Part shown: positions 1-64,000 of the stretch, piece by piece | How the letters are laid out: each line of letters begins with the position of its first letter | How positions within the stretch are numbered: the first letter of the stretch is position 1 | The notes under the pieces: generated by a model | What the model was told of the DNA's origin: nothing | Database searches by the model: none | What the model saw: the letters and a program-made list of their open reading frames with translations, nothing else | Translations under genes and position numbers: made by a program | Assembly: GCA_963825865.1 (NCBI GenBank) | Contig: CAWGVG010000003.1 | Coordinates: 179,418 to 243,417 of the forward strand | Source of the DNA: an uncultured Nitrososphaeraceae archaeon | GTDB lineage: Archaea > Thermoproteota > Nitrososphaeria > Nitrososphaerales > Nitrososphaeraceae | Reading direction: 5' to 3' | DNA length: 64,000 bases

Positions 1-189
1 GTGTCTTGATTGTTAGATAGCTTGCATAATCACGATTGCATACAATGATAGCATACTTAGAGCATTTCTTCTTTCTGTAAAGACCACTCATAGATAAAAT
101 AAAAGAACATCGAGTTATATCCTTATCTGTTAAATAAAAACATCATGTCTATATTTTTGGGATAGGCTCTTAGAAACTTTCCAATCCAT

Positions 190-600
190 CTATGTTGTAA
201 TGGGAATTTTTTTATCTATTGTGACAAACCTCTCATTTAGCTTTTCTCTTAATATGTCTTGTCTGGAAACTACCCCAATAAGTCTGCCATCATCTTCTAC
301 AACAGGTAACATATCAATTCTCTTTCTGTACATAATATCAATCATTTCATCTATAGTGGTGTCTTGATAGAGCTGCGCCCAGAGTCATTAGATCTTTTGC
401 AGATATGTTGTCAAGATTCTTATCATCCTTTATTGCTTTCAAGAGATCAATAGTAGTAATAACGCCTGTTACTTTGCCCTGATTATCAATTATCGGAAGA
501 CCATTAAATGTGCCGAGAACTATCCTTGTAGCAATTTCAATAGCAGTTGCATTTTCTTTAGTGCTACTATATTTACTGACATTACATCATATGCATTCAT
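190..600 (-). pseudogene. CBS-domain protein, frameshifted
   Basis: Manual translation: MNAYDVMSVNIVA..FNGLPIIDNQGKVTGVITTIDLL..MLPVVEDDGRLIGVVSRQDIL; CBS pair broken by frameshifts. Confidence 0.8.
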
Positions 601-779
601 ACCGATGACCCACTGCTTAATTCAATTTGCTTCACATTCTTATTAAAACTTTAACGATAGCGCACAGAATAGTTTTTGCTTTATTTATCCAATCTTATCC
701 TTTAATGGCACGGCAGTTAGATGCCCAAATTATATCATCAGTCCAAGGTACATTTTAATCTGTAAGTGGGATAATGAAT

Positions 780-870
780 CGAATTAAAATAAATCCTAAG
801 AGTAGTAATTCCTGAAATGCCCCCATCTGGTTTCTTTACCAACAGTCTTCTTACATACCTGTTTCTCATA
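780..870 (-). pseudogene. CBS-domain remnant, paralog of 9580..10150
   Basis: Reads MRNRYVRRLLVKKPDGGISGI, versus MRNRHIRRLLVKKADGSILGI at ~9780-9835; DNA similarity visible. Confidence 0.6.
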
Positions 871-872
871 TA

Positions 873-938
873 CAATGCATGGCACTGTATTCTAGCTATT
901 AAAATGTGGCTAACATTATTTTCTAGAATATTATTATG
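873..938 (+). promoter_or_regulatory. Conserved upstream element, copy 1
   Basis: caatgcatggcactgtattc...attattttctagaatattattATG closely matches 4135..4201. Confidence 0.6.
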
Positions 939-975
939 TTACGAGAATCATTAATAAAAAATTTATAAGTTATGC

Positions 976-1770
976 AAAGATAATTCCAGAGAGAGCAGAA
1001 AAACTGCTCTACGGCAGAGGATCGCCAGTAACGAACTTTACTGCCAAAGCAGGAAATATTGATATACAAAAGAAGTTTGATGGAGCCCTTCCTACAACAA
1101 TATATCAAGCAGGCTTTTCTGAGGTATACGGTCAAAATCCGGACATTGATTCTACAGCATTGATAATTTCCACAACGTCTTGGATTTTGGATAGATCCCT
1201 CAAAAATCAGGAGAATGAACAGAAACAACAGCGAAGAGGTTCTTTGTCTGGAGGTTCATCCGCATCACTCTCGTCTTCAGTCATGGCACCAGAACAGTCA
1301 TCAGATTATGTTTCTGCACTATTGTCAAAAGATGCTATAACGGATCAAGTTAGAGTTGCTGAGTTCGCCGTTCCTAGAATGCTCAAAGCTATAAGAGTAC
1401 CTGAACAGCCGTGATCTTGATAATGATGGCATATTACAACAAAACTATAATGAAGACTGGATGGATACGGCGTTAAGAGCAAGTAAAATAGTTTACAGCC
1501 AAGCTTGCTGCATACTTGCTTTAAATGATCTTTCTTGTCTACTTTCAAAGCTTGGAAGGGATAAAGAAGCTGATAGAATGATCGATTTTATGGATAAAGC
1601 AATACATGGAGTCGAACAAAAATTATGGTCTGAGGAAGGTGGATGCTATATTGATTTGCAGTACTCAGAAAGTGCAGAAGGTAAACCATATAGACTATTA
1701 ACTCAAGATGTATCACTCTACTTAATTGCGGTTTCACAGAATACAACCAATGATAGCCTACTAAGTGGTT
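976..1770 (+). pseudogene. Fragment of amylo-alpha-1,6-glucosidase / six-hairpin glycosidase-like protein
   Basis: Joined frames give YGRGSP..GALPTTIY..YGQNPDIDSTAL..EDWMDTALRA..YSQAC..LWSEEGGCYID; both ends missing. Confidence 0.55.
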
Positions 1771-1779
1771 GTATTTGAA

Positions 1780-2124
1780 ATGAAGCGATTAGACATAATA
1801 ATTTCTCATGAGCACATAGCAGAAGTTAACGATACTCTTCACAGAAATAAAGTCGGCGGTATGACATTTTACGATATCAAAGGTAGGGGTCATTCAAAAT
1901 ATGAGCCAGTAGACGTTGGCAGAGGTATAAGGAGATATGTACCAGAATTTGGTTCTTGGACAAAGATTGAGGTAATTGTAGCTAATTCACAAGCAAAGAA
2001 GGTTGTTGGTTATATATTACATGTTGTAGGCACACATTCAGCTTCTGACGGCAAGATATTTGTCTACAATGTAGAAGAAGCTTATGATTTACGGACAAAG
2101 AAAACCGCTGATAGAGCACTATAG
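1780..2124 (+). CDS. glnB: P-II family nitrogen regulatory protein
   Basis: MKRLDIII..GGMTFYDIKGRG..KIEVIV..DGKIFVYNVEEAYDLRT; ATG at 1780 fits the PII N-terminus. Confidence 0.85.
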   Translation: MKRLDIIISHEHIAEVNDTLHRNKVGGMTFYDIKGRGHSKYEPVDVGRGIRRYVPEFGSWTKIEVIVANSQAKKVVGYILHVVGTHSASDGKIFVYNVEEAYDLRTKKTADRAL

Positions 2125-2424
2125 TGTTCATTTAAGAACATTGGGAAGGCATTATTTTTGTGATGTAAACTTCGAGCAGTCCAATTAACAGTGCCGTTCA
2201 AATAGCACGATGGATCATCTTTTTGTCTGATAAGGCATTAAATAAATAAGATAGGTCGTGATAAGATCCTACATTCAAAAATATTCTTGTTTTTTCATTC
2301 TATTTTTCACAAATTGCTTCGACAATTGATTTAGTAATTTAACTTTGAAATTGTAATGTATCATGATTTCATAAAAACATGGAGTACAAGTCAAGAACTA
2401 ACTATTCCAAACTTGCTGCCTTAT

Positions 2425-3357
2425 TCAGGCTCGTTTAAAATATGTTCGTACAAATATGTCTAACATGGCAACTGCAAGACAGCACACCTTATCTCCACCG
2501 CCATAGTATACATATAATTTATCATCAATAATACATGTACCGGTTGGGAAAACCACATTTTTGACATCGCCCTCCTTTTCGTATGGCTCCTCAGGTTCTA
2601 AAATAGGCTTTTTAGTCCTGACTATTATTTTAACTGGATTGTCTAGATCAAGAAGTGCAGCGCCAGCTCTGTAAATTAAATCTCTATCTACACCATGATA
2701 AATTAAAAGCCAGCCGTGCCTAGTTTTTATCGGAGGAGGACCGGATCCGATTTTTAACTCTTCCCACTGTTGTTCTGGTTTTAGAAGGAGCGTGTGGTTT
2801 TCAAACTTTGAGAGAGACTTACCTTCGCCGATCCAAATACTCGGCTTATCGATGCCGATTCTTTGTCCAATCCAAGTTCTTGGCCTGTGTAAAAAAAAGT
2901 ATTTTCCATTTATCCTTTCAGGAAAAATGACAACATCCTTATTATCTGACCCTTTGCTAGTAATGATTCCTAGTCGTGCATAGTTATCAAAATCAACAGT
3001 TGCAGCTAAAGCAGTTAACCCTACAGGTTGCTTTGATACATAGTCAGAAAGGACAACATAAGTAAAATATATCTGATTATCAACCATTACTAGCCGGGGA
3101 TTTTCTATTCCATATTTTTCATACTCTTGAGTGGATTCAAATGCAATTTGTTTTTTTCTCTCGAAGTTAAGACCATCAGTACTATATGCATATCCTAATC
3201 TTGAAATGTATTGTTCATACTCTCCTATTGCCCTATAGAGCATGTGGATTTTATTTCCATCATATAGAACTGCAGGATTAAAGACTGCTTTTGATTCCCA
3301 CCAATTATCTTTATTCGGTAACAGTATTGGATTTTTCTTGTACCTTTCTAGAATCAC
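2425..3357 (-). CDS. GH130 / PH1107-like glycoside phosphorylase-hydrolase
   Basis: NPILLP..WESKAVFNPAV..LYRA..NKDVVIFPE..HRP..KIGSGPPPIKT..WLLIYHGV..NVVFPTG. Confidence 0.88.
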   Translation of the reverse strand: MILERYKKNPILLPNKDNWWESKAVFNPAVLYDGNKIHMLYRAIGEYEQYISRLGYAYSTDGLNFERKKQIAFESTQEYEKYGIENPRLVMVDNQIYFTYVVLSDYVSKQPVGLTALAATVDFDNYARLGIITSKGSDNKDVVIFPERINGKYFFLHRPRTWIGQRIGIDKPSIWIGEGKSLSKFENHTLLLKPEQQWEELKIGSGPPPIKTRHGWLLIYHGVDRDLIYRAGAALLDLDNPVKIIVRTKKPILEPEEPYEKEGDVKNVVFPTGTCIIDDKLYVYYGGGDKVCCLAVAMLDIFVRTYFKRA

Positions 3358-3806
3358 TTTTTGCTCTTTATGACCGCTTTATATTCGAGACTCAATATTT
3401 AGACTTAGTTCTATGACGAGTTACTGGACTGGTTCTGTACTTAACTTAACTTTTCCATTTTTATTCTCTGAACGTATTTCCGAATTTAACAAACCTAATC
3501 CATAGGTATTATCATTGGCATGCACAGTCAATCTACTAAAAATATGAAGGAATAAACGAAGCTCGCAAAGTCAAATAGTTCTTTGTTATTGCCACAATTC
3601 CATTTGCCTTTGTATAATTTCTTATTCAGAGGCAAGAGATTAAATGCAAATCCTTTCAATAAACGTGTAGACGAATATATTGATGCTTTTCGATTTGATA
3701 GTATATGTTCTAGATATATGTTCTAACATGCAGATAACAACCGTTGCGTACTCTTATTGACAATACATTCCACATTATTATTATTATTATTATTTTACTG
3801 ACTGCA

Positions 3807-4040
3807 TTAACTAGCAAGGAATGCCTTTGTGATATCGGTCTTCGTAACTATTCCAACTAGCTTATCAATTGAATTTACAACAGGCAGGCCGCTTATCCTA
3901 TTGTTTGTCATTATTTGTGCAGCATTAGTCAAGTCAGTGTCTCTTGCAACTGTTATTGGGTTATGTTTCATTATCTCCCTTGCCAAAAATATATTCTTTA
4001 AAGTTAACCTCTTTAATATTTATCTCTTCGACCCTTGTGT
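3807..4040 (-). pseudogene. C-terminal CBS-domain fragment
   Basis: IFLAREIMKHNPITVARDTDLTNAAQIMTNNRISGLPVVNSIDKLVGIVTKTDI, paralogous to the end of 8700..9290. Confidence 0.75.
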
Positions 4041-4134
4041 TGAGGCTCTGATAAAGGAAGATAAAAAGCACTTTATATATATATATCTCATGACAATTTG
4101 TGTAATATTATTAAGCTAAAAATTAATTCTCATG

Positions 4135-4201
4135 CAATGCATGACACTGTATTCCACGTACTAAAATATCACTAAATATTATTTACTAGAGTATTACCAT
4201 G
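4135..4201 (+). promoter_or_regulatory. Conserved upstream element, copy 2 (before ADH)
   Basis: caatgcatgacactgtattc...attatttactagagtattaccATG; matches 873..938. Confidence 0.6.
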
Positions 4202-5327
4202 GGACAAGAGAGATATATCTATGACCGCAACAACAAGGATCAGGAAAAGAATGCTACTACTATTCTTTCTGCAAGGATTCACGAATACCAAAGACCGCTA
4301 TCTATAGATGATATTCCAAAACCGAGAATATCTACAGGGGAGCAAGTTTTAGTTAAAGTAGCAGCCGCAGGCCTATGTCACAGCGATTTACATCTGATAA
4401 ATGGTCAGTGGAAGGATATTATTCCAATACAATTACCAATTACGCCAGGACATGAAGTAGCAGGTTGGATTGAAGAACTAGGAAATTCTGTTCCTAAAGG
4501 AGTTTTAGATATAGGTGATCTAGTAGCTGTATTTGGAGGATGGGGATGTGGAATTTGCTTTTATTGTAAAAACGGCGATGAGCAATTATGCATAAATCCA
4601 AAATGGCCTGGACTATCTTCGTGGAATGATGGAGGGTTTTCACAGTATATCATAGTACCATCATACAGGTTTTTGATAACTGTGAATACATATCAAAAAT
4701 ATGGCATAAAGCCTGAGGAGCTGGCACCTTTGACTGATGCTGGATTAACACCATATAGAGCAATAAAAAAAATCAGGCATTTGTTAGTACCAGGAACGAA
4801 TATAGCGATAATAGGAGTAGGAGGACTTGGGTCTTATGCGTGTACAATATGCAAAAATATTTGGTGCAGGTTCAAACGTAATAGCAATTGATGTTGATGA
4901 TAGAAAGTTGGAGTTGGCAGAAAGGTTTGGAGCAGATCATGTGATAAATTCAAAGATGCAACAGGACATAAAAAAAGAAGTATTACAAAAGACTGGTGGC
5001 AATGGACTTGATGTTGTTGTTGACTGTGTTGGTTCAGAAGAGACAATAAGAAATTCTGTGGCAACGTTAAGTAAGGGCGGAGTATTGGTAATGGTTGGTC
5101 TATTCGGAGGACAGATAAATATGCCTTTGATTTCAGCTGTAATAAATGAATATCAAGTCATTTGTTCACTTTGGGGAAATTATAATGAGCTACGTGAAGT
5201 TATAGAATTGGCAAAAGATCAAAAGATAAAACACAGAATACATAGCTTTCCATTTACAGAAATAAATAAAGCAATAGATTTACTTAGAGTAGGTAATATA
5301 GAAGGTAGGGCAGTAATTGTTCCATAG
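4199..5327 (+). CDS. Zn-dependent NAD(P) alcohol dehydrogenase (frameshift ~4840)
   Basis: GLCHSDLH, PGHEVAG, CGICFYC..C, TDAGLTPY, GVGGLG, GRAVIVP across two ORFs. Confidence 0.9.
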
Positions 5328-5418
5328 CAACAGATTTGTATTTCTTTTTCATCTCTTTTCCATTTCTAGCTATATACGCCAATGATACTGAAATAATAAA
5401 ATATAGCAGGTATTAAAT

Positions 5419-5902
5419 ATGAAACGAAAATTTTCAAAAATATTAGTGGCTATGGATGGCTCGGAATCATCTAAGGATGCAGCACGATATGCTACTATGA
5501 TGGCAAAGAAAAATAATTCAGAGTTAATTGCTATTCACATTTTAACTCCCGATGGTTATGCATACTTGTTTGATATACCACCATCTGATGCTGGGTCATT
5601 AGAAGAGCTCATGAACATATCTAGGCATGTAGTTATGAATTGGATAGATGAAATCAAAGAAGAAGAAGAACAAACTAACAATGATGGTAACAAAAATATG
5701 GACAAAATACAATTGAAAACAGAAGTAATCCGGGCAACTAAACCTATAGTAGGTGAGATAGTAGATTATGCTGAACGTGAAAACATAGATTTTATCGTTA
5801 TTAGGTACTAGAGGAAGAACAGGTCTTAAAAAGATGCTGCTTGGAAGTGTTGCTTCAGGAGTCGTTACCTATGCAACATGTCCTGTATTGGTAGTAAAGT
5901 GA
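5419..5902 (+). CDS. Universal stress protein (frameshift ~5800)
   Basis: FSKILVAMDGSE..IVDYAE; GTRGRTGLKKMLLGSVASGVVTYATCPVLVVK continues in another frame. Confidence 0.88.
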
Positions 5903-6205
5903 ATTGGATAACGGCTTAATGGTTGTTGTTTCTTCGCGTCTAATGATAACAAATGAATCAAGGCGAGATTTTCATATATAGTATTCCAATATCTTTTCAA
6001 TATTGTCCTTTTCCTATGAACTTGTGCCTCTAAATGTTTATTGTTGAAATATTAAAGAGGTTATAAAGAATTTTTTACAAAAAGACAAAAGTTATATCGA
6101 TAGTAATATTACTAACAATATATTATCCATTTACAATCACTCTCTCTAAAATTAAGTAAAATTGTACTATTTGCAAGAAGTTATCCTATACCAGTTTTTG
6201 CAGTT

Positions 6206-8192
6206 TTGGGATTGCTCTTAGGTGCCATCTATTATGTATTAAATCAATCTGTTGTGGGGCAATGGATTTGGTTTTTAACATTAATTATTGGAGGAATTCC
6301 TGTTGTGTGGGGTACTGTTAAGGGAATGATACATCGTCATTTTGCTTCTGATATAGTAGCAATGTTAGCAATTGTTGCAGCTATCTTGACAAATGAAGCA
6401 TTACCAGGAGTAGTTATTGTTATAATGCAAACTGGCGGTAAAGCGCTAGAAGATTATGCTTTTAGAAGAGCTTCATCTTCACTGGATGAATTAATGGCTA
6501 GATCTCCACGCATAGCATATAGAAAAATGAGGGAAGTAAATAACAAAAATAATAATAATAATAATGGTTATGATGGTATTTATGATCAAAGCCTAGAAGA
6601 AATAAAAGTAACCGATGTTCGGATCGGTGATTTACTTGTAGTACCGAGCGGGCGATCTTATTCCTGTCGATGGAGCGATAATCTCCGGACGAGCACAAAT
6701 AGATGAATCCGCACTTACAGGAGAACCTTTGCCTAAAAACAAAGGTGTTGGTGATAAAGTCTTTAGTGGTACTATTAATGCAGGAGGAAGTGCTTTTGAA
6801 ATGCAAGCTAGTAAAGTTAGCGAAGACAGTCAGTATGCCAAAATAGTGCAACTAGTACGAAAAGCCCAAGAGGAGAAAGCTCCAATACAACGACTTGCAG
6901 ATAGATATGCATTATGGTTCACTCCTATAACAGTAGCAATAAGTGGACTAGGTTGGCTCATAACACAAAATCCACAGACTATCTTATCTGTCCTTGTTGT
7001 TGCTACTCCATGTTCACTTATATTTGCAACTCCTGTAGCTATTATGAGTGGAATAAATAGATGTGCAAAGATAGGAATAATAATAAAGACTGGAGCTGCA
7101 ATTGAACAGATAGGCAAATCGCAAGCAGTTGTATTTGATAAAACTGGCACTATTACTTATGGATCTCCTGTTGTAGAGGACATTGTTATATTAACAAAAG
7201 GTGGCAAAATAAGACAAGAAGAGGACGATAATAATAGTATTAATAGCAATAATAGCAATACTGTCATTAGTAACAACAATAACAATGCTTCTGATGATCT
7301 ATTGCTCAAAGCTGCCAGGTATGGAACAAATGTCTTCTCATCCAGCAGCTCGTGTAATTGTCCAAAAAGCAAAAGAAAAGTTTGGTAGTAGTTTATTGCC
7401 CACTCCAAGAAACTTCCATGAAATAGCTGGAGCTGGGGTAGAAGGTGATATTAATGGTGAACATATTATAGTTGGTTCACAAAGTCTTTTTGAAAATAAT
7501 GATAACAAGAAATATCATCGTCAGCAACTGCAACAACAACAACAGCAATTAGAACTAGGATTCGATAAAGAATTACTACTAAATACTATAAAAAAACGAG
7601 GCGAAGGAAAAATGATAGCATTCATTGGTATCAACAGTATTCTTGTAGGAGCTATAGTACTTGGTGATAAGATAAGGTCAGGAGTTAATGTGATGATGCA
7701 ACGTCTTCAAAAGCTTGGAGTAAAAGAAACAGTTATGCTTACAGGAGATAGCTTTGACAATGCACAGGTTATTGCCAAGCAAGCAGCTGTCACTAATTTT
7801 GAATTTAACCTTTTACCAGAGCAGAAGGTATTGGCAATAAAGAAATTGAAAGAACGGTACAAAAATATTGTCATGGTTGGTGATGGAATCAATGATGCTC
7901 CTGCATTGGCGCTGCTACAGTAGGTGTTGCTATGGGAGCTAAAGGAACAGCAATATCAGCTGAGGCCGCAGATATGGTATTGATAGTTGATGATGTGACA
8001 AAAGTTGCGGATGTATTAGAAATAGGTCAGAGAACAATACAAATAGCAAAGCAGAGTATTTACTTTGGGTTAGGAGTCAGTTTCATCCTAATGATTGTTG
8101 CAAGCATTGGATTAATTCCTCCAACAATTGGTGCATTGCTTCAAGAAATATTGGATGTAAGTGTTATATTAAATGCATTAAGGGCAAGATAG
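6206..8192 (+). CDS. Heavy-metal P1B-type ATPase, P1B-5-like (several frameshifts)
   Basis: LTGE, VVATPCSL, DKTGT, SSHP, MLTGD, GDGINDAPAL, QEILD; spread over 4 ORFs. Confidence 0.88.
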
Positions 8193-8398
8193 GTAGGACA
8201 TAGAGTTTCACTATGTCGATTAGATAACTGGCAGATTTTATGCAAGATAAGTAACTCTACGCTTTATCTGGAGCTTACCCTATCATGGTAGTAAAATGAA
8301 GGTATACTATATTTTGCAATCGATATATCATTCAAACAGGATTAATCTGTGCTACAAGTGCATAAATATAAGAACAAGGATCAACATTATCTTAAAGC

Positions 8399-9290
8399 AT
8401 GCAAACGTTAAAACAAATAGATTTAACGAGAGAAGTCATCAAACTCCAACCAGATAAAACACTTTATGATGCTCGTAATGCCTTATTGATATACAACATT
8501 AGCAGAGTTATCCTTGCAAAGGATGATAAGCCTTTAGGGATTCTTACTGAGAAGGATATTTCTCGGTTCTTGTACGAGGACACATCTAACAGGAACCTCA
8601 AAGAGATTCGATTAGATGAGGTAGCCAGTAAAGAACTCATAACGGCCAGCGAGGATAGTGATTTGAAAACATGCTCAAAGTTGATGATAGATAACAAACT
8701 TGAGCTCAATAGTAATAGTTGATACTGTGGGAAATCTCAAAGGCATATTTACAAAAAGCGATATGGTAGATGTTTATGCAAAATATTATACAAAAAAAAG
8801 ATTGGTAGAAGAATACATGACTAAGAGAGTCTTTACAGTAGATCCTGATGAAACTGTACAATCTGTCCTTCTTTTAATGGTTAATAATAAAGTGTCAAGA
8901 ATAGTCGTTACAAGAAATAGTAAACCTATTGGCATTATAACAGGTCGTGACTTGTTACCTATGAGTGCACTTTCAGATACATACTTCACTATATACCAAA
9001 CTAATACTCATGAGAAAAGAGTAGGAAGTGAACATGTAGAAGAACAATTTCTTCCAAAAAGACAGAAATATTCACAATATGTTCCATCTGGTGTTAAATC
9101 TATTTTCTTGGCAAAAGACGTAATGACACATGATCCAATAACTATTACCGAGGATTCAGATTTGGCTACTGCTGCCAGAATTATGTCAAGAAATAGAATA
9201 AGTGGTATTCCTGTAATAAATTCAAGTGAAAATTTAATTGGAATAGTTACAAAGAGCGATATAATTAAAGCAATATATGATGCTAACTAA
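8399..9290 (+). CDS. Four-CBS-domain protein (frameshift ~8700)
   Basis: Repeated GILTEKDI, GIFTKSDM, GIITGRDL, GIVTKSDI motifs. Confidence 0.85.
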
Positions 9291-9579
9291 AGAGGGATAT
9301 CAGAATTATGAACTAATTGTATCAGAAAAAGTAGTTGATAATATGAGTTAATGCATAAAATCAATCTGTTAAACAATCAATTACTATTAGAGGCTCTTCA
9401 CTTCGCATTAAACCTATAGCTAAAGATGTTATATTTCTCTTATGCTACTCAAAAGGAATAGAACACCACTATTAGTGTAGTGCTATATTAGAATATAGCG
9501 TCAATTAATACATGTCAAATTCACCGAATATTTGTTTAGCGATACTTTATATATAATATTTGTAAGCTTGCTGAGTACG

Positions 9580-10150
9580 TCAACAGTTCAATAAATGAAC
9601 TGTATCCATATGTTTATCTATTTTTCTTTTATCTTCAAACGCAGATTGACAGTATGGACAAATGATCACAGCAAGTTTTCCAATATTTTCTGATGGAGTT
9701 TCGCCTGCTAATTCTACTTCAGCTAGATCTATTCCTTGGCTTGGAATATTACCAATAGCTGATTAAGGGTATAATTCCTAAAATACTACCATCCGCTTTC
9801 TTTACCAGCAGTCTTCTTATATGCCTGTTTCTCATTATACAAATGGCTTCTTTTACTGATGCTTTATCATTTATAGAAACAAGAGGATGGCTCATTATAC
9901 TCCTCAAAGTTGTTTCAGATGGACTCTTGTCTTCTCCTATCACTCTATATAATATGTCCCTTTCAGTAACAATTCCTATAGGTTGTTGAGTACTCTTGTT
10001 AGTTATTATAATACTAGACATGTCACCGTTACGCATGACTTTTACTCCTTCGCTTACTGTGTTGTCTTCATTTAAAGTAATGTAATTTCTGCTAGTGATA
10101 CTTCCAACGTCTTTAGAAAGATAATATTCTTGGTTCAATAATCTTAACAT
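9580..10150 (-). CDS. CBS-domain protein with C-terminal C2H2 Zn finger (frameshift ~9755)
   Basis: GIVTERDIL..IRRLLV; the shifted frame continues ICPYCQSAFEDKRKIDKHMDTVH. Confidence 0.8.
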
Positions 10151-10260
10151 ATCTGCAAGCTGAATAATATAAATATTATTAAAAGTCAGTCTATGTATTG
10201 TTCTCCTTATTTTTTATTCAGAAATACCAATGTTTTCGTAAAAATAAAAAATAAAGCGCT

Positions 10261-10467
10261 TCAGGGAGTTGTTACCTGATATGGAGATGGTGGAACGTAT
10301 TTGATTGGGTATGGTGGATGTGGTGACCATGGTGGTACCGGGATTACTGGCGGTAGGATTCCCGTGGTAACGCCATATACAGTCGCAGGAGTCAAGACAA
10401 GACTGCCTATCATGAGCACTAGAAATATCGTTCCTAGCAGCATTCCTATTTTGGTAGTAGTAGACAT
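10261..10467 (-). CDS. Small secreted/membrane Pro-rich protein
   Basis: Hydrophobic N-terminus followed by PPVIPVPPWSPHPPYP. Confidence 0.5.
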   Translation of the reverse strand: MSTTTKIGMLLGTIFLVLMIGSLVLTPATVYGVTTGILPPVIPVPPWSPHPPYPIKYVPPSPYQVTTP

Positions 10468-10782
10468 TTTCTCGTATCACCCCTTCATGTATATATTACA
10501 ATAGAAAACTATATGCGCAGTATGTGTATAGTGCAATGCTGTGCAGTTTATTGGTATAAAAGTTAAGGTATACCGATGGTAGTACGGGATCTATTCAAAC
10601 AATAGATAGTCTAATCGACAAAAAATCTAATTAAGTTACTTTTGCTTCCTGTTCCGCCATACACGCAAAACAAATTATTTTTAGTGGTTTTTTGTACTCA
10701 TCTGGAACTTCCCAATATGATTTGCAACTTTTGCAAGTTATAAATTTACCCGTTTTCTTTTATTCACTTCCTCACACTAGTT

Positions 10783-10998
10783 GTGATAATAGGAGTTTTC
10801 ATTTTGCTTAACTTCTATATGAGAAAGAGAATGATGAAAAGAATGGGAATGGGAGGAGTAGGAATGTTTGGTTCAATGTCGCCATCTTCAATGTTTGGAG
10901 ATAGTTCATTAAAATATTACTGTATGAGTTGCGGAACACAACACAAACAAGCTGCATGTCCTAAATGTGGTTCTAAGATGAAAAGAGTTGGGTCTTGA
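10783..10998 (+). CDS. Small membrane-anchored Zn-ribbon protein
   Basis: TM helix, Gly/Met linker, CMSC..CPKCGSKM. Confidence 0.65.
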   Translation: MIIGVFILLNFYMRKRMMKRMGMGGVGMFGSMSPSSMFGDSSLKYYCMSCGTQHKQAACPKCGSKMKRVGS

Positions 10999-11107
10999 CA
11001 TGAATTAATCAAAATCCACAGCCTGTCATCATTACTAGCATAATATAAACAGAATACTAATAAATAAGAATTGTAAGGGAAGGTAATCAATTGGAAGGAG
11101 AAAGGTA

Positions 11108-11416
11108 ATGGGAGATATGGTATTTCCATATAAAAAAATACTAGTACCATATGATGGTTCTAAACAATCAGAAAATGCATTGCAACAAGCAATACAATTA
11201 GCTGATTTTTCGTTTTCAAGTGGAACTACTACAGAAAGTATACAAATAATATTATTACACATAGTAGAGGAAATTCATATTCGTATTCCAAATCTCTACT
11301 TTGGGCTAAGAATACTTGCTGGCAAGTCTATGAAGAAATTCTTCGAGGAAGTATATGAAGATATACTTCGTTTGTCCAAAGGGCTGTGTTCATTTAACAG
11401 AACATCTATAGATTAA
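11108..11416 (+). pseudogene. Universal stress protein, N-terminal half only
   Basis: YKKILVPYDGSKQSENAL..LLHIVEE; similarity ends ~11370. Confidence 0.75.
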
Positions 11417-11500
11417 CGTTGCTCTATTTACACTATGGGTATCAGACCACTTTTTGTTTATTTTGGAAATAGCGTGTGTATGCTTTTGCTTTTTGCTTAT

Positions 11501-11692
11501 CTATTCCTCTGACATTCCTATGTATACGAGAAGTGCAGAGTAATCGTTAGTATTATCATCTCTCTTAAATGAAGAGTATTTAATATCTATTATCTTCTGA
11601 ATATTATTTTCCCTTAAAAAATCATTGATTTGATTTGAAAGAGAATCAGGATGAGTCGAATTAAATGCTTGAGTAAGTATTATACGTTTCAT
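11501..11692 (-). CDS. Cse60-like small protein
   Basis: LSNQINDFL..IIDIKYS..YSALLVY resembles the Cse60 (DUF2758) pattern. Confidence 0.5.
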   Translation of the reverse strand: MKRIILTQAFNSTHPDSLSNQINDFLRENNIQKIIDIKYSSFKRDDNTNDYSALLVYIGMSEE

Positions 11693-11807
11693 TCAGACTT
11701 AACCATCATTAATGCTTGGCAATGGCGTTTACTAACTTTTGCTTTTGTTCAATGTCAGTAATTATTTTAGGATATGAATTTTAATTAGAGCTTCTTTTTA
11801 ACTAAAA

Positions 11808-12080
11808 ATGAATATGTCAACTACTACTACTGGTGCTAGTCAAAAAACGATATTCTCCAAAATATTAGTTGCAATTGATGGCTCTAATGCCTCAATGTAT
11901 GCAGCAGATTACGCTATCTCTCTATCTAAAGAATATAATAATGCAGAACTTTATGCTTTGCATGTTATACGTGCCGATGTTGATTTATTTGGGCCACATG
12001 AAACATCTTTCCTCGTTATTTGTGTATTCCTGATATCTTGTAAAGTCAAGTGGAGTGATTATGCCAATAGATTTGCTTAA
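11808..12080 (+). pseudogene. Universal stress protein, N-terminal fragment
   Basis: FSKILVAIDGSNASMYAADYAI..LYALHVI; similarity ends ~12010. Confidence 0.75.
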
Positions 12081-12249
12081 ATTAATTTTATCATCATGGT
12101 CAACAACGAATAAATGCCTTACGTCTGCAACATCATATCAGCTCCACCGATAGCGATGAATTAGAATAGTAATAAGAGGAGAAAACATTATCTGCTTATT
12201 TGTAACTGCGCTAGTTACGTACATCATTAATGTTCTACAGATAACCACC

Positions 12250-12470
12250 AATGATATGTTTGCTACTAATCCTGCCGATAGGTTTCTTGCTTTCGTTGAT
12301 TACTACTAGACCATCTACATAGATCTGAGGACCGATTGCAAGAAATGTCGCTATTTGCAACATATGAGCAGTTGGGTTTACGAACAAGTACGGTCGTCTA
12401 AAAATATGAGATGCTGCATCTTTAATTGGAATACCTTATAGATCAAGATGATAGTTCATGCAAGAACTCG
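12250..12470 (-). pseudogene. CBS-like protein fragment
   Basis: Manual: RRPYLFVNPTAHMLQIATFLAIGPQIYVDGLVVINESKKPIGRISSKHII. Confidence 0.55.
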
Positions 12471-12621
12471 CTCCCTTCAAAGTTAGTGGATGCATGTTCT
12501 TCTACATAACCCTTTAGGCACTTTGCATGATATGATGCATCACTTGAATCTTTACGATTCCCTTATTTTATTATTGAAACAATTAATAATATAGGGTATA
12601 ACTAAATAATAGAATAAGAGT

Positions 12622-13188
12622 ATGAGTATCGAATCTATTCCAGTATCTAGCTTTATGACAACGAATATAATAACACAAACAGAAGATCAAAATATTCGAG
12701 CAGTTTCGAGGACTATGTATGAAAATAATATTGGCAGTATAGTTATTGTAAAAAATAATAATAAAGATCGCGATAGTGATATCAACAACAACAATAACAA
12801 ACAGCCAGTAGGAATAATCACAGAAAGGGATATAGTACGGATATTAGGATCACTAGAACCAGATTTACTCAAAATACCAGTACGCCAGCTGATGAGCAAA
12901 CCTCTAATTACAATATCACCTAATAGCTCCATTAAAGATGCAATGCAGACTATGCAATCGAAGAACATCCGTAGACTAGTAGTAGTAGCTAAAAAAGAAG
13001 GAAAAGTAAATCATGATGATGATAATAATATGGTAGGAATAATCACCGATAAAGATATATTCAGAGCAATAATGAAAAACCAAAGTCTAATACCTAGTCT
13101 ATTAAACGATGAATTACTGACACAACACAAACCAGTATATGAACAATTTAGTGAATATTGGTTTGGTGATATTCTCCATAGGCGTTGA
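12622..13188 (+). CDS. CBS-domain protein
   Basis: IGSIVIV..GIITERDIV..IRRLVVV..GIITDKDIF. Confidence 0.9.
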   Translation: MSIESIPVSSFMTTNIITQTEDQNIRAVSRTMYENNIGSIVIVKNNNKDRDSDINNNNNKQPVGIITERDIVRILGSLEPDLLKIPVRQLMSKPLITISPNSSIKDAMQTMQSKNIRRLVVVAKKEGKVNHDDDNNMVGIITDKDIFRAIMKNQSLIPSLLNDELLTQHKPVYEQFSEYWFGDILHRR

Positions 13189-13497
13189 AAAATTATTGAT
13201 TGTAGAAAAATAGGTGATTCAGACAACAAAACAGCTTTCAAAATTTGCAACGTAAGAGAAGAAATATTCTAGAGCAACCGTACTGAATTACAATTGAAAA
13301 CTAGTTTGAAATAAACTCCTCTAGAATATCTGTCTTAAGTTCTTAAGCAATATCAGAAAGCTTTAAAAAGTTTACTTCAGCAATCTGTCTTATCATTCGA
13401 TGGACTCCTTATTTTAAATTAATCATTTTTACCTGACGTTTTACCAGGAGTGAATCATTTAGTATATATTTTAGGTAGGTATATTTCGTAGTGCTTA

Positions 13498-13968
13498 ATG
13501 AGTATAAAAGATGATGAGTCTGATGCTGCTGCTCCTGTCTCTAAATTTATGACTAAAACAGTATTAACAGCAAATGTTGACCAAACTATACAATCTGTTT
13601 GTAAAATCATGCACGAAAATCACATAGGTAGTGTGGTCATTGTCAAAAGAGAAATAGATGGCAATAAACCATTGGGAATAATTACTGAAAGCGATATAAT
13701 ACACAAAATAGGTTCAGTAGAACTCTTTAGTACTCAGACTCCAATAAGAGAATTAATGAGTAGCAATATAATTTCAATTAAACCACATAATACAATAAGC
13801 GATGTCATAGGAATTATGCATGGAAACAACATTCGACGGCTTCCAGTAATTGGTAACGATGGAAAAATGATTGGAATAATCACCTATAAAGACATACTTA
13901 AGGCAATTGCAAGAAAGAGATCCATTGCATCTGCTTATCTATCTAGAAGATTTGATGTTGAAGGCTAA
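13498..13968 (+). CDS. CBS-domain protein
   Basis: IGSVVIV..GIITESDII..IRRLPVI..GIITYKDIL. Confidence 0.9.
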   Translation: MSIKDDESDAAAPVSKFMTKTVLTANVDQTIQSVCKIMHENHIGSVVIVKREIDGNKPLGIITESDIIHKIGSVELFSTQTPIRELMSSNIISIKPHNTISDVIGIMHGNNIRRLPVIGNDGKMIGIITYKDILKAIARKRSIASAYLSRRFDVEG

Positions 13969-14129
13969 AGGACTGCGGTATTGTTCCTGGTCAGGTGTAA
14001 TGTTTGATGGTCTTGCCCATGGGTTGTCATTTGTTGCAACCAACTTGCTTTTTCAAGGAATTTTCTTCAAAAAGGTTAGGTATAAGGGTAGTATATATGG
14101 GTAAATAGTAGGATTATACTGAAAGCCAG

Positions 14130-14245
14130 AATGTTGACTTGATTAAAATGGCACTAGGGTACATCAGGACTGAAAAAGATGTTACTTGGAAGTGGTATAT
14201 CAGGTGCTGTAATGTTGTATTGTATGAGCATTGTCCAGTCATTGA
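14130..14245 (+). pseudogene. Degenerate USP C-terminus
   Basis: GTR..SGLKKMLLGS..HCPV remnants. Confidence 0.5.
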
Positions 14246-14576
14246 CACAGAATAACTTAAAAGATAATTATTTAATTACTATGAACAAATCGATTTTGAA
14301 TATTCTATATTCAACACAGCAGAAGATATCCAATATCAGAGTTTGCCGTTTCAGGAATCTGAGTGCAATTTTTCATTGCATCTTGCTACAATCTTACTGT
14401 TGGAGATTGGATTTAGCTGATTGCATTATTTATTGGAAGAATTCCTGTTGTTATAGTGGACAAAACAGGCATAATCACATATGCAACTCCTGTTGTAGAG
14501 GGATCATATCATCATCATCAACAATAGTGAATGAATTTATTGAAAGACTTCTTACTCTTTATTCTCTTTTCACTAC

Positions 14577-17219
14577 CTAAAATTTTATTCTTTTATAAAA
14601 AATCTTCTTTACTATTTCTGCTGTAATAATATAGAATAACACAATTACTCCTACTGCAACCAAATACAAAGGAGGAAGCCCTATAAATCCAAATATCTGT
14701 GCAAGTGGAGTGAAGGGTAAAATGATGATAACACCAACAATAAATAAAGTTGCTAATAACAAATGCTTTCTTGGCTTACTTTTAAACAGTGGCTTCCTGG
14801 TTCTGATAACAAGTACAACCATAGATGCAGAGATAACCGATTCCATAAACCATGCTGTTCGGAATTGATCCATGCCAGAATGTAATACTAACAAGAGTGT
14901 TCCAAATGTGATATAATCAAATATTGTACTTAATAGACCAAATACAATCATAAATTTCCTAATAAATTTTATATCCCATCGCCTAGGCTTCTCAACGATT
15001 TCTATATCTACATTATCAGTAGATATTGTCATCTCTGGCATATCTGTCATCAAATTCATAAGTAAAATCTGCTTTGGCAGCAATGGAAGAAATGGTAAAA
15101 ATAATGATACACCGGCCATACTGAACATATTTCCAAAATTCGCACTAGTGGCCATAAAGACATACTTCAATGTATTGGCAAATGTCCTTCTGCCTTCTTG
15201 TACACCTTTAGCTAATACTCCTAAATCTTTTTCAAGTAATACAAAATCAGCAGCTTCTTTTACAACATCTGCAGCTATATCAACTGAAATACCCGCATCA
15301 GCAGCATGAAGTGCTGAAGCATCATTAATTCCGTCTCCCATATAACCAACAACATTTTTCCTTGACTGTCTTAATGCTAAAATAATACGTTCTTTTTGAT
15401 TTGGTTCAATTTCTGCAAAAATATCTACCTCGTCAGCTTTATTTATTAGTGCATCATTGCTCATGTGATGTAGATCAGGTCCTGCAAGAACATGACGATT
15501 TAATAGTCCTATCTGCTGTCCTACGTAGGCTGCAACATGTCTGTTGTCACCGCTTATTATCTTAAGAGAGATTCCAAGTCTTTTTAAATTAGATATTGAT
15601 TCTATTACATCAGATTTAATTGGATCAAAAAAGATAAGAAATCCTAAGAAAGTCATATTAATCTCGTCACCCGTGGTAATAGAAGTACGTCGATTATTGT
15701 CGTTTGTCATTCTATTATCGTCATGCTTACAGTCAATCATGTTACGATAACATACACCCAAAATGCGGAAACCTTTGTTACATATTTCTTTAAACCTATG
15801 TTGGATTTCTTGTTTGACTATCGATATATCGACGATCTTTCCATCAGGCATCTCAGCGCATGAGCATACTTCTAGTATGTTATGTAGAGCACCTTTCGTT
15901 ATTATAAAAAAAGATTCTAGTGTTTTATCTGAAGATGAAACAAGAATGCTTAGTCTTTTTCGGATAAAATCATATGGAATTTCATCCAATTTACTATAAC
16001 CAGATATATCAAATTGACTAGAACAAAAGTCTTTGATGGCTTTATCAATAGGATTTGTAAAACCAGTTTCATAAATAGCATTAAGATAAGAATAGAGAAG
16101 GACTTTATTATTATTATTAGCATTTCCTTTTACGTCTATTGCAGATTGCAGTTTTACTTCACCAATTGTTAAGGTCCCTGTTTTATCTGAGCAAAGTACA
16201 TTCATGCTTCCTAGGTTTTCTATGGATGCAAGGCGTTTCACAATTACTTTTTCATTGGCCATCCTTTTTGCACCATGAGCTAGGTTAACGCTAATAATTG
16301 CAGGTAAAAGCTGAGGCGTAAGTCCAATGGCTAATGCCAATGAGAACAAAAATGACTCTAAAACTGGTCGACCAAAATAAACGTTAATTACAAGAATGGA
16401 AATGACTAGCATCAATGTTATTTCCATAAGAAAATATCCAAATCCTCTTACACCTCTTTCAAATTCTGTCTCTGGTGCCTTATGTCTTAATCTATCAGAT
16501 ATTTTGCCTAACTCCGTATTAGCACCAGTTTTTATTACTAATGCCTTTGCAGTACCGCTTATTGCAAAAGTACCCATAAAAATAGAGTTTGTTCTATCTC
16601 TAAGCGGCGTTTCTTCCGGTAGTATACTTGCAGATTTCTCTACGGGGTAACTTTCACCAGTTAGTGTAGCTTCATTCACAAAAAAATCTTTTGATTCAAT
16701 GATTATACAATCTGCAGGTATACTGTCTCCTGATTTTAGTATAACTATGTCACTAGGAACAACATCCTCAAAAGTAATTTCTTGTAGCTTTTTATCGCGC
16801 AGTACCGTAGTTTTTAACTGTACAATTGCCAATAATTTAGTAATGGCATCTGTTGCTCCTTTTTCTTGCCAGAATCCGAGTAGTCCACTTACAATTACGA
16901 TTGAAATAATAATTAAGGCATCCTCTGTTTGACCAAGGAAAAATGATAATATGGAAGTGAAAATGAAAATAACTATTATCGGACTTTTGAACTGAGAGAT
17001 TAATAACGATAATAAATCTGTTTTCTTTTTTGGTTTTACAAGGTTTTTACCATAGTTCGATAGCCTCAGATTTGCTTCTGTAGAAGTTAACCCTGTTTCT
17101 TGGTATTCTTGAGGTTTTTCTACAGTCGTATTATTATTATTATTATTAAGCTCTTGAATAATATCAGCAGTAGGAATACTCCAATAGGAATAATCTTCTT
17201 CTTGATTAGTCTTAGTCAT
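14577..17219 (-). CDS. mgtA: Mg2+-translocating P-type ATPase
   Basis: Intact 880 aa: LTGES, GLTPQLLP, DKTGT, EIPYDFIRKR, GDGIND, SANFGNMFS, FRTAWFMES. Confidence 0.92.
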   Translation of the reverse strand: MTKTNQEEDYSYWSIPTADIIQELNNNNNNTTVEKPQEYQETGLTSTEANLRLSNYGKNLVKPKKKTDLLSLLISQFKSPIIVIFIFTSILSFFLGQTEDALIIISIVIVSGLLGFWQEKGATDAITKLLAIVQLKTTVLRDKKLQEITFEDVVPSDIVILKSGDSIPADCIIIESKDFFVNEATLTGESYPVEKSASILPEETPLRDRTNSIFMGTFAISGTAKALVIKTGANTELGKISDRLRHKAPETEFERGVRGFGYFLMEITLMLVISILVINVYFGRPVLESFLFSLALAIGLTPQLLPAIISVNLAHGAKRMANEKVIVKRLASIENLGSMNVLCSDKTGTLTIGEVKLQSAIDVKGNANNNNKVLLYSYLNAIYETGFTNPIDKAIKDFCSSQFDISGYSKLDEIPYDFIRKRLSILVSSSDKTLESFFIITKGALHNILEVCSCAEMPDGKIVDISIVKQEIQHRFKEICNKGFRILGVCYRNMIDCKHDDNRMTNDNNRRTSITTGDEINMTFLGFLIFFDPIKSDVIESISNLKRLGISLKIISGDNRHVAAYVGQQIGLLNRHVLAGPDLHHMSNDALINKADEVDIFAEIEPNQKERIILALRQSRKNVVGYMGDGINDASALHAADAGISVDIAADVVKEAADFVLLEKDLGVLAKGVQEGRRTFANTLKYVFMATSANFGNMFSMAGVSLFLPFLPLLPKQILLMNLMTDMPEMTISTDNVDIEIVEKPRRWDIKFIRKFMIVFGLLSTIFDYITFGTLLLVLHSGMDQFRTAWFMESVISASMVVLVIRTRKPLFKSKPRKHLLLATLFIVGVIIILPFTPLAQIFGFIGLPPLYLVAVGVIVLFYIITAEIVKKIFYKRIKF

Positions 17220-17617
17220 ACCGATGTTCCTGTCAATCCCACAATATAATCATCTATTAGCAACAGTAATCTATTTGCTATATTTTGACTTCTATTTACT
17301 GTCGCCATTAAAGCCAAATTAAATCAAAAGTTAGACGCTATTTAATTATTGTTATACTATCATGACTTCAAATTCTATCCCCTAAAAGTCGTAAAGTATG
17401 GAAATTAGATATAGGATTATTCATAACGAAGAGGATGAGTTATACAAGAAGATATTTATTGTTATTATCATGGATACCTGGTGCTTTGACACCTAGGGAA
17501 GAGTGTAGAAGAAAATTACCAATATACCTTACTGCAGCGAATAACACATGTTGTATATTTTTTTATGTATAATCGGGTTTGAAGAGATATATCGAGAGGC
17601 TTGTTAGAAATACTATC

Positions 17618-17734
17618 TTGAGAAAATGTGACAAGTGCGGCAAGGACTTTGTTACAAACAATGATCATTTACTGTGTCATGATTGTTGGATGAGTGAAAT
17701 AGAAAAAATCGGAGGAATGACAGATGATGCTTAA
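17618..17734 (+). CDS. 38-aa Zn-finger microprotein
   Basis: TTG start; MRKCDKCGKDFVTNNDHLLCHDCWMSEIEKIGGMTDDA. Confidence 0.55.
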   Translation: MRKCDKCGKDFVTNNDHLLCHDCWMSEIEKIGGMTDDA

Positions 17735-18170
17735 ATACGCTGCTGCAATAGCTTGCCTAGAAACGTCAACCTGCTAGATTATCAGCTTTGTTCTTTTGCC
17801 TGTCATAAAGGAGCACCTAATCGTTATCACACACTAATAGTTACATCGAGTCAGAAATTATTATTGCATGTTCCTCTTTCTTTTGCTTATGATATAGATC
17901 TAACTCGGCAAGTAACTGATCCTTTATCTGTTTGTAAAGCTTGATCCGTATCGAATGGCTTTATATGATCTAGTCGACAAAGGAGACAAATATGAATTGC
18001 AAGTAGAAGTAGCTTCTTTATTATACTTTGACTTCAATCTATCGCAAAAGGTTGAAAGAATTGCTGCAACATATGTCATAATGACATGCTTATAGATATA
18101 TCTCTCCTGTTTCCATTTTTTACTGGTAGTTAACTAATAGTTCTACACATGTATAATTAATATCAATAGT

Positions 18171-18645
18171 TCACTTTACTACCAATACAGGACAATGAGC
18201 ATAAGTTACTACTTTAGAAGCAACACTTCCAAGCAGTAACTTCTTAAAACCTGATCTACCTCTCGTACCAATTACAATTAAGTCTATATTCTCTTCTTCA
18301 GCATAGTTTGCTATTGCACCTCCTACTGACATTGAGCTTTCAATTTGTGATTTGAACTGAACATTATTATTATTCCCTTTTTCTGACACCATACTGGCAA
18401 TCTTATCTAACCATTGCTGAGCTTCTTTCCTTTCCTCTTCCAATTCCCTCATGCCATAAGTAGGTGCTGTAATGAAGGTAGAAGACAAATGTTTTGGTTT
18501 AGATATATCAAGTTACAGTCAATGCGACTATTTGAGCACTATACCTTTTTGCAATCTCAATAGCATATTCTGCTGCTTTGAATGATTGTTCTGAGCCGTC
18601 TACTGCTACCAGAATCTTAGAAAACCTTTCTTTTGTTTCAGTCAA
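18171..18645 (-). CDS. Universal stress protein (frameshifted)
   Basis: N-terminus RFSKILVAVDGSEQSFKAAEYA in a shifted frame; C-terminus GTRGRSGFKKLLLGSVASKVVTYAHCPVLVVK. Confidence 0.88.
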
Positions 18646-18877
18646 TGAGTTTTATGTTTGTTTTTTGGTTATTAATAGAATTGCAGTTATGCCTTCTTTT
18701 ATTAGGTAGGAATCTTAATTTCGACGGTACGAAAGTTAGGATGACATTATAATATAATCATAACCTTGTAAATGTAATAACACTCTCTATTCTCCTTTAA
18801 TCTACCTATAATTTTATTCTTTTGTAAAATATCTTCTTTACCAACTCAGCTGTAATAATATATACCAGTTAGTAGTT

Positions 18878-19108
18878 TTGAATATTATTTGTGACACATA
18901 TCAAACATCTATTTCAGAATATATGCAAGAAGCACTAGTGGAAGCAATGAAATTTGATTTAGAGGAAGGAAATTTCTATGATGTTCTATTAGGCAAGATA
19001 ATAGACGAGCACGATGATAACAAAAAGAATAATGATTCTACTTCTCCTCCTGCCTCAATGAATAATGAATTAGATACGCTTAAGAAGTTGAAGACACAGG
19101 TATTGTAG
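18878..19108 (+). CDS. Hypothetical protein
   Basis: Open frame with plausible composition; no motif recognised. Confidence 0.4.
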   Translation: MNIICDTYQTSISEYMQEALVEAMKFDLEEGNFYDVLLGKIIDEHDDNKKNNDSTSPPASMNNELDTLKKLKTQVL

Positions 19109-20494
19109 TTGCATAAGGCTTCGTAAAAAAAGACAGTAAATCTTATGTAACCAAGCCTGTATTATTCATCCTATCATCTAGTATCTATTATTAGATATCC
19201 AGTTACTGAGCACTATCATCATTTTCAGATTCTATTAACAACAGCCTAAGGCGCAAGATTAAATCCCAGGTGATATATGAAAAAGAGAAACGCAAAGAAA
19301 GATACTGGATATGCGTAAAGAATAAAGGTGCTATTCCAAATCTGCTGTTAAAATTAGCAGTAGTCTAGATTTTAAAATTGGAATATGATTCACATACCTC
19401 CTATATGAATAACTATTTATCTTTCATAATAATTCAAAAACCTTCTAAGTAAAAGAGTGCTCCTGTTTCTCAAGGTAACAAACCAGACAAGTTATATGCT
19501 GATTTTCTCAACTGTAGAAATGTTTTTGAGAACCGAGATTTTATCATCACTTTAAATATTTCTCTTTATCCATTCACTTTCTCTGCCGTTCTGTAACCAA
19601 GCAAAGCCATTGATTGCCAATATATCGTTAATCTCCCTCCATACTGATCTAGCGATCCACTTTTTTGGCTTTACAGAGATGCAATCCTTTTCACGAACAA
19701 TATTGACATGTTCAATCCTTTTTCCTTATTGAAATTCTATATTGTATTCCCTCTTTGTTTGCTCTTGCTTCAGCACTCTTCTCATATTCAAATAAAAAAC
19801 TCAAACTCGATATTTGTTATTATTATTCAGTCTCTTTCAGAAGATAATTTTTCTTTAATTAGAGTTGGAATCATTACCTTTCTATCATAATCTGTTATTC
19901 CCCAATAATGAGCTTGGAAGAACTTGTCAAACAGAACGCATTGGTTATTATCAATCCTAAAGATTTTGATCTGTTCATAGTTACCTTTACTTATTAGCTT
20001 TTGACCAATCAAAAGTGCATGAAATATCTTTCAGTTAAAGATAACATGTTTTGGTTTAGGTTTCCTTAACATTCTTTTAATATAATCCAAATTAATTTGC
20101 AATCTATACTGCATAACATAATTTGATACAACTGTCTAAAGAACTAGTTCAATATCATTTAGCTTGAATATGTTATGAATATACTACTACTCCAATATTA
20201 ACTGGATATTAGACAGACTGAAAATGGAGTCTTTATACCTTGGAAAACGCTCTGTAGTGCTTCACAATCATATTTGCTAGAGTCATGTGGTTCTTTGATT
20301 ACTCCGGACGGCATGTTGACTAGTGCTGGAGACACAGCAGTAGGATGTATTACATAGTTGGTTGTTATCTATTTTGATGGTATAAGTAAGGATAATTTTT
20401 TTGAAATCATCTCAGATATTATAATAGCAATTAATTTAGTAAACCTGAATTACGAAAGATACTTACATTCAAATGCGCCTCTCCACTATGATAC

Positions 20495-20797
20495 AGTCGG
20501 TTCTAATGAAGCGTGGTTATGGATTGCAGTAGAGCCAATCCATAGACAAATCCTTGGAGTTCACATTTCAAGGCATAGGAATATGATAGTAGCGGAATCA
20601 TTTATTAGATCATTAATCAAAAGTTATAGGAAACATACTGCTGTCTACACCGATGGTGGATTATGGTATCCTGAAGCATGTATTTTTTGTTAGGCCTAAA
20701 ACATAGATTACATTCATCATATGAAAAGAGTGTTGTAGAAAGAGTAATAGTATATTTTAAGGATAGAAGTGAGATATTTGATGATTATTATCCTTGC
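20495..20797 (+). mobile_element. IS6-family DDE transposase fragment
   Basis: AWLWIAVEPIHRQILG..VYTDGGLWYPEAC..HRLHSSYEKSVVER..KDRSEIFDDYYPC. Confidence 0.8.
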
Positions 20798-20846
20798 ATA
20801 AGATCAGGATTACTATTATGTAATCTGCTACATGTATACAAATCGT

Positions 20847-21203
20847 TGCTTTAATATTATCAATGTTGTTGGTAGCAATTGCATCCTTCAGTTCTTGACT
20901 AGATTTGTTGATTTTTTCCTCGTGTTCTGGTTTCATCTTGTCTTTCAAATCTTGCTTTACCAGTTTTTTGGCTGCATAAATCAAATTATCAGGCTTCGTT
21001 TTTGACTTCTGTTTCCTCCTCCTTCTTTTTATCAGCATCTGCAAATTGGTCTGATTCTTTTTTCAGCCTTTCGATCTCTGATTTTGATAGTTTGGTGTTT
21101 GCGTATAGTGTTTGCATCTTCGCCTCTTTTGATGTAGCCCGGTCTTTTGCAGTAACGTTTAAGATTCCGTTTGCATCTATGTCAAATGTAACTTCGATCT
21201 GTG
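20847..21203 (-). pseudogene. dnaK: DnaK (Hsp70) C-terminal fragment
   Basis: [39 protein letters not shown]. Confidence 0.85.
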
Positions 21204-21232
21204 CAAAAAATAAGGAGGAAGATTTGGTTCTA

Positions 21233-21606
21233 TTAGGCTGGTGTAACGTGGTATCGTGTATCCTTGCCTAAGCCAAACCTTTGAATTTTAAGTACGTTAT
21301 GTCCTTCGCTAAGGTATGAATCGATCTCTTCCGAAGTTCTCTTTCCTACAGTAATGTACTTTTCTTCTTGATTGGTGTTGCGCCATTATTAGGTTCTGTT
21401 ACTGTGTATTGGTATCTCTGAGTCTTTTTGCCATTAAATTCCGCTTCTACCTGTTCTATGTTCTCTGGATTAAATTGTAGAACCTTTTTTTCTCCTGGCT
21501 GTAATTTTATAAACTTGCTGTCCTTCTGTCTGAGTTCTGCATTCCTTTGCAAATTCTGTTTAGCTTTTGGACTCAATCTTTCTGCTGCTGCCAAATTAAA
21601 TCTCAC
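21233..21606 (-). CDS. Putative phage-type ssDNA-binding (OB-fold) protein, frameshift ~21360
   Basis: [19 protein letters not shown]..; the shifted frame ends [19 protein letters not shown]; directly downstream of PolB. Confidence 0.45.
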
Positions 21607-23185
21607 CTCCTGTCTGCAAATTTGCTTTACCCGACCACGCCACTTGGAGGCTTTGCTGTGTGGTCATATTTATACAAATTAAATCTTGTTCTATTGTTGC
21701 GATATCATGACCTGCAATTTCTAGAATGTCTTTGACTGCTTTCCATAACATTATTTTGTATTTTTTGACACTGATGTCTTGCAGATTAAGAGAATATCCT
21801 TCTTTATTGTTGTCAGATTCAAAATACTCTATGACATCTCCTTTCCTTGCACCAATCGCTAACCCTATCTTGCGCTTACGATCGTTTTCATTTTCGTATT
21901 CTTCAGGATTTTTGGATAATCTATTAGATCTCTTTAGTAATTCTGGACTTACATTATGAAGTTCTAAATCAGAGATTGCTTTTTTCAGATTAGCAATAGC
22001 GTCCGCATTATTAACAATGTCATATACTGTCTGTCTGAATACAACATTAATCCATCTAGGTCGATCATTCTTGTCTCCTTCCATACCAACTATGTCTGGT
22101 TCTTTTCCTTGTATGCCAGTCCAACCAACGTAATGCTTTTTCTTATCAGAAATTATTGCTGTTGTGTAGGTCTTGGCATGTTCTACTTCTATACCTAACT
22201 GGTTATAGCATTCTTCTTGAAATCTTGAAATAATATTACTGCTACATGTGGTTCCAGTCGTATCATAGACTGTGTTGTAAAGGAATAAAGAATCAGTGTC
22301 ACCATAGACAATTTCAAATCCCATACCTTTGGCAATTTCTTGCATTTTTGAAAGTGTGTATCTACCGTATGTGGTAATTAGCTCTGCAACCCTCGGATCA
22401 TAATACTTGAAATATTGACTTCCAAAGACACCATATCCACCATTGATCAGAATCTTTAATGCTAGCTGTTTTACTTGATTTCCTAGTTTCTTTTGCTTAA
22501 GTCTCTCTTCTTTGAACACCTTTAATTTGTTTGGAAATGCACCTTCTTTTTGTCTGCATGTCCAGTATTCCTTTTGAATTTTGCAATCCTTTATAATATC
22601 TTCATTTATTCTACATTGAGAATCATCTTTACAACATTCACAATTTACTGTATCAAATGATATATTGTAAAGTATTGCCATTGAAGGGTACAAACTGGCA
22701 ACGTCTACAACAATCAGATCATGGTAAAGTCCCTTTGGTTGAAGAACAAATCCCCCAGCATATTGTTGTAGTTCAGATTTTTCCACATTTCTGTCATATA
22801 ATGAAACTGCTGGTGTTTGACATTCTCCATTAGATATCATACTATCAAAAATAGCTGCCCATCATGTTGATATGCCAGTTCTACATACTCTTTCAAAATC
22901 TAAACCAGTTAGTTCTGATGTGGCTTTCATAGCATTAAGGACTTCACCATTATTATGTTTTGAAAGCTGCATTACCAGCTCAGCATCTCTTAAAACATAT
23001 TTTTTCTGCTCTTCAATTGGAAGGGTTTGAATGTCTTTTCCTGTTAGTCCTTTGTATTTTCTAGCTACTCCTACTCCTCCAAGACCATCTCCTAATACAG
23101 CCTTAGATACATCATCTAGTTTTAGAGTTCGATAAGCATTCTTGAAAATTGTAGTCTGTACCATTGGTTTGCCAAATACAGTCCC
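21596..23185 (-). pseudogene. polB: Family B DNA polymerase (5'-truncated, in-frame TGA at 22862)
   Basis: ExoIII YVLRDAEL, DVASLYPS, KILINGGYG, YGDTDS, KKKHY; the two ORFs are in frame across ST*WAAIFD. Confidence 0.88.
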
Positions 23186-23365
23186 TTTGCCGTATTCAGT
23201 AAGATAACCTCTAGTATTTACCATGGAGATACCATATTTATCGGCATATTCAGTAAGTACTTCAGGAACACCTTCCTTCTCTATAAACACAATATCTGTT
23301 CCCTTCTCTGCAAGTTCATCTATTGCATCAAAACTAACACTAGTCCAAGTACCATCAAAATACAC
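23186..23365 (-). pseudogene. TOPRIM-like fragment (Topo VI-A/Spo11-type) joined to polB
   Basis: DIVFIEKEG..YGISMVNTRGY; unrelated to the PolB N-terminus. Confidence 0.45.
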
Positions 23366-23435
23366 TCAGCCCTTACCCCTGCAATTATACCTATGTCTTC
23401 ACGTTTTCTCCCAGCAGCTTTACAGATTTTACTAA

Positions 23436-24569
23436 TTAACTGCTTGAAGAAGATTTGATATTATCACTGTTAATCCTTGATTGTTCTATAACGTCTTCCA
23501 TTTGATTTTGAAGTCTATTCTCGTTGCTAATCGTCAAAAATTCTATAGCCTTCAAATAATCTTCCAAAAGCTCGTTCTCGGTTGCTCTGTAATAGGAGCC
23601 AGAAATACCTATGGAGTGGCCCATCAGTTTCTCAATGTTTATTGGCTTCATCCCAGAGATTTCGCAACGAGTCTTGAACCACTTACGGAAACCATGATCA
23701 GCCTGAAACTCATGTCTCCTCTTACCATCCTCAAGCTTTTTTCTAAGCCCTTGAATCCAAAGTGCATCTTCCATCAACCTCTTTACACCTGATGATTTTA
23801 GCTTCTTTGGTGAATCAATAAAACCACGTTTGAATCCTTGTTTGGTATTCCACATATTCCTTAGAACCCAACTATTTCCATCAATTGCCTCTCCAGACTC
23901 TCTGCGATAGTTCATCCATTTTTCTAACTCATGATATGCTTCTGGAGTTATGAAACTAAAGTATTCTTCCTCATCTTCTGCATATACAATTATTTTAGCT
24001 GCTATGATTTTTCCATTCCTCTTGGCAGGGTGTATATCTTTCCATCTAAGGTAATCCCACGCACCAAGTCTAATGCCAGAAGAAGACATGGTGCAAACAA
24101 TTGCTTTTATTCGCCTATCTGGATATTCAATTATTCTTTTTATATCTTCAATCGTTGGGGCTCTATCATAGGCATACTTTCTTCCCTTAGGTAATCCTCT
24201 TGTAATCTTCTTCCATGGTATGGATATATCATTCATTTCGCAGAACAACTTTATGGCCTTGACAAAATTATGAACAGTAGCTCCTGTGATCTCTTTTCTC
24301 TCTACTCTCTCTTTTTGTGCTTGCAGAAACCTCAGGATGCTATTCAGAAACCATTTACTGTTACTATTGCCATTTATTCTATCCATCTCTAATGCATTTC
24401 TGCACCTTTGTTGTATGTTCTCGCCTTCAAGGTTGATAAAGTCAAAGAATTTCGTTAGCCTATAGGTGTATTTTTGTTTGGTCACTTGTGAATTTATCGC
24501 AAACATGAATATACCGTAAGGATCTGAATCTACGTTCAGGCATCCTCCTATTACATTTTGTTCTTGCAT
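23436..24569 (-). CDS. Tyrosine recombinase/integrase
   Basis: SSGIRLGA, HGFRK, LMGH, SYY catalytic residues. Confidence 0.92.
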   Translation of the reverse strand: MQEQNVIGGCLNVDSDPYGIFMFAINSQVTKQKYTYRLTKFFDFINLEGENIQQRCRNALEMDRINGNSNSKWFLNSILRFLQAQKERVERKEITGATVHNFVKAIKLFCEMNDISIPWKKITRGLPKGRKYAYDRAPTIEDIKRIIEYPDRRIKAIVCTMSSSGIRLGAWDYLRWKDIHPAKRNGKIIAAKIIVYAEDEEEYFSFITPEAYHELEKWMNYRRESGEAIDGNSWVLRNMWNTKQGFKRGFIDSPKKLKSSGVKRLMEDALWIQGLRKKLEDGKRRHEFQADHGFRKWFKTRCEISGMKPINIEKLMGHSIGISGSYYRATENELLEDYLKAIEFLTISNENRLQNQMEDVIEQSRINSDNIKSSSSS

Positions 24570-24617
24570 TCTATTTTTTCTTTTTCCTAGAACCCTATTT
24601 GAGAACTAATACCAATG

Positions 24618-24641
24618 TGGGCCGAAAGGGAGTTGAACCCT
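24618..24641 (-). other. tRNA 3'-end-like remnant (candidate att site)
   Basis: Reverse complement agggttcaactccctttcggccca = T-arm plus acceptor 3' strand, ~50 bp upstream of the integrase; 5' half absent. Confidence 0.55.
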
Positions 24642-24944
24642 GCATATAAATGGGTTCAGCATATTCCATGGTATGGGCTATAATAAAGGATGATCTCGAT
24701 ACTTTACTTGTCTATTTGAAGTTTATAGGTAATATCTGCGAAATGAGGATTAGTGCCAGGTGAGGTGAGGGCGCCTGTTGGGGTGACACGAACATTGTAA
24801 AAGATTGTATGCTCCCCAGGAGGCAGTGGCTTCAGAAAGACCCACCATCCTTGACTTACCGCGCGCCATGCTCCTGTCACTTGGTTTGCGATATCGGTGT
24901 CAGCTGGTATCGTAAGGTTAAATCCCTTTGAGTAGAAATCGTTA

Positions 24945-26638
24945 ATGTTAGTTTATTTTGGGCCTCTCAGCGATGTCCTAGTTAGAACTATCCAAGGGTC
25001 TAACCCGAGGTTTACGATAGGAGTCTTTGGTGACTGGGGTACTGGAAAAACAACATTGATGAGGCTTATTCAGAAACAACTTCAGGAAAAAAATGATGAA
25101 ACAAAAATGGTAACCGTATGGTTCAATGCCTGGAGATACGAACGAGAAGAGCAATTTGCAGTTATACCTCTTCTCAAGACTATTGCATACGCTATTCCTG
25201 ATAATGTAGGAGAATTAAAGGGCCTCAAACAAAAAATCAAGAGGGCTGGGATGAATGTTTTAAAAGGACTTCCAGACGTTATCCCTTCGCTTGTTAAGCA
25301 ATATTTCGGTGAAGTGGGAGAAAAGGTTACAGAGGATGCGGTCAATAAATTTAAAGCAGAATTCATCCCAAAATTCGAACTTCTAACAGAAGTAGATAGA
25401 GAGACAATCTATTATGATGGTTTAGAACTGATTAGCAATGAGTTATCTAAAATTAGGACCAAACCCGGGTACAGAAACGTTTAGGATTGTAATATTCATT
25501 GATGACCTAGATAGATGCTCTCCTAAAAGAGCATTAGAGGTATTTGAGTCTGTAAAAGTCTTTCTAGATGTGGAGGGTTTTATTTTCGTTATGGGTCTTA
25601 GTCTTACCACTATGGCCAAATTAGTTGAAAAGGAGTACGAGGGTACGGATATCAAAGGGCGAGATTATATACGTAAAATTATCCAAACTCCTATTTTTCT
25701 GCCAGCATGGAAAGTCGGTGATACTATCAGCGTTATTAAGGATCTGATTGATGGAAATCGATTGGGTGGAGCATATGCGAATTTTATTGCTGAAAGAAAA
25801 GATATTCTAGCAACCATTATTGAACCCAATCCAAGAGAAATAAAGCGGTTTATTAATGACTTTCTGATAACGTCTGAATTGTCTGAATTATCTGAACCTA
25901 AATTAGATAAGGAAGCACTTATCCTTATTCGAGCACTTCAATTCAGATGGGATGTTTTTTATGAAAAGTTTATGTCTGATGGGAATTTCAGGTCGGCTAT
26001 AATTGCCGTTTCTTCTCTACATGTGAATTTAGAGTATTTGAACAATTACTTGAACGAAGAGGACTTTGGACGGAGAGGGATGATGATGAGTATAATGTTA
26101 TATCCAACAAGGAGAACCTTGAATATCGGGCAAACGGAAGAGGAACTAAAAGAGAAGATGGAGGCAAACCGGCGAGATATCGAATCCGCTAAGAGAATGT
26201 GGAAGGACCAGGAGAAGTCAAGGAAGGAAAAAGAGCGTGACATACAGTACATACCATTAGGTAGCGCGAAAACGCTAGATGAAGTAAGAGAGGAGAGAAA
26301 TGAAGCAAGAGATCAGACGGAGAAATTTCTGAGAGATGACAGCGAACGCATAAAGAAATTGGAAGAAGAGTACGGTGAAATGCAACGGAGGGCCTCAGAA
26401 GAAGAAAGTGCTCTCAGAATCGAATACGGAGAGTTGGAATAGTATTAGTACGGCGCTGAAAGACAATATAGATATACTCGACGCGTATAAAGCCGAGGTT
26501 AATGAGATAGAGTCTCGGTTATGGGAAGTTTTAGTCCAGAGTAGCAAAAACTTTTCTACGATAACGAATTGGGATGATTACAGACGTGTAATGGGGATAG
26601 CCAGTCATAAAAAGATAGATGTGATTACTCAAAAATGA
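24945..26638 (+). CDS. KAP-family P-loop NTPase with C-terminal coiled coil (frameshifted)
   Basis: IGVFGDWGTGKT, VWFNAWRY, IVIFIDDLDRC, YIRKIIQ, NPREIKRFIN. Confidence 0.88.
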
Positions 26639-26856
26639 GGCTGACTAGGCTACTACTCTTTTAATATTCGCGCTCACTCATCTCGTCTCATCTTATCGAT
26701 AATATAGAGCATTCTTATGAGTCATTTAATTATTTATTTTTTCTAATTAATGCTAAATATTAAACCTCCTGGATACTGCTGTAGGATTTCCTATTATACC
26801 CTCAGCGTGCGGATTACCAGTTTCAGTGCTACCTTTGATTATTTATTAGAGAAAGT

Positions 26857-28360
26857 TTGCTCAAAAACTATGTAATTTATGAAGTTGATAATAACAAGAA
26901 AATCAAGAAATTGGCAAAGCATCAACAGTACAGAGTAGTTACAAAAGCAGTTGAAAGACTAAATCTAGAAGAGGAAGAAAATATTGCAGACAAAGGTGGC
27001 GTAATATGGCATACACAAGGATCAGGTAAATCGCTTTCTATGCTCTGGCTTGCAACTCAATTAATGTATAGGTTTGGAAATCCACCCATTGTAATAGTTA
27101 CTGATAGAACACAATTAGACGAACAAATCCATGGAACTTTCAAGGCTTGTGGATTTCCAGATCCTATACCAGCTAGAAGTAGGAAGCATCTTCAATCCTT
27201 GCTTAGCAATCCCAGAGGCAAAACTATAATGACTACTATTCAGAAATTTGGCTCTAAAGAAAACCACATTCATACAGATGAGAAAGTTATTGCTCTTGTA
27301 GATGAAGCGCACAGAACACAGTACAAATTCAATGCAGAAGCCATGAGATCAGCCATGCCAAATGCAGTATTCTTTGCATTTAGTGGAACTCCAATAGACA
27401 AGAAAAACAAAAGCACCTACAACGTTTTTGGCCCTCTGCTTGATAAATATTCCTTTGAAGAATCAAAAAATGATGGTGCCACATTAAAGATTATGTATGA
27501 AGACAGGATGCCAGATCTTTATGTGGAAGGAGCAGATAGCATAGACCATATCTTTGAACGTGTTTTTTCAGACCTTGATCAAGATACTAAACACAGACTC
27601 AAAAAAGAGTATGTGACAAAAGAGAAAATATCAGAAGCCCCTGCAAGAATCAGAAAGATTTGCCTTGATTTAGTAAATCATTATAGCTTCACATATTCAA
27701 CCCAATGGGTACAAGGCAATGGTAGTTGCAACTTCAAGGGAAGCTGCTGTTACTTACAAAAGGGAATTGGACAAGCTCAATGCACCCAGATCCAAGATTA
27801 TTATGACATCCCATCTGGGTGAAAAAGGTAAAGATGGAAGCAGCTGGGATGAATATTACCTTACTTCTGAGCAACGTGAAGAGGAAGCTGATAGGTTCAA
27901 AGATCCAAATGATGCAACTAAAATTCTAATAGTAGTTGATATGCTTCTTGTAGGCTATGATGTTCCAATAGTCCAGGTCATGTATTTAGATAAAGGGTTA
28001 AGGGAGCATACTTTACTTCAAGCAATAGCCAGAGTAAACAGATTATATGATGTACGAAAAACATATGGATTGATAGTTGATTATTGTGGAATAACAAAAG
28101 ATCTACAAAAAGCACTTGCCATATTTGAAGAAGAAGATATCAAAGGAGCGTTAGAGCCAGCAGAGAAAGAGCTGGAAGAGTTGAAGAACAGACACCAAGA
28201 AGTAATGTCATTTTTCACAGATATTGACAAAGAAATGATGATGCAATAATTGAAAAGTTTGAACCTGTAAACGTCAGAGATGACTTTGAATATGCATTTA
28301 AGATGTTTTCAAAAGCACTAGATATTATCCTTCCAAGAAAGGAAGCAGATCCATATATTC
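26857..28360 (+). pseudogene. hsdR: Type I restriction enzyme R subunit, internal fragment
   Basis: HQQYRVV, GGVIWHTQGSGKS, VTDRTQLD, DEAHRTQY, FSGTPI, DMLLVGYD, LLQAIARVNR. Confidence 0.9.
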
Positions 28361-28753
28361 CCTGTATAAGAAATCTTCGAATTTGTGCTTTGGACATTTC
28401 TGTCATTATTATTATTATTATTATTATTATTTATCTTGCCTGTTGTAATAGTATGGAGATAGAAGATAAAATTCTAAAAAGTTTGCTACGCCACTATCAT
28501 TCACATATTCTCTATCTTATTGCTACCTGTACCAACGTATCATAGGCTAGTTTTACATATCAGCAGCCGACAGCTAACGGCTTCTAGTGTCGCCTGTCAA
28601 GTTAACAGAACCATTTAGATAACTTAATTTATTAAAAAGACCAGCAGGAGATGTGTGGCATCGATTAAGAACGATAATAATAATAATTAGCATATTTGTC
28701 CTCACTCAGACTCTAGCAGCGAGTGGTCATCAGCAGAATATGCTTTAGAATAC

Positions 28754-29386
28754 TTGGAAATTGCAGAGAAAATTCCACACAAGAATGAAGGAGAAAAAGT
28801 TCTTCTTGAATATATTCCAGCAGATACAAAAAGAATACTTGATTTAGGAACAGGAGATGGTAGACTAATCAAACTAATAAAGTCGAAGAAACAACAGCAA
28901 TTGTCCGCTTCCTCATCCACATCGTTGTCGTCATTAACCCCAGAAATTACAGTAGTTGATGTTTCACCTACCATGCTTGAAAAGGTAAGAATGTATTTTA
29001 AAAATGATAATAATGTAAGAATAATAGAACATGATCTTTCATATCCCATTTCTAATACTAAAATAGAAAGACAATTTGATGCCATAATTTCTGGACTTGC
29101 AATACATCATCTGACTCATGAGCGCAAATATTCGCTTTACAAGGAGGTTTATGACTTATTGAAGCCTGGAGGAGTATTTTGTAATTTAGACCATGTTGCT
29201 TCGCCGACGCCAAGCCTCCATAAACAATTCTTGGCAAAAACAGTATGCAAAAAAGAAGATAAGTCCAATAAATTATTAGACATGCAAACGCAGCTCAAAT
29301 GGTTGCAGGAAATTGGATTTATTGATGTAGATTGTTATTGGAAGTGGCTTGAACTGGCACTTTTGGTAGGAGTTAAACCAATTTGA
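28754..29386 (+). CDS. Class I SAM-dependent methyltransferase
   Basis: ILDLGTGDG, VDVSPTML, LAIHHL, LKPGGVF. Confidence 0.88.
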   Translation: MEIAEKIPHKNEGEKVLLEYIPADTKRILDLGTGDGRLIKLIKSKKQQQLSASSSTSLSSLTPEITVVDVSPTMLEKVRMYFKNDNNVRIIEHDLSYPISNTKIERQFDAIISGLAIHHLTHERKYSLYKEVYDLLKPGGVFCNLDHVASPTPSLHKQFLAKTVCKKEDKSNKLLDMQTQLKWLQEIGFIDVDCYWKWLELALLVGVKPI

Positions 29387-29488
29387 GTTCATTACTAACT
29401 AGATGATCTCAGCCATCTTCTAACAAATCCTTTTTCTTTGAAAGTGTCAAAAGTACATATATCGAGGATGGATTTAATTCATCTTTGA

Positions 29489-29647
29489 CTATACTTCAGG
29501 GCATGTTAGTTCCTGCCAGCACTCCAAACAGTAATCACCATTAACTTGGAAGATCTCTGATAATCTGTCTTCACAACGGTTGCAGTAAGGAGCAGAAAAG
29601 TAGTAATTGTTACCGCTACTATTATTTTTGTTGTTATCTTTGTTCAT
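29489..29647 (-). CDS. 52-aa Zn-finger microprotein
   Basis: MNKDNNKNNSSGNNYYFSAPYCNRCEDRLSEIFQVNGDYCLECWQELTCPEV. Confidence 0.6.
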   Translation of the reverse strand: MNKDNNKNNSSGNNYYFSAPYCNRCEDRLSEIFQVNGDYCLECWQELTCPEV

Positions 29648-29899
29648 TGCAATCATATATCGTATCTCAAAAGAAGGCTCAAAAGCGTTCCGTTGTGATG
29701 TATGTTGACCAATTGTAGTTAATGGTTGACCAACTTTTCTTTATTTCTCCTCTGCCAATTATTAATGACTATATTGCCAAACCCCAGAACAAAAATCAAG
29801 CATGGAAGATGACACGTCAGCAGTAGGCTACATAGCAACTATGTAGTAAATCTACTACCTACTTTTTAGGGAAAAGGTAAAGGTAGATCGAAAGGCGTT

Positions 29900-30391
29900 G
29901 TATCTTTTACAGGATGATGAGTATCTTTAGGTGTGCAGGCAATAATATCATCACTACTACATTTGTTGTGATCAGCAGCAACAACAACAGCATTAGCAGT
30001 AGTAGTAGCATTTGCTTGTTGCGATAATACTACTGGAAATGTACCTGGCTTTAATGTAACAGTAGTAGTACCTGGAGATTGTCCACGAGGAAAAGAGCTT
30101 TGAGGCGATACATTACTGTCGCTTGCACTACTCGTAAAATCTTTTGCAAAAATAGTTCCAACAATGTCATTTATTACATGTGGTTGTAATATTGGCAGCG
30201 ATACTTGAGTAGCAGATATAATTCCCTCTTGTGAACAGGTTGCATTGTTGTCTGGATGAGTACATATCAGGTTGTGTGGTTGTGGTGCAAATGATGATGT
30301 TGCTGCCTACTGCTAATGATCCTGTTGTAAAGATAAGAACAACTACTATTACTATTGCTGCGAGAGCTCTTATAGTAGTCGCGTTGTTCAT
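29900..30391 (-). pseudogene. Secreted Thr/Ala-rich protein fragments
   Basis: Signal-peptide-like start at 30391; low-complexity broken frames. Confidence 0.35.
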
Positions 30392-31074
30392 ATATCATCA
30401 AACAATATATCTGTATATTTGACTTGGGTAAGTTAATTTTGACTTATCTAGTATATTTATATAGAATATCAAATCAATTGAAATTATTCATTTAACTAAT
30501 AATACTATAATATGACAATGTGTTATTACTAAATAATAGAGTGTGAAGAATATGATTTGAGAAATTAATATTCTATATGAATGTGCGATTCTATCTAGTA
30601 ATTGTACCTTTTAATTAGATAGACATATTGTTCTAATACATAGAGAGAAAAGTTAAGCAATATATCCTATACATCTTTTTTTAAATTTGTTTATTGTATT
30701 GTACTTTTTATAAAAAATAAATGAGAAAGGCTTCTTATTCCTTCTCTTAAGCCATTTTGATTAATAGTTTAAAGTGATCCTGCCTACGATCCACTATTAA
30801 CCAGTGCCGGGCCGCTGCCGCTACCGCCGTGGTTGCCTGTTGTATCGGTCGCGATATTTTGAACAATAAAAAAGCAGTAGTATTGGCAGCAGTTATACAC
30901 TGTTTTAGAGGCCTTGAGAAATCGTCATGACAAACAACAGCTGCTAATTTATGACTCTTTCTATCCACTAAATAATAAAGGCGCTGCAGATATATTGGCC
31001 AAAATGATGTCTTCATCATCATAAGCGAACCCAGAAAATTATCTTTCTATGTCATTCCATCATTCTTATCAATA

Positions 31075-31509
31075 AACGTAAGACATATTCTAATCGGATA
31101 CGCTGGCAGAGTAAGCATGTTTGATATTTTTAGAAAATATATTGTAGGAGACGTAGTCATTAGACGTAGCAAAGACCCTTATACTCCGGAAAATTTCATA
31201 TCTGAATCATCCCAGTCGGTTAGGCGCTTCAATAAGCTAGTATGTGACCAAGATTCTTTCTTTGAAGTATTAGTAGCAAAACATCAAGGAAAAAATTCAG
31301 AACTATATCATATCGATTTTAATGGTAAACCCAACTTAGTAAACTATAAGGCTATTGGTAGTGGTGAAGCGACAGCAAATAATTCTTGCGCAGTGTTGCC
31401 ACATAAGGAAATTAAAATGAAGGATTTCCTAAAACATGCTTATTTTGCCATTGAATTTATGAACCAAGAAACAACAAACAAGATAGTATCGTCGAATGAG
31501 TGCGTATAG
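31075..31509 (+). pseudogene. Proteasome-beta/Ntn-hydrolase-like fragment
   Basis: In-frame upstream HILIGYAG, then LYHIDFNG and YKAIGSG; N-terminal Thr region absent. Confidence 0.5.
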
Positions 31510-31578
31510 CTGTAATCTCTCAATTACGCAAAAGATCTATTGAATATGGTTTCTTGATAGTTTGTTTATTATTGCTAC

Positions 31579-31809
31579 TTAACTAGTGCGTCGAGTATTT
31601 CTATATTCTCTATTGTCATAGGTTTTTCTTGATGAAGGCGGACTGTCATTCTCATGCCCCGGGTGTGATCTTATATGGTACCAATATCTTGAATTTTCAA
31701 TTGCATTTTTGCAAATAGGGCAGTTTCCATAACCACATTTATGATATCCTATAAAGTTTGGATGAATTGTTAGACCGCATTCACTACATTTGTTATGGTT
31801 ATATTTCAA
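31579..31809 (-). CDS. Small double Zn-finger protein
   Basis: CSEC..HKC; CPIC..HIRSH. Confidence 0.55.
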   Translation of the reverse strand: MKYNHNKCSECGLTIHPNFIGYHKCGYGNCPICKNAIENSRYWYHIRSHPGHENDSPPSSRKTYDNREYRNTRRTS

Positions 31810-32028
31810 AAGGTGTTCAGTATTGATTACACTATGTGCAATTAGAACGTATTAGTCAAGTGCAATTAGAACATAAGTGATAGGTACAGACATTATTCGC
31901 AGTAGTGTAGATACTTACTTCATCTTGTTTCCTATTGCCCCATTGATTATAGATAGAAGAGGTATCTAAAGGGGTTTTTCTATATATATCTATTATAATT
32001 TTATATTATATTGCAACTCTAATATATT

Positions 32029-33106
32029 GTGCAACGCAGCGAAATAACAGGTAAGGAAGCTGAACTATATATTAAACTTCCAAATGGCAGGATGAAATGT
32101 ACCTGCCTGCGCTAGGCTATGTGAAATTCCAGAAGGCAAAACAGGATTGTGCGGTATTAGAGGAGTCACAAATAACAAATTATATTTATACGTATATGGT
32201 AGAGTTATTGCAGGTCATATAGACCCGATAGAGAAAAAGCCTGTGACACATTACAGACCAGGTACAGCGATTTATTCTATAGCCACAACAGGATGCAATT
32301 GGCTATGTAAATATTGTCAGAATTATGATATTTCTCAAAGGCGTAAAGTAGAAGGTGTTGAAATGACTCCTGCAAGAAGTCATTCAGAATGCTGAACGTT
32401 ATGGTACGCATGGTATTGCCTATACGTATAATGAACCTTCTATCTTCATTGAATTTGCAGAAGATTGTGGAATTGAGGCCCATAAAAAAGGTATTTTTAA
32501 CATTTTTGTTTCAAATGGCTACGACACTCCTGAATCTGTCAATATGATGAGCAAATTCTTGGATTGCATAACAGTAGACTTCAAGGGAAGTGGCAAGCAG
32601 GAGTTTGTAAGACAGTACATAGGAATTCCAAGTGCTGAACCAATTTTCCAGACTTTAAAAGCAATTAAGGACAAGACAAAGATTCACACCGAAATTACAG
32701 ATCTTATTGTTCCCCAGGTTGGTGATGACTTAGGAAGCTGCCAAGAAGATTGTGTAGATTTATTTATAATGAACTTGGACCTGATACTCCAATTCACTTT
32801 TTGAGGTTCCATCCAGATTACAAAATGATGGAGTTTGGTATGACGCCAGTTGAAACATTGGAGAAGCATCATGCTATTGCAAAAGAGGAAGGTTTGAAGT
32901 ATGCATATCTAGGAAATGTTCCAGGTCATCCATTAGAACACACTTACTGTCCTGAATGCAAAAGCATTGCTATAGAACGTCATGGATATAACATAGGTTC
33001 ATGGAATCTTGATAATAATAACTGTTGTAAAAAATGTGGTTATCCTCTTCCTATAATAGGAAAGCTAAATAGAAGCAGAAAGAATTTGTTTCAAATCATT
33101 CAGTAA
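32029..33106 (+). CDS. amrS: AmmeMemoRadiSam system radical SAM enzyme (frameshifted)
   Basis: [60 protein letters not shown]. Confidence 0.88.
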
Positions 33107-33404
33107 TAATTCTAGATTATTATAATCTGTCGAGACATTACTTCAAAAACATAACTCTTTCAAAAAGATACTAGATTAGGTGTTACTGAGTTTTTCTTAG
33201 ATTTATGGCTTGGCTAATGTCTTTCCTCAATAACGAATATTGTAATGATCGAGTGTGTATTATAACAAGGCCTAATCACAATATTGCTATCAAACCCATA
33301 ATTTAATGAGAATAACCAAAAAATATGTGTCTGTGTCTATGCGGTCAAACTACTTTCAACATATGGTGGCAAATAGGCATATGACGGGGAGTGATCCTCC
33401 AAAT

Positions 33405-33662
33405 TTATAGGTGTTGCACTAAAGATATTAAATGCTCAATATACATCTTATAGCCTAAAGCATTTGTCAAATCTTCATCTATTATCAACAATTCCATTTT
33501 ATCAATAGCTTCTTTCAAAATATCTGAATGTATCAGGCGATTTTGCTTCCTGAGTTTATCTAAATTATTATTCATTTCCTTTTGTAATTCTGGAACTTCT
33601 AGCTTTTGTTTTAAATTTTTAAATCGCCTTAACTGTTCATTTATAGGATCGTTAGTAGACAA
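33405..33662 (-). CDS. Hypothetical helical protein
   Basis: Open frame only. Confidence 0.35.
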   Translation of the reverse strand: MSTNDPINEQLRRFKNLKQKLEVPELQKEMNNNLDKLRKQNRLIHSDILKEAIDKMELLIIDEDLTNALGYKMYIEHLISLVQHL

Positions 33663-34194
33663 CAGGAATCATAGATCCTAATATAGGTAAAAGCCTTGTT
33701 GCACTTATTATAACAAATAAAGTACTTTCGCAGCTAAAGAAGAAGTATTGTTATTTCTTCCTACAATGAATGCCCAAAGCTTGAAACCGATAGATCTTCC
33801 TGAAACTTTTCCAACAAGACTATAATGATGCTTCTCAAATGATTTCTCATTTAGCTCTTCATATCTTCTCTTTTTCCCAATAGGAGGCATGATTCTGTCA
33901 TGATAACAAATAGACCTAGAAGTGGCGGCAGACCACCAGAAGTGTCGGAAAAGAAATTCTATTTACGGAATTGGGTGCAATTCTATTTTTCAAATGAATC
34001 GCGTAAACAAGTAAATGAAATAAAACAGATTTTAAACAAGTTAAGCCAAAATGAAAATGAACAAACCATTGCCATTTTTAGATGAAAAGATATGGGTTTT
34101 AGATCTATGTTTGGTTATTAAATTCTGACCTTGGTTTACTAGATATGCCAAGAATTTATCGTAAAGTAAATCTGCCGGTACTTTGGAATTGCCG

Positions 34195-34340
34195 GGTATA
34201 GCATTTTGTTCTTTGGATATTTCAATTACCTTATGTGCTGTTACAAAAAGAAATTCTGCATCCTTATCAATGAAATTTTTTATAAGCCAAGGACAGGCTA
34301 TTCTGTCAACTTTTGCATGTTCTCTTGTTATCCATTTCAT
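34195..34340 (-). pseudogene. ChrB (chromate resistance) domain N-terminal fragment
   Basis: MKWITREHAKVDRIACPWLIKNFIDKDAEFLFV..AIP, then unrelated sequence. Confidence 0.78.
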
Positions 34341-34515
34341 GATATTGCACTGCTTTTGAAATTATAAATGTTCGAATGACTGTAGTTTTGCACTTAAAAT
34401 ATTGTGTATAAAATTTATTATAATCAAGAATAATATGGATAGCCAATTTTGACATAATCTTTGGGCGCGAAACAAAAGTAATAATTTGCATTTTTTGTTA
34501 CTGCCCATTCACTTA

Positions 34516-34800
34516 CTAGATTTGTTTAGTTAATGGTAGACTAAATGCAAATGTTGCTCCTTTACCATCGGTATTGTTCTCACCCCACATCTTGCCCCCA
34601 TGAGCTTCCACGATACTTTTCGAGATAAACAAACCTAAGCCGGTACCTGCAACTGATTTTGATACAAACTTTGTAAACAATCTAGGAAATATTTCAGGAT
34701 CTATTCCTGTGCCCGTATCCTTCACGCTAACTATGGCATCCTTGTAATCCATCTTTTCTGCCGCTGCTGCTGCCAATAGTTATAGTACCTTCTTTTGTAA
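34516..34800 (-). pseudogene. Sensor histidine kinase HATPase C-terminal fragment
   Basis: VKDTGTGI..LFTKF..GTGLGLFISKSIVEAHGG..GATFAFSLP. Confidence 0.88.
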
Positions 34801-35212
34801 ATTGGATGGCTCAAATATTGCTACATAAGATAAAACTCCTGCTCTGCTATTAGAGTATGAGGTCCAAGACCGGACCAACAACAAAAGTCATCACCGGATT
34901 ATAATACTGAAGCTAATGCAGATATCATAATAGGTGAAGCTGAAAGCTTTTCTATAAACTAATAAAAGATAGTATAAACAATATTCCTATCGAATATCCT
35001 TTTAGGAAACCATCATCGTTGAGGTATAAAGAGCACAGATAGCAGGTTTTCATTTTATGACCAATGCAAAACAGGATTCAACAACTTCGGGAAAAAGGCA
35101 GAAACCGTGACTTTTAGTATAGGATAGTTTCGTTTCTACCGTTGAGATTTAGTTATATCTATTGAGAGCATTCTATTTTTAAGAACCGTATCTTTGATCT
35201 TGAAAAATCTCT

Positions 35213-38200
35213 TCATAATTCTCTTGCTTCTATAAAGGTAAAGTCTCCTCTCTCTTCATCTGAGTATATCTCAAAACCTTGCTCTTTTACTATTTGATGA
35301 AGATTATACAATCTTCCTTTGATTAAAGACTTTGTTGTTTCTGCAATCATCAAGATGCCATTAGTTACAAGACATCTCTTTGCTTCTGCGATATACTCCT
35401 GCCAATTCTTACCCATTAGCGATAGTGAAAAGATTGCAACATCTAATGCTTCATCAGCTAACGGTACTTTTTTCATATCACATGCTACGACTTTATCATT
35501 TATAGCAACATGGTCAAAGCTATGACACTCTTTGTGATCCGATTGCCTCCATGATTTTTGCTTCTCCCAGCCAAAGTCTCCAATATGCAGTCTCGGGGAT
35601 AGCCGTTTTATTCTTTTGATAATTTCTTCATATGGAATAACACTCCAAGTCTTGCGTGCTTCTCTATACTGTCTGTGATATTCTTCCCACTCTTTTGGGT
35701 CTTCCAGCATTCTTTCATGGGTGGTTTCAGAATTTTCATTATTAATTTGGTTGTTTAATCCTGTAAAGTCACCGTATTTTCTTATTCTTTGTTCTATCTC
35801 AACAGGTGTTAATTTTACCTCAAGATCTCTTCTATTAATACTTGATATTTCTCCTCTCTCTAATCTTTCCAACCATTTTGCTGCTTCCATCATAGCTTGC
35901 TGTGGAGTTACCATGTTCTTATTGGGTAGTCGACCATCTACTGCACAGTCTGCCAATGTACGTTTGTATTGAATTCTTTTCCATTTGTTATCATCATATT
36001 TTAATCCATTGATATTTGCTTTGATGATGTAAACATTTACATAGTCCATCTCACTGCCTTTTCTAACCAATCTACCAACAAGTCTGCTGATATTGTGCAT
36101 TAGTCCATGGAAGAGTATTTATGATTAAATTATTGCAGATGTGCTGCAGCCCATCTACACCAGTGGATATAGGGCGGGAAGCAATCAATACTTGGACTTT
36201 TTTATCCAAAAATCTTTTTAATCCTGAGTGATCTTCACCCGTATATTTTGCATAAGTGTACCCAGCATCTTCTACTGCTTTTGATAATTTTTCAACTATG
36301 TCTGTAACATATTCTGTGTAAATTATAGTCGTACCTTGTATATGTTTTATTATTTCAGGTATTTTCGCATCTGATGCTAACCGTTCAACTGTGAGTGGAT
36401 TTCTTATTAATTCCTTTGCGCTAATATTACTTTTTCTTATATCTATTTCGACGTCTATATGTTCTGTGTATACGCTAATAGGATATGGCGGTATTTCTCT
36501 GATTGATATCAAAGATAATTTTTCATATAATTTGACAGCATTTTGTGGAGTTGGTCTGGTTGATATATCATCATATATTTTACCTGTTATCAACTGTAGC
36601 AAAGATTTACCCTCTTCTAATTCATTTATTACTGGTGTCGCTGATAGTCCAAGGACATTTACATAGCTGTTTTTCTTACTAACATCAGTCATCAATCCTT
36701 CAATGTTATGTCGTCTTTTACTTTCTTCCTTTTCATTTCTTTTCTTTGTGAAATGTATTTCATCCAGTACAACAAAGTCGATTTTTTGTTTCACCAGATT
36801 TAAGATAAGATTTGGGGAATATGGCTGACTGAATAGATCATAGTTTAAGACCAGATATTTGTGTTTATTTTTATCATATTTCTCATAGAACGCTTCATTT
36901 CTTGTTATAACGACGGAATCATGAAATATCTCCAGGATATTATTTTCCCATTGGTCTACTACATCATTTGGACATATTATGAGAGTCATTTTACTGTCAA
37001 TCACACGACTTGCCAGCACAGCTGAAAGTGTTTTTCCTGCTCCAGTTCCAGAGAAATTACCGAAACGCCTATTTGTTTTGATTTTATATGCTACATATCG
37101 CTGCATCAGTGTTGGTGATAGAATCTCCTTATCTTTATCTCTGAATGTATAGCCTTTTGGAATTTCAATACTCTGTGCTCCTTCATAATCTGAAAGAAAT
37201 GTTTCCAATATTATGTCATGATATTTGTTACCATCTTTGCCTTCACGCCTTACATCTGAAATAGTATTTTCTTTATCTCTAAATGCACTTGCCCATAAAT
37301 CCTTTATTGATTTATTAACATAAAACTGCATGGACTCTATATCTTCAGTATATGATTCTAACCTATCAGATTGGGCAAAGATTTGCTGTGGTGTCTTGAT
37401 TTTACCATAATCTAGTGGATCTGTTTCCTTTCCTACCAAATCAGCAATCTCTTGAGAAGATGCAGTTCCTATTTCTTCCTCTTCTGATAAATCTGGTGGA
37501 ATTTCTAAATCAGAATTTACATATTCCTCTATAGTCTTACGCCCTTCAGCTGTACGTCTTGCCTCAATCAAGTTTTTGAAGAATTGTGTGTGACGGCTCT
37601 GTAGATTCAACAGTCCCTTTGTACTTAATAAGTGGTATAGAACAATTTCATCTTCCTCATAAAGCATTCCACTTTCAATCCAATCCTTTAACAATTCCTT
37701 TACTCTTCTTATTGACCAATCTGTTTCTTCATATCCAAGAAAATCATACCAACCTTTCCATACTTCTTCATATATTATATTAGCATTTGTTGGTATATAA
37801 TCAGGCTTTTCTCCAGATCTGCACCACTTTCTCCATTCCTGCCAACTTTTCAATCCAAGTGAATGAACAAATTTTTTAGCTTCTAGAAATGACCAGTATT
37901 TTCTATCCTGTGTAGCTATAGTGCCTGTACCAAGCCAATCTCCCCAACCTTTCCATTCTTTTTTATATACTCGATTAGGACTGTATGGTATATAATCAGG
38001 CTTTTCTCCAGATCTGGACCACTTATTGTATTCTTTCGTATTCTTAAAGCCAAGTGAATGAACAAATTTTTTAGCTTCTAGAAATGACCAGTATTTTCTA
38101 TCCTGTGTAGCTATAGTGCCTGTACCAAACCAATCTCCCCAACTTATCCATTCTTTCTTGTAAGTTCTTTCTGGATGAGGTGGTATACCTTCAGGAAGAT

Positions 38201-38678
38201 CTTTTTCCTTAACATATTTGCGCCATTCTTTATTATTTTTTATTCCCGATGAACGAGCAAATTCTCTTGCTTCCTCAAAAGGCAGTGGTTTAAAATCTTG
38301 CTTCCATACTGTCCCAGTACCAAGAAAATTCCCCCAGCTTATCCATCCTTTATTTTTATATACTTTATGAGGAATACGTGGTATACCTTCAGGAAGACCT
38401 TTCTCCTTAGCATATTTTTCCCACTCCCTAGAATTTTTTATTCCCGATGAACGAGCAAATTCTCTTGCTTGAGAAAAAGATAACCATTCTTTACCAATCC
38501 AATTACGCCAGCTTATCCATCCTTTATTTCTATATACAGAATCAGGACGAGATGGTATACCTTCAGGAAGACCTTTCTCCTTAGCATATTTTTCCCATTC
38601 ATCCTTACCTTCTAATTTGAGTGAATTAGCAAACGCTCTTGCTTCTTCAAATTTCCTCCAAATTGTGTGAAATATCAT
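35213..38678 (-). CDS. Fusion: five Trp-rich repeats + SF2 helicase + Rrp8-like methyltransferase (frameshift ~36080)
   Basis: Repeats FxEAxxF..EW..IP..P..Y..WxxWxDWLG; GTGAGKT, ICP, DEIH, SATP, STGVDGLQ, GRLVRKG; C-terminal EWEEYH..GDFG..SFDH..ACDM..FSLSLMG. Confidence 0.82.
37737..38660 (-). repeat. Five intragenic tandem repeats (~58-66 aa)
   Basis: Identical DNA blocks 37856-37933 / 38051-38128 (195-bp period); shared blocks at ~38380/38554 and ~38237/38436. Confidence 0.9.
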
Positions 38679-38845
38679 CTGAAATTGCCATCAGTGTACT
38701 TGATTGACAATATAAGATTGGACCATTATTCAAGTCTCATTTCTACTTTCATCAAACAATGCCTTAACTAACCTTAAAGCCAATTGTAAGGCTCTTAAAA
38801 TATCCCACAGAGTATAATATTGATGCCGCCCTTTTCCCTTTTTTT

Positions 38846-39670
38846 TTGATGATGAAATTGAGAAAAAAGATATACAATATAGATAAAGAAAGTTTTGAAA
38901 TCAAGTTTAACGAGTTTAGAGGTGCAGTACAATTTGAAAATGGGAGTCAGTTTAGGAAAAGGCTGAATAACAAATTTATTACTTTCGGCAGGATTATGAA
39001 AGACGGAAATATACCATACGATAATAGAAAAGCATATGCAACTCAGCTAGTTAAAGAATTAGAATGTTTTAGAACTAAAATCTCTAGTTTCTTGCCAGAA
39101 TTTATGTTAGCTGCGCTTGTTCAAGGGGAAGGTTTTAACATCAGGTTTATCTCAACAACAACTGCTTCTAAAACATGTGATTTACTTTTTAACTCACATA
39201 ATACTGAAGTTAAAACATTTTTAGATAGCTATAAGCAAGGTACAAAAATAGAACGTAGTTTAATTAAAGAGATAGAATGTACATTAAAAAGAAAAAAAGC
39301 AGTGTACGATATAAATGAAGCACTATCTAAGAAAGCAGATATAATTTTTATGTATCTTACTTTTTCTTCTTTAGCAATAGGTTTTGCTAAATATACTTTT
39401 GAAAAGAATATGAGCTTTCCATTATTAAAAGCACTTAGAGAGTCAATCTCCATTTGTGACAAGAATGCCATGAAACAGACTATTGAAACTATACCAGTAA
39501 TAGTGTTTACTACGTTAATAGATGCAGTTAGTTGGGATTATAAGATTTTCTCTCTTATGGTTCCTTATCCTGTAAAGATGAATAAAATGAATCAGGTTGG
39601 AGCAGATTCCGAGAAACTATTAATAAAGTTGGACAAGGACTCACACAGATCCGAATATTTGAAAATATAG
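38846..39670 (+). CDS. Putative PD-(D/E)xK nuclease-like protein
   Basis: EFMLAAL..GFNIRF..KTCDLL..TEVK fits the E..(P)D..ExK pattern. Confidence 0.5.
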   Translation: MMMKLRKKIYNIDKESFEIKFNEFRGAVQFENGSQFRKRLNNKFITFGRIMKDGNIPYDNRKAYATQLVKELECFRTKISSFLPEFMLAALVQGEGFNIRFISTTTASKTCDLLFNSHNTEVKTFLDSYKQGTKIERSLIKEIECTLKRKKAVYDINEALSKKADIIFMYLTFSSLAIGFAKYTFEKNMSFPLLKALRESISICDKNAMKQTIETIPVIVFTTLIDAVSWDYKIFSLMVPYPVKMNKMNQVGADSEKLLIKLDKDSHRSEYLKI

Positions 39671-39764
39671 AAGAACAATTCACCTTCAACCCGACCGCAA
39701 AGATTCCCTTCCTTTTTTCTTTGCATCGCGATTATCGTCATCATTAAAATTATACTGACTAGCC

Positions 39765-39920
39765 TAATGAAGTTAGATTTATCTACAAATGCTACTGGGG
39801 TAGATGATGCCATAAAGTTTGTATCATAGAAATCATCATCTATAAAACCCGAATTAGAAAAACATAAAGTTGATGATGCTGTTACTGTAGATAAGAATCA
39901 CACCAATGACATTCAAAGAT
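39765..39920 (+). pseudogene. C-terminus of a gene preceding a terminase start (MTFKD)
   Basis: MKLDLSTNATGVDDAIKFVS, then atgacattcaaagat at 39906 matching the start at 47072. Confidence 0.45.
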
Positions 39921-40114
39921 GAGTCATCACCTGACCTGCTGGAGCAGATATCATCTTTAGGACTCCCAGATCAAAGCATACAGTACTAGTAGTATTATCA
40001 GGCTCAGTGCTCTGTAGAGTAACACCCCTTCCAGCGTTATCTGTCGGTGCATTATGGTCTATCAGAGCAAAACCAGGTGGATAACTTGAGTGAACGGAGC
40101 TCTCATATACGCAC

Positions 40115-40164
40115 CTATGCTTAGATTCCGTTGAAGAACCTATGAACAATGTTGGCTTGCTCAT
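40115..40164 (-). pseudogene. TIR-like (Cap12/Pycsar-type) domain N-terminal fragment
   Basis: MSKPTLFIGSSTES, then unrelated sequence. Confidence 0.45.
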
Positions 40165-40693
40165 CCGTTTTTGCTTTCTCGTGCCTTTTTTTGATAGATG
40201 CATATATTTTAGAATATCGATCTTCTCAATAATTTTCAAGACTGGTCAGAATGACAGCCAGGTAGGATGATAATTCCTGTTACCAATAAGTAACAATTTT
40301 TTTCTAACGTGACTTAGAGTAAAGTTCTGGAGTTTGTTAAATCCCTGTCTAAACAAGAAATGATAGATTTTGATGGGGCGGCACCGTGCTCATGAGGCTC
40401 GTCTTGAGCTGCTCGATCTGTTCGAGCGCGCAAGCGTGTTTATCAAGCACACTTTGACAAGAAATTGCCGTAACAAGCTTCTGCATCTGATTGACTGCTT
40501 CTGATTGTTAGTCCGCTATTAGCACGCAGTTCAGCAAATTCAGAATCGCTGATCATGAGAGACCTAATCATCTGTGCCGTCCATATGACGTTAGTGGTTT
40601 GTCTTGGCTTGGACGTCCGATTATAAGCGGAGTATAAGTCCTCTTTTCATAGTGCCGTCGAGAGTTAGTTAAGGATATTGCTTGCTAGAAAAA

Positions 40694-40756
40694 GAAAACA
40701 TAAAGTGGATGATGCTGTTACTGTAGATAAGAAACATAGTAATGACATTTAAGGAT
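40694..40756 (+). repeat. Imperfect direct repeat of 39857..39920, containing a terminase start
   Basis: aaacataaagt(t/g)gatgatgctgttactgtagataagaa..aatgacatt; ATG 40742 reads MTFKDLRKMIISSSQQ. Confidence 0.8.
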
Positions 40757-41354
40757 CTGAGGAAGATGATAATAAGCAGCAGCCAACAAACACTTACAAT
40801 CGCTAATAATGATCTACCATCAGTATAGTGGAGATATGAAAAGCTCAAAAGAGAAGAAGCATCTTTACAAGCTGGTAATCATAATTCAGCCAGAACCTTT
40901 CAGGAATTAAGTGATCTGATATCAACTACACGCAACACATTGGAGCAATATGAGTCAGATTGTGAAGAAAAGAGACTCGAGATAACCAAGCTGCGGATAC
41001 AAATGATTCGAGCAGAGGCCCGCATACGAGATAACACTCCGCGTTAAAGGTAGAAAATCAGGCAGAGACATCCCTAGGCCAGTCTGGTTTGTGCATGAAG
41101 GCAACACGTAATTAAGCTAACAGTTTTTTATTTCGTGTCTATCCGATGTACTGAATCAATTATTCTTTAGAGAGATAGATGATGGATATTTATCGTTGTA
41201 AAAAACCCTTCCTTTTTCTAAAGAAGAATGCAATAATAGAAGTTCTGATAAAAGACGCTATCCCTTTTTTGCAATAGACACCGTTCATTCATCTGCTCTT
41301 GGAGTATTAGGAGATACATCGGATTTACTTGCTACTCCTACAGTATCTTGTTGA

Positions 41355-41576
41355 TCACTGCTGCCTACTCTTTCGATTTATAGTGGAAGACGATGAATCT
41401 TTCTCTTGCTCTGTCTTTTTGTCTTGTCCTTGAGTTTTTGCAATACAGTCATTGCATGTCCATACACCTTTGATATAACTACCTGCCTTTATCTTCCCAT
41501 GTTGTTCTATTTCATCTTCTAGCGAATCGGTAACAGGCGAGCCACATTTGATACATTGCGGTAGTAAGTTTACCAT
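41355..41576 (-). CDS. Small Zn-finger protein
   Basis: CIKC..WTCNDC. Confidence 0.55.
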   Translation of the reverse strand: MVNLLPQCIKCGSPVTDSLEDEIEQHGKIKAGSYIKGVWTCNDCIAKTQGQDKKTEQEKDSSSSTINRKSRQQ

Positions 41577-42338
41577 TATATCAAAGATATCTATCTATTT
41601 CTAATTTATTAGTTAATATATGATATCCAATGATACTCAAAAATCTGTTTCTGGACATCTACCAAACTTATCTTTTTAGATGTTATCATATATACCCGAT
41701 CGTTTCAATCTTGAATGTATTACCATTATATCATGAAAGCATGCTCTATATAGATATGTGCAGGTGGTTGGATGGTATGATAGTTGGTTAGAAGAAGCAA
41801 AGTATTTTCGTTGGTTAAATGAATGGTTAGGATACAAGGAATTTGAATAACGGGAAAAGTGGGTAGTAGTAGTTATGTTAGTAACCGATTTGTATTAAAC
41901 TGATTTATTAGATATCTTCAATAACAAAATAAATGCTAATGAGGACTAACTCCTTTGCTTGTTGTCTTACAACAGATAGATCTCTTTACTGCGCAAAATA
42001 TCTACAATTTTAGCATTTTGGCAAGTAGATGTATTCTCTTACGTTTATTCCTTAGCCAAAGATAACTCTTATATCTTTTAATTTCGTTAGTTTGGACAAT
42101 ATTTTCAATTTTTACGTATTAGAAAAATATTATTATATAATATTATATAAATTAGTTCAGAATTTACAATTTGGTTTAACAATTTGCAATAGTACTTTTT
42201 TTTATTAGGGGAACTTAAGATAAAGTAGAGCTGTGGAAAATATAAGTACAGAGCAGCAGCATCTGAGAACAACATCATCATCACAAGACTAACTTAAGAG
42301 AAAAATCTGAAGAGAAAAAAGAACAACAACAACTCTGG

Positions 42339-42584
42339 TTGAAAACCATTTCTATTCACAGTTATTCACAGCTATCAGAATTGCAAGACCATTTTTGCGA
42401 TAATAAAGAACCTGCTATTCTAATCGCAAGAATCACACCAATAGTGACAAAAAATATTGAAGAAGGAATGAAGTTAGTAAATGAAGTTTATTCGATGGCT
42501 ACAAAAAAAAATTATTCTGTTTTTCGCTTAGGAGAAGAAAGAATTATTCTAGTTCCATCTACCGTAAGAATAAAGTCCTTGTAA
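42339..42584 (+). CDS. sepF: SepF-like protein
   Basis: ILIARITP..LVNEVY..RLGEERIILVPSTVRI, archaeal SepF-type pattern. Confidence 0.65.
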   Translation: MKTISIHSYSQLSELQDHFCDNKEPAILIARITPIVTKNIEEGMKLVNEVYSMATKKNYSVFRLGEERIILVPSTVRIKSL

Positions 42585-42699
42585 TAATAATAATAATAGG
42601 ACGACGAAGACAATAAAATTGTATGGCTGCATTTGCATATCTGTAAATCTCTTGCTTTTAGTTTTTCTAAAAACTATTAGAAATCATGAATCAGTCAGC

Positions 42700-43132
42700 T
42701 TAGCTTTATACATTTTTAATCTATATTCCTAAGAGTAGCTTTAGGGTATCTTGAGTGCCATCTCCGACCCCTTTTCTTTAGCAAATTTCACAAAAGCTTT
42801 TTCGAACCTTTTGGCGATGCTCTTCACTTGTTCATCAAGTCCTGCTCTGTAGTTTTAATCCACTCAATAAGATCAAGTAAAGCTGTCATGAAAGGATAAA
42901 TTGGCTATAGTGATTCACCGATCAAGACTTCATCCTTGCCATAAAAACCTACCAAGAAGTCCTTATCTTTATTGATCAGTTTTTGATAGATCTTGTTCAA
43001 TAATGCAGACTTGCCAATTCCAGATTCTCCTATAACATATGTAATGCTACTTTGGCTACTATTCATCCTATTCCAAAGCTCGTCAAGCTCTTTTTCTCTT
43101 CCGAATAATTCTCGTTCTGATTTAATAGCCAA
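42700..43132 (-). pseudogene. STAND/AAA ATPase N-terminal fragment
   Basis: LFGREKELDEL..VIGESGIGKSALL. Confidence 0.7.
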
Positions 43133-43337
43133 TAATCGATACCAAGATAGGTATGATTAAAAGTTTTTTATTTGAATGTCCATTTCGTATCTGGAAAACG
43201 ATCATCGTCAACACAACAGCTACCAACAATCCAATGATTATCACCAACAATATTAAACCACTGGAAGTGGCGTGCATGAATAATCTTCACCTAACTAAAG
43301 ACCAATGCGATCAGACAATTGTGGATGGTGGCTCGAT

Positions 43338-43788
43338 TTATTGATTGACCTCTCTAGATTCAATTTTCTCTAATCTCTCTTCTAATGACTTTACTGCTAG
43401 AACAATTGGCCCTTCAGATAAAAGCTTAAACTTGGACTCATTGGATTCTATAATTACCTTTAGTGCCAAGAGTTTCTCCTTTATTGGGAGTTTATTGTCA
43501 TTATATATTTTCCATGATTCTCTATTAGCTTGATCAATATCTTCTATGCATTGTTTGTAATAGTAAGCAAGATCTGATTTTGCTAGATCGTAGACAAATT
43601 GTTGGCTTTTAGCTTTTAGAGCTTTGATGTCTCTACAGATAGTACTCTACATGAACATCAAGGCGAATGGCAATTTCAGTTTCAGTCATTGACTGAGCTA
43701 ATAGTCTTGCAACTGTTCTTCTGCGATCTTCAATCAGGAATTTAGAATTGCTGTATTTGTTTTGCAAGGTCACGCTGATTTTTTGCAT
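43338..43788 (-). pseudogene. HTH protein, possible terminase small subunit (frameshift ~43650)
   Basis: Manual: IEDRRRTVARLLAQSMTETEIAIRLDV..STICRDIKAL..KLLALKVIIE..KFKLLSEGP. Confidence 0.5.
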
Positions 43789-44554
43789 TTCTCCTCGCTT
43801 GTTTTAATAAGGTCTTGCAATCCCACGCTTAGAATATATCTCGAAACCAAGCTTTATGTATTTTCAATGCTCATTGCATTTCAAATTGTTCATAGTCCTT
43901 ATTGGTTCAATTTCTTTTTCTTTCTTATCGCATCAACTATTGCTTGAACTTCTTTACCAATTAATTTGCTAAACGATGCTAAGTTTCTTTTGCTTCAACA
44001 TTTGTCTGTTTTACGTAATCGACTTCTTCTTTTACTAGGTAATTGGGGATTGAATCTATGTAAATTCTAGTTCTTTGATGTGAAGAATATATTTGATTAT
44101 ATGGATCATCTTAATACAATATCTCTTTGTGTCTCTGAAGGTCAAAATGCTCGTATGTGATCATATGAGCGAGTCACACTCTATAAACAATTATACTGCA
44201 GATGTGCACTAAAAAAATATCAAATTTTTTATTAATCATGGTAAAATATTGGATTGTTATTATCCAGGGAATCTAAATACCGAAGCAACAACTCTAAAGA
44301 AGTATTTTAAGTCTATATCAGTAAAGATAAATAGTAAAAGAAAAATTGTCTCCATTTAAATCAATTGTAAATAAGGAGAAATAACTTATAACCACAGTAA
44401 TGGAGTAGATAATCAATCAAAGATGCAGGAATCAAATATAGAATTGAATGGATCTGTTAACTAATTTCAGTATTTTTTGTTTAAATTATTAGGAAAGTCC
44501 ATGACTAGATCTACATTTATACGACAAATTGTGTTTTTGAAAGTAATAATGTTT

Positions 44555-44899
44555 CTAGAATTTACCTTGAAAGTGTAAACCTATGATTTGTTGGATAAAC
44601 GGTGACGCAAGAGGAAAATATTCTTTAAATTTCTTCTTCAAATTATCAAATATATCCGGAAGAGGTTTGGAGTTTAATTCCTTGTTTAATTCTTCCAGTA
44701 TATTTTTGATTTTTTCCTTTTTTTCTGTACTGTAAGGACTTGAGTTAACTTGATCAATGATATATCTATGGGAAATAGTTTGATCTGATATTACATTGGT
44801 ATTGATGGATGTAGCAGTTGTATCTCTAGTACCGAAGTTAACTGTATCTGCATAAATGGTAGGATTATTTAAAATATAAGTATGTCCTTCCTTGCGCAA
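44555..44899 (-). CDS. Hypothetical protein
   Basis: Open frame only. Confidence 0.4.
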   Translation of the reverse strand: MRKEGHTYILNNPTIYADTVNFGTRDTTATSINTNVISDQTISHRYIIDQVNSSPYSTEKKEKIKNILEELNKELNSKPLPDIFDNLKKKFKEYFPLASPFIQQIIGLHFQGKF

Positions 44900-44949
44900 A
44901 CTACCTAAGTTAAGGGAGCCGTTTGGATAGTAAAAAAAGGTAGAAAGAG

Positions 44950-45609
44950 CTAACCCTGTATTATGGTTACACTAACGCATTGATCTAATAGTTGCGCCAC
45001 AAGATTATCAACATTAGCTGCCTGCGATTGTGTCACAAAACACGTGCCTTGTAGATTGCTGTTAATAAAGATTGTTCTCTCGTTGTTATCTCTATCATGG
45101 ACTACTACTGTTTTATGGATCACTTTTACATTATCGTTATGATTATTGTCGTGGAACCTAAAAAAACCATCATTGTTATGATTATTGAACCTAAAACCAT
45201 CATTGTGTTTGAAGTTGTTGAAGTTATCATTGTTGTTGTGTTTGAAATTCTTGTCGAAGTTATTATTATCACGTTCGAAGTTCTTGAAATTATTGTTGTT
45301 GTTCTTGAAATTCCTATCTATATTATTATTACCGCCTTTCGAAACAGTATGAGTTATTTGTTTATCATTGCCACCATTATCGAAATGTTTGATGTTGTTG
45401 TCATTGCTGGGAATACCACTACTACTACCACCACCGAAGTGCTTAATGTTGTTGTCATTATTGTTAGTACTGTGGATATTACTACCGCTACCACCACCAA
45501 AATCACCCTTAACAGCCAAGGCCGTCATTGTAGTCATGAAAGAAGGTGATAATGCAAGCATAGCAATTACTGCTAATATTGCTGTAAACTTTACTATGGT
45601 TATCATCAA
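44950..45609 (-). CDS. Secreted Asn/His/Gly-rich repeat protein
   Basis: Signal peptide; NDNNIKHF x2, NFKxN and DGFxF repeats; C-terminal Cys pair. Confidence 0.7.
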   Translation of the reverse strand: MMITIVKFTAILAVIAMLALSPSFMTTMTALAVKGDFGGGSGSNIHSTNNNDNNIKHFGGGSSSGIPSNDNNIKHFDNGGNDKQITHTVSKGGNNNIDRNFKNNNNNFKNFERDNNNFDKNFKHNNNDNFNNFKHNDGFRFNNHNNDGFFRFHDNNHNDNVKVIHKTVVVHDRDNNERTIFINSNLQGTCFVTQSQAANVDNLVAQLLDQCVSVTIIQG

Positions 45610-45778
45610 ACTACTTTAGGTTAGTAACTATAATATCATTGGGTAACATGGTGCCGTGTCATAGTTACGTATCAAAAAACATTTTTATGTATTGATATGG
45701 TGTACTAATTAATCTAACCAAAAGGATTTCTTACTTTGCCATTCTTTTTTCCTTTTTTTGTTTTACTTTTAAAATGTA

Positions 45779-47072
45779 TTAAATATAAAAAAGCCATAGA
45801 TATTCTGTCGTTGCAACACTGGCATCAAGTATGTCGTTATGCGACGTTGACTCCTTGTCTAGCGAACCTTCGCTTTCTACTGCAGTTCTTAGCGATATTA
45901 TGAGTTTATCAAATATGGGATTGATTGCAACCATCTCTGATTCCATCAACATCTTGGCATGGCCCAACATCTCTCTATGTTCTGTAGAGAAATTGACAGG
46001 TATTACTTGCATATGCTCCTTCCAATGCCATTTTATTTTCTTGTAATATTCTATTACTTTCTCGTAGTCTGACCTTTCACCTAACATTTGTTTTAGTGAA
46101 CGAATAAAGGAGGGATTAGAACCATCAATATACATTTTAGCGATATTGTAGTTTTCAATCAGTTCAATACATCTCCCAAGCATTTCATTGTAGTCTGGCC
46201 TTGGGAATTCGTCAGCGTATAATACCTGTATTGCACCATCAGAAAACTGCGTTATTACAATTGCAAAGTTAGAAGAACCATAAGCAGGGTCTATCCCCAT
46301 CGATTTGGCAGCGTATGAATTAACGGTACTATCAGGATCATAGTTCTTGCCTTTTTCAATTGCTTCTTCGATATCTTTGGTATGGAATACATTACCAATC
46401 CTACCCAGATACTTGAGGTTGTATTCTCTTTCAAAACTTGGAGAAGCCTTTGCTTTTTCTATCTCTTGTCTACTGTAGATTCTGTCAAGGCCATAAGCAT
46501 CTATGTGGTTTGAAGGGTAGGCTTCAATCGTACAGCCATTTAACTCCAACACAGTTTCCTTATTTGCAAAAGTTAATCCCAGCTTTGGTTCGAACAATCC
46601 TTTAATCCTCTTGATTAGCTTGATAGCAATGTCTATGTTAGGACCTGTTACTATGCACATCTGAGAATTTCTGTAACTATTATCTTTCAAACATAGCCAG
46701 GCCATGAGCCTGAGGAAAAACTCGGTAACTCCTAATCCAGTTGCCTTCTTTACCCATAGATGCTTGTGCTTGAAGTTGTGGTTGTTTAGTATATTGTTGG
46801 GATAGCAGCCGTTAGGCAATAATAAAAGAGAATCGTACAGCAGTTTCTCATAATCAAACATTGGTTTTTCTATTCCATCTTTCTTTGGCAATGAAATTAT
46901 GTGATTAAAACAACACTCTCCTTTTGTCCTAAAGTCTTCCAGCTTATGCTCTTGTACGTCCCAAATCCAAAATGGCTTATCTTTGCAAATATCAAAAAGT
47001 CTGGTTTGTTGTTGTTGTGATATCTCTAGCGTACTGCTGCCTGATTCTCTTCCTCAGATCCTTGAATGTCAT
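45779..47072 (-). pseudogene. Terminase large subunit-like protein (frameshift ~47040, probable internal deletion)
   Basis: MTFKDLRK start; LWVKKATGLGVTE (Walker A-like), FEREYNLKY, MGIDPAYGSS, YIDGSNP, HNDILDA (RNase H-type nuclease). Confidence 0.7.
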
Positions 47073-47269
47073 CGCTCGCTGTTATCTTCTTGGTTTTCTA
47101 TTACAAGATCATTAGCTTTAGCTTTTTCTTCTTCTTGATGTTGTTTTTCTTGTTCTTCTTCTTCTGATGATATTTGTTGTTGTTGTTGCCGTTGTTGACG
47201 TCCTTTTTCTTCTTCTTCTTTTTGTAATAATAATAAGGCGATTATTTTATATATAAGCTGACAAATCAT
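47069..47269 (-). CDS. Gln/Glu-rich ORF overlapping the terminase start
   Basis: Stop overlaps the ATG (ATGA) at 47069-47072. Confidence 0.4.
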   Translation of the reverse strand: MICQLIYKIIALLLLQKEEEEKGRQQRQQQQQISSEEEEQEKQHQEEEKAKANDLVIENQEDNSER

Positions 47270-47320
47270 GTCTTTTGAGAGTTAAACCTCTTAATAGATA
47301 CCTTCGCTATTATATAGGAC

Positions 47321-47731
47321 ATGTTAGGAGATCTAATATACGAACATAAAGGCAAAATTACAAGCCAGAGAGTACAACAAGCAAGTACTGCTGAAGGAGC
47401 TAAGATGGAAACCTCTTTTTCAGGTAGCGCAAAATACAGAGGTACTGATGATACAGAGATTGGAACATATTCGACAATCTATAGACCTGAAGGAGTACTA
47501 TATGGCGAAGGACAAGGAGTGATAACTACTAAGGATGGCGAAATCGCAACATGGACTGGTTCAGGAATAGGAAAATTTACTGGTCAAGGAAAAATAAGAT
47601 TTCATGGCCCATTGTTCTACCGTACATACTCAACAGGGAAGCTAGCTTTCCTTAACAACCTTGTAGGAGTATACGAAACCCAAATAGATGAGAATCAAAA
47701 TTTCCTCTACAAAGTCTGGGAGTGGAAATGA
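47321..47731 (+). CDS. Conserved hypothetical beta-rich protein
   Basis: Intact ORF MLGDLIYEHKGKITSQRV..LYGEGQG..LAFLNN..KVWEWK. Confidence 0.7.
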   Translation: MLGDLIYEHKGKITSQRVQQASTAEGAKMETSFSGSAKYRGTDDTEIGTYSTIYRPEGVLYGEGQGVITTKDGEIATWTGSGIGKFTGQGKIRFHGPLFYRTYSTGKLAFLNNLVGVYETQIDENQNFLYKVWEWK

Positions 47732-47754
47732 CAACAAGGAATCAAGTTTTTTGA

Positions 47755-48050
47755 AAAAGCCTTTGATCTTCCTAATCTCATAATCCTCCAAGCCTAAGCT
47801 CTGTTTGGCATCACGATAGAAAGTATCAATGCGCCATCTTTTAACATATGTCCTTAATATCCTGAACACTTCCCAGTCAAGTCTGTTAGTACATAGAAAT
47901 ACGGGATCACCTTCAAGTTCTGGATTATCATATGAAACCTTAGCATAACAGTAGTAGACATGTTTCTCTCGCTTGTACCACACCTCCACAGCTTTGAACT
48001 TCTCTTTTGGTATAGTCTTTGACCATTCTGAAATATCAGTCCATCCTCTT
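47755..48050 (-). mobile_element. IS701/IS4-like DDE transposase fragment
   Basis: FLCTNRLDW..YVKRWRIDTFYRDAKQSLGLEDYEIR. Confidence 0.75.
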
Positions 48051-48269
48051 GGCAAAAGCACCAATCTGAATATTCTCTTTTAAGGAATTTGTATTAGTTT
48101 CAACACAAAATTATATTGTATTACCTGGTGGAAAGAAAATGATGTATGATAGAGTTAGTGCAAGAAATGGCTCTGTTATAATAATAGATGAAGGAATAAA
48201 ACAAGAAGACAATGGAGATTCTTCCCCATGCAGATACATTTAATATTCTAATAGTTAGAATAGTATGTT

Positions 48270-48587
48270 ATGCAATCCGTAGCGACTTTCGTTAGAGAAG
48301 AGGAGAAAAAACTAACTCTAAAAGAAATTGCCCCAAAATGGGCAAAAAGATTAGAACATACCCATAAACTCCCGTTTCCATTATCATTAACATGGCTGAG
48401 GTGGTATTATGAGCTTGACCACCCTTCAAAATGTATTGTTGGTGAAGCTTACGGTCATTGTCCCACATATCAAAAGGAATGTAAAGAATGTGATAATCTA
48501 GGTTGGAAATGTGGCGGCTTTTTTCTGTCACGCTCAAAGTTAGGATTGTTAAGTAATATTGATGCATTTGTAGAAACACTGGAATAA
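48270..48587 (+). CDS. Cys-containing hypothetical protein
   Basis: IAPKWAKRL..CIVGEAYG..CKECD. Confidence 0.6.
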   Translation: MQSVATFVREEEKKLTLKEIAPKWAKRLEHTHKLPFPLSLTWLRWYYELDHPSKCIVGEAYGHCPTYQKECKECDNLGWKCGGFFLSRSKLGLLSNIDAFVETLE

Positions 48588-49249
48588 AAAGCATAGGCAA
48601 TAGAGAAACATGTTAACCTGACTTTAATTGCAGTTTCATACCCAGGATATTTCTGCGATGTTATTGGTAATTGCCGTTAAATATACTTGTGAATTAACTT
48701 TGAATAATCCAAAAGTTACATCCTTTATTTGTTGCAGGAAATCTATTAACTGATCTTCACTATTCTAATGGTTTCTTTGTCTTTCATAACTAGGGAAGGC
48801 CTATTGAGATGGATAAGTTGAAGCCAATGTTAATTCAGTACGTCTTTCTTTCAAATAATGTAATCTGATCGATCTGCCATCGTCTTGTTGTATTTCAACA
48901 GAGCTCGCAGTTACTACATGACCTGGCACTTTTATTGCAACAAGCTTGCACTTAATAAATTTAAGCTAAACTATAGATGATTACTCAAATTATTTCGATA
49001 AAATTTACTAAAGAATGATCTATATTAATCATTGTATAGAAGAACTTCCCAGCATTACATGTGGATTATTTTTGAGGAGAAGAAATGACTTAGCTTAACA
49101 ATACGGGAAGACAGTAATACTCTATTTTCCTGTCATATCTGAACATTAGAGAAACATCTCTTTTTCAGACAGCAGTAATTCATACAATCTTGTCGTTTAT
49201 CAACAACTTCTTACAACTTAACTCTTTTACCAAATAATGCTATATGAGC

Positions 49250-49849
49250 TTATTTTAGTTCTTTCATCCATTCTCTATCTTCCAGATACTCTATTAGCCT
49301 AACCATTTCCTCTATCCTAGCCTTCCCTCCTACCTGGTTTCTACATATTTCATAGTGTTGTAGTAGAGTCTTATCTTCTTCTGTAGATAGAATACCTTTC
49401 TGTTCTATCAAGTCGAAAAATTTGTCCTCTTTTCCGGTGTGATCGGTTATAAAAACAGCATATGATTTAAGGAATCTTGATACTGGTTCTTTTATTTTTG
49501 GATCTTCTATTATTTGGCCTTCTTCTCTCCTTTCCTTCTTCCTTTGTTTCCATAACTTTATTTCTCTTCTAAGCATCATAGCGATTCTTCTGCCAAGTTC
49601 GTGTTCAATTAAAAATTTCCGAATATCTTCCGCAAATCCATTTTTATTTCTATTCTCAGGAAAGTATGCCTGCTCTTCTTTGCCATGATGAAACCTATCT
49701 ACGAATTCCTCTATCACTACGGATATAATCTCTATATCTTCTATTGGAAGATTTTCGTTAGCATACAGCTTATCAGAGCATCTTTCAATTATATTCTTTA
49801 GCCTTCTCACAGTAGTATGGTCGTGTTTAAGATCCTCAGTAGCATACAA
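49250..49849 (-). CDS. Hemerythrin (HHE) domain protein
   Basis: LKHDH, HHGKEE, EHELGR, HTGKED. Confidence 0.88.
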   Translation of the reverse strand: MYATEDLKHDHTTVRRLKNIIERCSDKLYANENLPIEDIEIISVVIEEFVDRFHHGKEEQAYFPENRNKNGFAEDIRKFLIEHELGRRIAMMLRREIKLWKQRKKERREEGQIIEDPKIKEPVSRFLKSYAVFITDHTGKEDKFFDLIEQKGILSTEEDKTLLQHYEICRNQVGGKARIEEMVRLIEYLEDREWMKELK

Positions 49850-50232
49850 GGTTAGATGACGTTATTATAGACGTAATATTAAAATATTCAATATATTATA
49901 ATTTATTTAAGTTTGCTTTAATTAGATATTCCATACGGAATTTTTCTTTTCCATTTACCATGTTTTATATAGACTTTGGTAATGAAAAACAAACAAAGAT
50001 TAAATTGCTCAGTGAAATTATGATAAATTAAATTAAAATCCAATTAGATTTTTGTTAAACGAAAAGAGAAGAATTACAGCCAGTTAATTAGAGTTGTTGC
50101 TGACTATAGGGCAAGCAGAAAAACGATCGTTACTGCTATGTTACAAAAAAAAGAAAATGAGTATATAAATTCAGCGTAAACCGTATCATACAATAGATTA
50201 TAATAATAAGACTATGCTCTAATGATCGAAAA

Positions 50233-50767
50233 TTGAAGGATAAAATAGATAACAGGAACGAAGGTGCCGCCAGGCTTATTGAATATGACATGGCTATACG
50301 TGGAGCTTATTTAGCTTACATAATTCCTATTGACACACTTATTAAAGACATTATTTCATATCATTTCTGTTCTGATGGAGATAAGCGTAAACAGTTTGTA
50401 TCTGTCATATTGAATGGAAAAAACTACTATACTTTTTCATTTGGTATCGAGATCCTTGAAAAGCTTCTTTAGGATCCATTATCAAGATTTAATTCAACGG
50501 TATCCTAAGCTGATAAATAATTTAGATATAATTAGATATCATGACTTGCTTGTACATTCAATATTGGATACCTCACATGAATTCTTGACAACGAACCATA
50601 CAAATAGTATTAGATTAATTTCTTACGATGATAACGGACAAGCAAACTGCAGAGAGGTTACTCGCTCTGAAATCGATGAAAGATTAGAAGATTGCCTTAA
50701 TATTCACTTTGCTCTAGTGGATATTCGCATGGAAGTTAAAGACCGGATTTTGACTACAATCAAATGA
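50233..50767 (+). pseudogene. Hypothetical helical protein, frameshifted, possibly degenerate HEPN
   Basis: Two overlapping ORFs; IIRYHDLLVHS resembles a decayed RxxxxH. Confidence 0.4.
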
Positions 50768-51091
50768 AAAGTCTTTACTCCAAATACCAAAGATAGAATG
50801 TAATTGCTGACTATAACTTACTTAAGTTTACTGAGTGGCAACTTGTGATATGTACGCTAAACATTTTTGTTTTATAATATATTTTATATTGAATAATAAA
50901 ATATAATGAGTTATACTATTATTTTCTTAATATTCAATCAATAATAAAGCTTTTTTGTGGTTTGTGATGGCAAGTATTGAAAGTACTAATGGTTAATCAG
51001 ACTATGTTATACAAAAACCAAACTTTCAGAGAATTTGTTGATGCATTGAAAGAGAAATTAATTAAAAGATAGGCTATTAAGATAATTAGTA

Positions 51092-52073
51092 TTAATAACT
51101 ACTTTTAATTCCTTTAATCTGAACCTGGTGGTCCTGTGGTGGAACAAAAAAGTTTATAGATACTGTTTTTCCATCCATTCCTACCGATACTTGTTTGTAC
51201 AATTTTCCATCCATTATAACAGATACAGATTGTTTTTCTGAAACTTGAGGGATTTTTAGACTTAGAGGGCCACCGTTTGGACTATAATAATTTACTCCAA
51301 AGACGATGCTATCTGTTTTATTGTCATACTTAAAATCGCTAATCCTCGCTAGACCACGTAAGTCATACGCAATAAATTGACCTTTACCTAAGTCCAATGT
51401 AGTTATTGGAGCATTCAAATCAACACCAGCACAACTGTAATATAATATACCTGACCTTATACTAGGATAAGGTTTAGCAGTAAATGCTACCTCCATACCG
51501 TGTTTTATCACTGGAATTACATTACTTCTAACAGAATCAAGCTGTGTTCCATTTCTATTGTGGGCAGATGCATATACAGTTACATTATAAACATCAAATG
51601 GACCTACGTTCTTCGCTGTCCCGACAAGGGCCTTATTATCTCCAATTGGCATGCTTGAGTAATTCAATCTTAATACGTTATAGTGTGGAACTGAAATTTG
51701 ATTTATATTTGTGATAAACGCTTTGCTGATTACCGATCGCTCAGGTCCAATTACAAATTTAAATGGTGCACCCGCAAATGGATAAATAATTCTACCATAA
51801 ATTGATTGTTTAATGGTTGTCGTCGTTTTAGAACTATCACCTCCAGTGGTATTCAATCCAACGGTGATTCCAACTGGCATCTGGCCATTGTTGTCTACTA
51901 CACCTACAACATTTAGACTGCCATTAGAATCTCTAAAAGTTACTCTGTTCTGTCATCTTAACAAGGGAATAATTATTAGCATGGGCGATTGGAATAAACA
52001 CTACTATCGCATATAGAAAGAAAAAAGTCGTCAAAATTGCAAATACGATAAAATCTGATTCGAATTTTATCAT
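51092..52073 (-). CDS. Secreted FxLYD-like (Ig-fold) protein, 5' frameshift
   Basis: VGVVDNNG.., GTAKNVGPFDVYNVTVYASAHNRNGTQLD; signal-like region upstream. Confidence 0.65.
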
Positions 52074-53315
52074 TGTATTATAGCCCTTTAATTATACAAA
52101 TTGCATGCATTATTTAAATGGCATCATGAGATCGGTTGATACTCTCACTACTCATTATTAAATATTACAGGATCAGTCAGAACAAATTGACTGATCTCTG
52201 CAACCCAATGGTACCTAACTACATCAAGATGACCATATATAATTTCCATCCACATACGATATCTCAACTTATGAACAAAACTGTCTTTATTCCTTACTGA
52301 TCGGCTACTCCATAAGGATGGCCTATTCTCTATTGGCTGTAGTCAAAAGTGCAGTGCAGGTGACAAGCAGCGATGGAGGAACAGGACCATGATTTTTCCC
52401 ACACAGATCGAGTTCTATCCATGAATAGCCAAAAGTGATCGAATGAGATATTACGGATCAGAAGATAAATCTACAGAGCAGTTGCCTAGCAATATGATGC
52501 CCATTGTGTTCTATTATTGTAGATTGACAAATTGTTGTACCTTTGTTACATTAGCTATCTACTTTAATGGTTTTTATAAGATTCAAAAGGAAATGGGTCG
52601 GGTGGAATTTGAGTCATCGGTTCCATCTCTTAAAACACATATACTATACTATAACATCTACAACCAAAGGTCAAGTAATCAAAGGAGATATGAAATGTAG
52701 CGGATGCATTGTAAGCTCAAAGGTAGATGGCAGTGATCTCAAGGTTGTTACAGGGGGATCAGCACAAAAATACCTCTGCTAAGAAAACTCATCCATATTT
52801 AACTCCTCCATTTAATGCCAATTTCCTTCTTAGATTTTCTCTGGCGGAAGAATGGTAGAAGGAGGAGATTAAACCATTCTTATATTTTAGCAATCACAGG
52901 TTTTCAGGGAATGGGTCTACTTCGTTATGTTTGCGGTATTCTTGCCAGCATGTTCCATGGAAAAATTTTAGGTTTTCTAAATCAGCAGTGTCTATGTTTA
53001 TACCGCAATATTTGCAGAGCCGACCACAATTAAATAAATTATCATTACATGCATGTGGCTTCTTGTTCTGTTTTGTTGGAGGTGTGTTAAACGTATATCA
53101 ATCACTTAGTAGTACCGTAGAATAAATAAATATGATTTTAGTATGATACATTAGCCCTCTTTGAGAATTTTGTCTCCTGTCATATAAGTTATAATACTTC
53201 AAGTCTAAACTTGCTCAAAATTAAGGTAGTTAGTGTGAATATTTCGGTACACATCTATCCCAAAAAGTACAATCAGCTAAAAGAAAATTGTCCTGACAAT
53301 GCACTAGAGGTTAGG

Positions 53316-54345
53316 TGTTGTACTTACAAACATAGGTAACAATATAGCTTACAGACATAGGTAACACTTCTGCTAGGAAGTGGAAATCTCTATAGAAATT
53401 AGAACAAAATTCAATCTCATTCATGAACATGAATGGACTGGTAATAGTATTAGCGATATTTGCAATAAATACGAAATATCTAGGAAGACATATTACAAGT
53501 GGAAAAATAGATACATAGAGCACGGAATAGACGGGTTGAAAGACCTATCTAGAAGGCCTCATAGCATCAAAACCAAAGTATCTAAAGAAATAGAAGAAAC
53601 AATACTTGATTTAAGATTAAAGACCTTTGGTACTAGTAGAATCAGGTTCAGATTAAAAAGACTTGGAGTATCATTGAGCAGTAGAACCATATACAAGACA
53701 TTGAAAAAACATACTCTCAACGTTCTAAACTGTAAGGTAAAGAATAATAGAAAGTATAAGCGATTTGCAATGAAACATCCAAATGACATGCTTCAAATGG
53801 ATATACTTGGACCATTTTACGTACACTGTTCTAGCACAAGAAATTACATGATAAGCTGTATAGATGACTGTTCAAGAAAAGTTGCTAGCAAGTGGTCTGA
53901 AAGAAAGAGGAGCATTGATGTTTTGAATGTACTAGAGGAGTGGATTATGGATAACGGAAAGCCCAGGAAAGTTATGCATGACAACGGTAAGCAGTTTACA
54001 TCTAAACTATTCAAACACTTTCTATATAAGAATAACATAAAGGATAAACCAATTCCAAATTCATATCCACAGTTACAAGGAAAGATAGAAGCATATAACA
54101 AGATTGTAAAGAATGAGTTCTTGACAGTTGAAGAAATAACAAGTATTGATGATGGAAAACTAAGGTATGATATGTTTGTCAAAGCATATAATGAAACTAG
54201 GGAACATGGTGGAATAAATGGTCTTACTCCTTCTGAAAGGTTTGTACAAAGGTTAATTAAATCTAAGACATATACAAAAAGGAAGCAAGAAAGTGTAACC
54301 TATGTAGGTAATCAAAATTGTTACCCATCTGTGTAAGTACCAACA
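53316..54345 (+). mobile_element. Complete IS481-family insertion sequence
   Basis: TGT...ACA ends, ~60-bp imperfect TIRs with internal repeats, intact transposase; no target duplication seen. Confidence 0.9.
53380..54336 (+). CDS. IS481-family transposase
   Basis: HTH ISRKTYYKW, DLSRRP, LQMD, IDDCSR, HDNGKQF, QGKIE. Confidence 0.92.
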   Translation: MEISIEIRTKFNLIHEHEWTGNSISDICNKYEISRKTYYKWKNRYIEHGIDGLKDLSRRPHSIKTKVSKEIEETILDLRLKTFGTSRIRFRLKRLGVSLSSRTIYKTLKKHTLNVLNCKVKNNRKYKRFAMKHPNDMLQMDILGPFYVHCSSTRNYMISCIDDCSRKVASKWSERKRSIDVLNVLEEWIMDNGKPRKVMHDNGKQFTSKLFKHFLYKNNIKDKPIPNSYPQLQGKIEAYNKIVKNEFLTVEEITSIDDGKLRYDMFVKAYNETREHGGINGLTPSERFVQRLIKSKTYTKRKQESVTYVGNQNCYPSV

Positions 54346-54499
54346 ATTAATAATGGGATTGATTACTGTCTATTCACCGCACATCAATAACTATTGTCTA
54401 ATAAGTGTTAATAAGATTTCAGTATTTATTCAGTTATGATTATAATATTCTTAGTAGCCCAATTAACATAAGACCAAATATCATTTTAGTTGTAGTGTT

Positions 54500-54950
54500 T
54501 CAATTGATTATCATTAGTGCTTTTGAATGGTGTTGCAATAACTTTTGTTTTTGCTCTTCTGTAAATCTTTTATCAAAGTCTGCTTTATGATAAGCACAAA
54601 ATCCTTTGAACTTCATTCCTTCGTATTTTGAGGACAGAGATAATTCATGTTCAAAAAGTTTGTCTATTGCATTAATAGGGGAATGATGATAAAATGAACC
54701 CAAATCAGCAATCACAGAAACACCATTCGTACCTAAACTCTGCCTTTTTAACTAATTGCTTGAAGAATGACATTAACCTATCTTTCCCCTTGTAATTATT
54801 ATCTGAATCAAAATACCCTTTTACAGAATCCATAATTATAAGAGAATCTTCCTTCTCATATTTTTTTATATCAATAATGCTATTGCTATTGATGTCATTA
54901 GCACTGAATATTTCAGCAAATTCTTTGTGATAGTAAATTCAATAAATAGA
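54500..54950 (-). pseudogene. MEDS sensory domain protein, frameshifted
   Basis: SLIIMDSVKGYF..GVSVIADLGSF..KGFCAYHKADF. Confidence 0.7.
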
Positions 54951-55028
54951 ATTGTTATCTGAGCAACAACATAACTAACCTAATTTTTGACTATAATTTT
55001 TTATTGTCCCAATTATAACATAATTGGA

Positions 55029-55223
55029 TTGGATAGTAAGACAAGAGGTAATATAAAACGCGGTTCAATGGTAAAAGTAGTCCAAAAAGCTAATCAAAAA
55101 ACAGGAAAGTTGACTGAGGGTATAGTAAAGGAAATTCTGACTAAATCTTCATCTCATCCTTTTGGCATTAAGGTTCTTCTTGAAAATGGAACTATTGGAC
55201 GAGTTAAGGAGGTAATTGATTAA
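55029..55223 (+). CDS. YwbE (DUF2196) family protein
   Basis: VVQKANQKTGKLTEGIVKEILTKSSSHPFGIKVLLENGTIGRVKE. Confidence 0.85.
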   Translation: MDSKTRGNIKRGSMVKVVQKANQKTGKLTEGIVKEILTKSSSHPFGIKVLLENGTIGRVKEVID

Positions 55224-55474
55224 CAACAGAAATGCAAACATTCCAGCAACATCATCTTGTTAGTAATTAAGAGTAACGAAAGCATAAGATGGTCTATCTC
55301 GAATATTACTTAAATATAATGTATCTTCTTCTAAAGCCCTGTGCCTTAACAAAAGCCCTTTTCAACCCTTTTCAAGATCCTCTCTCCGCATCTAGAATGA
55401 CTAGCGATACAACTATTGATAACAAGTTACAGCCTGGCGAAGCCGTACTTTGGAGAGACCAAGTCGCCCATACT

Positions 55475-55903
55475 TTACAGTATTAACGGTTTACCTTTAA
55501 TTGCATTATTCGTTTTAAGGATACTTTCTGTTCCATTCTTCAGGCCTTCTACATATCCATCGACTGCGTATTTGTAGTCTTTGAAATACGTTTTAATGTT
55601 AAAGTCATAATGATCCCTAATTTCATCATAACAAATACCTTCACTCAAGTTTACCACGCAATCTCTATCTACCGCATATGCATGAACTAAACCACATCTT
55701 ATATCCTGATAAATAGGTAAACCTTTATTCAATAATTCTTCATAAGGATTTGGATTATACGATTTTCCTAGACGTTTAAGAAACGCTTCATAACATGTCT
55801 TACTTTCACCTCTTGGCAAACCGAGCAGAAGCTTCCCCCAATATTCAGTACAACATGATAAACCCAGAGCTATCAATATATTGAGCTCCCTTCGTTGTTC
55901 CAT
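55475..55903 (-). CDS. Putative HEPN-domain protein
   Basis: Helical protein with IYQDIRCGLVHAY (RxxxxH). Confidence 0.5.
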   Translation of the reverse strand: MEQRRELNILIALGLSCCTEYWGKLLLGLPRGESKTCYEAFLKRLGKSYNPNPYEELLNKGLPIYQDIRCGLVHAYAVDRDCVVNLSEGICYDEIRDHYDFNIKTYFKDYKYAVDGYVEGLKNGTESILKTNNAIKGKPLIL

Positions 55904-55930
55904 CAGGATAATTTAGTTCGTGAAGATCTA

Positions 55931-56071
55931 TTGACTGGCCTTGTGCCAAAATGTCATATCTGTGGAAGAACTGGTAATTATTCACAAATGATAGATTATA
56001 ATGTTTATTCTGTGCATCCTAAGTGTGAAGAGAAAAAGAAAGAAGTTAACAATATTGCCAATCAAAATTAG
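55931..56071 (+). CDS. 46-aa Zn-finger microprotein
   Basis: MTGLVPKCHICGRTG..VHPKCEEKKK. Confidence 0.5.
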   Translation: MTGLVPKCHICGRTGNYSQMIDYNVYSVHPKCEEKKKEVNNIANQN

Positions 56072-56088
56072 GCTATGAGTATGAAAAA

Positions 56089-56217
56089 GTGTTTCATACA
56101 TGCCCCATATGCAAAACAAGCAATAATGACTTGTCAGAGTTAGGATTAAGAAACCATTTGATGAATCAACATACAAAAGAAAGTCTTATAGATAAAATAT
56201 TGTTAGATAACCCTTAA
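56089..56217 (+). CDS. C2H2 Zn-finger microprotein
   Basis: HTCPICK..LRNHLMNQH; start uncertain. Confidence 0.5.
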   Translation: MFHTCPICKTSNNDLSELGLRNHLMNQHTKESLIDKILLDNP

Positions 56218-56334
56218 CGAGTAGCCGATTTAGATAGATACATAGATGCCATTTACAGATGCCATGTGATGTGAAAACTCCACGTTATCGATATCAAAGG
56301 ATATGCCTTTGTATGTTATTTGAAATGTGTAGAT

Positions 56335-56619
56335 GTATTGACCATCGAAGATACAAAGTCCTTGCAAACGAAGGTAGAAGATCTTGCAAACAAATCCAAA
56401 GATAACGAATATTTAGTTAATGCTAAGTTATCAGAAAAAGATAAACAGATTGAGGCTTTGATGCAGAAGCAAAATCAATTTGAACAACTAATTCAATCCC
56501 TTATAGATTCAGGGCAATTGAAACCTACACTCCGCAATACAAATCATATTATTTGGAGAAACATTTTCCAATCTTATTTCACGCATAATCGACGAGTTAG
56601 ACAAGGCAGTCATAAATAA
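56335..56619 (+). pseudogene. C-terminal coiled-coil tail of an integrase paralog
   Basis: LTIEDTKSLQTKVEDLANKSKDN parallels LTISNENRLQNQMEDVIEQSRIN of the 23436 integrase. Confidence 0.55.
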
Positions 56620-56640
56620 AATTGGGGGTAGTGGATTCTA

Positions 56641-56865
56641 ATGATAAGTAATACTATTGTTGCTGACTTTGTAAGCAGGGATTGTAAAAGTAACCTACAT
56701 CAAAACTGCCACGGTAAATGGAAAGGCTTGGGATTTGAAGTCATTTGCAGATGTCTATGCTCACATGATAAAAAAGAAATGGCGTTAGGGTTGGTTGGGG
56801 AACCTGTTGCTAACACCATACATGAAATTCAGCCATCTTCTAAGGAGACTATCCAAAGACTATGA
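56641..56865 (+). CDS. Small Cys/His-rich protein
   Basis: C..H..C..CxCxC.H; ATGA-coupled to the next gene. Confidence 0.6.
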   Translation: MISNTIVADFVSRDCKSNLHQNCHGKWKGLGFEVICRCLCSHDKKEMALGLVGEPVANTIHEIQPSSKETIQRL

Positions 56866-57170
56866 CTAAAGATACATATCCTGAAGGTAAAGATAAGCCT
56901 TTTGATTTTAACTACAATTCGCAAGTAATATCACTAGAAGTTTTACTTAGGTATCATAATCTCGGGTTTAAATTAGTACCAATCGGCATAGATTCTAGAA
57001 CACCTACCATTAAATCCACCAACCAAATATATGAAAACCCTGATTATTGGTCACCAGATAAGATTGCACAAGAGCATAATAAGTTCAAAAATGTAGCAAC
57101 TACATTTGGTAAAAGTCATATTAAAGATGAAAATGGAGAAGACCTTTATCTATACTGCCGGGCTGTCTGA
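56862..57170 (+). pseudogene. Bifunctional primase-polymerase (Prim-Pol) N-terminal fragment
   Basis: YHNLGFKLVPI..SRTP..W..NVATTFG; truncated before the DxD motif. Confidence 0.55.
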
Positions 57171-57339
57171 TAAAGACAAAGAAATTCAAGGCATAAAGAT
57201 GAAATACGAAGAAATGAACTCAACCCTTCAAAATATTCTTACTGTCTTGGCCAACACAGATGAATCAGGAAAACAAGGGATAGCAAAGCAACTTATTGAA
57301 ATGGGTTTATACAAACACACAAATTCTAATTCCGGCTAA
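57160..57339 (+). pseudogene. Probable second integrase C-terminal tail
   Basis: LSDKDKEIQ..LIEMGLYK resembles LSEKDKQIE..LIDSGQLK at 56430-56525. Confidence 0.4.
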
Positions 57340-57579
57340 AGCTTTGTGAGATAAATGATGGAAAACAAACCCCTTCTATCAACTCACATACAACCTCAAT
57401 TTCCTGAATAACTATATTGTATATTTCTTTGACTTCTTCCATAAGAAGTCTTCTCTGTAGATTGCAAGGTTCTAATCTAAATCCGACTGCTACACTGACA
57501 GCACATATAATAAAACCATCTTCTAATGGAAATTTAAGCGACATCAATCAAGACACAGGCATTGTGCTCCAAACCAAGA

Positions 57580-58308
57580 CTTTAAAGGAGATGATAGCTT
57601 TACCTTCAAGCAGTAACTACAGCCATGCAACTATACTTTAGTGGAGAATCAATACGTAATACCCAAAAGTCTATCAGATTGATAGGCGTTCAAGTATCAT
57701 ATCAAACGATTTTCAGATGGATTAGAAAATACGTTAATTTGATGCAAAGCTATGTTGAAAAGTTAAAACCAAATGTTGGCGATGTTTGGAGAGCAGACGA
57801 ACTATGGATCAAAGTTAAGGGAGATATGAAATATTTGTATGCGCTAATGGATGACGAAACAAGGTTCTGGATAGCTCAAGAGGTAGCAGATACAAAATAC
57901 ATGCATGATGCTCAAAACCTATTTCATAAAGGAAAAGAGGCAATGGACAAGAAACCATCTACCCTGATAACTGATGGTTTACGCTCATATCATAATGCCT
58001 TCAATAAAGAGTTTTACACAAATACAAAACCAAAAACAGAGCATATCAACACTATCAGGATGCAAGGAGATATGAATAACAACAAGATGGAACGTTTCAA
58101 TGGTTAGGCTAGAGATAGGGAGAAAGTAATGAGAAATTTGAAAAGAAAAGATACATCCATACTAACTGGCTATCAAATCTATCATAACTACATAAGAGAG
58201 CATCAAGGGTTAGAAAATAAAACACCTGCTGAGGTATCAGGGATTAAAATTCAAGATGAAAATAAATGGATAACTTTAATACAGAATGCTAAGAAAGAAA
58301 ATGTATGA
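57580..58308 (+). mobile_element. IS6-like DDE transposase, 5'-truncated, in-frame TAG at 58105
   Basis: VSYQTIFRW, WRADE, ALMDDETRF, ITDGLRSY, NNNKMERFNG*ARDREK..YHNYIREH..KTPAE..WITLIQNA. Confidence 0.82.
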
Positions 58309-58535
58309 CCAAAGTATCCCATTTTAGAGAGTTTACCATATTATATAAAAAAGAAAGAGAGGGTGGTTACAGCGGTCAATGTTTGGAGATACCCGGTGCA
58401 ATCAGTCAAGCAGAAACGCTAAAAGAATTAAAGAAAAACATGATTGATGCAATCACATTAATCGTAAAATCTCAAAAGAAAGCTTTAAAGGAAAAGACAA
58501 ATAACGAGATGGTAATTGAAGTCCCAGTAGTTTGA
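58305..58535 (+). CDS. hicB: HicB antitoxin
   Basis: EGGYSGQCLEIPGAISQAETLKELKKNMIDAI. Confidence 0.88.
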   Translation: MTKVSHFREFTILYKKEREGGYSGQCLEIPGAISQAETLKELKKNMIDAITLIVKSQKKALKEKTNNEMVIEVPVV

Positions 58536-58747
58536 GTTTACGAAATCATAGTTTTCGTGAAGTATTAAAAGCATTAAAACACTTTGGTTTTTATCCTGAA
58601 TCCCAAAGTGGGAGTCATATCCAATTAAAACATGCAGATGGAAGGCGTCTAACCGTTCCTAGACACAATGTGATTAAAATAGGTGTAATGAAATCTATTA
58701 TCTCTTATACCAATATCCCTGTAGACGAATTTCTAAAATATTTATAA
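58532..58747 (+). CDS. hicA: HicA toxin
   Basis: EVLKALKHFGF..QSGSHIQLKH..LTVPRH..GVMKSII. Confidence 0.88.
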   Translation: MSLRNHSFREVLKALKHFGFYPESQSGSHIQLKHADGRRLTVPRHNVIKIGVMKSIISYTNIPVDEFLKYL

Positions 58748-58869
58748 TATATTATAACTTTATTGATAAATGAATATGAAAACGAAACAGACTTTCAATT
58801 TGTCTAAATGTAACAACATTATTGGATGTCCAATATGATTTAAATCCGAATCAAATCTAGAACCCAATT

Positions 58870-59056
58870 TAAGTATTATTGGTAATGTCTCTAAATCTAC
58901 AAGTATTCTAATGCTCAATGGAGAAAATGATTCTCAGACTCCAGTTCAACAAGCGCTTCCCTTACAGCAAAGGCTGACTGAAGTAAATCATCCTGACCAC
59001 ACATTGATAACTTATCCTAATTTAGGACATCTATTCTATCCTTCATCTCAATGGCA
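58870..59056 (+). pseudogene. Alpha/beta hydrolase C-terminal fragment
   Basis: ILMLNGENDSQTPV..LITYPNLGHLF. Confidence 0.7.
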
Positions 59057-59339
59057 GATCTCATGCAATAATGAATATTTTCTTTGTGCATTACCAAAGA
59101 AGAACGCTAAGTCATTTATGCCTTCCTTAGTAGATTTGCAGTTCATAAACTATCTTTGGTTAGTTATTTATCTCCCTTTGGGTGGAAAAATTGAGTCAAA
59201 TTTGTTCTGAATCCCACCGGATTCGGACCTACGATTACTTTGGAAGAGTAGGCGGTTTAATTGTCGCTAAAAAGCTCGCGCTGAACCAAGAATGTTCCAT
59301 ATTAGAATTCCTATAGCCAAAAACTTTCTTTGTATGATG

Positions 59340-59462
59340 AGCTACAAGAAATGGGATTTGGTCTCAAGGAGCTGAAACTGTTGCGCAACACCATTAACGA
59401 GATTGCAGAAGCAAATAATATACCTCGGAATCAGGCTCAGCAAAAGTTCTTCATAGATATTA
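59340..59462 (+). pseudogene. Fragment of helical hypothetical protein
   Basis: LQEMGFGLKELKLLRNTINEIAEANNIP..QKFFIDI. Confidence 0.35.
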
Positions 59463-59701
59463 AGGTCCGAGATTTTTACTGTTAATATCAACTTAAATGT
59501 CTTACGAACAGCATTGCTTGCCCAACCATTGGTAGCACCATCATTGCAAAGACTTTTTTCCAAAGGAGTAGTCGAGCAGGATATTGTTGAGCTTGCAAAC
59601 TTCTTATTTGAAAGATCCAATGGCACTGATGGTGGTGGCAGAAACCTCCTGTTATCATTATCATGCCAGAAGAAGCAAGAATGTTGACAGGAAGTTCAGC
59701 T

Positions 59702-60370
59702 TTAGACGAATAAATTGAACCTACGGCCCATGCTATCAGAGCTTCCAGTCCCTATCGGACTAAGATCACCGTTACTGATAGAATGACCTACAAGTAGCAT
59801 AAGTCCACCGAATCCAGCAGACAATCCAATGATTGTTGATTTTGTTAGTCTTTGTCCTAATCCAACTTTTTTTCTATTTTTGTATATTAAATAACCAATT
59901 ATTGCAACCCATAGGGGAATAGTAGAATTGAGTAACCCTGTTATTCCAGAAGAAAGATATTGTGTGCCCCACGTAAGTAGTCCCTGACCTCCCACGAATA
60001 ATGTTAATCCAAGAACTAAACTGTGTTTCCATTGTTGCTTAGTGATATGTCCTTGTGTAATTGGATGCACGAGCTGTGGACTGTTATTATGTTCACGTTG
60101 GTATTGTGGATGTTTTTGCTGTTGTTGTTCTTGGTATTGCTGAAGATTACGATGATCCCTTTTGTATTCTGTACGTTTAATTTGGAAAAAGTATACCGTA
60201 AAAAGTATAGCCCGTGAAATAGAAAATCTTAATCCAGCACTTAGCAATGGAGGAATGGTATCAATAGCAACCTTAATAGCAAGAAAGCTTGAACCATTAA
60301 TAATCCAAAGAGATACTAGGATTAGCCATACTTTTGATTGTTGATTTAAAGTCAATAATTTATTTGGCAT
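59702..60370 (-). pseudogene. EamA/DMT transporter, truncated
   Basis: GSSFLAIKVA..IPPLLSAGLRF..LSSGITGLLNSTIPLW; second repeat missing. Confidence 0.8.
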
Positions 60371-60852
60371 CGACAGTCAATTAAAACTGTTTCCAATATC
60401 ATCAAGAATCTTACAAGTCTCAAATTATAGGGATTTCAAGCTGACAATGACAAAATTACAATAGCGTGGTTCTATATCAAATCCAAGTTTTTCAAATCGA
60501 CCTAGACCATAGGATTGAAGAACAATAAAGGATGAAAAATTCATTTACATAATTAAGAGAATAACTTAGCATTCCAAAAAACAACGATATAATGATAACT
60601 GTGATATTATGTATAGGTCATCATTATCAACATCAGATTGAATAAATGTATGTTCTTCTCTCTTTATCTGCGAATCTGCTACTGCTGCTAATCTCACATG
60701 ATTTGTTATTGTTCTTAATTATTAGATAGTGATGACATTGCCTCAAGGTAATAATTTTGTTTATACAATCTTTTACCTTGTCTTTCTAATTGCAGGCATA
60801 CCAATAAAAGGATAAATGATAGCCATTATAACAAATTGAAAACCAGAATTTC

Positions 60853-61137
60853 TTAACTTTTATATTTTTCTTTGTCTCTACCAAACGATCTGAATATGTA
60901 TCCGCTAAAAACCAATACTGCTGTAAAAATAATAGCAAATAGCATTTGTCTTAATGGTACATGCATTATAAAAGCAATTATAAAAGAAATTAGTGCGCCA
61001 GCTGCGCTTAAAGGTATCCATGTTTTTATAGCGTCACGATATCTATCATGATTATATTTAATTTTTCTCACACCACCATCTAATAATTGGGAATAACATT
61101 GATTGTATAATATAGTATTTCTCCCACTAATAAACAA
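60853..61137 (-). CDS. Small membrane protein
   Basis: Two hydrophobic helices. Confidence 0.4.
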   Translation of the reverse strand: MFISGRNTILYNQCYSQLLDGGVRKIKYNHDRYRDAIKTWIPLSAAGALISFIIAFIMHVPLRQMLFAIIFTAVLVFSGYIFRSFGRDKEKYKS

Positions 61138-61463
61138 AAATCATATTCATGGAGTTATATTCCTCCGGGATACCAAATTGTGTATAGCAGAGGAGGAAGT
61201 ATTTGGTCCATTTGCTGTAAGACTTGCTAATGATTTGTGATACGAAAAGCAAAGAACTCGAAAAGACGCTCGACTGGATAACCTGGTGGTCGGTATATGA
61301 ATATAGTAGTATACATACTGCAATAGACAAAAGAGATTTTATGAAGATGGACGATAATATTAATGAAATATATATGGATATGACTTTCGTCGTAAAGAAA
61401 CTTAGCCGAAACTCGAATAGTTGGGAAACAACATAATCACATAACTATTATTAAATGACGTCA

Positions 61464-61652
61464 TTATTTAGTCAGCGTATGAACAAATCCTTTGAGTCTC
61501 TCTCTCATATCTACCATATCCTTGTGTGTCCTACTATGTTCCTTGATACCATGCACTGCAGCATTACTCATAATTTCTTCTTCAGTCTCTCCTGTCACAA
61601 TGAAATCACACTCATAGCATCCAACCTCACGACATGACAATAACTTTTTCAT
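61464..61652 (-). CDS. DUF1059 small metal-binding protein
   Basis: LSCREVG..CDFIVTGETEEEIM..HGIKEH. Confidence 0.8.
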   Translation of the reverse strand: MKKLLSCREVGCYECDFIVTGETEEEIMSNAAVHGIKEHSRTHKDMVDMRERLKGFVHTLTK

Positions 61653-62321
61653 ACTTCTTATAGTATCTATGAGCTACTATTGTAATTTAATAAAACTCTT
61701 TTATGATTATAGAAAGACATTATGATTGACAACGGGTCTTTTTGGTCACGATTTCCCCCGATGTGTCCTCATTTGAACTAGACATTAGCTTTGATGTCAA
61801 TATAGGGGCAAAAGACGGTCTCTTCCAAAGCATCTTCTAGGTGCCGTATATGATACCAACCTTGTACTTTCGCAGAGATTTATCCACGGCAATTCATGGG
61901 ATCTCGATATTCGCTAAACACTATCATCTTGGCTTTGGATAGTTTTCATATGAAAAGTACACATATGACAAACCAAATTACTATATATTTCTGAGAAGCA
62001 TTTGCAACTAATGAAATAATGCACTAACCTAATACATGCCTTAAAAGAACTACTTGGCGTAAGTCTAATACATGTGGAAAGATCAAACTTCTATATCATA
62101 GGTATGGTTGTAGTGATAGCCCTTGTCGGCACTCTGTAATTCCTCTACACGAGCACTGGTAGACTGGTCTAGCAGACTAATTTTTGGAATTGCTCTGATT
62201 TAATGGAGAATGGACAAAATAGGAGACAGCTAAGGCCATAGCCAGGGTTGTTTACTTCTTCTTTTCTTGGTGATCCAATTATATGATTAAATTAAAAAGG
62301 TTTGGTGATAATTATAACACT

Positions 62322-63315
62322 TTATTTCTCAAAGTAAACAAAATTCTCGTTTTCCAGTTGTGCGGCTTTATTTAAGAGCTCATTAGCCAGTTCATTTTCC
62401 ATTTCTCGTTTCATAGATTTGGCTAATCTTTTATAGAATTGTGCTTTAAGCAATGGTATGTCCTCAGGCTTTATTATATTTCTTACCAGCGCGATTTCAA
62501 TAGCTTTAGAAAAACCATCACTATCTACCCTTGCTTTTATTTGATTAAAATTGCTTAGGCCTATCCTCGTCCTTGAAGCTTGACATTTCATAAAACTAGG
62601 AATTCTGTATTTAGTTGGGATTAAGGAAGTATACTTAAAAAAGGCCCCAAAAGCAGACATCCTCATCCACGAATGAAAATCTTCTGATGCTTTTTCATTA
62701 GGGAAAGGGCATTGATATGCAAAGTTGATACGTACCGCTGTAGAAGAGGTTATTTATAATCCCTATCTGAGTTCCCATTTTAATCCAAATATCATTGCCT
62801 TCTAATGGATTTTGCAAATGAGATTCTAAGATTTCTAAAATAGGCGAAGAAATTTTTTCGCTAGGTTTTAACCTATTATTTTCATCAATTACTTCAAAAG
62901 TCGAGTAAACCACATCAATATGAGGGTTTTCAAAAAATATTTTTTTAACAACTTCTAGTCTTTTTGGATGGGATATATCATCTGAGTCATTAAAGAGTAT
63001 TAATAGAATGACCACGTTCTAAAGCCTTAAGGACTCCTAAATTCCTACTTACTCCAGGACCAACATTTCGTTCTAAAAAAATAACATCAATTTTCGGATA
63101 ATATTTTTGCTTTAAAGGCTTAAATAATCACAGGTTGCTTCCTTAGGAGGCATATCAATTACAATAATTGCACACCAATCTTCATCAGTTTGTGAAAATA
63201 ATCCTTCGATGGTCTCAGCGATTAATAGCTTTTTCCATTTCGTCCTTCATATCCATCTGCATAATGAGGAATAATAAACGCACTTGAAACTTCTTGGCTA
63301 TTTTGGTTTTATCAT
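62322..63315 (-). pseudogene. Glycosyltransferase family 2 (multiple frameshifts)
   Basis: AFIIPHY, QTDEDW, NVGPGVSRNLG, LFNDSDDISHP, SEDF. Confidence 0.8.
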
Positions 63316-63464
63316 TTTAAACTCTTTGGTAAGACAGTCACAATACAGACTAATAGTTTAATTTAATTCTTTGGCAGGAGAGTCAGATTACTAATTAAGT
63401 AGTTTCATTACTAAATTACATCAAGTAACGATGTCTGTATATTAGTAAACATCAGCAGACATCA

Positions 63465-63870
63465 TTATTTTCTCCTTCGAGATAACAATTTATTTAATAT
63501 GGTCTTGAATCCCTCAATATAGTGATAAGTTGAGAATTTATGTATATCACTGCTTATCTTAACTCGTTCTGTCTTTGGCAAATATGTTTTAAAAATATGT
63601 GTTATAATTTCAGCAGCTTGTTCTATTGTATTAAATTGATATTTTTGCGGAACAAACTCTGTAAGACCACCTGCATTTGGAACCACTGGAATTAGTCCAC
63701 AGCCATGGCTTCTCCACTGCCATGCCAAAGTGTTCCCCTGTCATAGGATGGAAATATACCTTTGATTCTTGCATAATAGAAAGAAGACTTATTGGGCTAG
63801 CATTAATTTCAAAAATAATATAGTCAGTCAAACCAAGATCTAGAATCAGCTGTTTAAGTTCTGAGTAATA
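63465..63870 (-). pseudogene. GT4 glycosyltransferase C-terminal fragment
   Basis: SKVYFHPMTGEHFGMAV..GLIPVVPNAGGLTEFV. Confidence 0.78.
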
Positions 63871-64000
63871 ATGAGAATAATAATAGTAAAGATTACACAT
63901 TGCAGGAAATATCGATTTTTCAAAAGGCTACTCACGAGTGAAGTTCTTTCTGATGGACAAATTGCTAAAGAAGAAGAATTAGGACACCCAGAATGTAGAA

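Follow-up and report, generated by a model that had tools for sequence, protein, structure and literature searches.

Methyltransferases of the Rrp8 type are usually regarded as a speciality of eukaryotic ribosome biogenesis. Rrp8, or nucleomethylin, is the m1A methyltransferase of 25S/28S rRNA, a conserved nucleolar housekeeping protein of eukaryotes that has neither an ATPase nor a DNA-binding array, and it binds chromatin. The coupling of a SAM methyltransferase and a SWI2/SNF2-type ATPase on one chain is described for the DarB-type dyad of phage P1 and for polyvalent proteins (Iyer et al. 2017, PMC5512222); the DarB methylase is an EcoKI/TaqI-like N6-adenine enzyme located N-terminal to the ATPase, and the paper makes no mention of Rrp8. 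ATP-driven DNA tracking and DNA methylation also come together in DISARM (DrmD/DrmMI), in BREX, and in type I, type III, and ISP restriction–modification (RM) systems. Here, we describe a very large prokaryote and phage family in which an Rrp8-type domain is the only catalytic output and is joined to a chromatin remodeller-like DNA motor and to interchangeable, putative DNA-binding arrays.

The window, a stretch of 64,000 nucleotides from an uncultured Nitrososphaeraceae archaeon, carries the gene at 35213..38678 on the minus strand, as do all the features given below. As assembled, the gene contains three single-base indels and is read as two ORFs, 36072..38678 (868 aa) and 35213..36100 (295 aa), which overlap by 29 nt, while reading through with X at the three breaks yields a product of 1155 residues. 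In tblastn, the window is matched in two pieces by P0009 (1158 aa), the closest homologue that is intact: a single frame covers residues 3 to 868 and runs down to 36084, and the next frame, spanning 36085 to 35216, covers residues 868 to 1158. P0003 and P0008 are likewise collinear with the window gene. The locus encodes one protein of ∼1150 aa that belongs to a large uncharacterised family, and the collinearity with single-chain homologues of that length confirms the joining of the two ORFs made in the preliminary description. The fusion of helicase and methyltransferase that it reported is borne out as well, since PF05148 and helicase families lie on one chain in 100 of the 120 best homologues. 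Five repeats are followed by an SF2 ATPase and a C-terminal methyltransferase. What all members have in common is a core in which a helical domain precedes a Snf2-like SF2 ATPase, and a conserved linker leads from the ATPase to an Rrp8-type SAM methyltransferase. An Rfam scan of the whole window gave no match.

Residues 8 to 328 (37695..38657) form five tandem Trp-rich repeats of the INT_rpt type, as judged by self-alignment and by the Pfam scores of homologues. The repeats are ∼60 to 65 aa each and can be aligned with one another over 11 invariant columns; INT_rpt units of one protein are 29 to 61% identical. The score of INT_rpt (PF14882) on the window protein itself is 20.6 bits, below the Pfam cut-off of 26.5. 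The homologues P0040 and P0009 reach 83.4 and 81.2 bits, and the window's five units align with theirs, so that the resemblance to the integrase repeat unit suggested earlier holds by homology. Five to fourteen small modules stand in tandem ahead of the enzyme across the family. Among 25 diverse members, the array is made of DUF4379 zinc fingers in 15, of INT_rpt in six, and of neither in four. Longer forms carry an additional Sigma70_r4 in 26 of 50 cases, and others have RNA_pol_A_CTD, HHH_5, a LacI HTH, or TAL_effector, with TAL_effector-like repeats above the Pfam cut-off in two members (L088, 69 bits; L091, 39 bits). No known nuclease family was recognised in members among the accessions looked up. 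The N-terminal array is swappable between family members and is represented here by five INT_rpt repeats. We rejected an origin of INT_rpt as a zinc-less derivative of DUF4379, for which hhalign gave a probability of only 0.2%.

The array is followed by a conserved, mostly helical domain ahead of the ATPase (residues ∼329 to 520; 37119..37694), which is defined by conserved columns in alignments A1, A2, and A3 and by helices in the predicted model of the homologue P0107. It matches no Pfam family, and an Atlas search returned nothing reliable (scores ≤0.82, TM ≤0.36); a match to XPB_DRD at 0.76 may serve as a lead.

The SF2 ATPase core (36053..37118) contains motifs I (GTGAGKT), II (DEIH), III (SATP), V, and VI, and the motif columns GxGKT, DE, TP, GxDxxQ, and QxxxRxxR are invariant across 49 to 65 sequences. 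ResIII, SNF2-rel_dom (33.3 bits versus 24.9), and DEAD all exceed their Pfam cut-offs on the window protein, and Helicase_C falls just below its own (22.0 versus 23.5 bits). For structural comparison, we used the P0107 model (pLDDT 80.6) rather than the broken copy in the window. When Foldseek's own list for this predicted model was given a second look with VIA-align, the closest motor folds were INO80, ISW1, CSB, SRCAP, SNF2h, and Chd1 (Z 19–21.6, 365–405 aligned), with INO80 giving Z 21.6 and an rmsd of 2.7 Å over 374 aligned residues. In comparison, DEAD-box RNA helicases reached Z 17.6 to 17.7 (DbpA, 17.7), so that, for this predicted model, Snf2 and DEAD-box folds are ∼4 Z units apart; the fold search barely covered the model's N-terminal 235 residues. 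The phage family phrog_62, annotated as a DNA helicase, matches residues 486 to 705 of P0009 (E = 8e-40). The "full SF2 helicase" of the preliminary description is therefore correct with regard to the conserved SF2 motifs but not with regard to unwinding, as the modelled fold indicates a Snf2-like motor of the dsDNA translocase type. The motor is connected to the methyltransferase by a conserved linker (35777..36052; the FKRTLADCAVDG..WLERLE region), which shows invariant or near-invariant columns in 49 to 65 diverse members and two long helices in the P0107 model.

The C-terminal part of the protein (35240..35776) is an Rrp8-like class I SAM methyltransferase domain with an N-terminal helical extension. 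Methyltransf_8 (PF05148) matches the window ORF with E = 7e-38 and 131.1 bits against a Pfam cut-off of 27, and the runner-up methyltransferase family scores 23.9 bits. The relatives score between 88 and 169 bits with Methyltransf_8, the exception being the truncated P0268 (41.5 bits). Likewise, PDB entry 2zfu is matched with E = 3e-24 by single sequence and E = 1.3e-52 by profile. Modelling against Rrp8, which had been proposed as a check, gave a close agreement, with the P0107 model superposing on human nucleomethylin (2zfu_A) at Z = 26.5 and an rmsd of 1.8 Å over 191 of 212 residues at 32% identity. The SAM motif I (DFGCGE) is invariant in 49 diverse relatives and is out of frame in the window as assembled. 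The (D/N/S)PP(Y/F/W/H) motif of amino-methyltransferases occurs in none of the 49 core sequences, and no N6_Mtase-type Pfam match was found in the window protein or the scanned relatives. Together with the Pfam score and the 2zfu profile, the missing amino-methyltransferase motif bears out the earlier assignment of this domain as specifically Rrp8-like rather than RM-type. By analogy with Rrp8, the methylated atom would be adenine N1. In the Atlas, the fold cluster that comes next in proximity is that of Bmt2, which is the other enzyme making m1A in rRNA; we note this as a lead.

The three frame breaks concentrate at two sites. Break 1 (36082..36084) is one extra base at 36083, placed by the boundaries of the tblastn segments at 36084/36085 and by the sequence; it falls within helicase motif VI, between ..YQQ and LVGRLVRKG, and yields the two ORFs. 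Breaks 2 and 3 (35526..35569), located by frame comparison, are a base missing directly after GDFG and an extra base before SFD, which shift the reading frame over 14 codons of SAM motif I. After GDFG, which ends at 35570, the frame of the window gives 19 unrelated residues, and the alternative frame over 35526–35567 encodes GEAKIMEAIGSQRV, matching the motif I region of homologues. The compensating indels noted earlier are thus present in the given sequence, but a biological meaning for them or for the frameshift is not supported, as rpoB and rpoA' of the same assembly carry the same defects. The sole rpoB of the assembly aligns with the RpoB of a relative in five pieces in frames -3, -1, -2, -3, and -2 (four changes), holds at least eight indels in 3.4 kb, and contains two short out-of-frame stretches between conserved flanks that resemble breaks 2 and 3. 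The rpoA' and class I aminoacyl-tRNA synthetase genes of the assembly are broken as well and, like rpoB, cannot be pseudogenes. On the strength of these genes, which lie on other contigs, the three breaks are probably assembly errors. In public read runs, the share of sampled words recovered was 0.17 at most, and both 36083 and 35526–35569 lay outside read coverage. We rejected a +1 frameshift of the programmed kind as well as a natural division into two proteins, because the split would cut motif VI, the SAM motif is out of frame too, and the break points differ among other broken copies.

A true pseudogene, recently inactivated by three indels that are all real mutations, would fit several features of the locus. 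None of the three indels lies at a homopolymer run, and frameshifts, stops, or deletions disrupt 11 of the 38 archaeal copies that could be assessed in other assemblies. The same genome holds a second, far more disrupted copy and two fragments. In addition, P0002 and P0004, members of the same subclade, stop at or shortly after motif VI, which could reflect a real break in this lineage; the best locus returned from metagenomes for the contig of P0002, a 92%-identical relative, is 68% identical. However, five further window genes are split in the same manner, and the in-frame stops of the gene are solely those caused by the indels. Of the 18 invariant columns altered in the window copy, 10 share the same or a similar change with P0002 and/or P0004, which points to divergence of the lineage rather than to decay. 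A "gene graveyard," suggested by the split neighbours, the ORF cover of 63%, and the decayed second copy, is set aside as the main reading in view of the broken rpoB, rpoA', and aminoacyl-tRNA synthetase genes, and we regard the pseudogene as unlikely. The error-prone assembly might also be held responsible for the join of helicase and methyltransferase itself. Yet the join, with its conserved linker, is spanned collinearly by hundreds of homologues that come independently from other assemblies, which refutes the chimera considered in the preliminary description and renders it improbable in the extreme.

A profile of the core retrieved 1786 cluster representatives at E ≤1e-30. The best 150 of these all scored at least 641 bits, most of them across the whole core, and each of the 25 diverse members scanned contains both the helicase and the methyltransferase parts. 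The family is not an archaeal speciality, since besides Nitrososphaeria it is found in many phyla of bacteria, on phage contigs, and on three plasmids. In the tree, rows from different bacterial phyla are intermingled, whereas the 24 rows from Nitrososphaeria form one clade with a support of 100. Cultured carriers include Crinalium epipsammum PCC 9333 and Rhodococcus, on plasmids, and Ca. Nitrosotenuis aquarius, whose protein is P0040. Nine loci lie on viral contigs with phage genes, 6 of 49 archaeal loci have a tyrosine integrase close to the gene, and some genomes have multiple copies. None of 50,697 GenBank phage records matched at E ≤1e-10, and at 1e-3 only short local matches to the ATPase appeared. 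Overall, the gene has the behaviour of an accessory that moves horizontally and is carried by islands, integrated elements, plasmids, and large phages. We found no paper describing the family in the literature, in agreement with the earlier statement that it has no established name.

No partner gene is conserved, the commonest neighbour family being present in 6 of 89 loci. By raw count, 22 of 133 immediate neighbours match defence models, at 20 of 78 cellular loci, and these neighbours include Dsr1, NucC, type I and type IIG RM, DarG, and SspH; the 17 neighbours at nine viral loci gave no defence-model match. The protein itself has no specific match among the known defence families of PADLOC-DB 2.0 and NCBIfam. 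Its best defence-model scores, to DrmD (34–37 bits), HmaA (28 bits), and PbeA (42 bits), cover parts of the ATPase only, and the NCBIfam DrmD models score 33 to 38 bits against cut-offs of 610 to 950. Loci of the archaeal clade repeatedly have FUN14 (11 of 49) or an AAA/MCM-like gene (9 of 49) on the downstream side, which is probably synteny of close relatives.

With roughly even confidence, we propose that the protein is a self-contained, DNA-tethered, ATP-driven methyltransferase for conflicts between mobile elements and hosts, and that the breaks seen here are assembly errors in a gene that is not a pseudogene. The N-terminal array would tether the enzyme to DNA, and the ATP-powered motor would drive dsDNA past it. 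The C-terminal domain could then methylate the bases presented, by analogy with Rrp8 at adenine N1 of a flipped-out or unpaired base. The gene would act alone, with no fixed partner. Given its behaviour as a horizontally moving accessory, the product may serve as a weapon or a shield in conflicts of mobile DNA with hosts, in parallel to the methylase–Snf2 dyad of phage P1.

The preference for DNA, which we infer, has to be weighed against an enzyme acting on RNA, in which rRNA, tRNA, or transcripts of invaders would be remodelled by the SF2 domain and would receive m1A from the Rrp8-like domain, for instance to protect or disable components of translation in phage–host conflict. Rrp8 itself is an RNA enzyme, and where relatives of the methyltransferase domain have been characterised, they are without exception m1A enzymes of rRNA, with the Bmt2-like cluster being next in the Atlas. 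Genes for a CCA-adding enzyme, MnmA, RNA ligases, and NUDIX proteins are present on phage contigs with the gene, and on phage contig L108 a stand-alone Rrp8-like ORF lies beside an Rnl1-type RNA ligase and a kinase, a setting consistent with RNA as the target. The motor is also still matched by DEAD-box RNA helicases. However, Snf2 dsDNA translocases fit it better, the PHROG relatives are annotated as DNA helicases, and all nameable extra N-terminal modules (Sigma70_r4, alpha-CTD, HhH, LacI HTH, and TALE-like) are DNA binders. On this evidence, an RNA enzyme is possible but rather improbable. The strong similarity to Rrp8, including the N-terminal helical extension, would also suit an archaeal housekeeping counterpart, that is, a ribosome-biogenesis factor methylating 23S rRNA. 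Such a role is highly improbable for a gene that is present at full length in just 4 of 301 genomes of the class, the window's own counted and 260 of them being at least 90% complete, and whose copies are often broken, sometimes multiple, near integrases, and carried by phages and plasmids.

A bolder version of the DNA-tethered enzyme, which we put forward as speculation and consider doubtful, is that programmable-looking arrays aim the Snf2 motor and an m1A-type mark is written on the Watson–Crick face of DNA, either to attack invaders by blocking their replication or to shield the DNA of phages and plasmids. As a corollary, the prokaryote and phage family would be the evolutionary source of eukaryotic Rrp8. 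To our knowledge, m1A in DNA is known as damage and not as a mark. If DNA is methylated, the family would introduce a chemistry that is new to restriction, anti-restriction, and epigenetics and provide a compact enzyme whose targeting end is modular, and if RNA is methylated, it would represent a new route for mobile elements to edit the translation apparatus. With either target, it is a concrete prokaryotic relative bearing on the origin of Rrp8. The frameshifts of this assembly, including neat "compensating" pairs, should not be taken for biology.

Comparing the family with the known systems, the methyltransferase shares with Rrp8 the class I SAM fold, the N-terminal helical extension, and the motifs DFGCGE, SFD, CDM, and FSLSLMG. 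However, it is fused to a Snf2-like motor and occurs sporadically in prokaryotes and phages. With TALE and zinc-finger proteins, the family has in common the tandem small modules placed before an enzyme, here putative DNA readers, but TALE repeats are near-identical, unlike the diverged INT_rpt units, and the INT_rpt and DUF4379 units share no detectable homology with each other. DISARM, BREX, and the type I, III, and ISP RM systems resemble the family in ATP-driven tracking along DNA and DNA methylation, both predicted here, and in their frequent siting beside other defence genes, which for this family rests on the raw count. They are matched only weakly and generically, through DrmD, HmaA, DpdE, and BrxH and far below the NCBIfam cut-offs, and the family differs from them in its class of methyltransferase and in having no recognised nuclease domain and no conserved partner. 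Among phage proteins, the long family phrog_11801, annotated as a DNA methyltransferase, weakly matches the C lobe of the ATPase. The DarB-type dyad (PMC5512222) has the same coupling on one chain, the same carriage by phages and plasmids, and a conflict role that we infer for this family as well. In contrast to DarB, the methylase of this family is Rrp8-like, lies at the C terminus, lacks (D/N/S)PP(Y/F) in 49 of 49 sequences, and is accompanied by an additional N-terminal repeat array.

The gene under study (35213..38678, minus strand) is laid out as two minus-strand open reading frames, ORF 1 (36072..38678, 868 aa) and ORF 2 (35213..36100, 295 aa), which overlap by 29 nt. Pfam places ResIII, SNF2-rel_dom, and DEAD above their cut-offs on ORF 1, with Helicase_C and INT_rpt slightly below theirs, and ORF 2 is matched by Methyltransf_8 (E = 7e-38, 131.1 bits against a cut-off of 27), the second-best methyltransferase family reaching 23.9 bits. 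Human RRP8/nucleomethylin (2zfu) is the sole solved structure with a sequence match (E = 3e-24). Among intact homologues, the closest is P0009 (1158 aa), which aligns end to end with the window gene over two frames; the alternative frame over 35526-35567 gives GEAKIMEAIGSQRV, and five Trp-rich units at the N terminus can be aligned to one another. Therefore, the preliminary description of a repeat-helicase-Rrp8-like methyltransferase fusion, interrupted by one frameshift and by two compensating indels after GDFG, was right on every point. In public sequencing data, a 222-nt contig from a soil/rhizosphere metatranscriptome run (X10) is identical to 36581-36802 in the ATPase part, and DNA contigs from runs X1 and X2 are identical to 37362-37604, 37394-37594, and 37921-38118. 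As sequence identities, these show that the gene is present and are not proof of transcription.

The alignment with P0009 switches frame at 36084/36085, inside helicase motif VI, where the YQQ codons end and those of LVGRLVRKG begin. Past GDFG, the window frame encodes unrelated residues, and SAM motif I of the homologues (GEAKIMEAIGSQRV) lies in the other frame. The comparison therefore places an extra base at 36083, a missing base just after 35570, and an extra base near 35527. Genes around it are split as well, namely those for an alcohol dehydrogenase (4190-5324), a P-type ATPase (6642-7920), a KAP NTPase (24936-26439), HsdR (26839-28246), and a radical-SAM protein (32096-33103), and frames of at least 100 aa cover just 63% of the 4.98-Mb genome. 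Together with a disrupted second copy of the gene, these features gave the first impression of a gene graveyard, which is outweighed by the state of rpoB, rpoA', and class I aminoacyl-tRNA synthetase genes, all broken in this assembly. Compared with a relative's RpoB (74-91% identity), the single-copy rpoB falls into five pieces in frames -3, -1, -2, -3, and -2, and two short out-of-frame stretches with perfectly conserved flanks carry the same compensating-indel signature as the methyltransferase motif in the window. At least 8 indels in 3.4 kb of rpoB compare with 3 in 3.5 kb of the window gene. Outside the window, such errors occur at 24807-28159 of contig C44. Single-base indel errors are thus pervasive in this assembly, and frameshift-based findings from this genome carry that caveat.

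Because essential genes are broken alike, assembly error is the most likely source of the breaks in the window gene, and the organism's product is probably a single protein of ~1150 aa. A residual doubt is that the break near motif VI may be real in this lineage, as two relatives of the same subclade stop at or just after motif VI and 11 of 38 assessable archaeal copies, in other, mostly short-read, assemblies, are truly broken at varied places. At most 0.17 of the sampled words were found in any one public run, and the contigs recovered from the runs miss all three indel sites. Of 215 columns invariant in 26 archaeal homologues, the window copy differs at 18. Since 10 of these 18 are also altered in at least one of the two same-subclade relatives, the departures are best read as lineage divergence and not random decay.

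Elsewhere in the same genome, we found a divergent second copy (C61:11749-15677, 75% nucleotide identity) in seven frame segments, stops included, a fragment with repeats and the N-domain (C62:207387-207983), and a 73-aa methyltransferase remnant (C2:39450-39668); any true decay of these is obscured by the assembly error rate. Dozens of relatives of a HATPase_c histidine-kinase piece (34519-34779 of the window), 70-87% identical to it, are spread over many contigs, and short dispersed repeats, such as 39760-39920 and 40686-40790, are present on more than 10 contigs.

The fusion is not peculiar to the window locus. Helicase families and PF05148 occur in one chain in 100 of the 120 best homologues, and scanning one genome per species turned up 244 encoding stretches; these counts exclude a chimeric helicase-methyltransferase join, as well as the possibility, raised in the preliminary description, that homologues are never fused. 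By record titles, the best 80 of the 244 comprise 15 archaeal (13 Nitrososphaeria) and 65 bacterial stretches, the latter from Cyanobacteriota, Chlamydiota, Verrucomicrobiota, Planctomycetota, Chloroflexota, Myxococcota, Dependentiae, and others. A core profile retrieved 1786 cluster representatives out of 1.84 billion at E <= 1e-30, the best 150 all scoring at least 641 bits, and in the ESM Atlas a 1498-member cluster has the same architecture, with tailed phages as its commonest labelled taxon. Nine viral-contig loci (contigs of 16-379 kb) carry the gene alongside portal, prohead protease, homing endonuclease, RNA ligase, and NAD-salvage genes, and no copy was detected in GenBank phage records at E <= 1e-10. 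Plasmid carriers numbered 3 of 72,556; one Rhodococcus plasmid copy adjoins an FtsK/SpoIIIE transfer gene, with an SSB gene ~7 kb away. On the core tree, the 24 Nitrososphaeria rows fall into a single clade (support 100), the bacterial phyla are mixed with one another, and the phage rows diverge near the base, on long branches. Because full-length copies occur in just 4 of 301 genomes of the class, this is not a housekeeping gene, and a housekeeping Rrp8 orthologue is excluded.

A constant core of ~830-930 aa runs from a helical domain through the ATPase and a strongly conserved linker to the methyltransferase. In a set of 25 diverse members, DUF4379 treble-clef zinc fingers (1-14 per protein) occur in 15, INT_rpt arrays in 6, and neither in 4; the two repeat types have no detectable mutual homology, and array type switches at least three times on the core tree. 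Sigma70_r4 is added in 26 of 50 longer forms, and other additions include RNA-polymerase alpha-CTD, helix-hairpin-helix, LacI-type HTH, and TALE-like repeats. Among the families identified by name in the 25 and 50 proteins scanned, none is a nuclease or another effector; further matches in these proteins are to PF24655, PF26373, PF22799, PF05605, PF08848, PF09723, and PF05265. At three marine, Nitrosopumilus-type loci (L023, L028, and L044), INT_rpt units are encoded by their own closely spaced ORFs on both sides of a short-form core gene, and repeat-only proteins of ~194-223 aa occur in genomes lacking the core (G064, G080, G098, G107, G128, G193, and G269). The repeats may also work in trans.

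We modeled P0107, a natural short form, with AlphaFold2 (49 sequences, mean pLDDT 80.6, pTM 0.62); for the comparison with the PDB, the top 1000 chains from Foldseek were re-examined, a search in which the N-terminal 235 residues are barely covered. As the preliminary description anticipated, the modeled C-terminal domain superposes on nucleomethylin 2zfu (Z 26.5, rmsd 1.8 Å, 191 of 212 residues, 32% identity). Its separation from restriction-modification DNA methyltransferases also held, the (D/N/S)PP(Y/F/W/H) motif of exocyclic-amino DNA methylases being present in 0 of 49 cores. The top motor matches are all Snf2-family dsDNA translocases, led by INO80 (Z 21.6, rmsd 2.7 Å, 374 residues) and followed by ISW1, CSB, SRCAP, SNF2h, Chd1, SWR1, and Mot1; DEAD-box RNA helicases score Z 17.6-17.7.

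No conserved partner gene was found, the most widespread neighbour family occurring in 6 of 89 loci. PADLOC models (E <= 1e-10) match 22 of 133 immediate neighbours at 20 of 78 cellular loci, including full-length Dsr1, NucC, type I and type IIG restriction enzymes, DarG, SspH, and PbeA; as a raw count, this is only suggestive of a defence context. At the nine viral loci, 0 of 17 immediate neighbours match. Among 49 archaeal loci, 6 have a tyrosine integrase nearby and 5 have a DpnII-type endonuclease. Within 15 kb in the window are an integrase (23439-24605), a PolB fragment, HsdR pieces, the KAP NTPase, and transposase genes, and the mobile-element genes of the window (family-B DNA polymerase fragment, tyrosine integrase, IS481-type transposase, and IS240-type DDE fragments) occupy 21599-24605, 20358-20690, 53377-54333, and 57598-58104. 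This part of the genome may represent an island or an integrated element.

At two Myxococcota loci (L093:5960-9100 and L099:80-3229), the end of a type IIG restriction-methylase gene overlaps the start of the family gene by 4-7 nt, in an operon-like arrangement, and at a third locus, L094, the same type IIG gene family lies 235 nt downstream of the family gene. On a 152-kb phage contig (L105), a complete MnmA-like tRNA thiolase gene and its partial duplicate (6089-7207 and 12165-12821) flank the family gene together with a GIY-YIG homing endonuclease. Another phage contig (L108:9983-10459) has a stand-alone 159-aa Rrp8-like methyltransferase ORF beside genes for an Rnl1-type RNA ligase, another RNA ligase, an ATP-dependent ligase, and an AAA_33 kinase, a neighbourhood that by its gene content is RNA-repair-like.

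Taken together, several features point to a DNA-tethered, ATP-driven methyltransferase for conflicts between mobile DNA and hosts: the DNA-binding front ends, Snf2-type motor, methyltransferase-only output, and single-gene autonomy; a patchy distribution with horizontal mixing; frequent loss of the gene; and its residence in islands, integrated elements, plasmids, and large phages. The front end would tether the enzyme to DNA, the motor would drive it with ATP, and methylation would be its sole output. The chief rival is an RNA target, since rRNA is the substrate of every characterised relative of the catalytic domain and RNA-repair genes are abundant in some phage contexts of the family; we consider this rather unlikely. 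For the putative DNA-tethered enzyme, the role may differ between carriers, from host defence to element shielding.

Members bear only the database names integrase repeat-containing, zinc-ribbon domain-containing, or DEAD/DEAH box helicase family protein, and no description of the family was found in full-text searches of mostly open-access literature (PMC6563490 and PMC5512222 among it), which agrees with the earlier remark that it has no established name; a mention elsewhere may exist. The family is surprising and testable, and the window locus itself adds just a damaged-looking copy in an error-prone assembly. The proposed enzyme is analogous to a known motor-methylase dyad, the DarB-type pairing of a methylase with a Snf2 motor described by Iyer et al. 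(PMC5512222); however, the domain order of the DarB-type dyad is opposite to that of the present family, and its methyltransferase is of an unrelated class.

Follow-up and report, generated by a model that had tools for sequence, protein, structure and literature searches.

Remnants of a multi-copy terminase element family in a Nitrososphaeraceae genome and their possible origin from capsid-less satellites

Why would the start of a terminase gene recur three times at short range in an archaeal genome? The question was raised by the window studied here, a 64-kb stretch of DNA from an uncultured Nitrososphaeraceae archaeon, in which the initial annotation had marked three near-identical terminase gene starts, at 39906(+), 40742(+) and 47072(-). 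The repeated sequence is real: the 15-mer ATGACATTYAARGAT is present at all three places, against no occurrence expected in the window, and the 25-mer that begins copy C matches exactly at 47048-47072(-) and with one mismatch at 40742-40766(+), where 100 shuffles predict none. Copies A and B lie on the same strand, 836 bp apart. The diverged block of about 60 bp ascribed to both of them was recovered as well (39859-39920 and 40695-40756, 89% identity over 62 nt), and comprises 47 nt lying 5' of the ATG together with the opening 15 nt of the ORF. Yet a working gene begins at none of the three. [quoted passage not shown]

Table 1. Coordinates of terminase-related and element-related features in the window
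Feature	Position	Strand	Basis
Tyrosine integrase, PolB and small ORF (element remnant)	21236..24569	-	Pfam, tblastn to related loci
Small conserved ORF	21236-21606	-	tblastn to related loci
Family B DNA polymerase (PolB), two pieces	21596-23365	-	Pfam DNA_pol_B
Tyrosine integrase	23436-24569	-	Pfam Phage_integrase
TerL fragment, heavily decayed, Walker A region	33076..33303	+	tblastn, translation
Copy A, orphan junction scrap	39740..39923	+	tblastn to TerS-like proteins; blastn
Copy B, orphan junction scrap	40689..40790	+	blastn to L060
TerS-like HTH gene, one frameshift, no TerL behind	43338..43788	-	tblastn to L019:4005-4475
Copy C, TerL pseudogene	45779..47072	-	Similarity to P0001, PHROG_2, Pfam
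E/Q/K-rich short ORF directly upstream of copy C	47069..47269	-	blastn to junction, tail similarity
Second integrase/PolB element remnant	56416..57152	+	tblastn to L006 integrase and L044 PolB protein
Possible TerL fragment (..FNHIIGSPRKE.., residues about 52-76)	62217..62291	-	Weak tblastn
ATGACATTYAARGAT	39906, 40742, 47058-47072	+, +, -	15-mer match

Copy C is 90% identical to the TerL relative P0001 and matches PHROG_2 (TerL) with an E value of 3.6e-10; its match to Pfam Terminase_6C (E 0.0024) falls under the curated cut-off. A frameshift after codon ~10, near 47040, separates the annotated start from the rest of the gene: the MTFKD frame reaches a stop after 26 codons and homology resumes in the +1 frame from about 47040, so that the ATG is out of frame with the terminase body. 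An in-frame deletion of P0001 residues 189-263 (75 residues) takes out Arg190, the Walker B pair D201/E202 and K224, leaving the ATPase domain of copy C without Walker B, and the C-terminal helix is gone after ..NDILDA. Around the start of copy C, positions 47004-47144 match the TerS/TerL junction of a related locus, L018 (blastn), and the tail frame DIQGSEEEN.. of the short ORF directly upstream is similar to the tails of L028 and L044. We read this ORF as a putative remnant of the acidic C-terminal tail of a TerS-like (small terminase subunit-like) gene whose body is absent.

Copies A and B resemble relatives only across that same junction (tblastn, blastn). Copy A (~180 bp) holds some 165 nt from the 3' end of the TerS-like gene, roughly from residue 117 onwards, followed by 15 nt, or five codons, of TerL; positions 39767-39919 match TerS-like proteins encoded at 14 loci (tblastn, E down to 1.4e-9), and blastn also pairs the copy with L060 and L018. 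Copy B (~100 bp) consists of the last ~54 nt of the TerS-like gene and the first ~46 nt of TerL (about 16 codons), and is 73.5% identical to L060 9947-10046 (blastn). In seven related loci (L018, L028, L036, L044, L050, L060 and L072) the TerS-like ORF stops 56-83 nt past the TerL start, its frame reading ..NDIQR.. or ..DIQG.. over that start in intact relatives, where the junction thus codes in two frames. This double reading, together with the strong conservation of the TerL N-terminus MTFKDL, explains why the junction is still recognisable in decayed copies, and A and B would then be leftovers of random deletion.

Is the intact protein of this family a terminase? A structure model built on 59 sequences (pLDDT 91.8) was compared with known structures by Foldseek, and every match listed is a terminase or phage packaging motor, led by T4 gp17 (E 9.5e-18) and followed by HK97, Sf6 and D6E. 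TMt values are 0.51-0.59 for ATPase-domain targets, T4 gp17 and P74-26 among them, and 0.51-0.69 for nuclease-domain targets, including G20c, SPP1 and E217; a PDB sequence profile search with TerL returned no terminase. Across the alignment of the 59 sequences K105, R190, E202, K224, E287, D333, D388 and K479 are invariant and D201, D486 and D489 nearly so, giving both an N-terminal ASCE ATPase (Walker A K105, Walker B D201/E202) and an RNase H-like nuclease (D333 and D388, with D486 and D489). By modelled fold and aligned catalytic residues, the intact family protein is therefore identified as a TerL. All five full-length relatives fetched begin with MTFKD/EL.

The family is large. Among 7517 candidate proteins 3546 score at E<=1e-3, and clustering at 50% identity gives 4634 clusters, 836 of them with E<=1e-30. 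The annotation had proposed that terminase-bearing elements form a multi-copy family in this lineage, and the count of paralogs in related genomes agrees: a scan of genome contigs found 181 genomic relatives, with up to 11 loci per assembly. Our locus analyses cover the 79 of these 181 that were kept, whose record titles all name Nitrososphaerales or related archaea; they come from 38 assemblies (by accession prefix), 11 of which hold 2-11 loci each, and 12 of the 79 loci contain at least two separate TerL-derived pieces. Intact-length TerL ORFs number 32, in 31 loci. Their dN/dS of 0.042-0.113 over the 40 pairs listed, same-assembly pairs included, places the intact copies under strong purifying selection.

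Further pieces of such elements are scattered over the window. The annotated HTH gene at 43338-43788 is a genuine TerS-like gene, matching L019 at 52-59% identity (E 1e-35, tblastn), but it is frameshifted and lies on the minus strand. The Walker A fragment, covering about TerL residues 77-147 (..FLRFMAWL..CIITRPN..IAIK) with in-frame stops, is matched from 13 loci with E down to 4e-9, while the match of the other fragment is weak (E 0.01-0.4, tblastn in both cases). The first integrase/PolB remnant ends beside an IS fragment (DDE_Tnp_IS240 at 20358-20693). The second comprises the C-terminal portion of an integrase (56416-56544) and, from the N-terminus of a large PolB protein, a further piece (56949-57152). 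Beyond the three copies, the window thus holds two TerL fragments and one frameshifted TerS-like gene, along with integrases and PolB genes, two of each, none of the integrases being assignable to copy A, B or C; the pieces are scattered remnants that cannot be allotted to one element. The window copies are very probably what decay has left of members of the Nitrososphaerales terminase-element family, elements common in soil ammonia-oxidising archaea, and the stretch from about 21 to 63 kb would represent a graveyard in which integrative mobile elements of a single family from this order have accumulated. Broken genes and IS fragments abound in the region. Many window genes, housekeeping-type genes among them, are also split by single frameshifts, many of which could be assembly errors.

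Related loci indicate what an intact element looks like. A TerS-like gene lies 5' of TerL on the same strand in 28 of the 47 loci with at least 2.6 kb upstream and is absent from the other 19, and an integrase is present in 19 of the 31 loci with at least 8 kb upstream (absent from that stretch in 12). Replication modules are of several kinds: PolB, D5-like primase-helicase, MCM or PrimPol. Intact elements thus usually combine a tyrosine integrase, an interchangeable replication module and the TerS-like/TerL pair, and in long-contig loci the two genes of the pair adjoin each other and the integrase lies elsewhere. The TerS-like protein is, as in a TerS, a small HTH protein encoded directly 5' of TerL, whose start it overlaps in several loci. 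HTH_23, GerE and Sigma70_r4 match 10-15 of its 28 members, and PHROG TerS families match weakly (phrog_2538, 2.9e-4; phrog_7344, 3.9e-5); a PDB profile search retrieved generic HTH proteins only, and in the Atlas it falls into Nitrososphaerota hypothetical clusters.

Pairs of loci have very different lengths in common: 3.0 kb for L003/L006, from the TerS-like gene to TerL only, 2.2 kb with sharp borders for L032/L034, and 6.3 kb including the integrase for L035/L047. The borders of the common TerS-TerL segment vary, as L064 starts inside TerL and ends earlier than L032/L034, and neither terminal inverted repeats nor target duplications were seen at the borders examined. Such comparisons suggest that the TerS-like/TerL module is reused on different backbones. 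An insertion sequence or transposon was rejected on account of the varying borders and the lack of inverted repeats at them. Matching ends were found in none of the 42 whole-contig loci, and neither an excised form, encapsidated DNA nor a helper virus was observed.

Would these elements encode virions of their own? The annotation had recognised no portal, capsid or tail gene in the window, and Pfam on the window ORFs, PHROGs on 17 ORFs and tblastn with 27 proteins of Nvie-Pro1 (FR725450.1, a head-tailed provirus carried by Nitrososphaera viennensis EN76), of which only TerL matched, all concur. The structural proteins of Nvie-Pro1 matched only L066 among the 79 loci; in the other 78, as in the window, TerL was not found beside portal and major capsid genes. 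Nor was a conserved gene cluster found 3' of TerL in related loci. PHROG head, portal and tail categories were absent among 100 neighbouring ORFs of related loci. In a second set of 94 ORFs such matches were weak or secondary: phrog_430 for L047:18899-20236 and L067:5565-6851 (secondary to protease families) and a TerS PHROG for L049:5589-6443 (5.4e-6). Another PHROG comparison gave a head-maturation protease for L006:6961-8199 (2.8e-7, secondary to a PHROG of unknown function at 1.7e-44). The power of these searches is limited: in the set of 94 the known L066 portal was missed and the L066 capsid protein reached only E 5.6e-6. As many ORFs neighbouring TerL matched nothing, capsid genes of a novel kind may lie among them. 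Two candidates were rejected here: a gene transfer agent, as no head/tail gene cluster was found in the window or, L066 apart, in related loci, and, for the window, a complete head-tailed provirus (Caudoviricetes), as HK97-fold capsid, portal and tail genes were not found.

The annotation had left a choice between satellite-, GTA- and provirus-like elements. The satellite-like option fits the 78 of 79 loci in which TerL occurs without structural genes; the GTA option is unsupported, and a conventional complete provirus is found only in the separate clade of L066 and Nvie-Pro1. Satellites of the PICI/SaPI type and capsid-forming PICIs need a helper to obtain a virion. Classical PICIs have TerS or a redirecting protein and are not known to carry TerL, whereas capsid-forming PICIs combine TerS and TerL with capsid and portal genes. 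The related loci have a PICI-like anatomy, namely an integrase, a replication module of their own and a packaging-specificity gene without capsid genes, and by analogy they would work like PICI/SaPI satellites, helper dependence included. Their content of TerS-like gene and TerL without capsid genes is that of neither PICI type, and we know of no satellite type with a full terminase and no capsid genes.

Mechanistically, the element would excise and replicate by its own means, its DNA would be recognised by its TerS-like protein, and its TerL would cut this DNA and pump it into the procapsids of a helper, a head-tailed virus resembling Nvie-Pro1. Nvie-Pro1 belongs to the same host lineage, its TerL is 45.6% identical over 88% of P0001, and a small gene likewise lies directly 5' of TerL; Nvie-Pro1-like head-tailed viruses are a possible helper lineage. 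It differs in that portal, protease/capsid, tail and baseplate genes follow TerL, an arrangement found in one of the 79 loci (L066) and absent from the window. Its upstream gene is unlike the TerS-like family and matched only L066 and L076, and its record annotates neither an integrase nor any gene for replication. On balance we lean towards the whole reading, in which the window holds remnants of the family and the capsid-less elements are satellites. The mechanism itself, with packaging and dependence on a helper, is a tentative proposal that we place somewhat below even chances. Still more doubtful is its fullest form, in which satellites with a complete terminase of their own (TerS-like plus TerL), set on interchangeable integrase and replication backbones and devoid of capsid genes, are widespread in soil ammonia-oxidising archaea, at many copies per genome, and pirate Nvie-Pro1-like procapsids. 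If true, this would, to our knowledge, be a new satellite type, one defined by the presence of TerL and the lack of capsid genes, and Nitrososphaerota would gain its first proposed satellites.

A precedent has been interpreted differently. NitKor-E1 is a cryptic element integrated in the genome of Ca. Nitrosopumilus koreensis AR1; it has, in the account that we draw on (Krupovic et al. 2019, PMC6563490), a TerS directly 5' of TerL, a tyrosine integrase and no other head-tail virus genes; the authors termed the function of its terminase 'enigmatic' and regarded the element as the relic of a complete head-tailed provirus. As described, it resembles the elements here in architecture (integrase, TerS-TerL, no other head-tail genes), although it is a single element of a marine genus, whereas here the arrangement is repeated at dozens of loci, often several to a genome, where intact TerL is under selection and the replication modules vary. 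An equivalent origin for our family, as relics of Nvie-Pro1-type proviruses that lost portal, capsid and tail genes by decay and kept the terminase region, is unlikely. It would account for the kinship of the two TerL proteins and for the decay of all window copies in a region rich in broken genes and IS fragments, yet not for 31 loci with intact-length TerL under purifying selection when Nvie-like structural genes occur in only one of 79. TerL also recurs with integrases and varied kinds of replication module and without a conserved cluster 3' of it, and a quick tree sets Nvie-Pro1 and L066 apart in a long-branched clade of their own.

Quite improbable, in our judgement, is a role for the TerS-like/TerL pair outside packaging, be it a homing-like two-gene cassette, concatemer resolution of plasmid-like elements or a decoy against the packaging of infecting viruses. 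Same-assembly pairs with only the two-gene module in common and abrupt borders (L032/L034, L003/L006), the grouping of same-assembly copies in the tree and the occurrence of the module on unrelated backbones in defence-rich neighbourhoods would suit such a role. The inconstant borders (L064), the longer L035/L047 segment with its integrase and the examined borders, where neither terminal inverted repeats nor target duplications were seen, argue against it, as do the absence of PADLOC matches for either protein and the conservation of the full set of catalytic residues found in functional packaging motors.

The junction scraps could also be attachment sites, integrases recombining at the TerS/TerL junction and leaving short copies through repeated integration and excision. 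This is very improbable: orphan junctions A and B, alike in strand and sequence and closely spaced, and a similar orphan start 1472 bp before TerL in L029 point that way, but the break points vary (+15 and +46 nt for the window copies, about +32 for L029, residues 52 and 148 for L009 and L077, respectively), L004, L008, L015, L053 and L074 hold orphan pieces of the TerL C-terminus too, and the integrase lies away from the contiguous TerS-like/TerL pair in long-contig loci. Hardly credible is an assembly artefact in which copies of different strains were collapsed or mis-joined, for although the many split genes suggest genuine decay or an assembly prone to errors, no uniformity of length, sequence, strand or flanks links the three copies, and multi-copy, fragmentary TerL recurs in many independent assemblies.

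The initial annotation had read three near-identical stretches encoding MTFKD as terminase gene starts. The repetition is confirmed at 39906(+), 40742(+) and 47072(-), since the 25-nt string noted there occurs exactly at 47048-47072(-) and with one mismatch at 40742-40766(+) (0 expected by chance), while the 15-mer ATGACATTYAARGAT is found three times, at 39906(+), 40742(+) and 47058-47072(-), with 0 occurrences in 100 shuffles. The diverged block of about 60 bp described upstream of two of the starts is also real, with 89% identity over 62 nt between 39859-39920 and 40695-40756. As to genes, the reading holds for the three sequence copies but not for their function: copy C, at 47072(-), is a dead gene, and copies A and B, at 39906(+) and 40742(+), are not genes.

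In copy C, the MTFKD frame ends after 26 codons and the homology to relatives resumes in the +1 frame at about codon 10, so that the ATG at 47072(-) does not open the terminase-like gene as had been proposed. Compared with its closest relative, the 532-aa protein P0001 (90% identity), the copy lacks residues 189-263 (225 nt), and its end beyond ..NDILDA is unrelated to P0001. The deletion takes out Arg190, Asp201/Glu202 (Walker B) and Lys224, all invariant or nearly so in 59 family members. Copy C is a large-terminase (TerL) gene that no longer works. Copy A, on the other hand, aligns to the last ~165 nt of the TerS-like gene, the candidate small terminase upstream of TerL, and to the first 15 nt of TerL (related loci L060 and L018), and copy B to the last ~54 nt of the TerS-like gene and the first ~46 nt of TerL. 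By tblastn, positions 39767-39919 fall in the last third of the TerS-like proteins of 14 loci (best E 1.4e-9), and past these junction limits copies A and B have no resemblance to TerL.

The five full-length relatives fetched all have MTFKDL or MTFKEL as N-terminus. In L018, L028, L036, L044, L050, L060 and L072 the TerS-like ORF ends 56-83 nt past the TerL start codon, its frame reading ..NDIQR.. or ..DIQG.. across that start; the junction stretch is therefore read in two frames. This double reading, together with the strongly conserved TerL N-terminus, explains why the junction survives as a recognisable repeat, and a repeat scan by the first annotator would single out exactly this piece. 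Attachment sites were rejected as an explanation of the scraps, because these break off at differing points and orphans of the C-terminal part exist too. Orphan pieces from every part of the TerL gene are in fact found among related loci (N-terminal in L009, L029 and L077; C-terminal in L004, L008, L015, L053 and L074), a pattern that favours random decay over a fixed recombination site at the junction.

Near 43183(-) (about 43170-43190), some 155 nt past the TerS-like pseudogene on its downstream side, is ATGGACATTCAAA, possibly a fourth start-like motif. Apart from one extra base it looks like the TerL start, and it could be a fourth remnant or chance; we judged it too weak to count. Between copies A and B, the G+C content rises to 41-47% (39875-40175 and 40325-40700) from 31-35% around, and a truncated ORF starting MSKPTLFIGSSTES gave no match in Pfam or PADLOC. 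Its start is reminiscent of TIR-like nucleotide-binding proteins.

The TerS-like HTH gene reported in the initial annotation is present, but it is frameshifted and stands without a TerL. The same source had recognised no portal, capsid or tail gene, and this was borne out in the window by Pfam on selected ORFs, PHROGs on 17 ORFs and tblastn with 27 proteins of Nvie-Pro1, the head-tailed provirus of Nitrososphaera viennensis. A search of the window for tRNA genes was likewise negative. Other remnants are collected in the table; defence-type genes and IS elements also belong to the neighbourhood. Among the latter, an IS481-like transposase seems complete, and two DDE fragments of IS240/IS6 type each adjoin a truncated integrase-PolB remnant.

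Remnants of terminase-bearing elements and IS elements in the window
Feature	Coordinates	Strand	Basis
IS element	20358-20836	+	
Tyrosine integrase, split PolB and small conserved ORF, adjoining IS fragment	21236-24569	-	
Decayed TerL fragment with stops	33076-33303	+	
Copy A	39740-39923	+	
Copy B	40689-40790	+	
TerS-like gene, one frameshift, no TerL behind	43338-43788	-	homology to relatives
Copy C	45779-47072	-	
IS element	53380-54336	+	
Integrase tail and PolB head	56416-57152	+	
IS element	57625-58107	+	
Weak TerL fragment	62217-62291	-	

Taken globally, this region took many element insertions, and the three starts within it are dead remnants, the ordinary state for mobile-element debris. 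A single frameshift in the window could stem from genuine decay or from an error in assembly; this does not apply to the deletions and truncations. Many non-element genes are split by single frameshifts too, among them ordinary genes broken into overlapping ORFs at 4199-5327, 6206-7923, 24945-26442 and 26857-28249 (a zinc alcohol dehydrogenase, a P-type ATPase, a KAP-family NTPase and a type I restriction R subunit), reflecting either widespread pseudogenisation or assembly indel errors. The window result is thus mundane, and the interest lies in the element family behind the remnants.

That family is large. The protein search gave 3546 relatives at E<=1e-3 among 7517 candidates, the profile search 4634 clusters at 50% identity (836 with E<=1e-30), and a genome scan 181 relatives, whose best 80, kept as 79 loci, were analysed. 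All 79 carry record titles of Nitrososphaerales-type archaea and, by accession prefix, derive from 38 assemblies; among these best 80 of 181, 11 assemblies hold 2-11 loci each, with 11 in the assembly titled TH526. The multi-copy family of terminase-bearing elements proposed for this lineage therefore holds. At least two separate TerL-derived pieces are present in 12 of the 79 loci.

Pfam Terminase_6C matched the window copy below the cut-off (E 0.0024), and PHROG_2 (TerL) gave E 3.6e-10 for the window copy and 9.1e-19 for P0001; a PDB sequence search with the TerL profile returned no terminase, only RFC at E 0.36. A fold model built from 59 sequences (pLDDT 91.8, pTM 0.81), replacing a poor 12-sequence model (pLDDT 57), was submitted to Foldseek, and the matches listed were all terminases or phage packaging motors, T4 gp17 being the top one (E 9.5e-18). 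Separate ATPase-domain targets reached a TMt of 0.51-0.59 and nuclease-domain targets 0.61-0.69. Sequence models for terminase identity are weak while the modelled fold is clear, and the expected catalytic residues are conserved in the family. Intact-length ORFs number 32, in 31 loci, and dN/dS is 0.042-0.113 among the 40 pairs listed, same-assembly pairs included. The TerS-like/TerL pair is apparently active. Among annotated phage records, the sole match is the Nvie-Pro1 TerL (45.6% identity), and PADLOC returned nothing for TerL or the TerS-like protein.

All-against-all clustering of the ORFs from related loci revealed three conserved TerL partners: the TerS-like HTH protein directly upstream (28 of the 47 loci with at least 2.6 kb of upstream sequence), tyrosine integrases (19 of 31 with at least 8 kb upstream) and a large PolB-type protein. 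Further replication modules include MCM (L072), PrimPol (L073), D5-like primase-helicase (L003, L037) and helicases (L018, L040). No conserved gene cluster was found downstream of TerL. The flank search for capsid or portal genes suggested in the initial annotation yielded them in one locus, L066, the only one of the 79 matched by Nvie-Pro1 portal, capsid and tail proteins. When a further 194 large ORFs were scanned against PHROGs, one set had no match in the head, portal or tail categories; a second gave weak or secondary head/tail matches in L047, L067 and L049, plus true capsid and tail proteins in L066. Since this control was poor, leaving the known L066 portal undetected, the absence of a conserved downstream cluster is the stronger argument against structural genes.

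Several observations concern individual loci. In most TerS-like proteins a variable acidic tail is followed by a conserved C-terminal N-x-[VI]-F motif (alignment of L003, L005-L009, L015, L017, L018, L022, L028, L036, L041, L044, L060, L072 and L073), which could be a candidate docking peptide for TerL. In L006, positions 11571-21494, directly downstream of an intact TerL, carry genes for a GmrSD/HEPN protein, a HerA-like ATPase and type I restriction-modification, either defence cargo or a defence island. In L044, 288 nt adjoining the TerL module match part of a PCNA gene at 84% identity (11852-12139 and 21152-21439); that gene lies next to a decayed second TerS-TerL copy, a hint that the lineage integrates at PCNA or carries a piece of it. 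In L072 (10001-12487), TerL breaks off near residue 360 and its reading frame runs on into a protein that shares 54% identity with the L028 replication protein, which looks like one element inserted into another.

In a quick TerL tree, midpoint-rooted for drawing only, same-assembly copies tend to cluster (five of TH526, L003/L006/L008, both in L019, L032/L034 and three of La5-A1), Nvie-Pro1 and L066 stand apart in a long clade of their own, and the nearest neighbours of the window copy are P0001 and P0002. Within single assemblies, L032 and L034 share just the TerS-like/TerL module (2.2 kb, sharp borders), and L003 and L006, whose integrases and replication genes differ, share 3.0 kb of it; L035 and L047 have 6.3 kb in common, integrase included, and the borders differ again in L064. 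The module has therefore been reshuffled among backbones. A discrete TerS-TerL transposon was rejected for its inconsistent borders, and circular episomes because identical ends of at least 20 nt occur in 0 of 42 whole-contig loci.

The elements are thus integrative and self-replicating, with a conserved terminase pair, many copies, frequent decay and no recognisable virion genes. Mechanistically, the pair would package the element's own DNA into helper-virus capsids. A head-tailed virus lineage with homologous TerL in the same hosts makes docking on a helper portal plausible. The rival readings considered are relics of proviruses, a selfish cassette or a role other than packaging, attachment sites, and an artefact of assembly. 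We consider this a recurrent capsid-less architecture built around a complete terminase, best filed with cryptic integrated elements or virus satellites.

Terminases count as hallmarks of complete head-tailed viruses, and pipelines that search for proviruses retain a region as viral when it contains one hallmark gene, as for example in the methods of PMC13573593. Most Nitrososphaerales TerL genes may instead belong to integrative elements that lack capsid genes, or to the debris of such elements. In that case the provirus numbers for these globally important nitrifiers are too high, and gene flow and virus-host dynamics in soil ammonia oxidisers may also be under the influence of a new type of hyperparasite. 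Krupovic et al. (2019, PMC6563490) found thaumarchaeal TerL in five places only, in 20 genomes, and described one element, NitKor-E1, with TerS, TerL and integrase and no other virus genes, its terminase role being termed enigmatic and probably a relic. Our reading, if true, would move it from single oddity to testable class. [quoted passage not shown] (2024, PMC11849493), and the archaeal satellites of two preprints (10.1101/2025.02.15.638363, 10.64898/2026.08.12.739948) are of other kinds than the present elements. Our searches of a set of open-access papers brought up no account of terminase elements that lack capsid genes and occur in multiple copies in Nitrososphaerales.

Elsewhere in the window, 44950-45609(-) encodes a 219-aa protein with a signal-like N-terminus, a long Asn/Asp-rich repeat region and no family match. 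At 35213-38678(-), followed by a Methyltransf_8 gene, lies an 868-aa SNF2/DEAD-type helicase (PADLOC matches to PbeA and DrmD weak) with an N-terminal array of repeated ~58-65-aa units (..KYAKEKGLPEGIP..), at the DNA level 195-nt and 109-nt direct repeats. Positions 5400-18500 hold an array of universal-stress-protein and CBS-domain paralogues with long diverged inverted repeats (3822-3993 with 9101-9272; 5799-5903 with 18170-18274).
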